DNA from: Anaeramoeba ignava BMAN
Lineage: Eukaryota; Protista; Anaeramoebae
Length of the DNA: 64,000 nucleotides
Assembly (NCBI GenBank): GCA_028826165.1
Contig: JAPDFW010000105.1
Span: forward strand, 151,468-215,467
Reading direction: 5' to 3'
Positions 1-64,000 of the stretch are shown here, piece by piece; positions within the stretch are counted from its first letter, which is position 1; each line of letters begins with the position of its first letter. The position numbers were made by a program, and so were the translations under genes. Under the pieces are notes generated by a model, which was not told where the DNA came from, made no database searches, and saw only the letters and a list, made by a program, of their open reading frames with translations.

Positions 1-2060
1 GAATTTTGATTTTGATTTTGATTTAAATTCAAATTTTCATTCAAATTTTCATTCAAATTTTCAATTGAATTTCCTTTTAAATTTTCAATTTCAAAACATA
101 ATTTTGATAAAGAATTCTTTTCTTTCCAATTTTTTCTTCTGCAAACGTCCCAACATGAAGCTTCATCCATAAGAAGAGAAAAACCATAACTTGGTAAATT
201 ATCCAAATCTCCAATTTGAAAAGGATTTAAAATAAAAGAATATAAAGATAAAACACCATTCAAATCAATGAAAAAAAGCTTTAAATTATCAGTAAAATGA
301 GTTGTAATTGGAAAGCAATTTTCACTAATTTCTTCATTTTCTGTAATATTTTCTATTGATTGAGTTTGTGAAAAAATTCCTTGTCGAACTTTAGATAATG
401 ATTTGTAAATTTTGGATCTTTTTTTGGGTTCCAATTTTTCCAATTTTGATATCAAATGATAATATTTTGGTAAGTGTGTAAAACTATTAACTGATTCTCC
501 AGTTGAATTAATTGCAAAAATGTGAGATGTTCCATGATTTGTTGAAACTGAAACCCATTTGGAATCAACACTGAAACTTGCGTGAAATATTTTTGCTGGT
601 GTAATTCCACGAACTAAAGTGTATAGAAGTTGTATTGGTTGAATTATGTTGTTTATTATTCGAAAAATTCGAAAATGTGTTCCAATTATTGAAGATGTAA
701 AAAGCTATTTTAAATTTGAATAAATATAAATATTTTTAAATATTTTTAAATTTGAATAAATATAAATATTTTTAAATAATTTAAATTTGAATAAATATAG
801 ATATTTTTAAATAATTTTTAATTTGAATAAATATAAATATTTTTAAATAATTTTAATTTGAATAAATATTCTTTGATATTTTCCACTAACCAATGATCCA
901 GAATTATCAAAAAATAAACTTGAAATTTGATGTTTATGTGCTTTAAAATGAACAAGAATTTTATCATTAATAAAATCCTTAATAATAATATTTCCAAATT
1001 TTGGAACAGATTCAAAATTTTGAATTAAATCCATAAGTTTTTGAATAATTTCTTTTGCAGCATCAATAAAAGAATCTGATAAATTTTCTTGTTGTTCTGG
1101 AAAAACTAAAGTAGTTTCATTACTTAATTTTCTTTCTAAATTTGATTCAATATCCAAAAGTTTATTAAATGGAGGATTTGGTATTTCTTGAGTTGGAAAT
1201 ACAATGAATCGTGAACCAACATCTACAATTGAATTAAATGAAACATTATTCATAAACATATATGGATATTTATATTTCGGTTTCATTGTTTTTTGATCAA
1301 GTATGTATATTTTATTATGTGTTCCAATAATTATATATCCTGTTGTTGTTGTTATTATTCCATCAATTTGTGAATGGAAATTTAATTTTTTGATTTCTTC
1401 ATTTTTCGTAAGTGAATAAATTATTATTCGATTTTTGATTGAATTTTCTTCAATTTTTGATGGACTTTTAAATTTTAAATTTTTAATTTTTAATTTTTAA
1501 TTTTTAATTTTAAATTTTTTAATTTTTTACACAAAAGCAATTGAAAGATCTTTTAATTCTCCATTTTTAATTGGTTTTTGTGGATGAATAAACTAAAAAA
1601 CAAACAAAAAAACAAAAATCAAATCCAAAATTATTTTAAAATAAATAAAATATAAATAAAATATAAATAAAATATAAATAAAATAAACCTTTAGAATCCT
1701 AATTTCAAAACCAGTTCTTTTAGAAAAAATTTCTTTTGGTTTTAATTGAGAATTTTGGATATTCCAAATTTGGAAACCATTTGAATAACCAATAACAAGA
1801 AAATGAATTTTTGTTCGATTTTGATTTTTCAATTCAATAAATTCAAATGAAACAAAATTTATTGTTTCTTTTAAAAAACTTTCTTCACTTTCAAATTGTT
1901 CTTTTATTTTCTTGTGTACTTTTTTTGGTATAAATGACCCAAAATTATGTATTGTATTTGTTAGAAAATCGGGTGTTATTGTGCTTAAAAAACTTTTTTG
2001 TGTGTCTTTTGCAATTGGTTTTTGTTTTTTTTTAGTTTTTTCTTTATCTTTTTGTTGCAT
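1..2060 (-). CDS. BCAS3: BCAS3/ATG18-like WD40 beta-propeller autophagy protein; 3' end runs off the window. Exons 2060-1689, 1592-1531, 1464-891, 704-<1
   Basis: Spliced translation gives FLVIGYSNGFQIWNI, HFKAHKHQISSLFFDNSGSLLFTSS and LYTLVRGITPAKIFHASFSVDSKWVSVSTNHGTSHIFAIN, matching BCAS3/ATG18f-h motifs. Three GT-AG introns restore the frame. Confidence 0.8.
705..890 (-). repeat. Intron made of a ~39-bp AT-rich tandem repeat (about 4-5 copies)
   Basis: Unit tttaaatttgaataaatataaatatttttaaataat recurs within the third BCAS3 intron. Confidence 0.7.
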
Positions 2061-2084
2061 TTTGTTTTTTAAAAAAAAATGAAA

Positions 2085-3885
2085 ATAAAAAAATGAAAAA
2101 TAATTTTTCCGATTTTTATTTATTTAAATAATAAAAATATTTTAATTTAAATTTAATTCTTTTCTAAATAAATATAAAATATTAATTTTTATGTTTAAAT
2201 TTATATTTTTATGTTTTGAAAATTAATAAAAAATTAATCAAAAAATGAAAAATAATTTTTCCGATTTTTATTAATTTAAATAATAAAAATATTTTAATTT
2301 ATATTTAATTCTTTTTTAAATAAATATAAAATAATAATTTTTATGTTTAAATTTATATTTTTATGTTTTAAAAATTAATAAAAAATTAATCAAAAAATGA
2401 AAAATAATTTTTCCGATTTTTATTTATTTAAATAATTAAAATATTTTAATTTAAATTTAATTCTTTTCTAAATAAATATAAAATAATAATTTTTATGTTT
2501 AAATATATATTTTTATATTTTTAAAATTAATAAAAATTAATCAAAAATGAAAAATAATTTTTCCGATTTTTATTAATTTAAATAATTAAAATATTTTAAT
2601 TTATATTTAATTCTTTTTAAATAAATATAAAATAATAATTTTTATGTCTAAATTTATATTTTTATGTTTTAAAAATTAATAAAAATTAATCAAAAATGAA
2701 AAATAATTTTTCCGATTTTTATTAATTTAAATAATTAAAATATTTTTAATTTATATTTAATTCTTTTCAAATAAATATGAAATAATAATTTTTATGTTTA
2801 AATTTATATTTTTATGTTTTAAAAATTAATAAAAATTAATCAAAAATGAAAAATAATTTTTCCGATTTTTATTAATTTAAATAATTAAAATATTTTAATT
2901 TAAATTTAATTCTTTTTTAAATAAATATAAAATAATAATTTTTATGTTCAAATTTATATTTTTTATGTTTTGAAAATTAATAAAAATTAATCAAAAATGA
3001 AAAATAATTTTTCCGATTTTTATTAATTTAAATAATAAAAATATTTTAATTTATATTTAATTCTTTTTAAATAAATATGAAATAATAATTTTTTTATGTC
3101 TAAATTTATATTTTTATGTTTTGAAAAATTAATAAAAATTAATCAAAAATGAAAAATAATTTTTCCGATTTTTATTAATTTAAATAATAAAAATATTTTA
3201 ATTTAAATTTAATTCTTTTTAAAATAAATATAAAATAATAATTTTTATGTCTAAATTTATATTTTTATGTTTTAAAAATTAATCAAAAATTAATCAAAAA
3301 TGAAAAATAATTTTTCCGATTTTTATTTAATTTAAATAATAAAAATATTTTAATTTAAATTTAATTCTTTTTAAATAAATATAAAATAATAATTTTTATG
3401 TCTAAATATATATTTTTATGTTTTAAAAATTAATAAAAAATTAATCAAAAAAATGAAAAATAATTTTTCCGATTTTTATTTATTTAAATAATAAAAATAT
3501 TTTAATTTAAATTTAATTCTTTTTTAAATAAATATAAAATAATAATTTTTATGTTTAAATATATATTTTTATGTTTTAAAAATTAATCAAAAATTAATCA
3601 AAAAATGAAAAATAATTTTTCCGATTTTTATTTATTTAAATAATTAAAATATTTTAATTTAAATTTAATTCTTTTTTAAATAAATATAAAATAATAATTT
3701 TTATGTCTAAATTTATATTTTTATGTTTTAAAAATTAATAAAAAATTAATAAAAAAATGAAAAATAATTTTTCCGATTTTTATTTATTTAAATAATAAAA
3801 ATATTTTAATTTAAATTTAATTCTTTTTTAAATAAATATGAAATAATAATTTTTATGTTTAAATATATATTTTTATGTTTTGAAA
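2085..3885. repeat. Minisatellite: 12 tandem copies of a ~151-bp AT-rich unit in a divergent intergenic region
   Basis: Landmark aaaaatgaaaaataatttttccgattttt recurs with CCGA at about 2109, 2261, 2413, 2563, 2712, 2862, 3013, 3165, 3316, 3469, 3621 and 3773. Confidence 0.95.
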
Positions 3886-3959
3886 AAAAATTTTCCCCAA
3901 ATTCATTTTTTCATTTTTCTATTTTTTAATTTATTCATTTTTCTGTTTTAATTTCTTTA

Positions 3960-6900
3960 ATGAAAAGTGTTTTTGTTTGTGGTACAAATTCAAATCATTC
4001 TTTACTTTATCATGGTTCACAATCAATAATGAAAAAAAAACCAATTAAAATTGATAATTTAATTGAAAATTTGTTCTCAAAAGAAAATATTAAATTTATT
4101 AATTGTGGATCTTCAATGACAATTTTAACATTAAATTCAGGAGATTTAATAATATGGGGTTTAGAACAAATTCAAGAAAACGAGAAAAAAGAAAAAGAAA
4201 AAGAAAAAGAAAAAGAAAATCATTTAATGTTTTCAAAAGAAAATATCAAAAAAATATCTAAATCAATTTTCCAAATTCATAAATTTAAAGGAAAAAATAT
4301 TCAAATGATTTCATGTGGAAGTTTTTCAATTTTAATTCTTGTGGAAAATAAAGTTTATTTGAGTAATTTATTGCTTCCAAGTCAAAAAAAAATGCAAATT
4401 ATATTTGAAGAAATTTCATCATTTCAAAAAGAAAAAATAATTATTAATTCAATTTGTGCAGGAAGTACATTTTATTTTGCAGTTGATGAAAAGTAAATCC
4501 AAATCAAAATTTAAAATCAAAATTAAAATCAAATTAAAATTAAAATTAAAATTAAAATCAAAATTAAAAATTGAAATCAAAATTAAAATTAAAATTAAAA
4601 TCAAAATCAAAATTGAAATTAAAATCAAAATTAAAATTAAAATTAAAATTAAAATTAAAATTAAAAATAAAATTAAAATTAAAATCAAAATCAAAATTAA
4701 AATCAAAATCAAAATCAAAATCAAAATTAAAATCAAAATATAAAATCAAAATCAAAATCAAAATCAAAATTAAAATTTAAATCAAAATTAAAATTAAAAT
4801 TAAAATTGAAATCAAAATTAAAATTAAAATTAAAATTAAAATTAAAATCAAAATTAAAATTAAAATTAAAATTAAAATTAAAATTAAAATTAAAATTAAA
4901 ATTAAAATCAAAATCAAAATCAAAATTAAAATCAAAATTAAAATTAAAATTAAAATTAAAATTAAAATTAAAAATATTAAAATTAAAAATCAAAATCAAA
5001 ATCAAAAATCCAAAATCAAAAAAAATCAAAAATTAAAATTAAAATCAAAATTAAAATTAAAATCAAAATCAAAATCAAAATTAAAATTAAATTTAAAATC
5101 AAAATCAAAATCAAAATCAAAATTAAAATCAAAATATAAAATCAAAATCAAAATCAAAATTAAAATTAAAATTAAAATTAAAATTAAAATTAAAATTTAA
5201 ATCAAAATCAAAATCAAAATTAAAATCAAAATCAAAATCAAAATTAAAATTAAAATTAAAATCAAAATTAAAATTAAAAATTGAAATCAAAATTAAAATT
5301 ATAATCAAAATCAAAATCAAAATTAAAATTAAAATTAAAATCAAAATTAAAATTAAAAATTGAAATCAAAATCAAAATTCAAAATTTAAATCAAAATTAA
5401 AATTAAAATTAAAATTAAAATTCAAAATCAAAATTAAAATCAAAATTAAAAATTGAAATCAAAATTAAAATCAAAATCAAAATTAAAATTAAAATTAAAA
5501 TTAAAATTAAAATTAAAATTATAATCAAAATTAAAATTAAAATTAAAATTAAAAATAAAATTAAAATCAAAATTAAAATCAAAATTAAAATCAAAATATA
5601 AAATCAAAATCAAAATCAAAATTAAAATTTAAATCAAAATTAAAATTAAAATTAAAATTCAAAATTAAAATTAAAAATTGAAATTAAAATTAAAATTAAA
5701 ATTAAAATCAAAATTAAAATTAAAATCAAAATCATTTGTAGAAAAAATCTATATTCTTGGGGTGATAACTCATATGGACAACTTGGTCTTTCAGATACAA
5801 AATCAAGAGAAAAACCTGAATTAATTGTTCAACTTAATCAATCAATTTCACAAATATCAGCTGGCTCACATCATTTTATTGCATTAACTCCAACAAATAA
5901 ATTATTTTCTTGCGGTAGAAACAGAAACGGACAATTAGGATTAAACGATTTCGATGATAGAAAAACTCCCGAATTAATTCAATTAAACAATCAAATTGGA
6001 ACATTAATTAAGATTTTTTGTGCAGATGAAACAACTTTTCTTTTAAATGAATTTGGAAAAGTTTATATTTGTGGAAAAATGTATAAGGAAACAGAAATTC
6101 AACCTCAAAAACAAGCAGAATTTATTGAGTTAATCTTCCCAGAGAATGCTATTATCACAAAAATATTTGGAAATGGAGGATATGGAGAAAGTTATAGTTT
6201 ATTTATTGATTCAAATGGAAAAGGATATGGATTTGGATCAAACAAATTTGGTGCACTTGGAATTGAATCAAATCAGCCACAAAACAAACCCAAAAGAATA
6301 AATCTTCCTGATGATCATTTACTTATTGATTGTGGATGTGGATGGACACATTCATGTTTTATTACAAATTCAAAAGAAAATCAAAATGTTGTTTATCTTT
6401 CTAAAAAAGAAATTAAACAAGAATTAATTGAAGAGAAAAAAAAGATACGTTCTTTTGGAAATTTCCATGTTCTTCCACCAGAACAAATTATTCCCATTTT
6501 AGAATATTTAAATCATCAGCAACTATGTATGATATCAATGGTTTCAGAAGGATTTCATAGCATTTCCAGCCAAAATTGGTTATGGAAACCTATTTTCGAT
6601 AAATATATTGGATTGGAACTTACTCAAGAAGAAAAAGAAATTTTTCAAAATCCAGAATTACAAGATTTTGAATGGAAATTTATTTCTGTTCCTCATTTAT
6701 CTCCTTATGGAAAAGTTATTTATGGTAAAAATGTTAAAAATCTTGGGTTTGGAAGTGTGAATAAAAAGTTTTTTGGGAAGAAAAGTAAGAAAGTATTAAT
6801 GTTAGGATTAGATAATTCAGGAAGAACTGTAATTCTTTATGGATTAAAAATTGGTGAAGTTGTAACAACAATACCAACAATAGGTTTGAATATTTAATTC

Positions 6901-7938
6901 AATTTAATATTCAATTTAATATTCGATTCAATTTAATATTCAATTTAATATTCGATTCAATTTAATATTCAATTTAATATTCAATTCAATATTTAATTCA
7001 ATATTTAATTTAATATTTAATTTAATTCAATTCAATTTAATTCAATTTAATTCAATTTAATTCAATTTAATTCAATTCAATATTTAATTTAATATTTAAT
7101 TCAATTCAATATTTAATATTTAATTTAATATTTAATTTAATATTCAATTCAATATTTAATTCAATTCAATATTTAATTTAATATTCAATTCAATTCAATA
7201 TTTAATTTAATATTTAATTCAATTCAATATTTAATATTTAATTTAATATTTAATTTAATATTCAATTCAATATTTAATTCAATTTAATATTCAATTCAAT
7301 ATTTAATCCAATTCAATATTTAATTCAATTCAATTCAATATTTAATTCAATTTAATATTCAATTCAATATTTAATTTCAATATTTTATTCAATTTGATTC
7401 AATTCAATTTAATTCAATTTAATATTTAATTTGAATTCAATTCAATATTTAATATTCAATTCAATTCAATATTTAATTTAATATTTAATTCAATATTCAA
7501 TTAGGTTTTAATGTTGAAACAATAAAGAAAAAAGGATTTTCTTTTCACTTAAATATTTGGGAAGTTTCAGGAGGATATGCTATTCGTTCTTTATGGAGAC
7601 ATTATTTTAATGAAGTTGATGCATTAGTTTGGGCTATTGATGTTCATGATCAAAGAATTGAAGAATCAAAAACAGAATTATTAAAACTTTTAAAAGATGA
7701 AAATTTAAAAGAAGTTAAATGTGTTTTAATTATTTGTACTAAATTAGATATTCCAAATGGTTTGAAAACTGAAGAGATTGTTAAATTACTTGGATTGGAT
7801 GAATTTGATAAAATTTGGGGTGTTTTTCCAACTTCTCAACAAAATTTATCCACTTTTTGGAAAGCTTCTTTTAGATGGTTAGTTTGGATTTTGATGTTCA
7901 TGATCAAAAATCAAGAAAAAGAAAAAGAAAACTTTTAA
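3960..7938 (+). CDS. RCC1-repeat / F-box / Arf-like (degenerate) GTPase fusion protein; join(3960..4492,5742..6883,7505..7938)
   Basis: Splicing gives RCC1 blades ([43 protein letters not shown]), an F-box-like [45 protein letters not shown], then Arf-like [32 protein letters not shown]|FNVETI...[18 protein letters not shown]. Both introns are GT-AG and phase-compatible. Confidence 0.85.
4493..5741 (+). repeat. 1249-bp intron consisting of (AAAATY)n hexamer microsatellite
   Basis: GTAAAT...TTTGTAG boundaries; interior is almost entirely aaaatc/aaaatt. Confidence 0.9.
6884..7504 (+). repeat. 621-bp intron of degenerate AATTC/AATATTT microsatellite
   Basis: GTTTGA...TTTAG; interrupts the Arf switch-I motif PTIG|FNVE. 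Confidence 0.9.
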
Positions 7939-8090
7939 AAAGAAAATTTAAAAGAAGTTAAATTTAAAATTTAAATCTAAATTAGAAATCAAATGGTTTA
8001 AAATGAAGAGATTGTTAAATTACTTTAAAATTATAAAATTTGGGGTGTTTTTCAAAAAACAAAAATCCAAAGCTTTTAATGGTTAAAATT
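7879..8090 (+). other. Deletion-riddled tandem second copy of about 7625-7880 (Arf-domain 3' exon); decayed duplication or consensus artefact
   Basis: Collinear shared words: tagtttgg, ttgatgttcatgatcaaa, aaaacttttaaaa, gaaaatttaaaagaagttaaat, aaatggttt, gaagagattgttaaattactt, taaaatttggggtgttttt, aaagcttt. Confidence 0.75.
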
Positions 8091-8253
8091 AATTAGCTCA
8101 AAATCAATAAAAAGAAAAAGAAAAAGAAAAAGAAAAAGAAAATCTAAATCAAAATCAAAATTAAAATTAAAATCAAAATTAAAATTAAAATTAAAATTAA
8201 AATTAAAATTAAAATTAAAATTAAAATTAAAAATCAAAATTAAAAATTAAAAA

Positions 8254-8290
8254 TCATTTTTCATTTTTTTCATTTTTTTCTTTTTTAAAA
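8254..8290 (+). promoter_or_regulatory. Repeated TCATTTT initiator-like motif just upstream of ATG (representative; seen before nearly all genes)
   Basis: tcatttttcatttttttcattttttt precedes ATG 8291. The same motif precedes ATGs at 3960, 25060, 35961, 36856, 40716, 43052, 47630 and 53346, and appears as AAAATGA on + upstream of minus-strand genes at 2060, 10933, 14213, 19624, 24606, 35817 and 61988. Confidence 0.65.
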
Positions 8291-10050
8291 ATGAATGATT
8301 GTTTATTTTTTGGTTCAAATGAATATCCAAAACTTATCAAAAATAAACCAAATGAAATAATAAAACCAATTCAATTTAAATTTGAAAATGAAAATGAAAA
8401 TGAAAATGAAAAACAAATTAAACAAATTTCATCAGGAATATTTTCAACAATTTTCCTTTTTAAAAATGGAAAAGCAATAGAATATTTAAATGTAAATAAT
8501 TCAAAACAAAAACCTGAAAAAATCCAAATTGAAGAAAAATATTCAAAAAGTAACTGTTGGTGTTCGAAATGAAGCTATTTTAACAAAAGAAGGAAATGTA
8601 TTTGCCAAAGGAAAAGATATTAACCCAAAAAATCTAAAAGAATTTATCAATATTTCATCATTAATTGAAGATACAAATGATAGAATAATTGAAGATATTG
8701 TTTCTGGAGCTTATTCAATTTATTTATTAACTTCAAATCAAAATGTTTATGGAATTGGTTCAAATCACTTTTGTCAACTTGGTTTTGATTCTGAAACACT
8801 TAAAAAAACAGAAAAGCCAATTTTAATGATGAAAAATGTTTCTAAAATATTTTCAGGAAATTCTTCACATCATATTTTTCTTTTAAATTCAAATCAAGAA
8901 TTATTTGGATCTGGAAATAATCAATATGGTCAACTTGGATTAGGAGAATCAATAGAAGAAACAAAAATCCAAAAATTAACCAAAATACAAAATATTCCAA
9001 AAGGTAAAATAATTGATATTAAATGTGGAGGGATTCATTCAATAATGTTGATTGAAAATCAAAATCAAAATCCAAAAAGAAAACTTTATTCATGTGGAGA
9101 TTATCGATATAATGGACTTGGCAAATATGGAAATATTTATGAATTTACTGAAATCAAATCATCTTTATTTGAAAATGATGATAATATTATTGAAATTTCT
9201 GTTGGAAATGATCATACTTTGATTTTAACATCTAATTCGAAATTAATTGGATTTGGAAATGATTATGGTGAATTAGGAACTGGAGATACAAAATCTCAAA
9301 GAATTCCAATTCAAATTAAACTTCCTAAATTAAGATTTAATGAAAATATTTCCAATTATCATATCTCTTGTGGAGATTCCAATTCATTTCTTTATTATTC
9401 TCCTTCTTTTTCCAATCTTGAAGAAGATTTGATAAAATTATTTAGAAGAAAAGAATTTTGTAATATTTCATTTAAAACCGAAAATGGAGAAATAATCAAA
9501 GCTCATAAATTAATATTGAAATATAGATTAAATCAAAATCAAAATCAAATTGAAAAACTTAAAGAAATTATTTCAAAAAAATCAATTAAAGAATCAAATC
9601 AAATATTTGAAATGATTTATTCAAACAGAATAATAAATCCAAAATTATATTCTGAAATTAAAGAAATTATAAATTCAAATGAAAAAATAGAAGAAACAAT
9701 GAAAAGAATTTATTTAAATGAAAATGAAAATGAAAAAGATTTTATTATTGAAAGAAAAGAAAAACAATATAAATTTCCTAAATTAATATTAATAATGAGA
9801 AGTGAATTATATCGAGGAATGTTTTTATCTGTAACTGAAGATAAATCTAATAAAGTTACAGATTATAGTGAATTAAGTAATAAATCATTCCAAATATTTG
9901 AATATTGGATTTATTCAAATCAAATTAAAGATGGAGTTCGAATTACACAAGAAATTATTAATGAAATTCAAAATTGGAATTGATTATTTTCAATTAAATC
10001 AAACAAATCCAAATTTATTTGATTTATTAATTAACAAATTTAATAATTAA
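8291..10050 (+). CDS. RCC1-repeat + double BTB/POZ protein; two apparent +1 A-run frameshifts (about 8536 and 9970)
   Basis: RCC1 blades (YGIGSNHFCQLG, FGSGNNQYGQLGLG, ISVGNDHTLIL) followed by BTB motifs FCNISF...IKAHKLILKYR and KFPKLILIMRSELYRGMF. Removing one A at each site joins the ORFs and extends to TAA at 10050. Confidence 0.85.
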
Positions 10051-10315
10051 AATCAAAATTAAAATTAAAATTAAAATTAAAATAAAAATCAAAATTAAAA
10101 TTAAAATTAAAATTAAAATTAAAATTAAAAATTAAAATTAAAATTAAAATTAAAATTAAAATTAAAAAAAGAGGAAATAATTTAGATTTTTTTTCCTTTT
10201 ATTTTTAAATTGATTTATTTTGGTTTAAATTGAAAATTCTTTTTAAATTGATTTATTTTGGTTTAAATTGAAAATTCTTTTTAAATTGATTTATTTTGGT
10301 TTAAATTGATTTATT

Positions 10316-10933
10316 TTAAAGTTCATCTTTGACTTTTTTAAGACCAATTTCAGTTAATTTATCTCTTAATTGTTGAATAGTAAATTGACTTATATCAATC
10401 TAAATCAAAATCAAAATCAAAATCAAAATCAAAATTAAAATTAAAATAAAATTAAAATTAAAATTTAAATTACTTTTTCAATTTCATTTCCATTATCATC
10501 AAAAACAAATAATTCTGGGTCTTTTCCATCAAAAAGAACTTCTAAATGTGAACTAAAAATTAAATAAAAAAATTAAATAAAAAAATTAAATAAAAAAATT
10601 AAATAAAAAAATTGGCTATTCAAATTTTCTTTATTAAATTTACTAATCAAATCCTTCAGTAGTCACAAATTTGTGGATATCAGGATATTTACGAAGATTT
10701 TCACCGAAGCCAGTTCTAATTCTTGCTTTTCCAAGAGCTTTTGTTTTTGTAAAAGGAACACCAATATCTTCAGCTAATTTTTCAATATCTTCAGCACTAA
10801 GTTCAATATCAGTTTCTTCTTCTGTATCGATTATTGGTTCTTTTGGTGCGCAAGACCCTGAATCATCAAGTTGTGTTTTAATAACAAAAATTGAAACAAA
10901 AATTATTGATAAAATTAAAATAATCTTTTTCAT
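10316..10933 (-). CDS. SelM/Sep15 (SELENOM/F)-like ER thioredoxin-fold protein with signal peptide and C-terminal KDEL, no Cys/Sec at the redox site; exons 10933-10644, 10552-10474, 10399-10316
   Basis: Hydrophobic N-terminus; spliced ARIRTGFGENLRKYPDIHKFVTTEGFDYSHLEVLFDGKDPELFVFDDNGNEIEKIDISQFTIQQLRDKLTEIGLKKVKDEL* follows the Sep15/SelM domain pattern. Confidence 0.75.
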
Positions 10934-11394
10934 TTTAAAATGAAAAAAAAATGAAAAAAAAAAATTTAAAAAAAAAAAATTTTATTAATTAAAAAATTAT
11001 CGTCATTTTTTGAATTTAATTTTAAATTAATTTTAATTTTAATTTTAAAATTTAATTTTAATTTATTTCCTTTTAAACTTTTTTATCCGATTTTGAATTT
11101 AATTTTAATTTTGATTTTAATTTCAATTTTAATTTATTTTCAATTTAAATTTCAATTTAATTTTAATTTAATTTTAATTTCAAATCAATTTTAATTTAAT
11201 TTCAATTTAATTTCAATTTAATTTAATTTATTTTAATTTCAATTTAATTTCCTTTTAAACTTTTTTATCCGATTTTGAATTTAAATTTCAAATCAATTTC
11301 AATTTAATTTCAATTTCAATTTTAATTTAATTTCAAATCAATTTTAATTTAATTTCAAATTATTTTTTCATATTTTTTATTGAAATTTATTTTT

Positions 11395-14213
11395 TCAGTT
11401 TTCTTCAATAAAAAGAACAATTTTTCCTGAAAAATTCAATTCTTTTAAAGTTTTTTCAAAATTTTCTTTATCATCTAAAGTAAATTTAATTTTTGGATAA
11501 GTCATTAATAAAGATAACTTATCATATTTCAATTCAATTAATTGAGCAAAAAGAAAAACATGTTCAAGAGTTGAATTGATTGAAAATTTTCTTGTTTCTC
11601 GAGATCCATCAATTTTTCTGAATAAAATTTCAACAATTTCTTCATTTGAATCTTCTTTTGGTTCAGAAGGTAATTTTTTTAATAAATTTTCTTCTTTTTC
11701 TCTTAATTTTTCTTTTTCTTCTTCTTCTTTTCTTTTTTTTTCTTCTTCTTCTTTTATTTTTATTATTTCTTCTTGTAATTCTCTTTGATCTCTTTCTCGA
11801 TCTATTTTTAATGATTCATTATATTCTTGATCTTGACTTTCTCTGATTAATGCACTTGAATTTTTTCTGAGTAATCCTGAATGAATTGTTGAAAAAACTT
11901 CTTGAAGATTCATTAATCTTGAAAATAATTCTGATTTATCAACAGGGCCTTTATTAAATATTAAATATTAATTAAATATTAAATAATAAATATTAAATAT
12001 TAAATATTAAATATTAAATAATAAATATTAAATAATAAATATTAAATAATAAATATTAAATATTATCCAAAAATATTAAATATAAAATATTATCCAAAAA
12101 TATTAAATATTAAATATAAAATAATAAATATTAAATAAATATAAAATATTAAATATAAAATATTAAATATTAAATATTATCCAAAAATATTAAATATTAA
12201 ATATTATCCAAAAATATTAAATAATAAATATTAAATAATAAATATTAAATAATATCCAAAAATAATAAATATTAAATATTAAATATTATCCAAAAATAAT
12301 AAATATTAAATATTAAATAATAAATATTAAATATAAAATATTAAATATTAAATAATAAATATAAAATATTAAATATAAAATATTAAATATAAAATATTAA
12401 TTAAATAATAAATATTAAATATAAAATATTAAATAAATATTAAATATTAAATATTAAATATTAAATATTAAATATAAAATATAAAATATTATCCAAAAAT
12501 ATTAAATGAAAAATACCTTGAATAACATCCAAAATATTTAATTCATGCACATTATCAACAACTGCTAAAAAAGGAAAACTTTCTAAATTAATTGAATTTT
12601 TAAATTCATGCATAATTTGTGGATCAATATTATCAAAATCACCAACCCAAAATAAAAAATTTGTATTAATAAAGGTTGACACAGAAAAATCACCAAGAAT
12701 TTGTTGACAAAAATTAAGAACATTTTGGATATCAGTTTGAGAATGAAGATAAACAATAACAGGAATTCTTGAAGATTTTGATTTTTCCAAAGTTTTTTTC
12801 ATATTTCCAGTTTGCATTGCAGGATGAACTGGAGCATAAACCTCTTCAAAAAGCTTGAAATTTTCATTATTTTCTGTAATATTTGGAATTCCATTTTGAA
12901 GAAAATTATTGAAATTCATTTTTTCATTGATTTCATTTTCTGTTTTTGTATATCCTGTTGAAAGATCTATTTCATATAATTCTTGATTTGCTTTTTCTAT
13001 TTCTTCTTGTTTTCTTCTTTCTTCTTCTTGTTTTTTTCTTTCTTCTTCTTTTTCTTCTGTTATTTTTTTTTCTATTTCGATTATTTTGGAAATTTCTTCT
13101 TCTTTTGATCCAATCAGTTGAATTTTATTGATTGTATTTGATTTAAGATTCATTTTAGAAAGAGGCATCTTTTCATTTATAAATTTTGAAAGAAATTTAA
13201 TTATAAATTTAATTATAAATATAATTATAAATTTAATTTTAAATTTAATTTTAAATTTTGAAATGAATATAATTATAAATATAATTATAAATTTAATTAC
13301 AAATTTAATTTTAATTATAAATTTAATTATAATTTTAATTATAAATTTTGAAATGAATTTAATTATAAATTTAATTCTAAATTTAATTATAAATATAATT
13401 ATAAATATAATTATAAATATAATTATAAATTTTTAAATAAATTTAATTATAAATTTAATTATAAATATAATTATAAATTTCATTATAAATTTTATTATAA
13501 ATTTAATTATAAATTTAATTATAAATATAATTATAAATTTAATTATAAATTTAATGATAAATTTAATTATAAATTTAATTATAAATATAATTATAAATTT
13601 AATGATAAATTTAATTATAAATTTAATTATAAATTTAATTATGAATATAATTATAAATTTAATTATAATTTTAATTATGAATATAATTATAAATTTAATT
13701 ACAAATTTAATTATAAATTTAATTATATTTTAATTATAAATTTTGAAATGAATTTAATTATAAATTCAATTCTAAATTTAATTATAAACTATAATTATAA
13801 ATATAATTATAAAAATTTTGAAATGAATTTAATTATAAATATAATGATAAATTTTGATATAAATTTAATTATAAATTTAATTATAAATATAATTATAAAT
13901 TTTATTATAAATTTAATTATAAATTTAATTATGAATTTTATTATAAATTTAATTATAAATATAATGATAAATATAATTATAAATTTAATTATAAATTTAA
14001 TTATAAATTTAATTGTAAATTTCTAAATGGATTTGTAAATGGTTTTTTTACATTTTCATCTTTAAATTTTATTCCAATTATTTTTTGTCTTTCTGGTTTA
14101 ATTCCAGTTAATTCAAAAAGTTTTAATTTTAAATCTTTTAAAAATTTTGTTGATTCAATATCAAATTTTATTTGTTGTTTTTGAAATTTAACATTAAATT
14201 GAAATAAACTCAT
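11395..14213 (-). CDS. UBL + UAS + coiled-coil + UBX protein (FAF1/FAF2-like p97/Cdc48 cofactor); exons 14213-14052, 13168-12517, 11948-11395
   Basis: N-terminal UBL (LKLKLFELTGIKPERQKIIG...KIQLIGS), UAS (VIVYLHS...FCQQIL...FINTNFLFW), LIRESQDQEYNESLKIDRER, and UBX (LPSEP...ILFRKIDGSRETRKF...MTYPK...TLKELNF). Confidence 0.85.
11949..12516 (-). repeat. 568-bp intron of ~7-bp TAAATAT-type microsatellite
   Basis: GT at 12516, AAG at 11949; interior (taaatat/taaataa)n. Confidence 0.85.
13169..14051 (-). repeat. 883-bp intron of 12-bp AAATTTAATTAT-type satellite
   Basis: GT at 14051, AAG at 13169; 12-bp periodicity. Confidence 0.85.
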
Positions 14214-14408
14214 TTTTTTAATTAAAAAAAAAAAGGAAAAAAAAATGAAAAAAATGAAAAAAATGAAAAAAATGAAAAAAAATTTTGGTTTTGTTTTTTT
14301 TGAATTGATTAGATTTTTTTCTAAATAAATTGAAAATAGTTTGTGTTTGTTTGTTCTTTTTTGTTTTAAAATTTTGAGATCAATTTGTATTTGAAATTTT
14401 GTTTTATT

Positions 14409-17400
14409 TTAATTAGATTTTTTTTTCTTTCTATTTTTTGATTTAGATTTTGATTTAGATTTAGATTTTGATTTAGATTTAGATTTAGATTTTGATTCAT
14501 TATCAGATTTAGATTTAGATTTAGATTTAGATTTAGATTTAGATTCAGATTTAGATTTAGATTCATTATCAGATTTAGATTTTGATTTTGATTCAGATTT
14601 TGATTTAGATTTAGATTTTGATTCAGATTTTGATTTAGATTTAGATTTTGATTTAGATTTAGATTTAGATTTTGATTCAGATTTTGATTTTGATTCATTA
14701 TCAGATTTAGATTTTGATTTAGATTTAGATTCAGATTTAGATTCAGATTTAGATTTAGATTTTGATTCATTATCAGATTTAGATTTTGATTCAGATTTAG
14801 ATTCAGATTTAGATTTAGATTCAGAATTAGATTTAGATTTTGATTCATTATCAGATTTAGATTTAGATTCAGATTTTGATTTAGATTTAGATTCAGATTT
14901 TGATTTAGATTCAGATTTTGATTTAGATTTTGATTCATTATCAGATTCAGATTTAGATTTAGATTTAGATTTAGATTCATTATCAGATTTATATTTTGAT
15001 TTAGATTTTGATTCAGATTTTGATTTTGATTTTGATTTTGATTCAGATTTTGATTTTGATTTAGATTTTGATTTAGATTTTGATTTTGATAATTTCTTTT
15101 TATTGTTCTTCTTTTTATTGTTTTTCTTTTTATTGTTCTTCTTTTTTTTGTTCTTCTTTTTATTCTTTTTCTTTTTGTTCTTTTTCTTATTACTTTTCTT
15201 TTTATGTTCTTCTTTTTGTTCTTTTTCTTGTTCTTTTTCTTTTTCTTCTTCAGAATGTGAAGCAATGTTTCTTTCTGAATTTGAATGAGAAATTTCAATC
15301 GGATCTTTTTTCCTTTTTGATCTTTTCTTTTTCGATCTTTGATTTTGATTTTGATTTTGATTTTCTTTTTCAATTTGAATTTCTTGTTCTTTTTCAATTT
15401 GAATTTCTTTTCCTTTTTCAATTTGAATTTCTTTTCCTTTTTCAATTAAGTTTAAATTTTTTGGATCAGGTTTTGGTTCTTCTGTTTTTTGTTCATTTAA
15501 TAAGGATCTTCTTGCTCTTGGTGTTTTTTTATTTGATCTTGAATTAGCCACAGTTCTTCTTCTTCTATTTTTCTTTAAAGTATAATCATTTGCAGCTGAA
15601 TAAGAATATTTCTTTTTATCTTTCATTTCTTGAGCTTCAACAACATCTAATTTCTCTAAAAATTCTTTTAAATCAGCTTTCCAAAAAGTTTCAATTGAAG
15701 TTTCTTCTAAAAGTTTAATTGATTTTTCTGTTTCTTCTCTTTCTTTAATTAATTCTTGATATTTTTCATAAGTAAGATTCCAAAGAGACATTGATAAAAG
15801 ATAATCAAAACCATGAGAGTTAATTTGATTTTTTTGATTTTGATTTTGATTTGGTTTTGATTTTTTTGATTTTTTTGATTTTCTTTTTTTTGATTTTTTT
15901 GATTTTCTTGGTTTTGGTTTTGATTTTGATTTTTTCTCTTCATTTTCTTCATTTTCATCATTTTCATCATTTAAATTTTTTTTACTCAAATTCTTAAAAA
16001 TTGGATCGAAATTTAATTTTGTTAATTGAGAAATAACTTTATCTTTTTTAACATTTCGAATCTTAATTTGATCTTCAATTACCATTTCAATAAATCTTGC
16101 TTTATTTGATAATTTTTTGGCTTCTTCTCTTAAATTATTAAGAAGAAATTCTTTTCTTTTATAATAAAATTCTTTTCTAATAACAAAAAATTCTTTAAGA
16201 ATTTCTTCTGGTGAATTAAATTTCTTAATTTTTCCATCAGAATCAAATAAATGCATATTATCTAAAGAAATTGTTGAATTTAAACGGAATACTTTTTCTA
16301 TTCCCAGTTTTTCTACTTTTTCCATGTTTGAAGTTGTTAAAGTAACAAGAAAACAAACTGTTGAATCAGTGTGATATTCAGTAAAATCTTCAATTAAATG
16401 ATTTTTTTGACCAGGAAGTAAAGTTTCTAAAAATTCTTTATAATTTTGAGTCCAAGAAAGTTTACAATGAAGAGGAAGTTCTGAGATTTCAAGAGTTTGT
16501 TCATCAATTTTCTTATAAATTCCATGACAAACAAATTTTCGAATTCTTCTTTTTTGATTTTGATTTTGATTTTGATTTTGATTTTGATTTTGATTTTGAT
16601 TTTGATTTTGATTTTCATTTTCATTTTCATTTTCATTTTGATTTTTATTTTGATTTTCATTTTGATTTTGATTTTGATTTTGATTTTCATTTTGATTTTG
16701 ATTTCCATTTTGATTTTCATTTTGATTTTGATTTTCATTTTCTTTTTCTTTTTGATTTTCATTTTGATTTTCATTTTGATTTTCATTTTCATTTTGATTT
16801 TGATTTTGATTTTGATTTTGATTTGTATTTTTTTGTGTTCTTCTTCTTTTTAATGGATCATGATATTGAAATGGCTCAATAGATCCTTTAAATCCTTTAA
16901 ACCAAGGTATCATTTCAAAAGGTTCTTCATTATTTATCATTCTTTCCAAATTCATTACCAAATCACGAGGATTATAATTTGGAACATAAGTTGAAAAACC
17001 AGTTCCAATTCCTTCACTTCCATTCACAAGAACAAGAGGAAGAATTGGACAGAAAAAACGAGGTTCAATCACTTGGTTATCTTCAATAAGATTATCAAGA
17101 ACAGGATCATCTTTTTGATTGAAAAGAACACGAGTAATTGGAGATAAAGTAGTGAAAATATAACGAGAACTTGCAGCATCTTTTCCACCTTGTAATCTTG
17201 TTCCAAATTGTCCGTTGGGAAGAAGAAGATTCACATTATTTGATCCAACAAAATTCTGTGCCATTCCAATTATTGTTGTAGCAAGACTCTGTTCGCCATG
17301 ATGATAAGCTGAATTTTCTGCAACATAACCTGATAATTGAGCAACTTTGACTTCTGAACGAAGTTTCCTTTTAAAGCAAGCAAAAAGTATCTTGCGTTGC

Positions 17401-19624
17401 CCTGGTTTCAATCCATCAACAAGCGATGGAATGGATCTTTTATTATCGGCATCTGAAAAAAGAATCAATTCCTTATTGATGAAATCGGAATAAGTCAAAG
17501 ATGACTGTGTATGATCTATATAAAGATTTTCAGGAACTTGAACTAACCAATCTTTTCGGTCTTTTATTTTCTTCTTGGAAAAGGCGAGTTCTATTGAAGA
17601 ATCATCTTGCGGACCTGAATAAACGAAATTGAGACGATGCCTTTGAAGATGAGAAAAGTATTCTTTGGCTTCTCTTGATGTACTTGTACCGAGCCCTTTG
17701 TAGTACTTTGTTTTCCATTTCTTATGGCTTTCGCGACTGGACAACCATTGATTAAATTCTGGAACAGTGAAGAAGGACTTTGTCTTCTTGCCCTTACTAA
17801 CCTTGACTATCGGAGTAACAAACTCTTGAACGAATCCTGGAAGCTTGATCAAAGATGGCCAGAAGCGGTGAATAAGATTAATCACAAGACCTTTGATATG
17901 AGAACCATCAAAATCTTGATCCGCCATAATCATTAAATGCCCATATCGAAGTCCGTTTGTGTTGTTATACTCTTTATCATGCTTCAACCCAAGAACTTTG
18001 ATAATTCCGTTTACTTCAGCATTTTCAAGAATTTGTTTGCTACTTGCATCTCTCACATTCAGAAGCTTCCCCCGTAATGGAAGCACTCCAAACTCATTCC
18101 TTCCCACAACACCAAGACCTGATACTGCAAGAGCCTTTGCAGAATCTCCCTCAGTAAGTATCAACGTGCAATGCTTTGATCGACGAGTTCCTGCATCATT
18201 CGCATCATCAAGTTTTGGAACACCTGTTATTCTTTTCTGCATTTTGCCTGCTGTGGATTTTTTCAATAAATTTTTCTCTCGGTTTTTCTCCCAACTTAGA
18301 ATTGTGTCTGAAATGCCAGATTTCGCTATTCGATTGAGGAATCTTGTTGAGAGTTTGGGTGTCGATCCAAAATTTTTGGGAGAAGAAGTTAATGTTTCTT
18401 TTGTTTGTGAATCAAAAGAAGGGTTTTCAATCAGACAATTAATAAAGATCTGGAGATGATGCTTGATTTGGAAGGGTTTGACACGGGCTTCTTTGTTTTT
18501 CTTGGAGACATTTTCAAGAATTGCTTGTGTGATCTGATCAGAAATTTCTCTAACATGAGATCCACCTTTGATTGTCCAGATCGAGTTTACAAAACTAAAT
18601 TGATGGAACTGTCCATCGCTATATGTTGCAAGTATTTCCCAACGATCAGATACACGCTCATAAACACGGGGTGCGTTCATATAGCGCTGATCGGATAAAA
18701 ATAGTTCACAATATTGTTTGAATGTTTTTATCGGAATAACAACTTCATTTAGAGTTACTTTCACTTTTGGATTGCAACCTGCAACATCATATACCCTTTT
18801 CTTCATTAGCGCAATTGTGTCTTTGTCAAGATTTTGCATGTGAAATTTCTCAAGATCAGGTTTAAATGTGATCTTAGTAAAATCTGCTCTTTTTGTTTTT
18901 TTTATTATTGGCTCTGATTTCTCACTCATATTTTTGGAATATTTTTGGTAAAAACTAAATCCAGTATTTCTATCCGAAGTTTCGACAATAAACTCATTGG
19001 AAAAAATATTGCAAAGCTTGGCTCCATAGCCGTTTCTCCCTCCAGTTACTTTTTTTTCAGAATCATCATAATGACTACTTGTGAGTAAGTGTCCAAAAAT
19101 TAATTCAGGAACATAAATTCCTTCTTTTTTGTGAATCTCAACGGGAATCCCCTTTCCGTTATTATAGATTGATATTGTGTTGTTTTCTGCATCGATTGTT
19201 ACCTTAATATTGTTCATTTTTGGATCTCTTTGTTTATTATCTGCTGCATTAACTAAAATTTCATCAAATATTTTATAAAGTCCAGGAACGTAAGTTATTT
19301 CTCTATAATTCATTCCCTTTTCTTCATCAAATACCCATAGTTGATCTTTAACTGCTTCTACTGATCCTATATAAGTGTCTGGACGAAGAAGAATGTGTTC
19401 TAATTGTGTCTTTTTTTATTTTTCAAATTTAAAATTCAAATCCAAATCAAATTTTTATTTTATTTTTTTTTTTTTACTTTTTTTTGATAAATTTCTTCAA
19501 CAGTTTTTGTTTCTTCTTCTTTATTATCTTCTTTTTTATCTTTCTTATTTTTATCTTTATTATCTTTCTTTTCTTCTTTCTTTTCTTTCTTATTTTTATT
19601 ATCTTTCTTAGATTTTCTTGGCAT
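14409..19624 (-). CDS. TOP2: DNA topoisomerase II (type IIA); exons 19624-19478 and 19409-14409
   Basis: EEIYQKK|[64 protein letters not shown] and active-site ASSRYIFT. A 68-bp intron links the upstream ATG at 19624. Confidence 0.97.
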
Positions 19625-19717
19625 TTTTTAATTTTAATTTATTAAATTTTAAAAAAAAAATGAAGAGAAAAAAAATGAAAAAAATTTTTTTTCTTTTTTC
19701 TTTTTCCTTTTAAACTG

Positions 19718-20394
19718 TTTGATTTTTAATTTGGATTTTAATTTTAATTTGGATTTTAATTTTAATTTTGATTTTGATTTAGATTTTAATTTTAATTTTA
19801 ATTTTAATTTTGATTTTAATTTTAATTTTAATTTTAATTTGGATTTTGATTTTGATTTTGATTTTGATTTTAATTTAGATTTAAATTTTAATTTTAATTT
19901 TAAATTTAATTTTAATTTTGATTTTTAATTTTGATTTTGATTTTGATTTGGATTTTAATTTTAATTTTAATTTTGATTTTGATTTTGATTTTGATTTTAA
20001 TTTTAATTTTGATTTTAATTTTAATTTTAATTTTAATTTTAATTTTAATTTTGATTTTGATTTTGATTTTAATTTTTATTTTAATTTTGATTTTAATTTT
20101 GATTTTGATTTTAATTTTAATTTTGATTTTAATTTTGATTTTTAATTTTAATTTTGAATTTGATTTTGATTTTGATTTTGATTTTGATTTTAATTTTGAT
20201 TTTAATTTTGATTTAGATTTAGATTTAGATTTTGATTTTAATTTTAATTTTAATTTTGATTTTAATTTTAATTTTGATTTTGATTTTGATTTTGATTTTG
20301 ATTTTGATTTTAATTTTAATTTGGATTTTAATTTTCATTTTGATTTTAATTTTAATTTTAATTTTGATTTAGATTTATAAATTGATTTTGATTT
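19718..20394. repeat. Intergenic (RATTTT)n hexamer microsatellite (AAAATY on minus strand)
   Basis: Nearly pure gatttt/aatttt hexamers. Confidence 0.9.
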
Positions 20395-23300
20395 TTAATT
20401 CATCCCAAACTTTTCTTTACTCATTTCTATCAATAAATCAATTATGGAATTTTGATTTAATTGATAATAATCTTTTGCATCTGAAAATTCTTCAATAATT
20501 TTTTTTGTTAATTCTTTTTCTTTCAATTTATCATAATAAAGAAAATAAACTAATTCTTGAATTGTTTGATATGATTTTCCTGAATAATCGTGAACTTGAT
20601 TTGTTGAATCAACAACATTCAAAAACATTCCTTGATATAATTCACTTCTTAAAAATAAGACTAATTTATGAACTTTAATTTCTTTTTCTTCACAAATTAT
20701 GCTAAAATCTTTCGTTGTTTCTTCTTTGTATAAATTTTTGAAATCTCTTATTAATCCTAATCTTCCTTTTTTTGATTCAATCCAATTTGAATCAATCTCC
20801 ATTTCTTTGAAAAATTGTGAAATTTTGCTTTTATTTAAAAATTCCTTTTCTTTTTGTTGTTCAATTAGATCTTGAGATCTGAATCTTAAATTAATTTGTT
20901 TTTTAAATTCTTCAAATTCAAAAAAACCTGAATAAATGAACTTTAAAATGATTTCAACTTCTTCTTTGCTTTTTTGTAAACAGTTATTAACAAAATTTTG
21001 TAAAATTGTTTCATCATTATCAAATCTTAATAATAAAAATAATTTATGAACTTGGAATTTGTAAAAATCTTTTGTTTCAATTTGGAAATCTGTTAATTGG
21101 TTTGATTTAAATAATTTATTCATATCTTCATTAATTGAATAAATTTGATTTAATTTTGAAATTAATTCTCTGGAAAGATTTTTATTAATTGGATTATCTA
21201 AATAAGAAATAATTGCATCATTCATTAATAATAAATTTATAATGTTCGTTTTTTTATCTTGAATTGAATTTTCTAAAATTGTTTTTTGAGCATGATCTTT
21301 TAAATTGATATTAACTCCTTTTTTTAATAAAAATTGAATAATTTCATTTGAATTGTTTTTATAAGCAATTTCTAAAAGTGATATTTTACTTGAAAATGTT
21401 GAATAATATTCTAAATTCATATTAACATCAAATCCTTTTCGAAACATTAATTTTAAAATTTGAATTGAATTATTTTCACAAACAATAAACAATGGTGTTT
21501 TTAAATTGTTGTTTCTAACATTAAAATCAGCTCCTTTTTCAATTAATAATTCTGCAATTTTATTTGATTTTTTTTTACAAGCAATATGTAAAGGTGTTTT
21601 GGATTTATTATTTTTAATATTAACATCAGCTCCTTTTTCAATCAATAATTTAATAATTTTGATTGAATTTTCATTCTGATTTTGAGAAAAGAAATGTAAT
21701 AATGTTTCTTTTTTTCTATTTTGAACATTAACATCAGCTCCTTTTTCAATCAATAAAGTAACAATTTCAAATGATTTTCTTTGCCAAGCAATTTGTAAAA
21801 GAGATTGATTAAATTTATTCTTGGAATTAACATCAGCTCCTTTTTCAATCAATAATTTAATAAATTCAATTTTGTTTTTATGAATTAAAATTTGTAAAGG
21901 AGTTTCTTGATTTTTTGTTTTTGCATTAATATCAGCACTTTTTTCAATTAATACTTTAATAAATTCACTTGAATTTGAATTTGGATTTTGACAAGCATAA
22001 TGTAAAGGAGTTTCTTGATTTTTTGTTTTTGCATTAATATCAGCACCTTTTTCAATTAATAATTTGAAAATTTGAATGGAGTTTTCATTCTGATTTTGGC
22101 AAATAAAATGTAAAGGTGTTTCTTCATTTCTTGTTTTAATATTAATATCTGCTCCTTTTTCAATTAATAATTTAATAATTTCAACAGAGTTTTCATTTTT
22201 ACTTTGAAAAGCATAATGTAAAGCAGTTTTACTTTCATTTCTGTTTTTAATATTAATATCAGCACCTTTTTCAATTAATAATTTGATAATTTCAATAGAA
22301 TTTGGATTTTGACTTTGACAAATAAAATGTAAAGGTGTTTCTTGAAATATTGTTTTTGCATTAATATCAGCACCTTTTTCAATCAATAATTTGATAATTT
22401 CAATCAAATTTGGATTTTGACTTTGACAAATAAAATGTAAAGGTGTTTCTTTTACTTCATTTCTTGTATTAATATTAGCACCGTTTTCAATTAATAATTT
22501 GATAATTTCAAATGAATTTTCATTTAAATTTTGATCTTGGCAAATAAAATGTAAAGGTGTTTTTTTATCTCTATCTTGAGAATTAATATCAGCACCTTTT
22601 TCAATTAACAATTTAATAAATTCAATCGAGTTTTCATTTCTATTTTGACAAATAAAATGTAAAGGTGTTTTTTGATCTCTATCTTGAGAATTAATATCAG
22701 AACCTTTTTCAATTAATAATTTTATAGTTTCAATTGAATTTTTGTTTTGACTTTTAAAAGCAAAATGTAATGATGTTTCTTGATTTTTGTTTTTGACATT
22801 AACATCAGCTCCTTTTTCAATTAACAAATTTATAATTTCAATCGAATTTTCATTTGGACTTTGACAAATAAAATGTAAAGGAGTATTTTGTTCAATTGTT
22901 TTTGCATTAATGTCAGCTCCGTTTTCAATCAATAAATTGATAATTTCGCTTGAATTTCTGTTTTGACTTTGACAAGAATAATGTAAAGGAGTTTCTTGAT
23001 TTCTGTTTTTGATATCAACATCAGCTCCTTTTTCAATTAACAAATTTATAATTTCAATCGAATTTTCATGTAACCTTTTGCAATAAAAATGTAAAAGTGT
23101 TTCTTCTTTTTCATTTTTGACATTGATATCAATCCCTTTTTCAATTAATAACTTGATAAATTCAATTGCAATTTCGTTTTGACTTTGGCAAATTAAATGT
23201 AAAAGTAATTCCTGATCTTTGTTTTTGTCAATTACATTCGCTCCGCTTTCAATTAATAATTTGATAATTTCAATTTTGTTGTTTTGAATTGAAATTTGTA

Positions 23301-24606
23301 AAGGAGTTTCTTTTTTTCTATTTTGGATATTAATATCAGCACCTTTTTCAATCAACAATTTCATAATCTCACTTGAATTTCTGTTTTGACTTTGACAGGT
23401 ATAATGTAAAGGTGTTTCTTCATTTTTGTTTTTAGCATTAACATCAGCACCTTTTTCAATTAAAAATTTCGTAATTTCAAATGAATTTTCGTTTTGACTT
23501 TGACAGGCATAATGTAAAGGTGTTTCTTGATTTCCAGTGTTGATATCTACATTAATTCCCTTTTCAATCAATAATTTCACAATTTCAAACGCATTTCTGT
23601 TTTGACTTTGACAGGCATAATGTAAACAATTTTGTTGTTTTCGATTTTTGACAGTTACATTAACTCCCTTTTCAATCAATAATTTCACAATTTCAAACGC
23701 ATTTCCGTTTTGACTTTGGCAAATTAAATTCAAAGGTGTTTCTTGACTTGTGTTTTTGGCATTGATATCAACTCCTTTCGAAATTAATAATCTTATTATT
23801 TCAATGCAATTTTCGTTTTTATTTTGACAAGCAAAATGCAAAGGTGTTTCTTTTTTTTTTGTTCTGCAATTAATATCACTTCGCTTTTCAATCAATAACT
23901 CCACAATTTCAATGGATTTTTCGTTTTGATTTTCGCAGGCAAAATGTAAAGGTAATTTATTAAACTGATTTTTGACAGTTACATCAGCACCTTCTTCAAT
24001 CAATAATTTCACAATTTCAAACGCATTTCTGTTTTGACTTTGGCACGCATAATGCAAAGGTGTTTCTTGATAATTATTTTCGGCATTTACTCGAAAACCG
24101 CTTTCAATCAATAATTTCACAATTTCAAACGCATTTTCGTTTTGACTTTGACAGGCAAAATGTAAAGGTGTTTCTTGATAATTATTCTGCGCATCAATAT
24201 CTACCTCTTTTTCAACCAACAATTTCACAATTTCAAACGCATTTTCGTTTTGACTTTGACAGATGAAATGTAAAGGTGTTTGTTGATACTCGTTTTTGGC
24301 ATTAACATCTGCTCCTTTTTCAACAAGGAATTCAACAATTTTGCTTGTGTTTTCGTGTTGACTTTGGCAGGCGTAATGCAAAGGTGTTTCATATTTGTTG
24401 TTTTTTACATTAACATCTGCTCCTTTTTCAACTAATTTTTTCACAACTTCAATTGAATTTTTGTGTTGGTTTTTACAAGCCGAATGCAAAAAAGTCTCAT
24501 TAAAATTGTTTTTGGAATTCACATCAATTTCTTTTTCAATAATAGATTGAATAATTTCGATAGAATCATTTAAAGAAGAATTGAATAAATTTTCTTTTTC
24601 TTCCAT
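20395..24606 (-). CDS. Ankyrin-repeat (about 30 repeats, mostly 36 aa) + double BTB protein; likely start ATG 24606
   Basis: ETPLH(F/Y)xCQSQN...EIIKLLIEKGADIN repeats; C-terminal TDFQI...FQVHKLFLLLRF and KDFSI...IKVHKLVLFLRSELYQGMF. The ORF extension upstream of 24606 is an AAAAAC microsatellite containing the Inr-like motif. Confidence 0.9.
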   Translation of the reverse strand: MEEKENLFNSSLNDSIEIIQSIIEKEIDVNSKNNFNETFLHSACKNQHKNSIEVVKKLVEKGADVNVKNNKYETPLHYACQSQHENTSKIVEFLVEKGADVNAKNEYQQTPLHFICQSQNENAFEIVKLLVEKEVDIDAQNNYQETPLHFACQSQNENAFEIVKLLIESGFRVNAENNYQETPLHYACQSQNRNAFEIVKLLIEEGADVTVKNQFNKLPLHFACENQNEKSIEIVELLIEKRSDINCRTKKKETPLHFACQNKNENCIEIIRLLISKGVDINAKNTSQETPLNLICQSQNGNAFEIVKLLIEKGVNVTVKNRKQQNCLHYACQSQNRNAFEIVKLLIEKGINVDINTGNQETPLHYACQSQNENSFEITKFLIEKGADVNAKNKNEETPLHYTCQSQNRNSSEIMKLLIEKGADINIQNRKKETPLQISIQNNKIEIIKLLIESGANVIDKNKDQELLLHLICQSQNEIAIEFIKLLIEKGIDINVKNEKEETLLHFYCKRLHENSIEIINLLIEKGADVDIKNRNQETPLHYSCQSQNRNSSEIINLLIENGADINAKTIEQNTPLHFICQSPNENSIEIINLLIEKGADVNVKNKNQETSLHFAFKSQNKNSIETIKLLIEKGSDINSQDRDQKTPLHFICQNRNENSIEFIKLLIEKGADINSQDRDKKTPLHFICQDQNLNENSFEIIKLLIENGANINTRNEVKETPLHFICQSQNPNLIEIIKLLIEKGADINAKTIFQETPLHFICQSQNPNSIEIIKLLIEKGADINIKNRNESKTALHYAFQSKNENSVEIIKLLIEKGADINIKTRNEETPLHFICQNQNENSIQIFKLLIEKGADINAKTKNQETPLHYACQNPNSNSSEFIKVLIEKSADINAKTKNQETPLQILIHKNKIEFIKLLIEKGADVNSKNKFNQSLLQIAWQRKSFEIVTLLIEKGADVNVQNRKKETLLHFFSQNQNENSIKIIKLLIEKGADVNIKNNKSKTPLHIACKKKSNKIAELLIEKGADFNVRNNNLKTPLFIVCENNSIQILKLMFRKGFDVNMNLEYYSTFSSKISLLEIAYKNNSNEIIQFLLKKGVNINLKDHAQKTILENSIQDKKTNIINLLLMNDAIISYLDNPINKNLSRELISKLNQIYSINEDMNKLFKSNQLTDFQIETKDFYKFQVHKLFLLLRFDNDETILQNFVNNCLQKSKEEVEIILKFIYSGFFEFEEFKKQINLRFRSQDLIEQQKEKEFLNKSKISQFFKEMEIDSNWIESKKGRLGLIRDFKNLYKEETTKDFSIICEEKEIKVHKLVLFLRSELYQGMFLNVVDSTNQVHDYSGKSYQTIQELVYFLYYDKLKEKELTKKIIEEFSDAKDYYQLNQNSIIDLLIEMSKEKFGMN

Positions 24607-24956
24607 TTCAAAAAAAAGATGAAAAAAATGAAAACAAAAACAAAAACAAAAACAAAAACAAAACAAAAACAAAAACAAAAACCAAAACCAAAACAAAAAC
24701 AAAAACAAAAACAAAAACAAAAAATGAAAACAAAAACAAAACAAAGAAGAAAAACAAAAACAAAACAAAAACGAAAACAAAAATAAAAAAGTGGAACAAA
24801 AAAAGTGGATTTTAATTTTGATTTTGATTTTAATTTTGGATTTTTATTTTGATTTTAATTTTAATTTTGATTTTGATTTTGATTTTAATTTTGATTTTGA
24901 TTTTGATTTTGATTTTAATTTTGAATTTGATTTTGAATTAAAAAAAATAATCATTC

Positions 24957-24978
24957 ATTTAAATGACGTCATTTAAAT
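24957..24978. promoter_or_regulatory. Perfect 22-bp palindrome ATTTAAATGACGTCATTTAAAT with CRE core TGACGTCA
   Basis: Read directly from sequence; about 80 bp upstream of the NEMF ATG in a divergent promoter. Confidence 0.5.
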
Positions 24979-25059
24979 TAAATAAAGAAAAAGAAAAAAA
25001 TTAAAAAAATTTTTTTTCATTTTTTTCAATTCTTATTCATTTTTTGATTTAAAAAAAAA

Positions 25060-28000
25060 ATGACAAAATCATTTACATCAGTTGATGTTCGAGTTATGAC
25101 AGAAATCATATCAGAAAAATGCAAAGGATACAGACTTCAAAATATTTACAGTTTAACATCTTCTATTTATCTTTTAAAATTTAGTGTTCCAAATCATAAA
25201 CAAATGGTTTTAGTTGAAGCTGGTGTTCGTGTTCATCCTACTAAATTTGAAAGGAAAAAATCCCTTTTTCCAACTCCTTTTACTTTGAAATTGAGAAAGC
25301 ATATTAAGACTAAAAGGTTGGAAAGTGTTATTCAGTTTGGAATTGATCGGACAATTGATTTTCATTTTGGAACTCATCATTTAATAGTTGAATTATTTTC
25401 AAAAGTGAATATTTATTTCAAAATTATTTATAAAATTATTTATAAAATTTATTTATAAAAATTATTTCAAAAATTATTTATAAAATTATTTATAAAATTT
25501 ATTTCAAAATTTATTTCAAAATTTATTTCAAAATTTATTTCTAAATTATTTATAAAATTTATAAAATTTATTTATAAAATCTATTTATAAAATTATTTCT
25601 AAATTATTTATAAAATTATTTCTAAATTATTTATAAAATTTATTTATAATTTATTTCTAAAATTTATAAAATTTATTTTCAAAATTTATTTATAAAAATT
25701 ATTTTTAAAATTTATTATAATTTATTTCTAAATTTATTTATAAAATTTATTTCAAAAATTATTTATAAAAATTATTTATAAAAATTATTTCAAAATTTAT
25801 TTATAAATTTATAAAATTATTTATAAAATTATTTCTAAAATTATTTATAAAATTTATTTATAAAAATTATTTATAAAAATTATTTATAAATTATTTATAA
25901 AAATTATTTTTAAAATTTATTATAATTTATTTCTAAATTTATTTATAAAATTTATTTCAAAAATTATTTATAAAAATTATTTATAAAAATTATTTCAAAA
26001 TTTATTTATAAATTTATAAAATTATTTATAAAATTATTTATAAAATTATTTATAAATTCATTTATAAAATTATTTATAAATTCATTTATAAAATTTATTT
26101 ATAAAATTTATTTATAAAATTATTTATAAAATTTATTTATAAAATTATTTATAAAATTTATTTATAAAATTATTTATAAAATTATTTATAATTTATTTAT
26201 AAAATTATTTATATAATTTATTTATAAAATTATTTATAATTTATTTATAAAATTATTTATATAATTTATTTATAAAAATTTATTTATAAAATTTATTTAT
26301 AAAATTATTTCTAAATTTATAAAATTCATTTATAAATTTATTTATAAAATATATTTATAAAATTTATAAAATTTATTTCAAAATTTATTTATAAAAATTA
26401 TTTCAAAATTTATTTCAAAAATTATTTATAAAATTATTTATAAAAATTATTTCAAAATTTATTTATAAAATTTATTTATAAAATTCATTTAATTTATTTA
26501 TAAAATTATTTATAAAATTTATAAAATTTATTTATAATTTATTTCTAAATTTATTTATAAAATTATTTATAAATTTATTTATAAAATTTATTTTAAAAAT
26601 TATTTATAAAATTATTTTAAAATTTATTTATAATTTATTTCTAAATTTATAAAATTCATTTCTAAATTTATAAATTATTTATAAAATTTATAAAAAAAGG
26701 GAAATGTTATTCTGACAGACTTAGATTATAGAATTGTTGCTCTTTTAAGAACACATAAATATGATGATGATGTCCTTTTAGCTGTTAACCAAATTTACTC
26801 ATTTTCAGAAATGAAACAATTTAAACAATTTACAAAAGAAGAAATAATTGAAACAATTACACAAGATTTCCAACAATTTCAACAAACAAATCCAACAAAA
26901 AAATCCATTTTGAAAAAAAAAGAAGATCAAACAGAAATAAATATAGAAAATGAAAATGAAAAAGAAAAAGAAATACCTTTACTTGATAAAACAACACTTC
27001 TTAATTATATCAATAAGAAAATCAATTTTGGAATGCCTCTTTGTGAACATTTTATTCGATTATCAGGAATAAAACCAAATATCAAAGTTTTACAATTTCT
27101 TAAAAACGATCAAAAAAATAATTTTGATTCTTTGAATTTATTAGCTTCTAAAATTTTGGAAGGTCAAGAATATTTAAAAAATCCTTTAAGTTTTGAAAAA
27201 AAAGGATTTATTATTTTAGTTCCTAAAAAAAATGAACAAAAAAATGAGCAGAAACAAGAAAAGAAAAATCAAAATCAAAATCAAAATAGTAAACTTTCTC
27301 GAAAAGAAAAAGGAAGATTAAAAGAATTAATGAGAAAACAAAAATGAATGAAAATCAAAATCAAATTGAAAATCAAAATCAAAATCAAAATCAAAATCAA
27401 AATCAAAATCAAATTGAAAAAGAAAAGGAAAATAAAATTGAAAATCAAAATCAAAATCAAAATCAAATTCAAAATGAAAAAGAAAATGAAAATGAAAAAG
27501 AATATGAATATTATGGATATTCACCAATTCTTCTAACTCAATACAATAATCCTTCAATTCGTAATTTTAAATATATTGAATATCCAACTTTTGAAGAAGC
27601 AGTTGATGAATATTTCCAAAAATTCGAAATTGAAAAATTAGAAGATAAAAGAAACACATTGGAAATGAATGTAACAAAAAAAGTAGAAGGGATAAAAGAT
27701 AGTCAATCAGATCGATTAGAAAAATTAGTTTCAGATCAAAAAATCGCGCTTAAAAAAGCCAAAATTTTAGAAACAAATCTTGAAATTGTTGAAAGATGTC
27801 TTGAAATCATCAAAAGTGCAGTTAATTCAGGACTTGATTGGAGTCTTTTAGAAACAATGATCCAAGACGAAAAAAAGAAGGAAAATCCAGAAGCATTAAT
27901 TATTCAAAAACTAGATTTAGCAAAAGATAAAATCACTTTATCATTTGAGGATCTTTTGGATGAAAATGATAATCAAAACGAAAACGATAATTTGGAAGAA

Positions 28001-29626
28001 GAAAAAAATAGGAACATCTTGATTGATGTTTTTGTCTCATTAACAGCTTATGCAAATGCACAATATTATTATCAGGAGAAAAAAAAACTTGCTGAAAAAG
28101 AAACAAAGACTCGAGAGGCAAGAAAACGGGTTTTAAGAAAAGCAGAGCAAAAAACAAAAGCAAAACTCGAGGATCTTGGCGATCGTGTTTCAAATACAAC
28201 TTTGAAACAACTTCGCAAGTTGATGTGGTTTGAGAAATTCTATTGGTTCATTTCCTCAGATAGTTATATTGTTGTTGCAGGAAGAGATGCTCAACAAAAT
28301 GAGTTATTAGTGAAAAAATATATGAAAAAAAACGATGTTTTTGTTCATGCAAATATTCATGGAGCTGCAACCGTTGTTGTCAAAAATTTCCCGTCAGGTG
28401 GCCCTATTCCTGAAACTACACTTGTTGAAGCAGGCACTTTTAGTATTGTCAGAAGTGCTGCTTGGAAAACAAAAGTCACAACAAGTGCTTGGTGGGTTCA
28501 TTCTTATCAAGTCTCAAAAACTGCTCAATCAGGTGAATATTTATCAACTGGCAGTTTTGTTATTCGTGGAAAGAAAAATTTCCTTCCTCCTTCTTATCTT
28601 GTAATGGGTATTGGTCTTCTTTTCCGTTTGGAAGATTCTTATTTAAAATATCACGAACATGAACATAATCAAAAATTATTTTCAGTTTTGAAAGGGGAAC
28701 AAAAAAACAAAGAAGAAATTAAAGAAGAAATTCAAGAAGAAATTAAAGAAGAAATCAAAGAAGAAATTAAAGAAGAAATCAAAGAAGAAATTAAAGAAGA
28801 AATTAAAGAAGAAATTAAAGAAGAAATTCAAAATGAAAATGAAAATGAAAATGAAAATGAAATCAAAGAAGAAATTCAAAAACCAATCAAAAAGAAAACT
28901 TATCTTTCAGCAAGACAAAAAAAACTCAAAAAAAAAGGTCGTGATATCAATGAACCTAAAAAAGAAATCCCAAAAAAAGATACAGAAGCTGTCATCCAAA
29001 ATGCTAAAAACAAATATAAAGAACCAGATCCAAAATCATTTTCAAATACAAGAAGAGAAAAGAAATTAAAGAAAAAGAAAACAAAAAAAGTCAACGAAAT
29101 TAATGATTTGAAGCAAAAAGAAGTGATGAACCAAATTTTAAACCAAAACATTCAAAATCAAGAAAATTCAAATAATCTCGAAACAGATTCTCCCAATTCA
29201 CAAATCATTGAAGATGTCGATCAAAATACACAAGAATCAGAAGAAACTTCTACAATAGATAACGAATTAGGTATTATTAAATTCTTGACAGGAAATCCCC
29301 GTCCAAATGATGAACTTCTTTATGCCATTTCAATGTGTGCACCTTATTCTGCAATTGAAAGATGCAAATATAAACTCAAACTTGTTGCTGGAACAGAAAA
29401 AAAAGGAAAGCTTTTGAAAACTATTATTCATAATTTCCTTAAACAAGTTTCAGAAAAAGAAGCAGCTCTTGTTCATATAATGGAATATCCAATTATGGAA
29501 CAAGCTTTAATTGGAAATGCAAGAATTGAATATGAAAATGATTCAAATTCAAAAAAAGGAAATAAAAATAAAAATCAAACCAAAAATCAAAACAAAAACA
29601 AAAATACAAATAAAAGCAAAAAATAA
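25060..29626 (+). CDS. NEMF: NEMF/Rqc2 ribosome quality-control factor; join(25060..25404,26700..29626) with an apparent 1-bp A-run deletion near 27343
   Basis: FTSVDVR, GYRLQNIYSL, FTLKLRKHIKTKRL, GIDRTIDF, ELFSK|GNVILTD, WFEKFYWFISSD...GRDAQQNELLVKKY, HANIHGA, QVSKTAQSGEYLSTGSFVIRGKKNFL and MCAPYSA. Confidence 0.95.
25405..26699 (+). repeat. 1295-bp intron of 12-13-bp AAAATT(T)ATTTAT satellite
   Basis: GTGAAT...AAAAAG; interior is a near-pure A/T periodic repeat. Confidence 0.9.
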
Positions 29627-29971
29627 CAATAAAAACAATAAAAACAATAAAGAAATCAAAAAGATTTAAAAAATTTTAATTTTAATTTTTTAATTTTAAA
29701 TTTAATTTAATTTAAAGTTTAATTTTGTGCACTTTTTTCTTTTAAATTAAATTTAAATTTATATTAAAATTAAAATCAAATTTTCTTAATTAATTTCAAT
29801 TCCAAAATGTATTTAAAAAAATAAATTTCAATAAATAATTAAAAAAAAGTGGAAATGTCAAAAAAAAAAAAAAAAAAAGTGGAATTTGTTTTTTTTGTTT
29901 TTTTTGATCAATTTTTTTAAAAAAAAACAAATTCCATTTTTTTTTTAATCTAAATTAATTAAATAAATAAA

Positions 29972-31716
29972 ATGAATTCAAATAAAGAAAATAAAGAAAA
30001 TAAAGAAAATTTTCTTTCTAAATTTGAACAAAAAGTAAGTAAAAAAAAGTGAAAAAAAAAATATATAAAATAATCAAAAAAAAAAAACAACAAAAGAATT
30101 TAGGAATTCCTTTTAAATATTTTAAAGGAAGAAAAAGAAATGAAAATAAAAATGAAAATATGGAAATTTTTGTTTCAGAAGAAATTCCAAAATTAAAAAC
30201 AAAAGAAAGGAAATTAAAAATTAAAGAAAAAAAATCAAGAAAAACAAAATCAAAACCAAAAATATCAAAACAAAGAATTTCTGTAAGTTTTTTATTAAAT
30301 CAAAATTAAAATCAAAATTAAAATCAAAATCAAAATCAAAATCAAAATCAAAATCAAAAATAAAATCAATAATAAAAATAAAATTAAAATCAAAATTAAA
30401 ATCAAAATTAAAATTAAAATCAAAATCAAAATCAAAATCAAAATCAAAATCAAAATCAAAATCAAAATCAAAATCAATATCAAAATCAAAATCAATATCA
30501 AAATCAAAATTAAAATCAAAATCAAAATCAAAATCAAAATCAAAATCAAAATCAAAATCAAAATCAAAATCAAAATCAAAATCAAAATCAAAATCAAAAT
30601 CAAAAATAAAATTAAAATCAAAAATAAAATCAAAAATAAAATCAAAATCAAAAATAAAATTAAAATCAAAAATAAAAATAAAATCAAAATCAAAATCCAA
30701 AACAAAAATAAAATCAAAAATAGATTCCAAATAAAATTCAAGGAATTTTTAATAAAGGAAGAAGATCTGAAAAAATAACTCAATCCAAAATAAATCAAAT
30801 TCAAAACCAACAAGTTTTTTTAGAATCTGAATTTTTTGGAACAAATTCAAATGAAAATTCAACTGAAAATTCAAATCCAAATGAAAATTCAAATTCAAAT
30901 TCAAATCCAAATAAAAATTCAAATCAAAATTCAAATCCAAATTCAAATTCAAATTCAAATCAAAATTCAAATCCAAATCCAAATTCAAATTTAAATTCAA
31001 ATTCAAATGAAAATTCAATTCAAAATTCAAATCAAAATGAAGAAATTTTCCAAAATAGAAAAAGAGAATTATTCCAAAAATCAAATTCAAATTCAAATTC
31101 AAAATCAAATTCAAATTCAAATTCAAATTCAAATTTTGAAATTAAAAGATTAAAAAATCAAAATTTAATTCAAAATTCAAATTTTAATATTGAAAGTGGA
31201 ACAAAAAAAAATTCTCAAAAAATTAATCAAAACAAAAAAAATATTTATCAATCTTTCCTTTCAAATTCTCAAAAAAAAGAAATTGAGGAAAAATTAGAAG
31301 AAAGAGAAAAAAGAATTGAAATGTTAAGTGAAGGAAAAAAAATTAAAGAAAATGAATTTTTTCAAGAATTTTTAAATGAAGCTTCTGATAATTTTGAAAA
31401 GAGTTTCGAAGAAAAATTATCGAAAAAAAATTCTAAAAAAGATCAAATAAGGAAAAAATTATTTGATTTGGAAAGTGAAAATTCAAAAGGAGAAGAAATT
31501 GATTTTACAAAAGATTCTTTTCAAGGAATTATTTTTTATCAACCAAAATTAAAAGAAGAAGATTATGGAGTAAAAATTATTGGTAAATTTAAAGAAATTT
31601 TAACTAAAAAAATTGAAAAAATTATTTTAGAAAATCAAAAAGAAGAAAAAGAAAAAGAAAAAGAAGAAAAAGAAGAAAAAGAATTTGATTTTTCTCCAAT
31701 TAATGATTTAAAATAA
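29972..31716 (+). CDS. Hypothetical low-complexity protein; join(29972..30034,30097..30282,30724..31716)
   Basis: Two phase-0 GTAAGT...AG introns join open frames into one ORF; the second intron is (AAAATC)n. No domain recognised. Confidence 0.6.
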
Positions 31717-31836
31717 ATAAAAATTAAAATAAAAATTAAAATTAAAATTCATTTTTTTCCTTTTTTTCTTTTTTCTTTTTATTAAAAAAAAATAAAACAA
31801 AAAAAAATTTTTTTTAATTTAAAAAACAAAAAAAAA

Positions 31837-34095
31837 ATGAGTCAACAAATAAATTTTACAAATAAACAAGAAAATCAATATCAAAATTCAAATCAAAATT
31901 ATCCATATTCAAATCCATATCCAAATCCATATTCAAATTATCAAAATCAAAATCTAAATCAAAATCAAAATCAAAATCAAATTCAAAATCTAAATCAAAA
32001 TCTAAATCAATACCAAAATCAAAACCAATATCAAAATCAAAATCAAAATCAAAACCAATATCAAAATCAAAATCAAAATCAAAACCAATATCAAAATCAA
32101 AATCAATATTATGATCAAAATCAAAATCAATATTATGATCAAAATCAAAATCAATATTATGATCAAAATGAATATTATCAAAATCAATATTATGAAAATC
32201 AATATTATGATTATCCAAATCAAAATTATCAAAATTATCAAAATTATCAAAATTATCAAAATTATCAAAATACAAATCAAATTCAAAATTCACTCCAAAA
32301 TTTAAATTTGAATTCAAATCCAAATCCAAATTCAAATATAAATAATCATTCAATTCAACATCAAATCCACAATCAAAACCAAAATCAATTTCAAAATTTA
32401 AGTTTATATACAAATCAACATGAAAATATAAATCAAAATCAATATTCAATTCAACATTCAATTCAACATTCAATTCAACATCCAAATTATCCAAATCAAA
32501 ATCAAAATCAAAATCAAAATCAAAATCTAAATCTAAATCAAAATCAAAATATAAATCAAAATCTAAATCAAAATCAAAATATAAATCAAAATCTAAATCA
32601 AAATATAAATATAAATCAAAATCAAAATATAAATCAAAATCAAAATAAAATTCAAATTCAACATCAAATTCAACATCAAAATATAAACCAAAATATAAAC
32701 CAAAATCAAAATATAAACCAAAATATAAATCAACAATCAATTCAACAATCAATTCAACAATCAAATTATCCAAATCAAAATAAAAATCAAATTCCAAATA
32801 AAAAAACTCAAAAAAAGACTACAAATAAATCTACAAATAAATCTACAAATAAATCTACAAATAAATCTACAAATAAATCTAAAACTAAAACTAAAGCTAA
32901 AGCTAAAATTAACACTTCAATTCAAATTCCAAATCCAAATCAAATTCCAAATTCAAATCAAATTCCAAATCAAAATCAAATTCCAAATCAAAATCAAATT
33001 CCAAATACAAATTCAAATCCAAATCCAAATCAAAACCCAAGTCAAAATTCAAATCAAATTCAAAATCAAATTCAAAATCAAAATCAAAATCAAAATCAAA
33101 ATCCAAATCAAAATCCAAATCAAAATCCAAATCAAAATCCAAATCAAAATCCAAATCAAAATCCAAATCCAAATCCAAGTCAAATTCCAAATCAAAATCA
33201 AATTCCAAATACAAATCAAAATCAAAATCTAAATCTTGATGACTATGATGATAAATATGATACATACCTTGATTATTATGATGAAAATTCTTTTGATGAT
33301 GAAAACGAATATCCAAATGAACAAGATAAAATTCTTTATGATAATAATGGTTTGGCTTATATTATAGATGAATATGGAAATAAATATTATGAATTAGAAA
33401 AAAGTTCAGATTATGATGATGAAAATGATAGTTATGATGAAGGTTATGATAATCCTTATGATTATGATGAAAATTATGATGAAGGGTATGATGAAAATTA
33501 TGATGAAAATTATGATGAAAAATATGATTATGATGAAAAATATGATGAAAAATATGATTATGATGAAAATTATGATTATGATGAAAAATATGATTATGAT
33601 GAAAATTATGATTATGACGATCATAATTATCCAAATTTAAACACAAATCAAAATAGTTTAACTGATGTAAGTGAACTTGATTCACTATATAGTCCATCTA
33701 AAAATCAGCAAAATGAAATTGGAGATAATTTTCAGTCTACAGAAAGGAAAAGTGGATATAAATGGATAAGGAAATCAAAAAATACTGAAAATCAAAACCA
33801 AATCCAAAATCCAAAACCAAAGCTAAATCCAAATTCAAAATCAAATTCAAAATCAAAATCAAAATCAAAATCAAATTCAAATTCAAATTCAAATTCAAAT
33901 TCAAATTCAAATTCAAATTCAAAATCAAATTCAAAATCAAAATCAAATTTAAAATCAAATTCAAACTCAAAATCAAATTTAAAATCAAATTCAAATTTAA
34001 ATTCAATTTCAAATTTAAATTCAAATTCAAAACCAAATCCAAATTTAAATTCAAATTCAAATTCAAATTCAAATTCAAATTCAAAACAAATTTAA
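31837..34095 (+). CDS. Hypothetical Q/N-rich, prion-like disordered protein with Y-D-E repeats (752 aa)
   Basis: Long ORF after a TCATTTT motif; blocks of NQ, YQN, IQH, TNKS, PNQ, YDEN/YDEK and SN/SK repeats. Confidence 0.6.
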   Translation: MSQQINFTNKQENQYQNSNQNYPYSNPYPNPYSNYQNQNLNQNQNQNQIQNLNQNLNQYQNQNQYQNQNQNQNQYQNQNQNQNQYQNQNQYYDQNQNQYYDQNQNQYYDQNEYYQNQYYENQYYDYPNQNYQNYQNYQNYQNYQNTNQIQNSLQNLNLNSNPNPNSNINNHSIQHQIHNQNQNQFQNLSLYTNQHENINQNQYSIQHSIQHSIQHPNYPNQNQNQNQNQNLNLNQNQNINQNLNQNQNINQNLNQNININQNQNINQNQNKIQIQHQIQHQNINQNINQNQNINQNINQQSIQQSIQQSNYPNQNKNQIPNKKTQKKTTNKSTNKSTNKSTNKSTNKSKTKTKAKAKINTSIQIPNPNQIPNSNQIPNQNQIPNQNQIPNTNSNPNPNQNPSQNSNQIQNQIQNQNQNQNQNPNQNPNQNPNQNPNQNPNQNPNPNPSQIPNQNQIPNTNQNQNLNLDDYDDKYDTYLDYYDENSFDDENEYPNEQDKILYDNNGLAYIIDEYGNKYYELEKSSDYDDENDSYDEGYDNPYDYDENYDEGYDENYDENYDEKYDYDEKYDEKYDYDENYDYDEKYDYDENYDYDDHNYPNLNTNQNSLTDVSELDSLYSPSKNQQNEIGDNFQSTERKSGYKWIRKSKNTENQNQIQNPKPKLNPNSKSNSKSKSKSKSNSNSNSNSNSNSNSNSKSNSKSKSNLKSNSNSKSNLKSNSNLNSISNLNSNSKPNPNLNSNSNSNSNSNSKQI

Positions 34096-34675
34096 ATTCA
34101 AATTCAAATTCAAAATCAAATTCAAATCTAAATTCAAATTCAAATTCAAATTTAAATTCAAATTCAAATTTAAATTCAATTTCAAATCTAAATTCAAATT
34201 CAAATTCAAAAATTCAAAATCAAATTCAAATTCAAATTCAAATTCAAATCCAAATCCAAAATCAAATGAAAATTCAAAATCAAAACCCAAGTCAAAATTC
34301 AAAATCAAAATCAAATGAAAATTCAAAAATTCAAAAATTTAAATTCAAAATTCAAATTCAAAATCAAATTCAAATTCAAATTCAAAATCAAATCCAAATT
34401 CAAAATCAAAATTAAAATTTAAATTCAAAATCAAAATCAAAAATTCAAAAATTTAAAATCAAAATTGAAGTTGGAATACTTTTTTTTTTTTATTGAAGAA
34501 TTTCTTCTTTTTTGTTTCAAATTTTTTTTAAAAAAAAAAAAGGGAAATAAAATGAAAGAGAAAAAAAAAAAAGAATAAAAGAATTTATGTGAAAATGAAA
34601 TGTATTAACAATAGAATTTGAAATAATTGAGAAGTTCTTGATTGAAAAGAAAACAAAAAGAAAAATAAAAAGAAA

Positions 34676-35817
34676 TTAACAACATCCTTTAGATTTTTTT
34701 TTAGGATTATTCTCAAATGGAGAATCAATTATAATTTGAGGATTTTCTGATGTATTTGATTTTTTAGTTGCTAAATGAAGATCAAGTTTTCCATCTTTAA
34801 TTTTTTCATAAATTATTCTAGCAGTTTGTAAAAAAGCAGTTTCAACATTTTCACCAGTTTTTGCAGAAGTTTCAAGATAAGTTAAACCTAAAATATAAAT
34901 AGGAAAAAAGAAAAAAAATTAAAAAAAAAAAATTTTTTTTTCTTTTCGGGAATTTTTTTTTTTTGCTTTTTTTTTTCTTTACCATGTTCATCTGCATAAT
35001 TTTTTGCTTCTTCAAATGAAACTTGTCTTTCTTGAATATCTGTTTTATTCCCAATCATAACAATAACTGCATCAGGACTTGTACATTTATTCACATCAGA
35101 TAACCAAGTATTTAAATGAACAAAAGTATTTCGTCTTTTATTTTAAAAAATTTTTTAAAAATTAACTTATTTTTTTGTTCCACTTTTTTTTTTATTTTAA
35201 ATTTTAAATAAACCTTGATGTATCAAAAACTAAAAGAACACCAAGAGCTCCTCGAAAATAACTTTTTGTTACAGCTCTAAATCTTTCCTATTTATTTATA
35301 ATTTATTTTATTTTATAATTTAATTTTATTTATTTTTATTTATATTTTATTTACTTGACCTGCAGTATCCCAAACTTGAATTTTACTTAATTTTTTAGTT
35401 TAAATTTTTTTAATTTAAGTTTTTTTAATTTAAATTTTAATTTAAAATTTTTTTTTTTCAATTATTGAATTTTCATTTATATTTTTTTTTTACATATGAT
35501 CTTTCATAATTTCAACAATTCTTGAAGAAAATTCAACTCCAATTGTATGTGGACATTCAGGAATAACTTTTAAAAAAAAGTATTATTCATTTTATTTTTT
35601 TTAATTAAAAAAAAAAAAAAAAAGCAATTTAAAAAATAATTCTTATACATTTTCCTTCTGTAAATCGATGAAGAAGACTTGATTTGCCTTTTAAAAAATT
35701 TTAAATTAAAAAAATTTTAAAAATAAAAATTATTTTAAATTATTTTATAAAAATTAATTAACCTGTTCCCATTGCTCCAATTATAATATATTTAAAAATA
35801 TAATTATAAGTCGCCAT
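34676..35817 (-). CDS. RAB14: Rab14-like small GTPase, 7 exons: 35817-35763, 35687-35649, 35566-35494, 35385-35355, 35287-35214, 35134-34983, 34887-34676
   Basis: Spliced [44 protein letters not shown]...[20 protein letters not shown]...GNKTD...ETSAKTG...KGCC*. [9 protein letters not shown] and CPHTIGVEF are Rab14 signatures; C-terminal CC is a prenylation motif. Confidence 0.9.
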
Positions 35818-35960
35818 TTAAATTTAAAAAATTTTTTTTAATTTATAAATTTTTTATTAATAAAAAAAGGAGAAAAAAAATGAAAAATAAAAAATAAAAA
35901 ATTAAAAAAAAATTATTTTTTCATTTTTCATTTTTTCATTTTTTCATTTCCCTTTTTTAA

Positions 35961-36724
35961 ATGAATTTATTAATAAAATTTTTCTCAATTTTTCTACTGA
36001 TAATTTTTATCAGGGCAGTTTATATTCTTCCAATTTGGAAAAGACCAACACAAATGAAAACAAAACGTCAAAAATACAAAATACCGATTTCCATTCTATC
36101 AGTTATTGGTTCTGGTTTGTATAACACTAACTAATAAAAAAAACACGAGAATAAATATAAACAATCCAAACGCTAATTACTTCTTATTAAAAAGGCGGGC
36201 ATACGGCCGAAATGTTGAAACTTTTAGATGGACTTTTACAAAAAGATAGAACTCGTTATTATCAAGTTAATTTTATTGTCGCGAAAACGGATAAAAATAG
36301 CAAGATCAAGATCGAAAAATTCATACAAAATATTCGCGAAAATCCAACTTCGTTGATCCAAAAAAATCAGTTTAAAATTTTCGAAATTCCACGAAGTCGT
36401 GAAGTTGGTCAGTCTTTTATTTCTTGTATTTTGCCAACAATCCGAGCCTTTTTTAGTTCGTTGTTTGTCTTGTTTAAAACCAAACCCAAATTATTACTGG
36501 TTAACGGTCCGGGAACTTGTGTTCCTGTCAGTATATGCGCTTTTTTTATTCGTGTCCTTTTTCTTAATAAAACTGACATTATTTATGTTGAAAGTGTTGC
36601 AAGAGTCAAATCTCTTTCCCTTTCTGGTTTGATTCTCTATATCATTGCTGATAGATTCTTGGTTCAGTGGACTGAACTTTATCAAAAATATTCAAAATCA
36701 GAATATATTGGAAGATTATTTTAG
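35961..36724 (+). CDS. ALG14: UDP-GlcNAc transferase subunit ALG14; join(35961..36114,36195..36724)
   Basis: N-terminal TM segment, VIGSG|GHTAEML, IPRSREVGQS, NGPGTCVP, YVESVARVKSLSLSG and FLVQW. Confidence 0.95.
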
Positions 36725-36855
36725 TTTTGCTTTTTTTGTTTTGCTTTTTTTTTTTGCTTTTTTTTTTTGTTCCACTTTTTTTTTTTTGATGGATAAAATC
36801 GTTAAAAAAAAATATTTTTTTTTTCATTTTTTTCATTTTTTTCATTTTTTTAAAA

Positions 36856-39800
36856 ATGTTTAAATTTAAAATTATTAAAAAAGAATTTGAAAAAGAAATT
36901 TCAAAAGAAACTATTGAATATTTAATTTCAAAAGAAATTCCAATTAATTTCCAAGATAAAAAAGGAAGAAATTTATTACATTTAGCAATTCTTAACAAAG
37001 CATCAATAGAAGTTATTGAATATCTTGTTGAAAAAGGAATTAATATTAATTCAAAAACAAGCCTAAATCAAACAGTTTTACATTTTGCTTGCAAAAAGAA
37101 TACAATTCAAGTTATTAAATATCTTATTGAAAAAGGAATTAATATTAATGAAAAAACAAACTATAATGAAACAGTTTTACATTTTGCTTGCCAAAAGAAT
37201 ACAATCGAAGTTATTAAATTTCTTATTGAAAAAGGAATTAATATTAATTCAAAAACAAGCCTAAATCAAACAGTTTTACATTTAGCTTGCAAAAAGAATA
37301 CAATCGAAGTTATTAAATATCTTATTGAAAAAGGAATTAATATTAATGAAAAAACAAACTATGATGAAACAGCCTTACATTTTGCTTGCCAAAAGAATAC
37401 AATCGAAGCTATCAAATATCTTGTTGAAAAAGGAATTGATATTAATGCTAAAACAAAACTAAATCAAAATGTTTTACATTTTGCTTGCAAAAAGAATGCA
37501 ATTCAAATTATTGAATATTTAATTTCAAAAGGAATTGATATTAATTCTAAAACAATTTATAATGAAACAGCTTTACATTTTGCCTGCCAAAAGAATACAA
37601 TTCAAGTTATTAAATATCTTGTTGAAAAAGGAATTGATATTAATTCAAAAACAATTTATGATCAAAATATCTTACATCATGCTTGTCAATCAAATAAATC
37701 TGTAGAGGTTATTGAATATCTGATTTCAAAAGGAATTGATATTAATGAAAAAACAAAATTTGGTGAAACTGTTCTACATTTTGCTTGTCAATATAACTCA
37801 TCTTTAGAAGTTATTGAATATCTTGTTGAAAAAGGAATTGATATTAATCAAAAAACAATTCATGGTCAAACAATTTTAGATTTAGCTTGCCGTAGCAGCC
37901 AATCATTTGAAGTTATTGAATACTTGATTTATCAAGGAATTGATATTAATTCCAAAACAAATCAAAATCAAAATGCTTTGCATTTGGTTTGTCAAAACAA
38001 TCCATCAATAGAAATTATTGAATACTTAATTTCCAAAGGAGTTGATATTAATGAAAAAACAATTCAAAATGAAACAGTTCTACATTTTTTATGCTACAAA
38101 AATTCCTCATTTGAAGTTATTAAATATCTTGTTGAAAAAGGAATTGATATTAATGAAAAAACAAATAAAAATCAAACAGCTTTACATTTGGCCTGTCAAT
38201 CGAATCCTTCAATTGAAATTATTAAATATCTTGTTGAAAAAGGAATTGATGTTAATGCTAAAACAATTTATGGTCAAAATGCTTTACAAATAATTTTTCA
38301 AAATAATTCTTCTTTTGAAATTATCAAATATCTTGTTGAAAAAGGAATTGATATTAATGAAAAAACAATTCAAAATCAAACAGCTCTACATTTGGCTTGC
38401 CAATCAAATCCCTCTTTAGAAGTTATTAAATATCTAATTGAAAAAGGAATTGACATTAATGAAAAAACAAATCAAAATCAAACAGCTCTACATGTAGCAT
38501 TTCAATATAACTCATCTTTTCAAGTTATTAAATATCTTGTTGAAAAAGGAATTGATATTAATTCAAAAACAAATCAAAATCAAACAGCTTTACATTTAGC
38601 TTGCCAAAGAAATCCTTCACTTGAAATTATTAAATATCTTGTTGAAAAAGGAATTGATATTAATGCTAAAGCAAATCAAAATCAATCAGCTTTTCATTTA
38701 GCTTGTCAAAGCAATTCCTCATTAGAAGTTATCAAATATCTTGTTGAAAAAGGAATTGATATAAATGAAAAAACAATTTACAACCAATCAGCTTTACATT
38801 TAGCTTGTCAAAGTAATCCATCAATAGAAGTTATCAAATATCTAGTTGAAAAAGGAATTGATATTCAAGAAAAAACAAGATTTAACCAAACAGCCTTTAC
38901 ATTTAGCTTGTAATTATAATTCCACACTTGAAGTTATCAAATATCTTGTTGAAAAAGGAATTGATATTAATACCAAAACAAATCAAAACGAAACAGCTTT
39001 ACATTTAGCTTGCCAATACAATTCATCAATCAAAGTTATCAAATTTCTGATTGAAAAGGGAATTGATATTAATGTTAAGACAAATCAAAATCAAACTGCC
39101 TTACATTTAATTTGTCAGTATAATCCATCAATAGAAATTATTAAATATCTTATTGAAAAAGGAATTGATATTAATGCCAAAACATATCAAAACCAAACAG
39201 CTTTACATTTAGCTTGCCAATCAAATTCCTCTTTTAAAGTTATTAAATATCTTGTTGAAAAGGGAATTGATATCAATCAAAAAACAAATTACAATCAAAC
39301 AGTTTTACATTTTGCTTGCCAGAATAATTCCTCATTTGAAATTATTAAATATCTTGTTGAAAAGGAATTAATATTAATATTAAAACAAATTATAATGAAA
39401 CAGTTTTACATTTTGCTTGCCAAAATAATTCATCAATAGAAATTATTAAATATCTTGTTGAAAAGGGAATTGATATTAATGCAAAAACAAATCATAATCA
39501 AACAGCTTTACATTTAGCATGTCAAACAAATTCCTCATTTGAAATTATCAAATATCTTGTTGAAAAAGGAATTGATATTAATACTAAAACAGATCGAAAT
39601 GAAACAGTTTTACATTTTGCTTGCCAAAACAATTTATCTTTAGAAGTTATTAAATATTTTGTTGAAAAAGGAATTGATATTAATGCAAAAACAAATCAAA
39701 ATGAAACTGCTCTTTCAATTTCAATTCAAAGAAATAAATTTAATATAGTTAAAATTTTATTACAAAACAAAGTAAATATTTATGATTTACAAGAAAATGA

Positions 39801-40638
39801 AATTAAAAAAGAATTTATTGATTCATTTATTCAAATTTATTCACTTAATCATGATTTAAACAATTTATTAAATTCAAATGATAATTTTTCAGATTTAGAA
39901 ATTAAATCAATTGATGGTTTTAAATTTAAAGTTCATAAATTAATTTTATTAACAAGATTTGATAATAATAATTTAATTTTACAAAAATTTATTAATAATT
40001 GTTCTTATAAAACCAAAGAAGAAATTAAAATTATTATTAATTTCATTTATACTGGATTTCCTGATTTTGAAAAAATTATTGAAATATTAAATCAACAAAT
40101 GAATAAAAATTTAAAAGAAAATCAAAATCAAAATCAAAATCAAAATAGAAATCGAAGAATGAGAGGGTTAATAAATATAAGAAGAATAAGAGAAATTAAT
40201 GAAGAAAAAAGAATATTTAAAGAAATTGAAGAAAATGAAAATAAAATAAATGAATTTTTTAAAGAAATTGGAATTGATTCAAAATGGATTGAAAACAAAA
40301 AAAGAAGAAAAGGAATAATAAAAGATTTATCAAAATTATATAAAGAAAATGAAACAAAAGATTTTAAAATAATAATTTCAGAAGAAAAAGAAATTAAAGT
40401 TCATAAATTAATATTATTTTTAAGAAGTGAATTATTTAAAGGAATGTTTTTAAGTGTTTCAGATACATCAAATCAAGTTCATGATTATTCAAGAAAATCA
40501 AATGAATCAATTCAACAATTAATTTATTTTCTTTATCATGATAAATTTGAAAAAGAAATTAATTCCAAAATTATTGAAGAAGTTGAAGAATTAAAAGATT
40601 ATTATCAATTAAATCAAAATTCAAAATTTTTCATTTAA
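36856..40638 (+). CDS. ANK-BTB-BTB array copy A (about 28 repeats); apparent frameshifts near 38893 and 39365
   Basis: ORF pieces 36856-38913, 38846-39439 and a frame continuing to 40638 form one collinear ANK + double-BTB gene ending YYQLNQNSKFFI*. Confidence 0.85.
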
Positions 40639-40715
40639 AATTTAAAAAACCAAAAACTATTAAAACAAATTTATTTTTTCATTTTTCATTTTTCATTTTT
40701 CATTTTTTTAATAAA

Positions 40716-42983
40716 ATGAATATTTTTCAAAATAAAAACATTTCAAATAAAGAAAAAGAAAAAATTAAAATTATTAAAAAAGAATTTGAAAAAGAAATTT
40801 CAAAAGAAACTATTGAATATTTAATTTCAAAAGAAATTTCAATTAATTTTCAAGATAAAAAAGGAAGAAATTTATTACATTTTGCAATTCTTAATAAAGC
40901 ATCAATAGAAGTTATTGAATATTTAATTTCAAAAGGAATTAATATTAATTCAAAAACAAACCAAAATCAAACAGTTTTACATATTGCTTGCAAAAAGAAT
41001 TCCTCATTTGAAGTTATTAAATATCTTGTTGAAAAAGGAATTAGTATTAATGAAAAAACAATTTATGAAGAAACAGCTTTACATTTTGCTTGCGATCACA
41101 AATTATCATTTGAAATTATCAAATATCTTGTTGAAAAAGGAATTGATATTAATGAAAAAACAGATCAAAACGAAACAGCTTTACATTTTGTTTGTCAATA
41201 TAATCCTTCTTTTGAAATTATTAAATATCTTGTTGAAAAAGGTTCTGATATTAATGCAAAAACAAAATTTAACCAGAATGCTTTACATTTAGCTTGCAAC
41301 CATAATCCATCTTTGGAAGTTATTAAATATCTTGTTGAAAAAGGAATTGATATTAATGAAAAAACAAAGCAAAATCAAACTGCTTTACATATTGCTTGCA
41401 ATCATAAACCATCTCTTGAAGTTATTAAATATCTTGTTGAAAAAGGGATTGATATTAATGCTAAAACAAACGAAAATCAAACTGCTTTACATATTGCTTG
41501 CCAAACAAATTCACCTCTTGAAGTTATTGAATATTTGATTTCCAAAGGAGTTGATATTAATGCCAAAACATATCAAAACCAAACAGCTTTACATTTTGCT
41601 TGCCAATATAATCTATCATTTGAAATTATTAAATATCTTGTTGAAAAAGGGATTGATATTAATACTAAAACAAACGAAAATCAAACTGCTTTACATTTTG
41701 TTTGTAATAATACTTCCTCATTAGAAGTTATTAAATATCTTATTGAAAAAGGAATTGATATTAATGAAAAAAATATTTATAATGAAACAGTTTTACATAT
41801 AGCTTGTCAAAGCAAACTAACATTAGAAGTTATTGAATATCTTGTTGAAAAGGGAATTGATATTAATGCTAAAACAAATCAAAATGAAACTGCTTTACAT
41901 GTTACTTGTGAATATAATCCTTCTTTTGAAGTTATTAAATATCTTGTTGAAAAAGGAATTGATATTAATGAAAAAACAAATCAAAACCAAACAGTTTTAC
42001 ATATTGCTTGCCATTACAATTTATCATCAGAAATTATCAAATATCTTGTTGAAAAAGGAATTGATATTAATACTAAAACAAATCAAAATGAAACTGCTCT
42101 TTCAATTTCAATTCAAAGAAATAAATTTAATATAGTTAAAATTTTATTACAAAATGAAGTAAATATTTATGATTTACAAGAAAATGAAATTAAAAAAGAA
42201 TTTATTGATTCATTTATTCAAATTTATTCACTTAATCATGATTTAAACAATTTATTAAATTCAAATGATAATTTTTCAGATTTCACAATTAAATCAATTG
42301 ATGGTTTTAAATTTAAAGTTCATAAATTAATTTTATTAACAAGATTTGATAATAATAATTTAATTTTACAAAAATTTATTAATAATTGTTCTTATAAAAC
42401 CAAAGAAGAAATTAAAATTATTATTAATTTCATTTATACTGGATTTCCTGATTTTGAAAAAATTATTGAAATATTAAATCAACAAATGAATAAAAATTTA
42501 AAAGAAAATCGAAATCAATTTTATTGGGGAAGAAGAGAAATTAAAGAAGAAAAAAGAATATTTAAAGAAATTGAAGAAAATGAAAATAAAATAAATGAAT
42601 TTTTTAAAGAAATTGAAATTGATTCAAAATGGATTGAAAACAAAAAAGGAAGAAAAGGAATAATAAAAGATTTATCAAAATTATATAAAGAAAATGAAAC
42701 AAAAGATTTTAAAATAATAATTTCAGAAGAAAAAGAAATTAAAGTTCATAAATTAATATTATTTTTAAGAAGTGAATTATTTAAAGGAATGTTTTTAAGT
42801 GTTTCAGATACATCAAATCAAGTTCATGATTATTCAAGAAAATCAAATGAATCAATTCAACAATTAATTTATTTTCTTTATCATGATAAATTTGAAAAAG
42901 AAATTAATTCCAAAATTATTGAAGAAGTTGAAGAATTAAAAGATTATTATCAATTAAATCAAAATTCAAAATTTTTCATTTAA
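40716..42983 (+). CDS. ANK-BTB-BTB array copy B (intact, 755 aa, about 13 repeats)
   Basis: Single ORF with 34-aa ankyrin repeats, then SDFTIKSIDGFKFKVHKLIL and KDFKI...KVHKLILFLRSELFKGMF. Confidence 0.93.
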   Translation: MNIFQNKNISNKEKEKIKIIKKEFEKEISKETIEYLISKEISINFQDKKGRNLLHFAILNKASIEVIEYLISKGININSKTNQNQTVLHIACKKNSSFEVIKYLVEKGISINEKTIYEETALHFACDHKLSFEIIKYLVEKGIDINEKTDQNETALHFVCQYNPSFEIIKYLVEKGSDINAKTKFNQNALHLACNHNPSLEVIKYLVEKGIDINEKTKQNQTALHIACNHKPSLEVIKYLVEKGIDINAKTNENQTALHIACQTNSPLEVIEYLISKGVDINAKTYQNQTALHFACQYNLSFEIIKYLVEKGIDINTKTNENQTALHFVCNNTSSLEVIKYLIEKGIDINEKNIYNETVLHIACQSKLTLEVIEYLVEKGIDINAKTNQNETALHVTCEYNPSFEVIKYLVEKGIDINEKTNQNQTVLHIACHYNLSSEIIKYLVEKGIDINTKTNQNETALSISIQRNKFNIVKILLQNEVNIYDLQENEIKKEFIDSFIQIYSLNHDLNNLLNSNDNFSDFTIKSIDGFKFKVHKLILLTRFDNNNLILQKFINNCSYKTKEEIKIIINFIYTGFPDFEKIIEILNQQMNKNLKENRNQFYWGRREIKEEKRIFKEIEENENKINEFFKEIEIDSKWIENKKGRKGIIKDLSKLYKENETKDFKIIISEEKEIKVHKLILFLRSELFKGMFLSVSDTSNQVHDYSRKSNESIQQLIYFLYHDKFEKEINSKIIEEVEELKDYYQLNQNSKFFI

Positions 42984-43051
42984 AATTTAAAAACAAGAAA
43001 TTTAAAACAAATTTATTTTTTTCATTTTTCATTTTTCATTTTTTTAATAAA

Positions 43052-46000
43052 ATGAATATTTTTCAAAATAAAAACATTTCAAATAAAGAAAAAGAAAAAA
43101 TTAAAATTATTAAAAAAGAATTTGAAAAAGAAATTTCAAAAGAAACTATTGAATATTTAATTTCCAAAGAAATTTCAATTAATTTTCAAGATAAAAAAGG
43201 AAGAAATTTATTACATTTTGCAATTCTTAATAAAGCATCAATAGAAGTTATTGAATATTTAATTTCAAAAGGAATTAATATTAATTCAAAAACAAACCAA
43301 AATGAAAATGTTTTACATTTTTCTTGCCAAAAGAATACAATTCAAGTTATTGAATATCTTGTTGAAAAAGGAATTGATATTAATGAAAAAACAAAACAAA
43401 ATGAAACTGTTTTACATTATGCTTGCCAAAATAATACAATTCAAGTTATTGAACATCTAATTTCAAAAGGAATTGATATTAATGAAAAAACAAAAGAAAA
43501 TCAAACAGTTTTACATTCTGCTTGTAAAAAGAATACAATTCAAGTTATTGAATATTTAATTTCAAAAGGACTTGATATTAATGAAAAAACAAAACAAGGT
43601 CAAACAGCTTTACATTATGCTTGTCGATTCAATTCAATAGAGGTTATTAAATATCTTGTTTCAAAAGGAATTGATATTAATACTAAAACAAAGCAAAATC
43701 AAACAATTTTACATTATGCTTGCCAAAAGAATTCATCAATAGAAGTTATCAAATATCTTATTTCAAAAGGAATTCGTATCGATACCAAAACAAGTTATGG
43801 TGAAACTGTTTTACATTATGCTTGCCAAAGCAATCCATCAATAGAAGTTATCAAATATCTTGTTGAAAAAGGAATTGCTATTAAATCAAAAACATATCAA
43901 AATCAAACAGTTTTACATTATGCTTGCCAAACAAATTCACCTCTTGAAGTTATTGAATATTTGATTTCCAAAGGAATTGATATTAATGCTAAATCAATTT
44001 ATGGTCAAAATGCTTTACATTTTGCTTGTCAAATTAATTCATCATTTGAAGTTATTAAATATCTTGTTGAAAAAGGAATTGATATTAATTCCAAAACAAA
44101 ACAAAATCAAACAGCTTTACATTTTGCTTGTCAAATTAATTCATCTCTTGGAATTATTAAATATCTTGTTGAAAAAGGAATCGATATTAATACCAAAACA
44201 AAACAAAATGAAACAATTTTACATTATGCTTGCAAAACAAATTCTTCAATAGAAATTATTGAATATTTAATTGAAAAAGGAATTGATATCAATGAGAAAA
44301 CAAAACAAAATCAATCTGCTTTGCATTTTGCTTGCCAAACAAATTCTTCATTAGAAGTTATTAAATATCTTATTGAAAAAGGAATTGATATTAATTCAAA
44401 AACAATTCAAAATGAAACAGTTTTACATTCTGCTTGCCAATACAATTCATCAATAGAAGTTATTAAATACCTAATTGAAAAAGGAATCGATATTAATTCC
44501 AAAACAAAACAAAATGAAACTGCTTTACATTATGCTTGTCGATCAAATCCATCTTTTGAAGTTATTAAATATCTTATTGAAAAAGGGATTGATATTAATA
44601 CTAAAACAAGTTATGGTCAAACAGCTTTACATTTTGCTTGTCAAATTAATCCATATTTTGAAGTTATTAAATATCTTATTGAAAAAGGAATTGATATTAA
44701 TGCCAAAACAAATCAAAATGAAAATGCTTTAAATTTAGCTTGCCAACATAATTCATCAATAGAAATTATCAAATATCTTATTGAAAAAGGAATTGATATT
44801 AATAATAAAACAATTCAAAACAAAACAATTTTACATTATGCTTGCCAATCGAATTCATCAATAGAAATTGTTGAATATTTTATTTCAAAAGGAATTGATA
44901 TTAATGAAAAAACAAAACAAAATGAAACAGTTTTACATTTAGCTTGCCAACATAATTCACCAATAGAAATTATTGAATATTTTGTTGAAAAAGGAATTGA
45001 TATTAATGAAAAAACAATTCAAAATGAAACAGCTTTACATTTAGCTTGTAATTACAATGCATCTCTTGAAGTTATTGACTTTCTTGTTAAAAAAGGAATT
45101 GATATTAATGCAAAAACTCGTTATGGTCAAACAGCTTTACATTTAGCTTGTCAATCGAATCCATCAATTGAAGTTATTAAATATCTTGTTGAAAAAGGAA
45201 TTGATATTAATGAAAAAACAAATCAAAAGGAAACAGCTTTGCATTATGCTTGTAATTATAACTCATCAATTGAAACTATTGAATATTTGATTTCAAAAGG
45301 AATTGATATTAATGCTAAATCAAATTATGGTCAAAATGCTTTTCATTTAGCTTGTCAAAACAACTCCTCTTTACAAGCTATTAAATATCTTATTGAAAAA
45401 GGAATTGATATTAATACTAAAACAGATGAAAATCAAACTGCCTTGCATTTAGTTTGCCAATCAAATTCATCAATAGAAGTTATTAAATATCTTGTTGAAA
45501 AAGGAATTGATATTAATGCTAAAACAAATTATGGTCAAAATGCTTTACATTTAATTTGTCAATACAATGCCCCTTTGGAAGTTATTGAATATCTTGTTGA
45601 AAAAGGAATTGATATTAATACCAAAACAAATGAAAATCAAAATGCTTTACATTTGGTTTGCCAATATAGTTCATCAATAGAAATTATTAAATATCTTGTT
45701 GAAAAAGGAATTGATATTAATGAAAAAACAAAACAAAATCAAAATGTTTTACATTTAGTTTGTCAATACAATTCCTCAATTGACGTTATTAAATATCTTG
45801 TTGAAAAAGGAATTGATATTAATGAAAAAACAAACCAAAACCAAACAGTTTTACATTTAGCATGTCGAAACAATCCATCAATTGAAGTTATCAAATATTT
45901 TGTTGAAAAAGGAATTGATATTCAAGAAAAAACAAAATACGGTCAAACTGCTTTACATTTAGCTTGCCAACTTAACCCATCATTTGAAGTTATTAAATAT

Positions 46001-47551
46001 CTTGTTGAAAAAGGAATTGATATTAATTCAAAAACAGATCAAAATCAAACAGCCTTACATTATGCTTGCCAATCAAAGTCCTCAATAGAAATTATTAAAT
46101 ATCTTGTTGAAAAAGGAATTGATATTAATGCCAAAACAAAATATGGTCAAACTATTTTACATTTAGCTTGCCAAAACAATCCATCAATAGAAGTTATTAA
46201 ATATCTTGTTGAAAAAGAAGTTGATATTAATGCCAAAACAGATCGAAACCAAACAGCTTTACATATAGTTTGCCAATCAAATTCCTCATTTGAAGTTATT
46301 AAATATCTTGTTGAAAAAGGAATTGATATTAATGCAAAAACAAATGGAAATGAAACAGTTTTACATATAGCTTGTCAAAATAATTCCTCATTTGAAGTTA
46401 TTAAATATCTTATTGAAAAAGGAATTGATATTAATGCTAAAACAAACAAAAATGAAACTGCTTTACATTTAGCTTGCCAGTTAAATACATCTGTTGAAAT
46501 TATTAAATATCTTGTTTCCAAAGGAATTGATATTAATACTAAAACAAATCAAAATAAAACAGTTTTACATTTTGCTTGTCAATACAATTTATCTTTAGAA
46601 GTTATCAAATATCTTGTTGAAAAAGGAATTGATATTAATGCAAAAACAAATCGAAATGAAACTGCTCTTTCAATTTCAATTCAAAGAAATAATTTTAATA
46701 TAGTTAAAATTTTATTACAAAATGAAGTAAATATTTATGATTTACAAGAAAATGAAATTAAAAAAGAATTTATTGATTCATTTATTCAAATTTATTCACT
46801 TAATCATGATTTAAATAATTTATTAAATTCAAATGATAATTTTTCAGATTTAGAAATTAAATCAATTGATGGTTTTAAATTTAAAGTTCATAAATTAATT
46901 TTATTAACAAGATTTGATAATAATAATTTAATTTTACAAAAATTTATTAATAATTGTTCTTATAAAACCAAAGAAGAAATTAAAATTATTATTAATTTCA
47001 TTTATACTGGATTTCCTGATTTTGAAAAAATTATTGAAATATTAAATCAACAAATGAATAAAAATTTAAAAGAAAATCGAAATAAATTTTATTTGGGAAG
47101 AAGAGAATTTAGAGAAAAAAAAAGAATATTAAAAGAAATTGAAGAAAATGAAAATAAAATAAAAGAATTTTTTAAAGAAATTGAAATTGATTCAAAATGG
47201 ATTGAAAACAAAAAAAGAAGAAAAGGAATAATAAAAGATTTATCAAAATTATATCAACAAAATGAAACAAAAGATTTTAAAATAATAATTTCAGAAGAAA
47301 AAGAAATTAAAGTTCATAAATTAATATTATTTTTAAGAAGTGAATTATTTAAAGGAATGTTTTTAAGTGTTTCAGATACATCAAATCAAGTTCATGATTA
47401 TTCAAAAAAATCCAATGAATCAATTCAACAATTAATTTATTTTCTTTATCATGATAAATTTGAAAAAGAAATTAATTCCAAAATTATTGAAGAAGTTGAA
47501 GAATTAAAAGATTATTATCAATTAAATCAAAATTCAAAATTTTTCATTTAA
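43052..47551 (+). CDS. ANK-BTB-BTB array copy C (intact, 1499 aa, about 35 repeats)
   Basis: Single ORF; N-cap identical to copy B and C-terminal BTB region near-identical. Confidence 0.93.
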   Translation: MNIFQNKNISNKEKEKIKIIKKEFEKEISKETIEYLISKEISINFQDKKGRNLLHFAILNKASIEVIEYLISKGININSKTNQNENVLHFSCQKNTIQVIEYLVEKGIDINEKTKQNETVLHYACQNNTIQVIEHLISKGIDINEKTKENQTVLHSACKKNTIQVIEYLISKGLDINEKTKQGQTALHYACRFNSIEVIKYLVSKGIDINTKTKQNQTILHYACQKNSSIEVIKYLISKGIRIDTKTSYGETVLHYACQSNPSIEVIKYLVEKGIAIKSKTYQNQTVLHYACQTNSPLEVIEYLISKGIDINAKSIYGQNALHFACQINSSFEVIKYLVEKGIDINSKTKQNQTALHFACQINSSLGIIKYLVEKGIDINTKTKQNETILHYACKTNSSIEIIEYLIEKGIDINEKTKQNQSALHFACQTNSSLEVIKYLIEKGIDINSKTIQNETVLHSACQYNSSIEVIKYLIEKGIDINSKTKQNETALHYACRSNPSFEVIKYLIEKGIDINTKTSYGQTALHFACQINPYFEVIKYLIEKGIDINAKTNQNENALNLACQHNSSIEIIKYLIEKGIDINNKTIQNKTILHYACQSNSSIEIVEYFISKGIDINEKTKQNETVLHLACQHNSPIEIIEYFVEKGIDINEKTIQNETALHLACNYNASLEVIDFLVKKGIDINAKTRYGQTALHLACQSNPSIEVIKYLVEKGIDINEKTNQKETALHYACNYNSSIETIEYLISKGIDINAKSNYGQNAFHLACQNNSSLQAIKYLIEKGIDINTKTDENQTALHLVCQSNSSIEVIKYLVEKGIDINAKTNYGQNALHLICQYNAPLEVIEYLVEKGIDINTKTNENQNALHLVCQYSSSIEIIKYLVEKGIDINEKTKQNQNVLHLVCQYNSSIDVIKYLVEKGIDINEKTNQNQTVLHLACRNNPSIEVIKYFVEKGIDIQEKTKYGQTALHLACQLNPSFEVIKYLVEKGIDINSKTDQNQTALHYACQSKSSIEIIKYLVEKGIDINAKTKYGQTILHLACQNNPSIEVIKYLVEKEVDINAKTDRNQTALHIVCQSNSSFEVIKYLVEKGIDINAKTNGNETVLHIACQNNSSFEVIKYLIEKGIDINAKTNKNETALHLACQLNTSVEIIKYLVSKGIDINTKTNQNKTVLHFACQYNLSLEVIKYLVEKGIDINAKTNRNETALSISIQRNNFNIVKILLQNEVNIYDLQENEIKKEFIDSFIQIYSLNHDLNNLLNSNDNFSDLEIKSIDGFKFKVHKLILLTRFDNNNLILQKFINNCSYKTKEEIKIIINFIYTGFPDFEKIIEILNQQMNKNLKENRNKFYLGRREFREKKRILKEIEENENKIKEFFKEIEIDSKWIENKKRRKGIIKDLSKLYQQNETKDFKIIISEEKEIKVHKLILFLRSELFKGMFLSVSDTSNQVHDYSKKSNESIQQLIYFLYHDKFEKEINSKIIEEVEELKDYYQLNQNSKFFI

Positions 47552-47629
47552 AATTTAAAAAACAAAAACTATTAAAACAAATTTCCAAAAAAAAAAAATT
47601 TATTTTTCATTTTTCATTTTTTTAATAAA

Positions 47630-50600
47630 ATGAATATTTTTCAAAATAAAAACATTTCAAATAAAGAAAAAGAAAAAATTAAAATTATTAAAAAAGAATT
47701 TGAAAAAGAAATTTCAAAAGAAACTATTGAATATTTAATTTCAAAAGAAATTTCAATTAATTTTCAAGATACAAAAGGAAGAAATTTATTACATTTTGCA
47801 ATTCTTAATAAAGCATCAATAGAAATTATTGAATATTTAATTTCAAAAGGAATTTATTAATTCAAAACAAAACAAAATGAAACAGTTTTACATTTTGCTT
47901 GCCAAAAGAATACAATTCAAGTTATTGAATATCTTATTGAAAAAGGAATTGATATTAATGAAAAAACAAAACGAAATGAAACAATATTACATTTTGCTTG
48001 CCAAAAGAATACAATTCAAGTTATTAAATATCTTGTTGAAAAAGGAATTGATATTAATTCAAAAACAAAACAAAATGAAACAGTTTTACATTTTGCTTGT
48101 CAAAATAATACAATTCAAGTTATTAAATATCTTGTTGAAAAAGGAATTGATATTAATGAAAAAACAAAATCAAAATGAAACAGTTTTACATTATGCTTGT
48201 AAAAAGAATACAATTCAAGTTATTAAATATCTTGTTGAAAAAGGAATTGATATTAATTCAAAAACAAAACAAAATGAAACAGTTTTACATTTTGCTTGTA
48301 AAAAGAATACAATTCAAGTTATTGAATACTTAATTTCAAAAGGAATAGATATTAATTCAAAAACAAAACAAAATGAAAATGCTTTACATTATGCTTGCCA
48401 AAATAATACAATAGAGGTTATTGAATATTTAATTTCAAAAGGAATTAATATTAATTCAAAAACAAAACAAAATCAAACAATATTACATTTTGCTTGCCAA
48501 AATAATTCAATTCAAGTTATTGAACATCTAATTTCAAAAGGAATTGATATTAATTCAAAAACAAAACAAAATGAAAATGTTTTACATTATGCTTGCCAAA
48601 ATAATTCAATTCAAGTTATTGAATACTTAATTTCAAAAGGAATTGATATTAATTCAAAAACAAAACAAAATGAAACAGTTTTACATTATGCTTGTCGTAT
48701 CAATCCATCAATTGAGGTTATTGAATACTTAATTTCCAAAAGGACTTGATATTAATTCCAAAACAAAACAAAATGAAACAGTTTTACATTTTGCTTGTCG
48801 TATCAATCCATCAATTGAGGTTATTGAATATTTATTTTCCAAAGGAGCAAATATTAATTCAAAAACAAAACAAAATGAAAATATATTACATTTTGTTTGT
48901 CAAAGCAATCCATCAATAGAAGTTATTGAATATTTAATTGAAAAAGGATTTGATATTAATGAGAAAACAAAATATGGCCAAACAGTTTTACATTTTGCTT
49001 GTCGTAACAATCCATCAATAGAAGTTATTGAATATTTATTTTCCAAAGGAGGTTATATTGATGAGAAAACAAGTCAAAACGAGAATCTTTTACATTTTGC
49101 TTGTCGTAACAATCCATCAATAGAAGTTATTGAATATTTATTTTCCAAAGGAGGTTATATTGATGAGAAAACAAGTCAAAACGAGAATCTTTTACATTTA
49201 TCTTGCCAAATCAATCCATCAATAGAAGTTATTGAATATTTTATTTCAAAAGGATTTGATATTAATGAGAAAACAAAATATGGCCAAACAGCTTTACATT
49301 TTGCTTGCCAATACAATTCAAATTTAGAAATTATCAAATATTTAATTTCCAAAGGAGCTGATATTAATGCAAAAACAAATCAAAATCAAACAGTTTTACA
49401 TTTTGCTTGTAATTACAATCCATCAATTCAAGTTATTGAATATTTTATTTCAAAAGGAATTGATCTTAATTCCAAAACAGCTTACGGTCAAACAGCTTTA
49501 CATTTTGCTTGCCAATACAATTCGTCATTTGAAGTTATTAAATATCTTATTTCCAAAGAGGCTGATATTAATGCTAAAACAAATCAAAATGAAAATGTTT
49601 TACATTTATCTTGCCAAATCAATCCATCAATAGAAGTTATTGAATATTTGATTTCAAAAGGAATTAATATCAATTCAAAAACAGCTTATGGTCAAACAGC
49701 TTTACATTATGCTTGTCAAAACAATTCAAATTTAGAAATTATCAAATGTCTAATTGAAAAAGGAATTGATATTAATACTAAAACAATTCAAAAACAAACA
49801 GTTTTACATTATGCTTGTCGACATAATTCATCTTTTGAAGTTATTAAATATCTTGTTGAAAAAGGAGTTGATATTAATGCAAAAACAAATCAAAATCAAA
49901 CAGTTTTACATTTAGCTTGCGAAAATAATCCATCTTTGGAAGTTATTGAATACCTTGTTGAAAAAGGAATTGATATTAATACCAAAACAAATCAAAATCA
50001 AACAGTTTTACATTATGCTTGTCAAAAAAATTCATCAATTGAAGTTATTAAATATTTAATTGAAAAAGGAATTGATATTAATACCAAAACAAATCAAAAC
50101 GAAACAGCTTTACACTATGCTTGCCAAAATGGTTCATCACTAGAAGTTATTAAATATCTTGTTTCCAAAGGAATTGATATTAATGAAAAAACAAAACAAA
50201 ATCAAACAGCTTTACATTCTGCTTGCCAATACAATTCATCAATAGAAGTTATTAAATATCTTGTTGAAAAAGGAATTGATATTAATTCCAAAACAAACCA
50301 AAATGAAACAGTTTTACATTTTGCTTGCCAACATAATTCATCAATAGAAATTATTGAATACCTTGTTGAAAAAGGAATTGATATTAATACCAAAACAAAT
50401 TATGGTCAAACAGTCTTACATTTTGCTTGCCAAAACAATTCATCAATAGAAGTTATTAAATACCTAATTGAAAAAGGAATTGATATTAATGCCAAAACAA
50501 ATCAAAATGAAAATGCTTTAAATTTTGCTTGTAACTACAATACATATCTTGATATTATTGAATATCTTGTTGAAAAAGGAATTGATATTAATAATAAAAC

Positions 50601-53259
50601 AAATCAAAATAAAACAATTTTACATTATGTTTGCCAAAACAATCCATCAATAGAAGTTATTGAATATTTTATTTCAAAAGGAATTAATCTTAATTCCAAA
50701 ACAAACCAAAATCAAACAGTTTTACATTTTGCTTGCCAATACAATCCATCTTTGGAAGTTATTAAATATCTTATTGAAAAAGGAATTGATATTAATGAAA
50801 AAACAGATCAAAATCAAACAGCTTTACATTTAGCTTGTAATTATAACTCATCAATTGAAATTATTAAATATCTTGTTGAAAAAGGAATTGATATTAATGC
50901 TAAAACAAGTTATGGTCAAAATGCTTTACATTTATCTTGCCAAAACAGCTCCTCTTTTGAAGTTATTAAATATCTTGTTGAAAAAGGAATTGATATTAAT
51001 GCTAAAACAGATCAAAATCAAACACTTTTGCATTTAGCTTGTAATTATAATCCCTCTTTAGAGTTATTAAATATCTTGTTGAAAAAGGAATTGATATTAA
51101 TGCTAAAACAAGTTATAATCAAAATGCTTTACATTTAGCTTGCCAAAACAATTCCTCTTTTGAAGTTATTAAATATCTTATTGAAAAAGGAATTGATATT
51201 AATGCTAAAAACAAATCAAAATGAAACAGCTTTACATTTAGTTTGCCAATCAAATCCATCTTTGGAAGTTATTCAATTTCTTGTTGAAAAAGGAATTGAT
51301 ATTAATGCAAAAACAAGTTATAATCAGACAGTTTTACATTTAATTTGTCAAAACAATCCATCAGTTGAAATTATCAAATATCTTGTTGAAAAGGGAATTG
51401 ATATTAATGAAAAAACATACCAAAACCAAACATTTTTACATTTAGCTTGTCAAAACAACCCATCAGTAGAAGTTATTAAATATCTTGTTGAAAAAGGAAT
51501 TGATATTAATACTAAAACAACTTATGGTCAAACAGCTTTACATTTAGCTTGTAATTATAATCTTTCATTTGAAGTTATTAAATATCTTGTTGAAAAAGGA
51601 ATTGATATTAATGCAAAAACAACTCAAAATCAAACAGTTTTACATATAATATTTCAATATCATCCATCATTTGAGGTTATCAAATTTATTGTTGAAAAAG
51701 GAATTGATATTAATGTTAAGACAGATCAAAACCAAACAGCTTTACATTTAGCTTGCCAATACAATTCCTCAATAGAAGTTATTAAATATCTTATTGAAAA
51801 AGGAATTTATATTAATACCAAAACAGATCAAAACCAAACAGCTTTACATTTAGCTTGCCAAAACAATTCCTCAATAGAAGTTATTAAATATCTTGTTGAA
51901 AAAGGAATTGATATCAATCAAAAAACAAATTACAATCAAACAGCTTTACATTTAGCTTGCCAAAACAATTCCTCAATAGAAGTTATTAAATATCTTGTTG
52001 AAAAAGGAATTGATATTAATGCAAAAACAAATCAAAATGAAACAGTTTTACATTTAGCTTGCCAATCCAATTCCTCATTTGAAGTTATCAAATATCTTGT
52101 TGAAAAAGGAATTGATATTAATGCAAAAACGAAAAATAATGAAACTGCTTTACATTTTGCATGTCAAACAAATTCTTCACTTGAAATTATCAAATATCTT
52201 GTTGAAAAAGGAATTGATATTAATGAAAAAACAGATCGAAATCAAACAGTTTTACATATTGCATGTCAATACAATTTATCAAATGGAGTTATTGAATATT
52301 TAATTTACAAAGGAATTGATATTAATGCTAAATCAAATCAAAATGAAACTGCTCTTTCAATTTCAATTCAAAGAAATAATTTTAATATAGTTAAAATTTT
52401 ATTACAAAATGAAGTAAATATTTATGATTTACAAGAAAATGAAATTAAAAAAGAATTTATTGATTCATTTATTCAAATTTATTCACTTAATCATGATTTA
52501 AACAATTTATTAAATTCAAATGATAATTTTTCAGATTTAGAAATTAAATCAATTGATGGATTTAAATTTAAAGTTCATAAATTAATTTTATTAACAAGAT
52601 TTGATAATAATAATTTAATTTTACAAAAATTTATTAATAATTGTTCTCAAAAAACCAAAGAAGAAATTAAAATTATTATTAATTTCATTTATACTGGATT
52701 TCCTGATTTTGAAAACATTATTAAAATATTAAATCAACAAATGAATAAAAATTTAAAAGAAAATCAAAATCAAAATCAAAATCAAATCAGAAGAAGATTA
52801 AGAATAAGAAAAATTAAAGAAGAAAATGAAAAAAGAATATTTAAAGAAATTGAAGAAAATGAAAAGAAAATAAATGAATTTTTTAAAGAAATTGAAATTG
52901 ATTCAAAATGGATTGAAAACAAAAAAAGAAGAAAAGGAATAATAAAAGATTTATCAAAATTATATGAAGAAAATGAAACAAAAGATTTCATAATAATTTC
53001 AGAAGAAAAAGAAATTAAAGTTCATAAATTAATATTATTTACCAGAAGTGAATTATTTAAAGGAATGTTTTTAAGTGTTTCAGATTCATCAAATCAAGTT
53101 CATGATTATTCAAGAAAATCAAATGAATCAATTCAACAATTAATTTATTTTCTTTATCATGATAAATTTGAAAAAGAAATTAATTCCAAAATTATTGAAG
53201 AACTTGAAGAATTAAAAGATTTTTATCAATTAAATCAAAATTCAAAATTTTTCATTTAA
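47630..53259 (+). CDS. ANK-BTB-BTB array copy D (about 46 repeats); several frameshifts (near 47855, 47970, 48170, 48740, 51063, 51208); gene or pseudogene
   Basis: Same N-cap and C-terminal module; ankyrin coding continues across frames. Confidence 0.8.
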
Positions 53260-53345
53260 AATTTAAAAAACAAAAACTATTAAAACAAATTTCCAAAAAA
53301 AAAAATTTATTTTTTTCATTTTTCATTTTTCATTTTTTTAATAAA

Positions 53346-56300
53346 ATGAATATTTTTGAAATTATTTCAAAAAAAGAAATTTCTAAATTAAAAGAAATTA
53401 AAAACATTTCAGAAAAAGAAATAAAAGAAAAAATTAAAATAATTAAATTTTCATTTCAAAAAAAAGTTTCAAAAGAAATTATTGAAATATTAATTTCCAA
53501 AGGAATATCAATTAATTTAAAAGATAAAAAAGGAAGAAATTTAATACATTTAGCAATTAAAAACAAAACAGAAATTGAAATTATTGAATATTTAATTTCA
53601 AAAGGAATTGATATTAAAGAAAAAACGAATCAAAATGAAACTGTTTTACATTTTGCTTGTAAATCAAATTCAATTGAAGTTATTGAATATTTAATTTCTA
53701 AAGGAATTGATATTAAAGAAAAAACAAATCAAAATGAAAATGTTTTACATTATGCATGTAAAAATAATTCAATTCAAGTTATTGAATATTTAATTTCAAA
53801 AGGAATTAATATTAATTCAAAAGCAAATCAAAATGAAACTGTTCTACATTATGCTTGTCAATCAAATTCAATTCAAGTTATTGAATATTTAATTTCAAAA
53901 GGAATTGATATTAATTCAAAAACAAAACAAAATCAAACAGTTTTACATTTTGCTTGTCAATCAAATTCAATTCAAGTTATTAAATATCTTATAGAAAAAG
54001 GAATTGATATTAATGAAAAAACAAATCAAAATGAAAATGTTTTACATTTTGCATGTAAAAAGAATTCAATTCAAGTTATTAAATATCTTATTGAAAAAGG
54101 AATTAATATTAATGCAAAAACAAATCAAAATCAAACTGTTTTACATTTAGTTTGCCAAAACAAAAACAATTCTCTTCAAATTATAGAATATTTAATTTCT
54201 AAAGGAATTAATATTAATTCAAAAACAACTCAAAATGAAACAGTTTTACATTATGCTTGCCACTTTAATTCATCACTTGAAATTATAAAATTATTAGTTG
54301 GAAAAGGAATTGATATTAATACAAAAACAAGTTATTGCCAAACAGCTTTACATTTAGCTTGCCAATATAATACAATAGAAGTTATTAAATATCTTATTGA
54401 AAAAGGAGTTGATATTAATTCAAAAACAAATCAAAATGAAACAGTTTTACATTATGCTTGCCAAAACGAAAATAATTCATCTTTTGAAATTATTAAATAT
54501 CTGATTTCTAAAGGAATTGATATTAATGCAAAAACAAGTTATGGTGAAACTGCTTTATATTATGTTTGTCAAAAAAATTCAAAAGAAGTTATTGAATATT
54601 TAATTTCCAAAGGAGCTGATATTAATGCTAAAACAAATCAAAATCAAACAATTTTGCATTCTGCTTGTCAAAATAATAAATCACTTGAAGTTATTGAATA
54701 TCTTATTGAAAAAGGAATTGATATTAATGCTAAAACAACTCAAAATGAAACAGTTTTACATTCTGCTTGTCAAAATCACAAATCTCTTGAAGTTATTAAA
54801 TATCTTATTGAAAAAGGAGTTGACATTAATTCCAAAACAAATTATAATCAAACTGCTTTACATTTTGCTTGTCAAAATAATAAATCACTTGAAGTTATTG
54901 AATATCTTATTGAAAAAGGAGTTGATATTAATGAAAAATCAAATCAAAATCAAACAGTTTTACATTTAGCATGTCAATATAATCCCTCTTTTGAAATTAT
55001 TGAATATCTTATTTCCAAAGGGGTTTATATTAATGCTAAAACAAACCAAAATGAAACAGCTTTACATTTTGCATGTCAATCTAATTCACCACTTGAGATT
55101 ATTGAATATTTAATTGAAAAAGGAGCTGATATTAACACAAAAACCAAATATGGTCAAACAGCTTTACATTATGCTTGTCAAATCAATCCATCTTTTGAAA
55201 TTATTGAATATCTTGTTTCCAAAGGAGCTGATATTCATGAAAAAACAAATCAAAATCAAACAGTTTTACATTTTGTTTGTCAATCAAATCCAACTATTGA
55301 AATTATTGAATATTTAATTTCCAAAGGAATTGATATTAACGAAAAAACAAATTATGGTCAAACAGCATTTCAATCAGTTTGTCAATCAAATATATCTATT
55401 GAAATGATTGAATATCTTGTTTCTAAAGGAGTTGACATTAAAGAAAAAACAAAACAAAACCAAACTGCTTTACATTTAGTTTGTCAAAGTAACAAATCTA
55501 TTCAAATTATTGAATATCTAATTTCTAAAGGAATTGATATTAATGCAAGAACAAACCAAGATCAAACAGTTTTACATTTAATTTGTCAATCAAATCCATC
55601 TATTGAAATGATTGAATATTTAATTTCCAAAGGAGCTGATATTAATGCAAAAACAAATCAAAACCAAAATGTTTTACATTATGCTTGCCAATCAAATCCA
55701 TCAATTGAAATTATTGAATATTTAATTTCCAAAGGAATTGATATTAATTCCAAAACAACTTATGGATATAATGTTTTACATTTTTTTTGTCAAAGTAATT
55801 CATCACTTGAAATTATTAAATTCTTAATTTCCAAAGGAGTTGATATCAATGAAAAAACAAATCAAAATGAAACAGTTTTACATTTTGTTTGTCAAGGAAA
55901 TCCATCAATCGAAGTTATTAAATATTTAATTGAAAAAGGAGCTGATATTAATACCAAAACAAATTATGGTCAAACAGCTTTACATTATATTTGCCAATAC
56001 AATCCATCAATAGAAGTTATTGAATATCTTATTGAAAAAGGAATTAATATTAATGCTAAAACAGATCAAAATGAAACAGCTTTACATTTAGCATGTCAAA
56101 ACAATCCATCAATAGAAGTTATTGAATATTTAATTTCCAAAGGAGCTGATATTGATGCAAGAACAAATCAAAATCAAACAGTTTTACATTATGCTTGCCA
56201 ATACAATCCATCAATAGAATTGATTGAATATTTAATTTCCAAAGGAGCTGATCTTACTGCCAAAACAGATCAAAATCAAAATCTTTTACATTATGCTTGC

Positions 56301-59300
56301 CAATATAATTCATCATTAGAATTCATTAAATTTCTTGTTTCTAAAGGAATTGATATTACTGCAAAAACTACTAATAAACAAACAACCTTACATTTTGTAT
56401 GCCAAAGAAATTCACCAATTGAAGTTATTGAATATTTAATTTCAAAAGGAATTGATATTAATGCAAAAACAGATAGAAATCAAACACCTTTACATTTCGC
56501 ATGTCAAAGTAATTCATCATTAGAACTTATTGAATATTTAATTTCCAAAGGAGCTGATATTAATGCCAAAACAAATCAAAAGTCAAAGTGTTTTACATTT
56601 AGCTTGCCAATATAATTCATCATTAGAACTTATTGAATATTTAATTTCCAAAGGAGTTGATATTAATTCCAAAACAAATTATGATCAAACAGTTTTACAT
56701 TATATTTGCCAATCAAATCCATCAATTGATATTATCAAATTTTTAATTTCCAAAGGAGTTGATATTAATGCCAAAACAAGTCAAAACCAAACTGCTTTAC
56801 ATTATTCTTGTCAATCTAATTCATCAATAGAAGTTATTGAATATTTAATTTCCAAAGGAATTGATATTCATGCCAAAACAAATCAAAACGAAACTGCTTT
56901 ACATTTTGCATGTCAATCTAATCCATCATTTGAAATTGTTGATTACTTAATTTCCAAAGGGATTGATGTTAATGAAAAAACAAATTATGGTCAAACACCT
57001 TTACATTTTGCATGCCAATCAAATGCTTCTCTTCAAATATTAGAACTATTAGTTTCTGAAGGAGCTGATATTAATGTCAAAACAAATTACAATCAAAGTG
57101 CTTTACATTTCGCATGTCAATCAAGCCCATCACTTGAAGTTATTGAATACTTAATTTCCAAAGGAGCTGATATTAATTCAAAAACAGATCAAAACGAAAC
57201 ACCTTTACATTATATATGTAGAAACAATCCATCATTAGAAATTATTAAATATTTAATTTCCAAAGGAGCTGATATTAATGCCAAAACAGATCAAAATCAA
57301 ACAATTTTACATTTTGCTTGTAATTACAACCCATCAATACAAATTATTGAATATTTAATTGAAAAAGGAATTGATATTAATGCAAGAACAAATCAAAATC
57401 AAACAGCTTTACATTTAGTTTGCCAATACAATCCATCAATATCAATTATTGAATATTTAATTTCCAAAGGAATTGATATTGATGCAAGAACAGATCAAAA
57501 CCAAACAGCTTTACATTATATTTGTCAAAACAATTCATCTCTTGATATTATTCAATATCTTGTTGAAAAAGGAGCTGATATTAATGCTAAAACAAATGAA
57601 AATCAAACAATTTTACATTATGTTTGTCAATACAACTCATCATTTGAAATTATTGAATATTTGATTGAAAAAGGAGCTGATATTAATGCCAAAACAAATC
57701 AAAATGAAACAGTTTTACATTTTGCATGTCATTACAATCCATCAATAGAAATTATTGAATTATTAATTTCCAAAGGAATTGATATTAATGCAAAAACAAA
57801 TAATGGTCAAACAGCTTTATATTACGCTTGTAATTACAATTCCTCAATCGAAATTATCAAATATCTTATTGAAAAAGGAGCTGATATTAATGCCAAAACA
57901 GATCAAAATCAAACAATTTTACACATACTTTCTCGATATCATCCATCATTAGAAACAATTGAATATTTGATTTCCAAAGGAATTGATATTAATGCTAAAA
58001 CAAATCAAAATCAAACAGTTTTACATTTTGTATGTCAAAACAATCCATCAATAGAAACAATTGAATATTTAATCGAAAAAGGAGCTGATATTAATATCAA
58101 AACAAATCAAAATGAAACTATTCTACATTATTCTTGCAGAAATAATCCATCTCTAGAAGTTATCAAATATTTGATTTACAAAGGAATTGATATTAATGAA
58201 AAAACAACTTATGGTCAAACACCTTTACATTATGCTTGTCAATACAATTCACCATTGAAATTATTGAATATTTAATTTCCAAAGGAGCTGATATTAATAT
58301 CAAAACAGATCAAAATGAAAATGTTTTACATTTTGCTTGCCAAAGTAATTCATCAATAAGTATTATTAAATTATTGATTTTCAAAGGAATTGATATTAAT
58401 GCAAAAACAAATCAAAACGAAACTGCTTTACATTTAGCATGTAGAAGTAATTCATCTTTTGGAATTATTAAATATCTTATTGAAAAAGGAATTGATATTA
58501 ATGCTAAATCAAATCAAAATGAAACTGCTCTTTCAATTTCAATTCAAAGAAATAATTTTAATACAGTTAAAATTTTATTACAAAATGAAGTAGATATTTA
58601 TGATTTACAAGAAAATGAAATTAAAAAAGAATTTATTGATTCATTTATTCAAATTTATTCACTTAATTATGATTTAAACAATTTATTAAATTCAAATGAT
58701 AATTTTTCAGATTTCACAATTAAATCAATTGATGGATTTAAATTTAAAATTCATAAATTAATTTTATTAACAAGATTTGATAATAATAATTTAATTTTAC
58801 AAAAATTTATTGATAATTGTTATCAAAAACCAAAGAAGAAATTAAATTTATTATTAATTTCATTTATACTGGATTTCCTGATTTTGAAAAAATTATTGAA
58901 ATATTAAATCAACAAATGAATAAAAATTTAAAAGAAAATGAAAACCAAAATCGAAATAGATATTATTGGGGAGTAAGAGAATTTAAAGAAGAAAAAAGAA
59001 TATTAAAAGAAATTGAAGAAAATGAAAATAAAATAAAAGAATTTTTTAAAGAAATTGGAATTGAAATTGAAAATAAAAAAAGAAGAAAAGGAATAATAAA
59101 TGATTTATCAAAATTATATCAACAAAATGAAACAAAAGATTTCATAATAATTTCAGAAGAAAAAGAAATTAAAGTTCATAAATTAATATTATTCACAAGA
59201 AGTGAATTATTTAAAGGAATGTTTTTAAGTGTTTCAGATTCATCAAATCAAGTTCATGATTATTCAAGAAAATCCAATGAATCAATTCAACAATTAATTT

Positions 59301-59422
59301 ATTTTCTTTATCATGATAAATTTGAAAAAGAAATTAGTGAATTTAATTCCAAAATTATTGAAGAAGTTGAAGAATTAAAAGATTTTTATCAATTAAATAA
59401 GAATTCAAAATTTTTCATTTAA
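53346..59422 (+). CDS. ANK-BTB-BTB array copy E (about 50 repeats, divergent N-cap); frameshifts near 56580, 58250 and 58828
   Basis: ORFs 53346-56615, 56563-58275, 58236-58907 and 58817-59422 overlap consecutively and end in the shared BTB module. Confidence 0.82.
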
Positions 59423-59517
59423 AATTTAAAATTAAAAAATTAAAAAATTTAATTTGGAAAAGGTTTTATAATTTGTTTTAAAGTTTTTTTTTTTGAAAGA
59501 AAAAAAGAAAAAGAAGA

Positions 59518-61988
59518 TTATAATTTGGAATATTCAAGTTTAGTTTCAAGACCTTTAACATCACTAATCTTTCTTGCAGCTTTCATAAAATCTTCTTGAA
59601 TAGCGTAGTCTCTATCATCTCTTAAAGCGAACATACCAGCTTCAGTGCAAACATTTCTCAAGTCAGCGCCATTAAAACCATCAGTCAAACGAACAACAGC
59701 CTCATAATCAATTTCTCCATGCTTATTAAGAACAGAAGCATGAATTTTCAATATTTCAAGTCTTCCTTGTTCGTTTGGTAACGGAATTTCAATTTTCCTA
59801 TCTAATCTTCCTGGGCGTAATAAAGCTGGATCTAAAACGTCTGGTCGATTTGTTGCCATGATTATTTTCACTCTTTCCAATTTAGTAAATCCGTCAAGTT
59901 GATTTAGTAATTCCATCAATGTTCTTTGGATTTCTCGATCTGATGATGATCCATCTGAGTATCTTTTTCCTCCTATTGCATCGATTTCATCCATAAATAT
60001 TACGCATGGTTGATGATCTCGTGCGTATGCAAACATTTCTCTTATCATTCGTGAACTTTCTCCTATGTATTTATCTACTATGGAGCTTGATACTACTTTG
60101 AGAAAGTTTGCTTCGATTTGATTTGCTACTGCTCTTGCGAGTAGTGTCTTTTATATTTTATATAAATTTTTATATAAATTTTTATATAAATTTTAAATAT
60201 GAATTTTTATATAAATTTTAAATATGAATTTAATTATGAATTTAATTATGAATTATTTTGAATTTTGATTTGAGTTTTTATTTGAATTTTAATTATAAAT
60301 TTTATTTTAAATTTAATTATAAATTTAATTATGGATTTAGTTATAAATTTAATTATAAATTTTATTATAAATTTAATTATAAATTTAATTATAAATTTAA
60401 TTATAAATATAATTATAAATATAATTATAAATTTAATTATAAATTTTGTTATAAATTTTTAAATATGAATTTAATTATAGGTTTAATTATAAATTGTTTG
60501 AATTTAATTATAAATTTTGTTATAAATTTTGTTATAAATTTAATTATAAATTTTGTTTGAATTTTAATTATAAATTTAATTATAAATTTAATTATAAATT
60601 TAATTATAAATTTAATTATAAATTTTTATTATAAATTTAATTATAAATTTAATTATAAATTTGATTTAAATTTAATTATAAATTTTAATTGTTTTAAATT
60701 TAATTATAAATTTAATTATAAATTTAATTATAAAATATATATTTAAATTTTTATATAAATTATTTTAATTTTGATTTAAATTTTGATTTAAATTTAATTA
60801 TAAATTTAATTATAAATTTTGTTATAAATTTTAATTATAAATTTAATTATAAATTTTAGTTATAAATTTAATTATAAATTTAATTATAAATTTAATTATA
60901 AATTTAATTATAAATTTAATTATAAATTTAATTATAAATTTAATTATAAATTTAATTATAAATTTTTATATAAATTATTTGAATTTTGATTTAAATTTAA
61001 TTATAAATTTAATTATAAATATAATTATAAATTTAATTATAAATTTAATTATAAATTTAATTATAAATTTAATTATAAATTTATTTATAAATTTAATTAT
61101 AAATTTAATTATAAATTTAATTATAAATTTAATTATAAATTTAATTATAAATTTAATTATAAATTTAATTATAAATTTAATTATAAATTTAATTATAAAT
61201 TTAATTATAAATTTAATTATAAATTTAATTATAAATTTAATTATAAATTTTGTTATAAATTTAATTATAAATTTAGTTATAAATTTTGTTATAAATTTAA
61301 ATTATAAATTTAATTATAAATTTAATTATAAATTTTAATTATAAATTTTAATTATAAATTTAATTATAAATTTTGTTATAAATTTAATTATAAATTTTGT
61401 TATAAATTTTAATTTGAATTTTGATTTGGAAACAAAAAATACCTTTCCAGTACCAGGAGGACCATATAAAAGAACACCTTTAGGGGGTAAAATACCGACT
61501 CTATCGAAAATTTCAGGATTTTTCAAAGGCAACTCAACAACTTCTCTAAGTTCTCTAATTTGAGAAGAAAGACCACCGACGTCTGAATATTTAATCTGAC
61601 CAGGATCTTCATGGAGCATTTTAAAAACAAACGGGTCTACTTCCCGGGGTAGTGGACGCATGATTGTCATAGTCATCATATCGAGCGCAACGCGTGTTCC
61701 CAGTTCAAGTTCGCTTTTGTCTACGCGGTTACGACACCCCACAACATACCGCGGCCCAGTGGATGACTTTACTATATATCTATCCTCGTCAAGTCGCCGC
61801 AGCACATGCCCAATTATCTGCCCCACGCTCTGGAGATTCTTTAAATCTCTTTCGCTTTTTTCATATTCGTTGTTTTGTTTATTTACTTCTTTTCGTTGAT
61901 CTTTTACTCGATCTTCCATTCGTTCATGTTCGATTAATAGCTTTCGATATCTTTCTAATACTTGATTTCTTCTTTGATTTTCATTCAT
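59518..61988 (-). CDS. RPT4: 26S proteasome AAA-ATPase subunit Rpt4 (PSMC6); exons 61988-61443 and 60147-59518
   Basis: [63 protein letters not shown]|[17 protein letters not shown]-like motif, [11 protein letters not shown] and [16 protein letters not shown]. Confidence 0.97.
60148..61442 (-). repeat. 1295-bp intron of 12-bp AAATTTAATTAT satellite
   Basis: GTATTT...AAAAG, phase 0, inside Walker A; same 12-mer as the intron at 13169-14051. Confidence 0.9.
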
Positions 61989-62061
61989 TTTGTTTTTATT
62001 TTTATTTTTAAAAAATGAAAAATGAAAAATGAAAAATGAAAAATGAAAAATAAAAAATGAA

Positions 62062-62840
62062 AAATAAAAAATGGAAATAGATTTAATTTAATTTAATCTT
62101 TAATTTATAAATTAATTTAAAAATATAATTTAATATTTAATTTTATTATTAAAATAATAATTTAATGTTTTATATTTAAATATTTTATTATTTAAATATT
62201 TAACATATAAATATAAAAAATGGAAATAGATTTAATTTAATATTTAATTTATAAATTAATTTAAAAATATAATTTAATATTTAATTTTATGTTTAAAATA
62301 ATAATTTATTGTTTTAAATTTAAATATTTTATTATCTAAATATTTAACATAAAAATATAAAAAATGGAAATAGATTTAATTTAATGTTTTAATTTAATAT
62401 TTAATTTAAATACAATTTAATATGTTTAAAATAATTTATTGTTTTAGATTTAAATATTTTATTATTTAAATATTTAACATAAAAATATAAAAAATGGAAA
62501 TAGATTTAATTTAATATTTAATTTATAAATTAATTTAAAAATATAATTTAATATTTAATTTTATGTTTAAAATAATAATTTAATGTTTTAGATTTAAATA
62601 TTTTATTATTTAAATATTTAACATATAAATATAAAAAATGGAAATAGGTTTAATTTAATATTTAATTTATAAATTAATTTAAAAATATAATTTAATATTT
62701 AATTCCATTATTAAAATAATAATTTAATGTTTTAGATTTAAATATTTTATTATTTAAATATTTAACATATAAATATAAAAAATGAGAATAGATTTAATTT
62801 AATATTTAATTTATAAATTAATTTAAAAATATAAAATAAG
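62062..62840. repeat. Minisatellite: about 5.5 copies of a ~130-150-bp AT-rich unit upstream of RPT4
   Basis: Landmark aaaaaatggaaatagatttaatttaat at about 62066, 62215, 62359, 62489, 62633 and 62777. Confidence 0.88.
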
Positions 62841-63264
62841 AGAAAAATCAATTAAAATTTATTATTAAAACTTATTAAAATTAAATTTTTATCTTTATTA
62901 AAATATTTCAATTTTTTTTTTGCAAGTTTATTAAATTATTGGGAATAATTTTATATTATTTTAAATAAAGAAAAATTGATATATTATATAAAATAGAATT
63001 AATTCTGAATTTAATTATTTAATATTCTTTATTCCATTTTTGAAATAAAGTTGATTAAAATATTTTATTAATTTTTTTAAAACAAAATTAAATTAAATTT
63101 AACAAATAAATATTGAAAAAAAAGAAATTGGATTATATTTAGGATCAATTTGTGATGATTAATTTAAAATTCCAACTTTAAAAAAATTAAAAAAAATTGA
63201 AAAAAAAAAGGGAAATTTTTCTTTTTGATCAAAAATTATTTTATTTTTCTTTTTTTTTTTATTT

Positions 63265-63500
63265 TAAAAAAGTGGACTTTTTTGATATTTAAAAGAAAAT
63301 TATTTTATTTTTTTTCTTTTGTTTTTAATTATTTTTAGAAAAGTGGACTTTTTTAATATATAAAAGAAAATTATTTTATTTATTTGATTTTGTTTTTATT
63401 TATTTTTAGAAAAGTGGACTTTTTTGATCAAAAAAAGTTTTTTTCTTTTCTTTTCTTTTATTTTGATTTTAATTATTTTTTGAAAAGTGGACTTTTTTAA
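63265..63500. repeat. Four ~72-bp units each carrying the imperfect palindrome AAAAGTGGACTTTT
   Basis: Motif at about 63268, 63339, 63410 and 63483, upstream of ATG 63597. Confidence 0.75.
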
Positions 63501-63596
63501 TATATAAAAGAAAATTATTTTATTTATTTGATTTTCATTTTTTTTTTATTTGATTTTTTTAAAAAATTAATTTAAAACAAAAACAAAACAACTAAA

Positions 63597-64000
63597 ATGG
63601 AAAGTAATGAATTTCTTGAAATAATTAATTCAAGAAAAAACCAAAACAGAAAAGAATATGAAATAGAATTTCGATACATTTCAGAAATATTCCCAATTCA
63701 AAATTTAGAAACAATTACTTATGAAAATGCACTTATATTTTTTTCAAATAAAATTAAATTTAGACCAAATCAAATTAAATTTTTCATTCAAAAAATTCCA
63801 CTTTTAGAAAAAAGAACACTTTTAGAATCTATCGAAGATTGTATTAGGAAATTATCAGAAAAAGATAAAAAAATAAGTAAAAATCATTATATTATTGATA
63901 TTAAAGTAGATTCTGATATTTCGAAACAAAGAAGAAGAAGACAAGAACAAGAACAAAGAGAACAAGAAGAAAAAGAAGAAGAGAAGAAGAAGAAAGAAGA
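63597..64000 (+). CDS. Hypothetical protein, 5' part only (runs off the window)
   Basis: Open frame MESNEFLEIINSRKNQNRKEYEIEFRYISEIFP...EQEEKEEEKKKKE with no stop to the window end; a TCATTTT motif lies upstream. Confidence 0.6.
   Translation, partial: MESNEFLEIINSRKNQNRKEYEIEFRYISEIFPIQNLETITYENALIFFSNKIKFRPNQIKFFIQKIPLLEKRTLLESIEDCIRKLSEKDKKISKNHYIIDIKVDSDISKQRRRRQEQEQREQEEKEEEKKKKE

What the first reader, a model, noticed from the sequence alone, without database searches (positions are those of the whole stretch)
3960..7938. Hidden RCC1 + F-box + Arf-like pseudo-GTPase fusion gene
Seen: removing two satellite-filled GT-AG introns joins three exons into one ORF with RCC1 blades, an F-box-like motif (about 6455-6600) and a C-terminal Arf/Arl G-domain. 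The G-domain is altered at key sites: P-loop GLDNSGRT (GKT to GRT), switch II WEVSGGY instead of WDVGGQ (Asp and catalytic Gln lost), and G4 TKLD instead of NKxD. Switch I (TTIPTIGFNVE) and LWRHYF are well kept. Established: F-boxes recruit Skp1-Cul1, RCC1 propellers bind small GTPases, and Arf domains fused to E3 modules are rare (TRIM23/ARD1 is a RING-type case). Inference: an SCF receptor that uses a locked Arf mimic as bait for Arf effectors, GEFs or GAPs, or for pathogen/symbiont Arf-targeting proteins. I do not know this three-domain architecture from other organisms.
Basis: partly seen in the sequence, partly recalled or inferred. Interest (0 to 1): 0.85.

Follow-up and report, generated by a model that had tools for sequence, protein, structure and literature searches.

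The report
Ubiquitin-ligase adaptor carrying a broken Arf
This is a real, spliced gene for a protein-tagging adaptor fused to an Arf switch that cannot switch off; it is the most worn-down of nine copies here and belongs to an unstudied family spread across distant single-celled eukaryotes, whose parts were listed in a 2021 table but never recognised as one family.

Summary
Observation confirmed. Three exons give a 702-aa ORF: RCC1 propeller, F-box, C-terminal Arf1-like G domain. Exon 2 alone carries all three parts, so the fusion does not depend on splicing. Junction 1 appears in a spliced public contig; junction 2 was not covered. The architecture is not unique. This genome (probably Anaeramoeba ignava, inferred) has nine loci, and 54 homologues occur in Amoebozoa, Euglenozoa, Picozoa and metagenomes. 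Vargova et al. 2021 (PMC8358228) tabulated RCC+F-box+Arf proteins in Acanthamoeba, Mastigamoeba and Thecamonas without treating them as a family. Not found in the papers searched: none of 42 scored homologues keeps catalytic Gln71 (mostly Pro), though most keep GKT and NKxD; one origin is not rejected by AU tests on either domain. The family looks like a hydrolysis-dead Arf1 on an SCF adaptor, possibly an ancient overlooked paralogue. This copy is further decayed: 3/10 nucleotide-site residues kept against 13/15 on the effector face. Best reading (50%): an SCF receptor using a fixed Arf face as bait. Function is untested. The scan noted four paralogues in this genome before. Searches were exon by exon; the joined protein was not searched or folded.

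The parts
3960..4492 (+). Exon 1: start codon and first, divergent RCC1 blades, with a short (KE)n insert
   Evidence: Pfam WD40_RLD E 2.9e-10; N-terminus matches the starts of four paralogues; its 3' end is in a spliced contig
4493..5741 (+). Intron 1, 1249 nt, AAATTA satellite, phase 2
   Evidence: GT..AG with a single AG; tandem repeat; skipped in contig 1 of run X1
5742..6883 (+). Exon 2: last RCC1 blades, F-box, linker, Arf G1 and switch I, in one open frame
   Evidence: Pfam; top hit of the family profile in the genome, E 1.6e-49 over positions 4-249 of 250
5742..6380 (+). RCC1-like propeller, C-terminal blades, with the family motifs GGyG and CGWxH
   Evidence: AlphaFold2 pLDDT mostly above 90; Z 22 to UVR8, RPGR, HERC2
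6469..6597 (+). F-box
   Evidence: PF12937 29.5 bits against cut-off 24.3; model matches the F-boxes of Skp1-FBXO31 (Z 8.6) and SKP1-FBXO3 (Z 8.4)
6805..6828 (+). P-loop with Lys30 to Arg
   Evidence: Sequence; GRT also in 4 of 42 homologues
6884..7504 (+). Intron 2, 621 nt, AT satellite, phase 1, inside switch I
   Evidence: GT..AG with a single AG and a single GT; same position in most paralogues; no transcript coverage obtained
7505..7938 (+). Exon 3: rest of the Arf G domain (D67E, G69S, Q71G, N126T, G5 lost; F51, W66, Y81 kept) and stop
   Evidence: Pfam Arf E 1.6e-25; best PDB hits Arf1 and Arf6; residue table
7877..8056 (+). Decayed tandem copy of exon-3 DNA; supplies the last ~17 codons of the ORF
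   Evidence: Five collinear direct repeats spaced 225-254 nt

Best explanation
An SCF (Skp1-Cullin-F-box) substrate receptor of a widespread protist family with the order RCC1 - F-box - Arf1. The F-box binds Skp1 (inferred from family knowledge and fold). The Arf domain lies C-terminal to the F-box, where F-box proteins usually carry the substrate-binding domain. It cannot do GAP-stimulated hydrolysis because Gln71 is lost, so it shows a fixed Arf switch I/II face. That face binds Arf effectors, GAPs or GEFs and brings them to ubiquitination. The propeller is an accessory binding or localisation module. Most family members should be GTP-loaded. This copy has also lost residues for Mg/phosphate and guanine binding, so it is probably a weak-binding or nucleotide-independent pseudo-GTPase that keeps only the surface. 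Shown: gene, domains, motif states, family. Inferred: Skp1 binding, nucleotide state, bait role.
For: F-box by Pfam and structure. Skp1 and 8 cullin hits in the genome. Gln71 kept in 0 of 42 homologues (P25, E10, G6, A1) and 0 of the own paralogues read, while GKT is kept in 38/42 and NKxD in 37/37; Gln71 is needed for GAP-stimulated hydrolysis (PMC6724607). In this copy 13/15 effector-face residues match canonical Arf, against 3/10 nucleotide-site and 27/107 other residues (Fisher p 0.009 and 7e-6). F-box+Arf proteins without RCC1 carry the same Gln-to-Pro change (Acanthamoeba Arf1i, Bodo Arf1e), which points to F-box+Arf as the core unit.
Against: No binding or substrate data. The effector-face set was chosen from memory after seeing the sequence, includes core residues (W66, L77, W78, Y81), and is also the best-kept part of ordinary Arfs. 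Some F-box proteins bind substrate through an N-terminal domain. A pseudo-GTPase can use a surface other than the switches (AAGAB, PMC12490416). The long Arf branch of this copy (1.4 against 0.46 for RCC1) also fits relaxed selection.
Confidence: 0.5

Rival explanations
1. SCF receptor in which the RCC1 propeller binds the substrate (possibly a small GTPase), and the fixed-on Arf domain only places the ligase at Golgi or endosomal coats, or regulates it within the molecule as the Rho domain does in RhoBTB2.
For: Propellers are common F-box substrate domains; HERC1 RCC1-like domains bind ARF1 (PMC6692442); the RhoBTB2 Rho domain autoinhibits Cul3 binding (PMC3946479); a remnant of the Arf N-terminal helix (FFGKK) precedes the G domain; the family has its own conserved blade motif (17/48 against 0/35 other RCC1 proteins).
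Against: RCC1-less F-box+Arf proteins share the Gln-to-Pro change; the propeller is N-terminal to the F-box; the propeller is less conserved than the Arf face across the family.
Confidence: 0.28
2. This copy is a redundant paralogue whose Arf domain is decaying after local gene expansion. The family function lives in other copies, and the extra changes mean nothing special.
For: Nine loci, two with frameshifts or breaks (C46, C139); longest-but-one Arf branch; tail replaced by a decayed duplicate; a genome rich in expanded F-box and RCC1 genes.
Against: Intact 702-codon ORF, spliced contig, non-random retention of the effector face, best score to the family profile in the genome; G4 Asn loss is shared with five paralogues, so it predates this copy.
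Confidence: 0.13
3. Not mainly a ligase: the propeller acts as an exchange or release factor on its own or another small GTPase, and the protein is a signalling scaffold or a sponge for Arf GAPs and effectors.
For: RCC1 is the Ran GEF; HERC1 RLD1 releases GDP from ARF (PMC6692442); pTM 0.73 for a full-length homologue hints at some fixed domain packing.
Against: The F-box core (G, LP, L, W) is conserved across the family; a hydrolysis-dead domain needs little exchange activity; no contact map was available.
Confidence: 0.09

Closest known systems
RCC/F-box/Arf entries in Vargova et al. 2021, Supplementary Table 1 (AcaArf1g, MbaArf1e, MbaArf1f, TtrArlX1, EgrArf1h; PMC8358228)
   Same: Same domain order and homologous sequence; AcaArf1g is P0365 here. 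Those whose switch II was read lack Gln71 (Pro, Glu, Arg).
   Different: Listed singly as Arf1 or unannotated. The main text mentions F-box fusions in one sentence as generally lineage-specific, never names RCC1, and does not discuss the Gln loss in the passages found. This copy also lacks Lys30, Asp67, Asn126 and G5.
TRIM23/ARD1
   Same: Arf1-derived G domain at the C-terminus of a ubiquitin-ligase module.
   Different: RING-type, metazoan, an active GTPase by my recollection; no F-box or RCC1.
RhoBTB1/2 (Cul3 adaptors)
   Same: Atypical small-GTPase domain thought to lack hydrolysis, fused to a cullin adaptor (PMC3946479). Closest working analogue.
   Different: Rho not Arf, BTB-Cul3 not F-box-Skp1, GTPase at the N-terminus.
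FBX8/FBXO8
   Same: F-box protein acting in the Arf circuit (PMC6724607).
   Different: Mirror image: carries a Sec7 domain and ubiquitinates Arf6 itself.
HERC1
   Same: RCC1-like domains plus E3 activity, linked to ARF1 (PMC6692442).
   Different: HECT ligase; Arf is a separate partner.
Class I pseudoGTPases such as AAGAB
   Same: G fold with degenerate motifs used for protein binding (PMC12490416).
   Different: AAGAB binds away from the switches; here the switch face is the part kept. Nucleotide binding is untested.

Membership tests
RCC1-F-box-Arf family (architecture of AcaArf1g/MbaArf1e) | RCC1, F-box and Arf in that order in one frame | tested here: met
RCC1-F-box-Arf family (architecture of AcaArf1g/MbaArf1e) | Collinear homology across last blades, F-box and Arf start | tested here: met
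   Profile from other organisms hits positions 4-249 of 250, E 1.6e-49; alignment
RCC1-F-box-Arf family (architecture of AcaArf1g/MbaArf1e) | Catalytic Gln71 replaced | tested here: met
   Gly here; 0/42 homologues keep Gln
RCC1-F-box-Arf family (architecture of AcaArf1g/MbaArf1e) | Single origin of the family | tested here: inconclusive
   Free trees unresolved; held-together trees score higher and are not rejected, p-AU 0.53 for RCC1 and 0.70 for Arf. This does not prove a clade.
F-box proteins (SCF receptors) | F-box motif and fold | tested here: met
   PF12937 over cut-off; Z 8.4-8.6 to Skp1-bound F-boxes
F-box proteins (SCF receptors) | Binds Skp1 and supports ubiquitination | not testable with these tools
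   Skp1 and cullin genes are present; no complex prediction available
Canonical Arf GTPase | GxxxxGKT, DxxGQ, NKxD and G5 intact | tested here: not met
   GRT, EVSGG, TKLD, TSQ
Canonical Arf GTPase | Myristoylated Gly2 at the N-terminus | tested here: not met
   The G domain is C-terminal; the protein starts MKSV
Canonical Arf GTPase | Arf interswitch and triad F51/W66/Y81 | tested here: met
Class I pseudoGTPase (no binding, no hydrolysis) | No nucleotide binding | not testable with these tools
   Predicted weak from motifs only; Thr31, Thr48, Lys127 and Asp129 remain
TRIM23/ARD1 | RING, B-box, coiled coil | tested here: not met
   No such Pfam hits

The most novel reading that the evidence does not exclude
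The family is an overlooked ancient ARF paralogue, beyond the 16 inferred for the last eukaryotic common ancestor: a hydrolysis-dead Arf1 wired to SCF as a degradation trap for Arf effectors or regulators, kept in amoebae, euglenozoans, apusomonads, picozoans and metamonads and lost in animals, fungi and plants. In this genome it expanded and drifted toward nucleotide-independent decoys.
Probability: 0.3. Interest if true: 0.75.

Novelty: new variant of a known kind. Interest (0 to 1): 0.52.

Why it matters
The latest survey found in the library treats multidomain Arfs as mostly lineage-specific tinkering. A single RCC1-F-box-Arf family in at least four eukaryotic supergroups (Amoebozoa, Discoba, Picozoa, this probable metamonad; an apusomonad in the published table), all lacking the catalytic Gln, would add an ancient link between membrane traffic and SCF ubiquitination that model organisms appear to lack. 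It would also be a natural case of a GTPase frozen as a ligase substrate receptor. It is testable in Acanthamoeba or Euglena. The fusion itself is not a first sighting.

Tried and rejected
Chance or separate genes: rejected, since exon 2 alone holds all three domains and junction 1 is spliced. Unique architecture: rejected. Viral or bacterial source: scans found only plain Arf fragments; these pattern scans key on Arf peptides and could miss divergent copies. Locus L014 (RCC1 next to an Arf with Gln) is an RCC1-BTB gene beside a separate Arf-like gene. The 50%-representative search was swamped by giant RCC1 repeat proteins and gave nothing. ESM Atlas gave only generic RCC1 clusters. Free trees of single domains were unresolved; only quick trees finished. 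No RNA run was on record; only one run of unknown type was available. Reads were laid on exon 2 with short flanks because the introns are long repeats that the tool turns away, so junction 2 stays unconfirmed. Paper searches (9 run) found no functional study of the family.

Full report
Observation. The three exons (3960-4492, 5742-6883, 7505-7938) sum to 2109 nt and read as 702 codons with no internal stop. Both introns are GT..AG, 7% and 10% GC, filled with satellite, and each contains one AG only, the acceptor. Pfam, run exon by exon, finds RCC1 repeats in exons 1 and 2, an F-box-like domain over the curated cut-off at 6469-6597, and an Arf domain that stops at profile position 46 in exon 2 and resumes at 48 in exon 3. 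Exon 2 alone has RCC1, F-box, P-loop and switch I in one frame, so the fusion is visible without any splicing assumption. One public run holds the stretch (type not on record). Its 821-nt contig lies on 5742-6517 and continues upstream with the last letters of exon 1, which shows junction 1 spliced as proposed. Junction 2 had no coverage. It is supported by the single donor and acceptor, by Pfam continuity, and by the same intron position in most paralogues.

Method note. The joined protein was not searched or folded; exons were joined once in a script to check the frame. Reads were laid on exon 2 with short flanks because both introns are long repeats.

Organism. The window is on contig 106 of a 42.8-Mb assembly. 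Very high A+T, introns above 90% A+T and expanded gene families fit Anaeramoeba ignava as described in PMC11550330. This is an inference, not a look-up. That paper does not mention RCC1, F-box or these Arfs.

Paralogues. A profile built only from other organisms ranks this gene first in its own genome (E 1.6e-49, positions 4-249 of 250). It finds eight more loci, on contigs 126, 65, 20, 46, 115, 59, 139 and 55; other hits match one domain only. Eight of the nine have an F-box hit. None of those read keeps Gln71. All but this one keep GKT. G4 Asn is lost in six (His, His, Ser, Ser, Thr, Thr). The genome has one Skp1 hit, eight cullin hits and at least 124 F-box hits.

Homologues. Three searches gave 54 proteins with RCC1 plus Arf, many with a detected F-box. 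Named sources: Arcella, Pyxidicula, Copromyxa, Amoeba proteus, Acanthamoeba, Luapelamoeba, Soliformovum, Mastigella and 14 in Pelomyxa (Amoebozoa); Apiculatamorpha and Flectonema (Euglenozoa); Picozoa SAG31. Mastigamoeba and Papus were assigned from their record prefixes (my knowledge). Some transcriptomes of predators could hold prey sequence, but the same architecture is in genome assemblies. Among those scored, 0 of 42 keep the catalytic Gln (Pro 25, Glu 10, Gly 6, Ala 1), 38 of 42 keep GKT (four have GRT, as here) and 37 of 37 keep NKxD. Viral and prokaryote scans found no full fusion.

What was known. Vargova et al. [quoted passage not shown] Their Supplementary Table 1 labels AcaArf1g, MbaArf1e, MbaArf1f and TtrArlX1 as RCC + F-box, and EgrArf1h as RCC1. 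The main text never uses the word RCC1, and the group is not among their 16 ancestral paralogues. So the architecture is catalogued but not recognised as a family, and I found no functional work.

One origin? Free trees of the RCC1 part (170 columns) and of the exon-3 Arf part (about 130 columns, Gln column removed) are poorly resolved. No starred branch forces more than one origin. Trees with the family held together score higher than the free ones and are not rejected (p-AU 0.53; 0.70). A strict blade motif occurs in 17 of 48 members and 0 of 35 other RCC1 proteins. With identical domain order, collinear alignment and shared Gln loss, a single origin is likely but not shown. Ancient inheritance and transfer among phagotrophs are not separated.

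Structure. A full-length homologue (P0358) folds with pLDDT 86 and pTM 0.73 as a propeller, helical F-box region and G domain, matching UVR8, HERC2 and RCC1 propellers and Arf1. The exon-2 model of this gene matches the same propellers (Z about 22), and residues 239-322 match the F-boxes in Skp1-FBXO31 and SKP1-FBXO3 (Z 8.6, 8.4). No solved structure or large Atlas cluster with the whole architecture was found.

This copy's G domain. In Arf1 numbering: K30R, D67E, G69S, Q71G, N126T and G5 lost; T31, T48, G70, K127, D129 and the F51/W66/Y81 triad kept. In exon 3, 13 of 15 effector-face residues match canonical Arf, against 3 of 10 nucleotide-site and 27 of 107 other residues (Fisher p 0.009 and 7e-6). 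The face set came from my memory of Arf complexes, was chosen after seeing the sequence, and includes core residues, so this is suggestive only.

Mechanism. Shown: the gene, its domains, the motif states and the family. Established: F-boxes bind Skp1; Gln71 is needed for GAP-stimulated hydrolysis (PMC6724607); Arf1 binds effectors through switch I/II (PMC12490416). Inferred: the family presents a fixed Arf face on an SCF ligase. I favour bait for Arf effectors or regulators (0.5), because the Arf sits where F-box substrate domains usually sit and because RCC1-less F-box+Arf proteins share the Pro change. Rivals: propeller as substrate receptor with Arf for targeting or autoinhibition, as in RhoBTB2 (0.28; PMC3946479; HERC1 precedent PMC6692442); decay of a spare copy (0.13); non-ligase scaffold (0.09).

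Earlier scan notes. Five first-reader notes from this genome describe the same architecture: one is this stretch, four are other pieces. I read them after forming my view, and they are not independent support.

Verdict. A real gene, and a degenerate variant of a catalogued but unstudied architecture. The interest lies in the family: wide spread, universal loss of the catalytic Gln, possible ancient origin. Interest 0.52.

Noticed in passing
window 7877-8056: Decayed tandem copy of exon-3 DNA (about 7623-7831); the ORF's last ~17 codons are read from it and differ from the paralogues' tails.
   Followed up: partly
window 2089-3887: A 152-bp unit repeated about 12 times at 95% identity fills almost the whole intergenic region upstream of the gene.
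   Followed up: no
window 8291-9983 (+): Neighbouring RCC1-BTB gene with an apparent frameshift near 8530-8572.
   Followed up: partly
G000 contigs 46/126 and 59/139 (L036, L037, L034, L035): Near-identical twin paralogues; the copies on 46 and 139 have frame breaks in the middle exon (real or assembly error).
   Followed up: partly
L040:141-956: An F-box+Arf gene without RCC1 lies directly upstream of a Kelch-RCC1-F-box-Arf gene; similar short forms are AcaArf1i and Bodo Arf1e, both with Gln-to-Pro.
   Followed up: no
P0365, P0353, P0391, P0412, P0420: A subfamily adds an N-terminal Kelch propeller (Acanthamoeba, Soliformovum; Thecamonas in the published table).
   Followed up: partly
Pelomyxa schiedti proteins P0360-P0435: At least 14 family members, a second independent expansion in an anaerobic amoeba that hosts symbionts (symbionts from my knowledge); many have Glu at position 71.
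   Followed up: no
window 20395-24780 (-) and 36856-59422 (+): Tandem array of long ankyrin-repeat plus BTB-like genes, several frameshifted.
   Followed up: no
window 11395-13168 (-), 14409-19313 (-), 27344-29626 (+), 61335-61988 (-): Ordinary neighbours: FAF1/UBX p97 adaptor, topoisomerase II with long low-complexity inserts, NFACT/Rqc2-like protein, proteasome ATPase.
   Followed up: partly
G000 genome-wide: At least 124 F-box hits, many in tandem arrays (for example contigs 66, 103, 98, 71), against one Skp1 hit and eight cullin hits.
   Followed up: no
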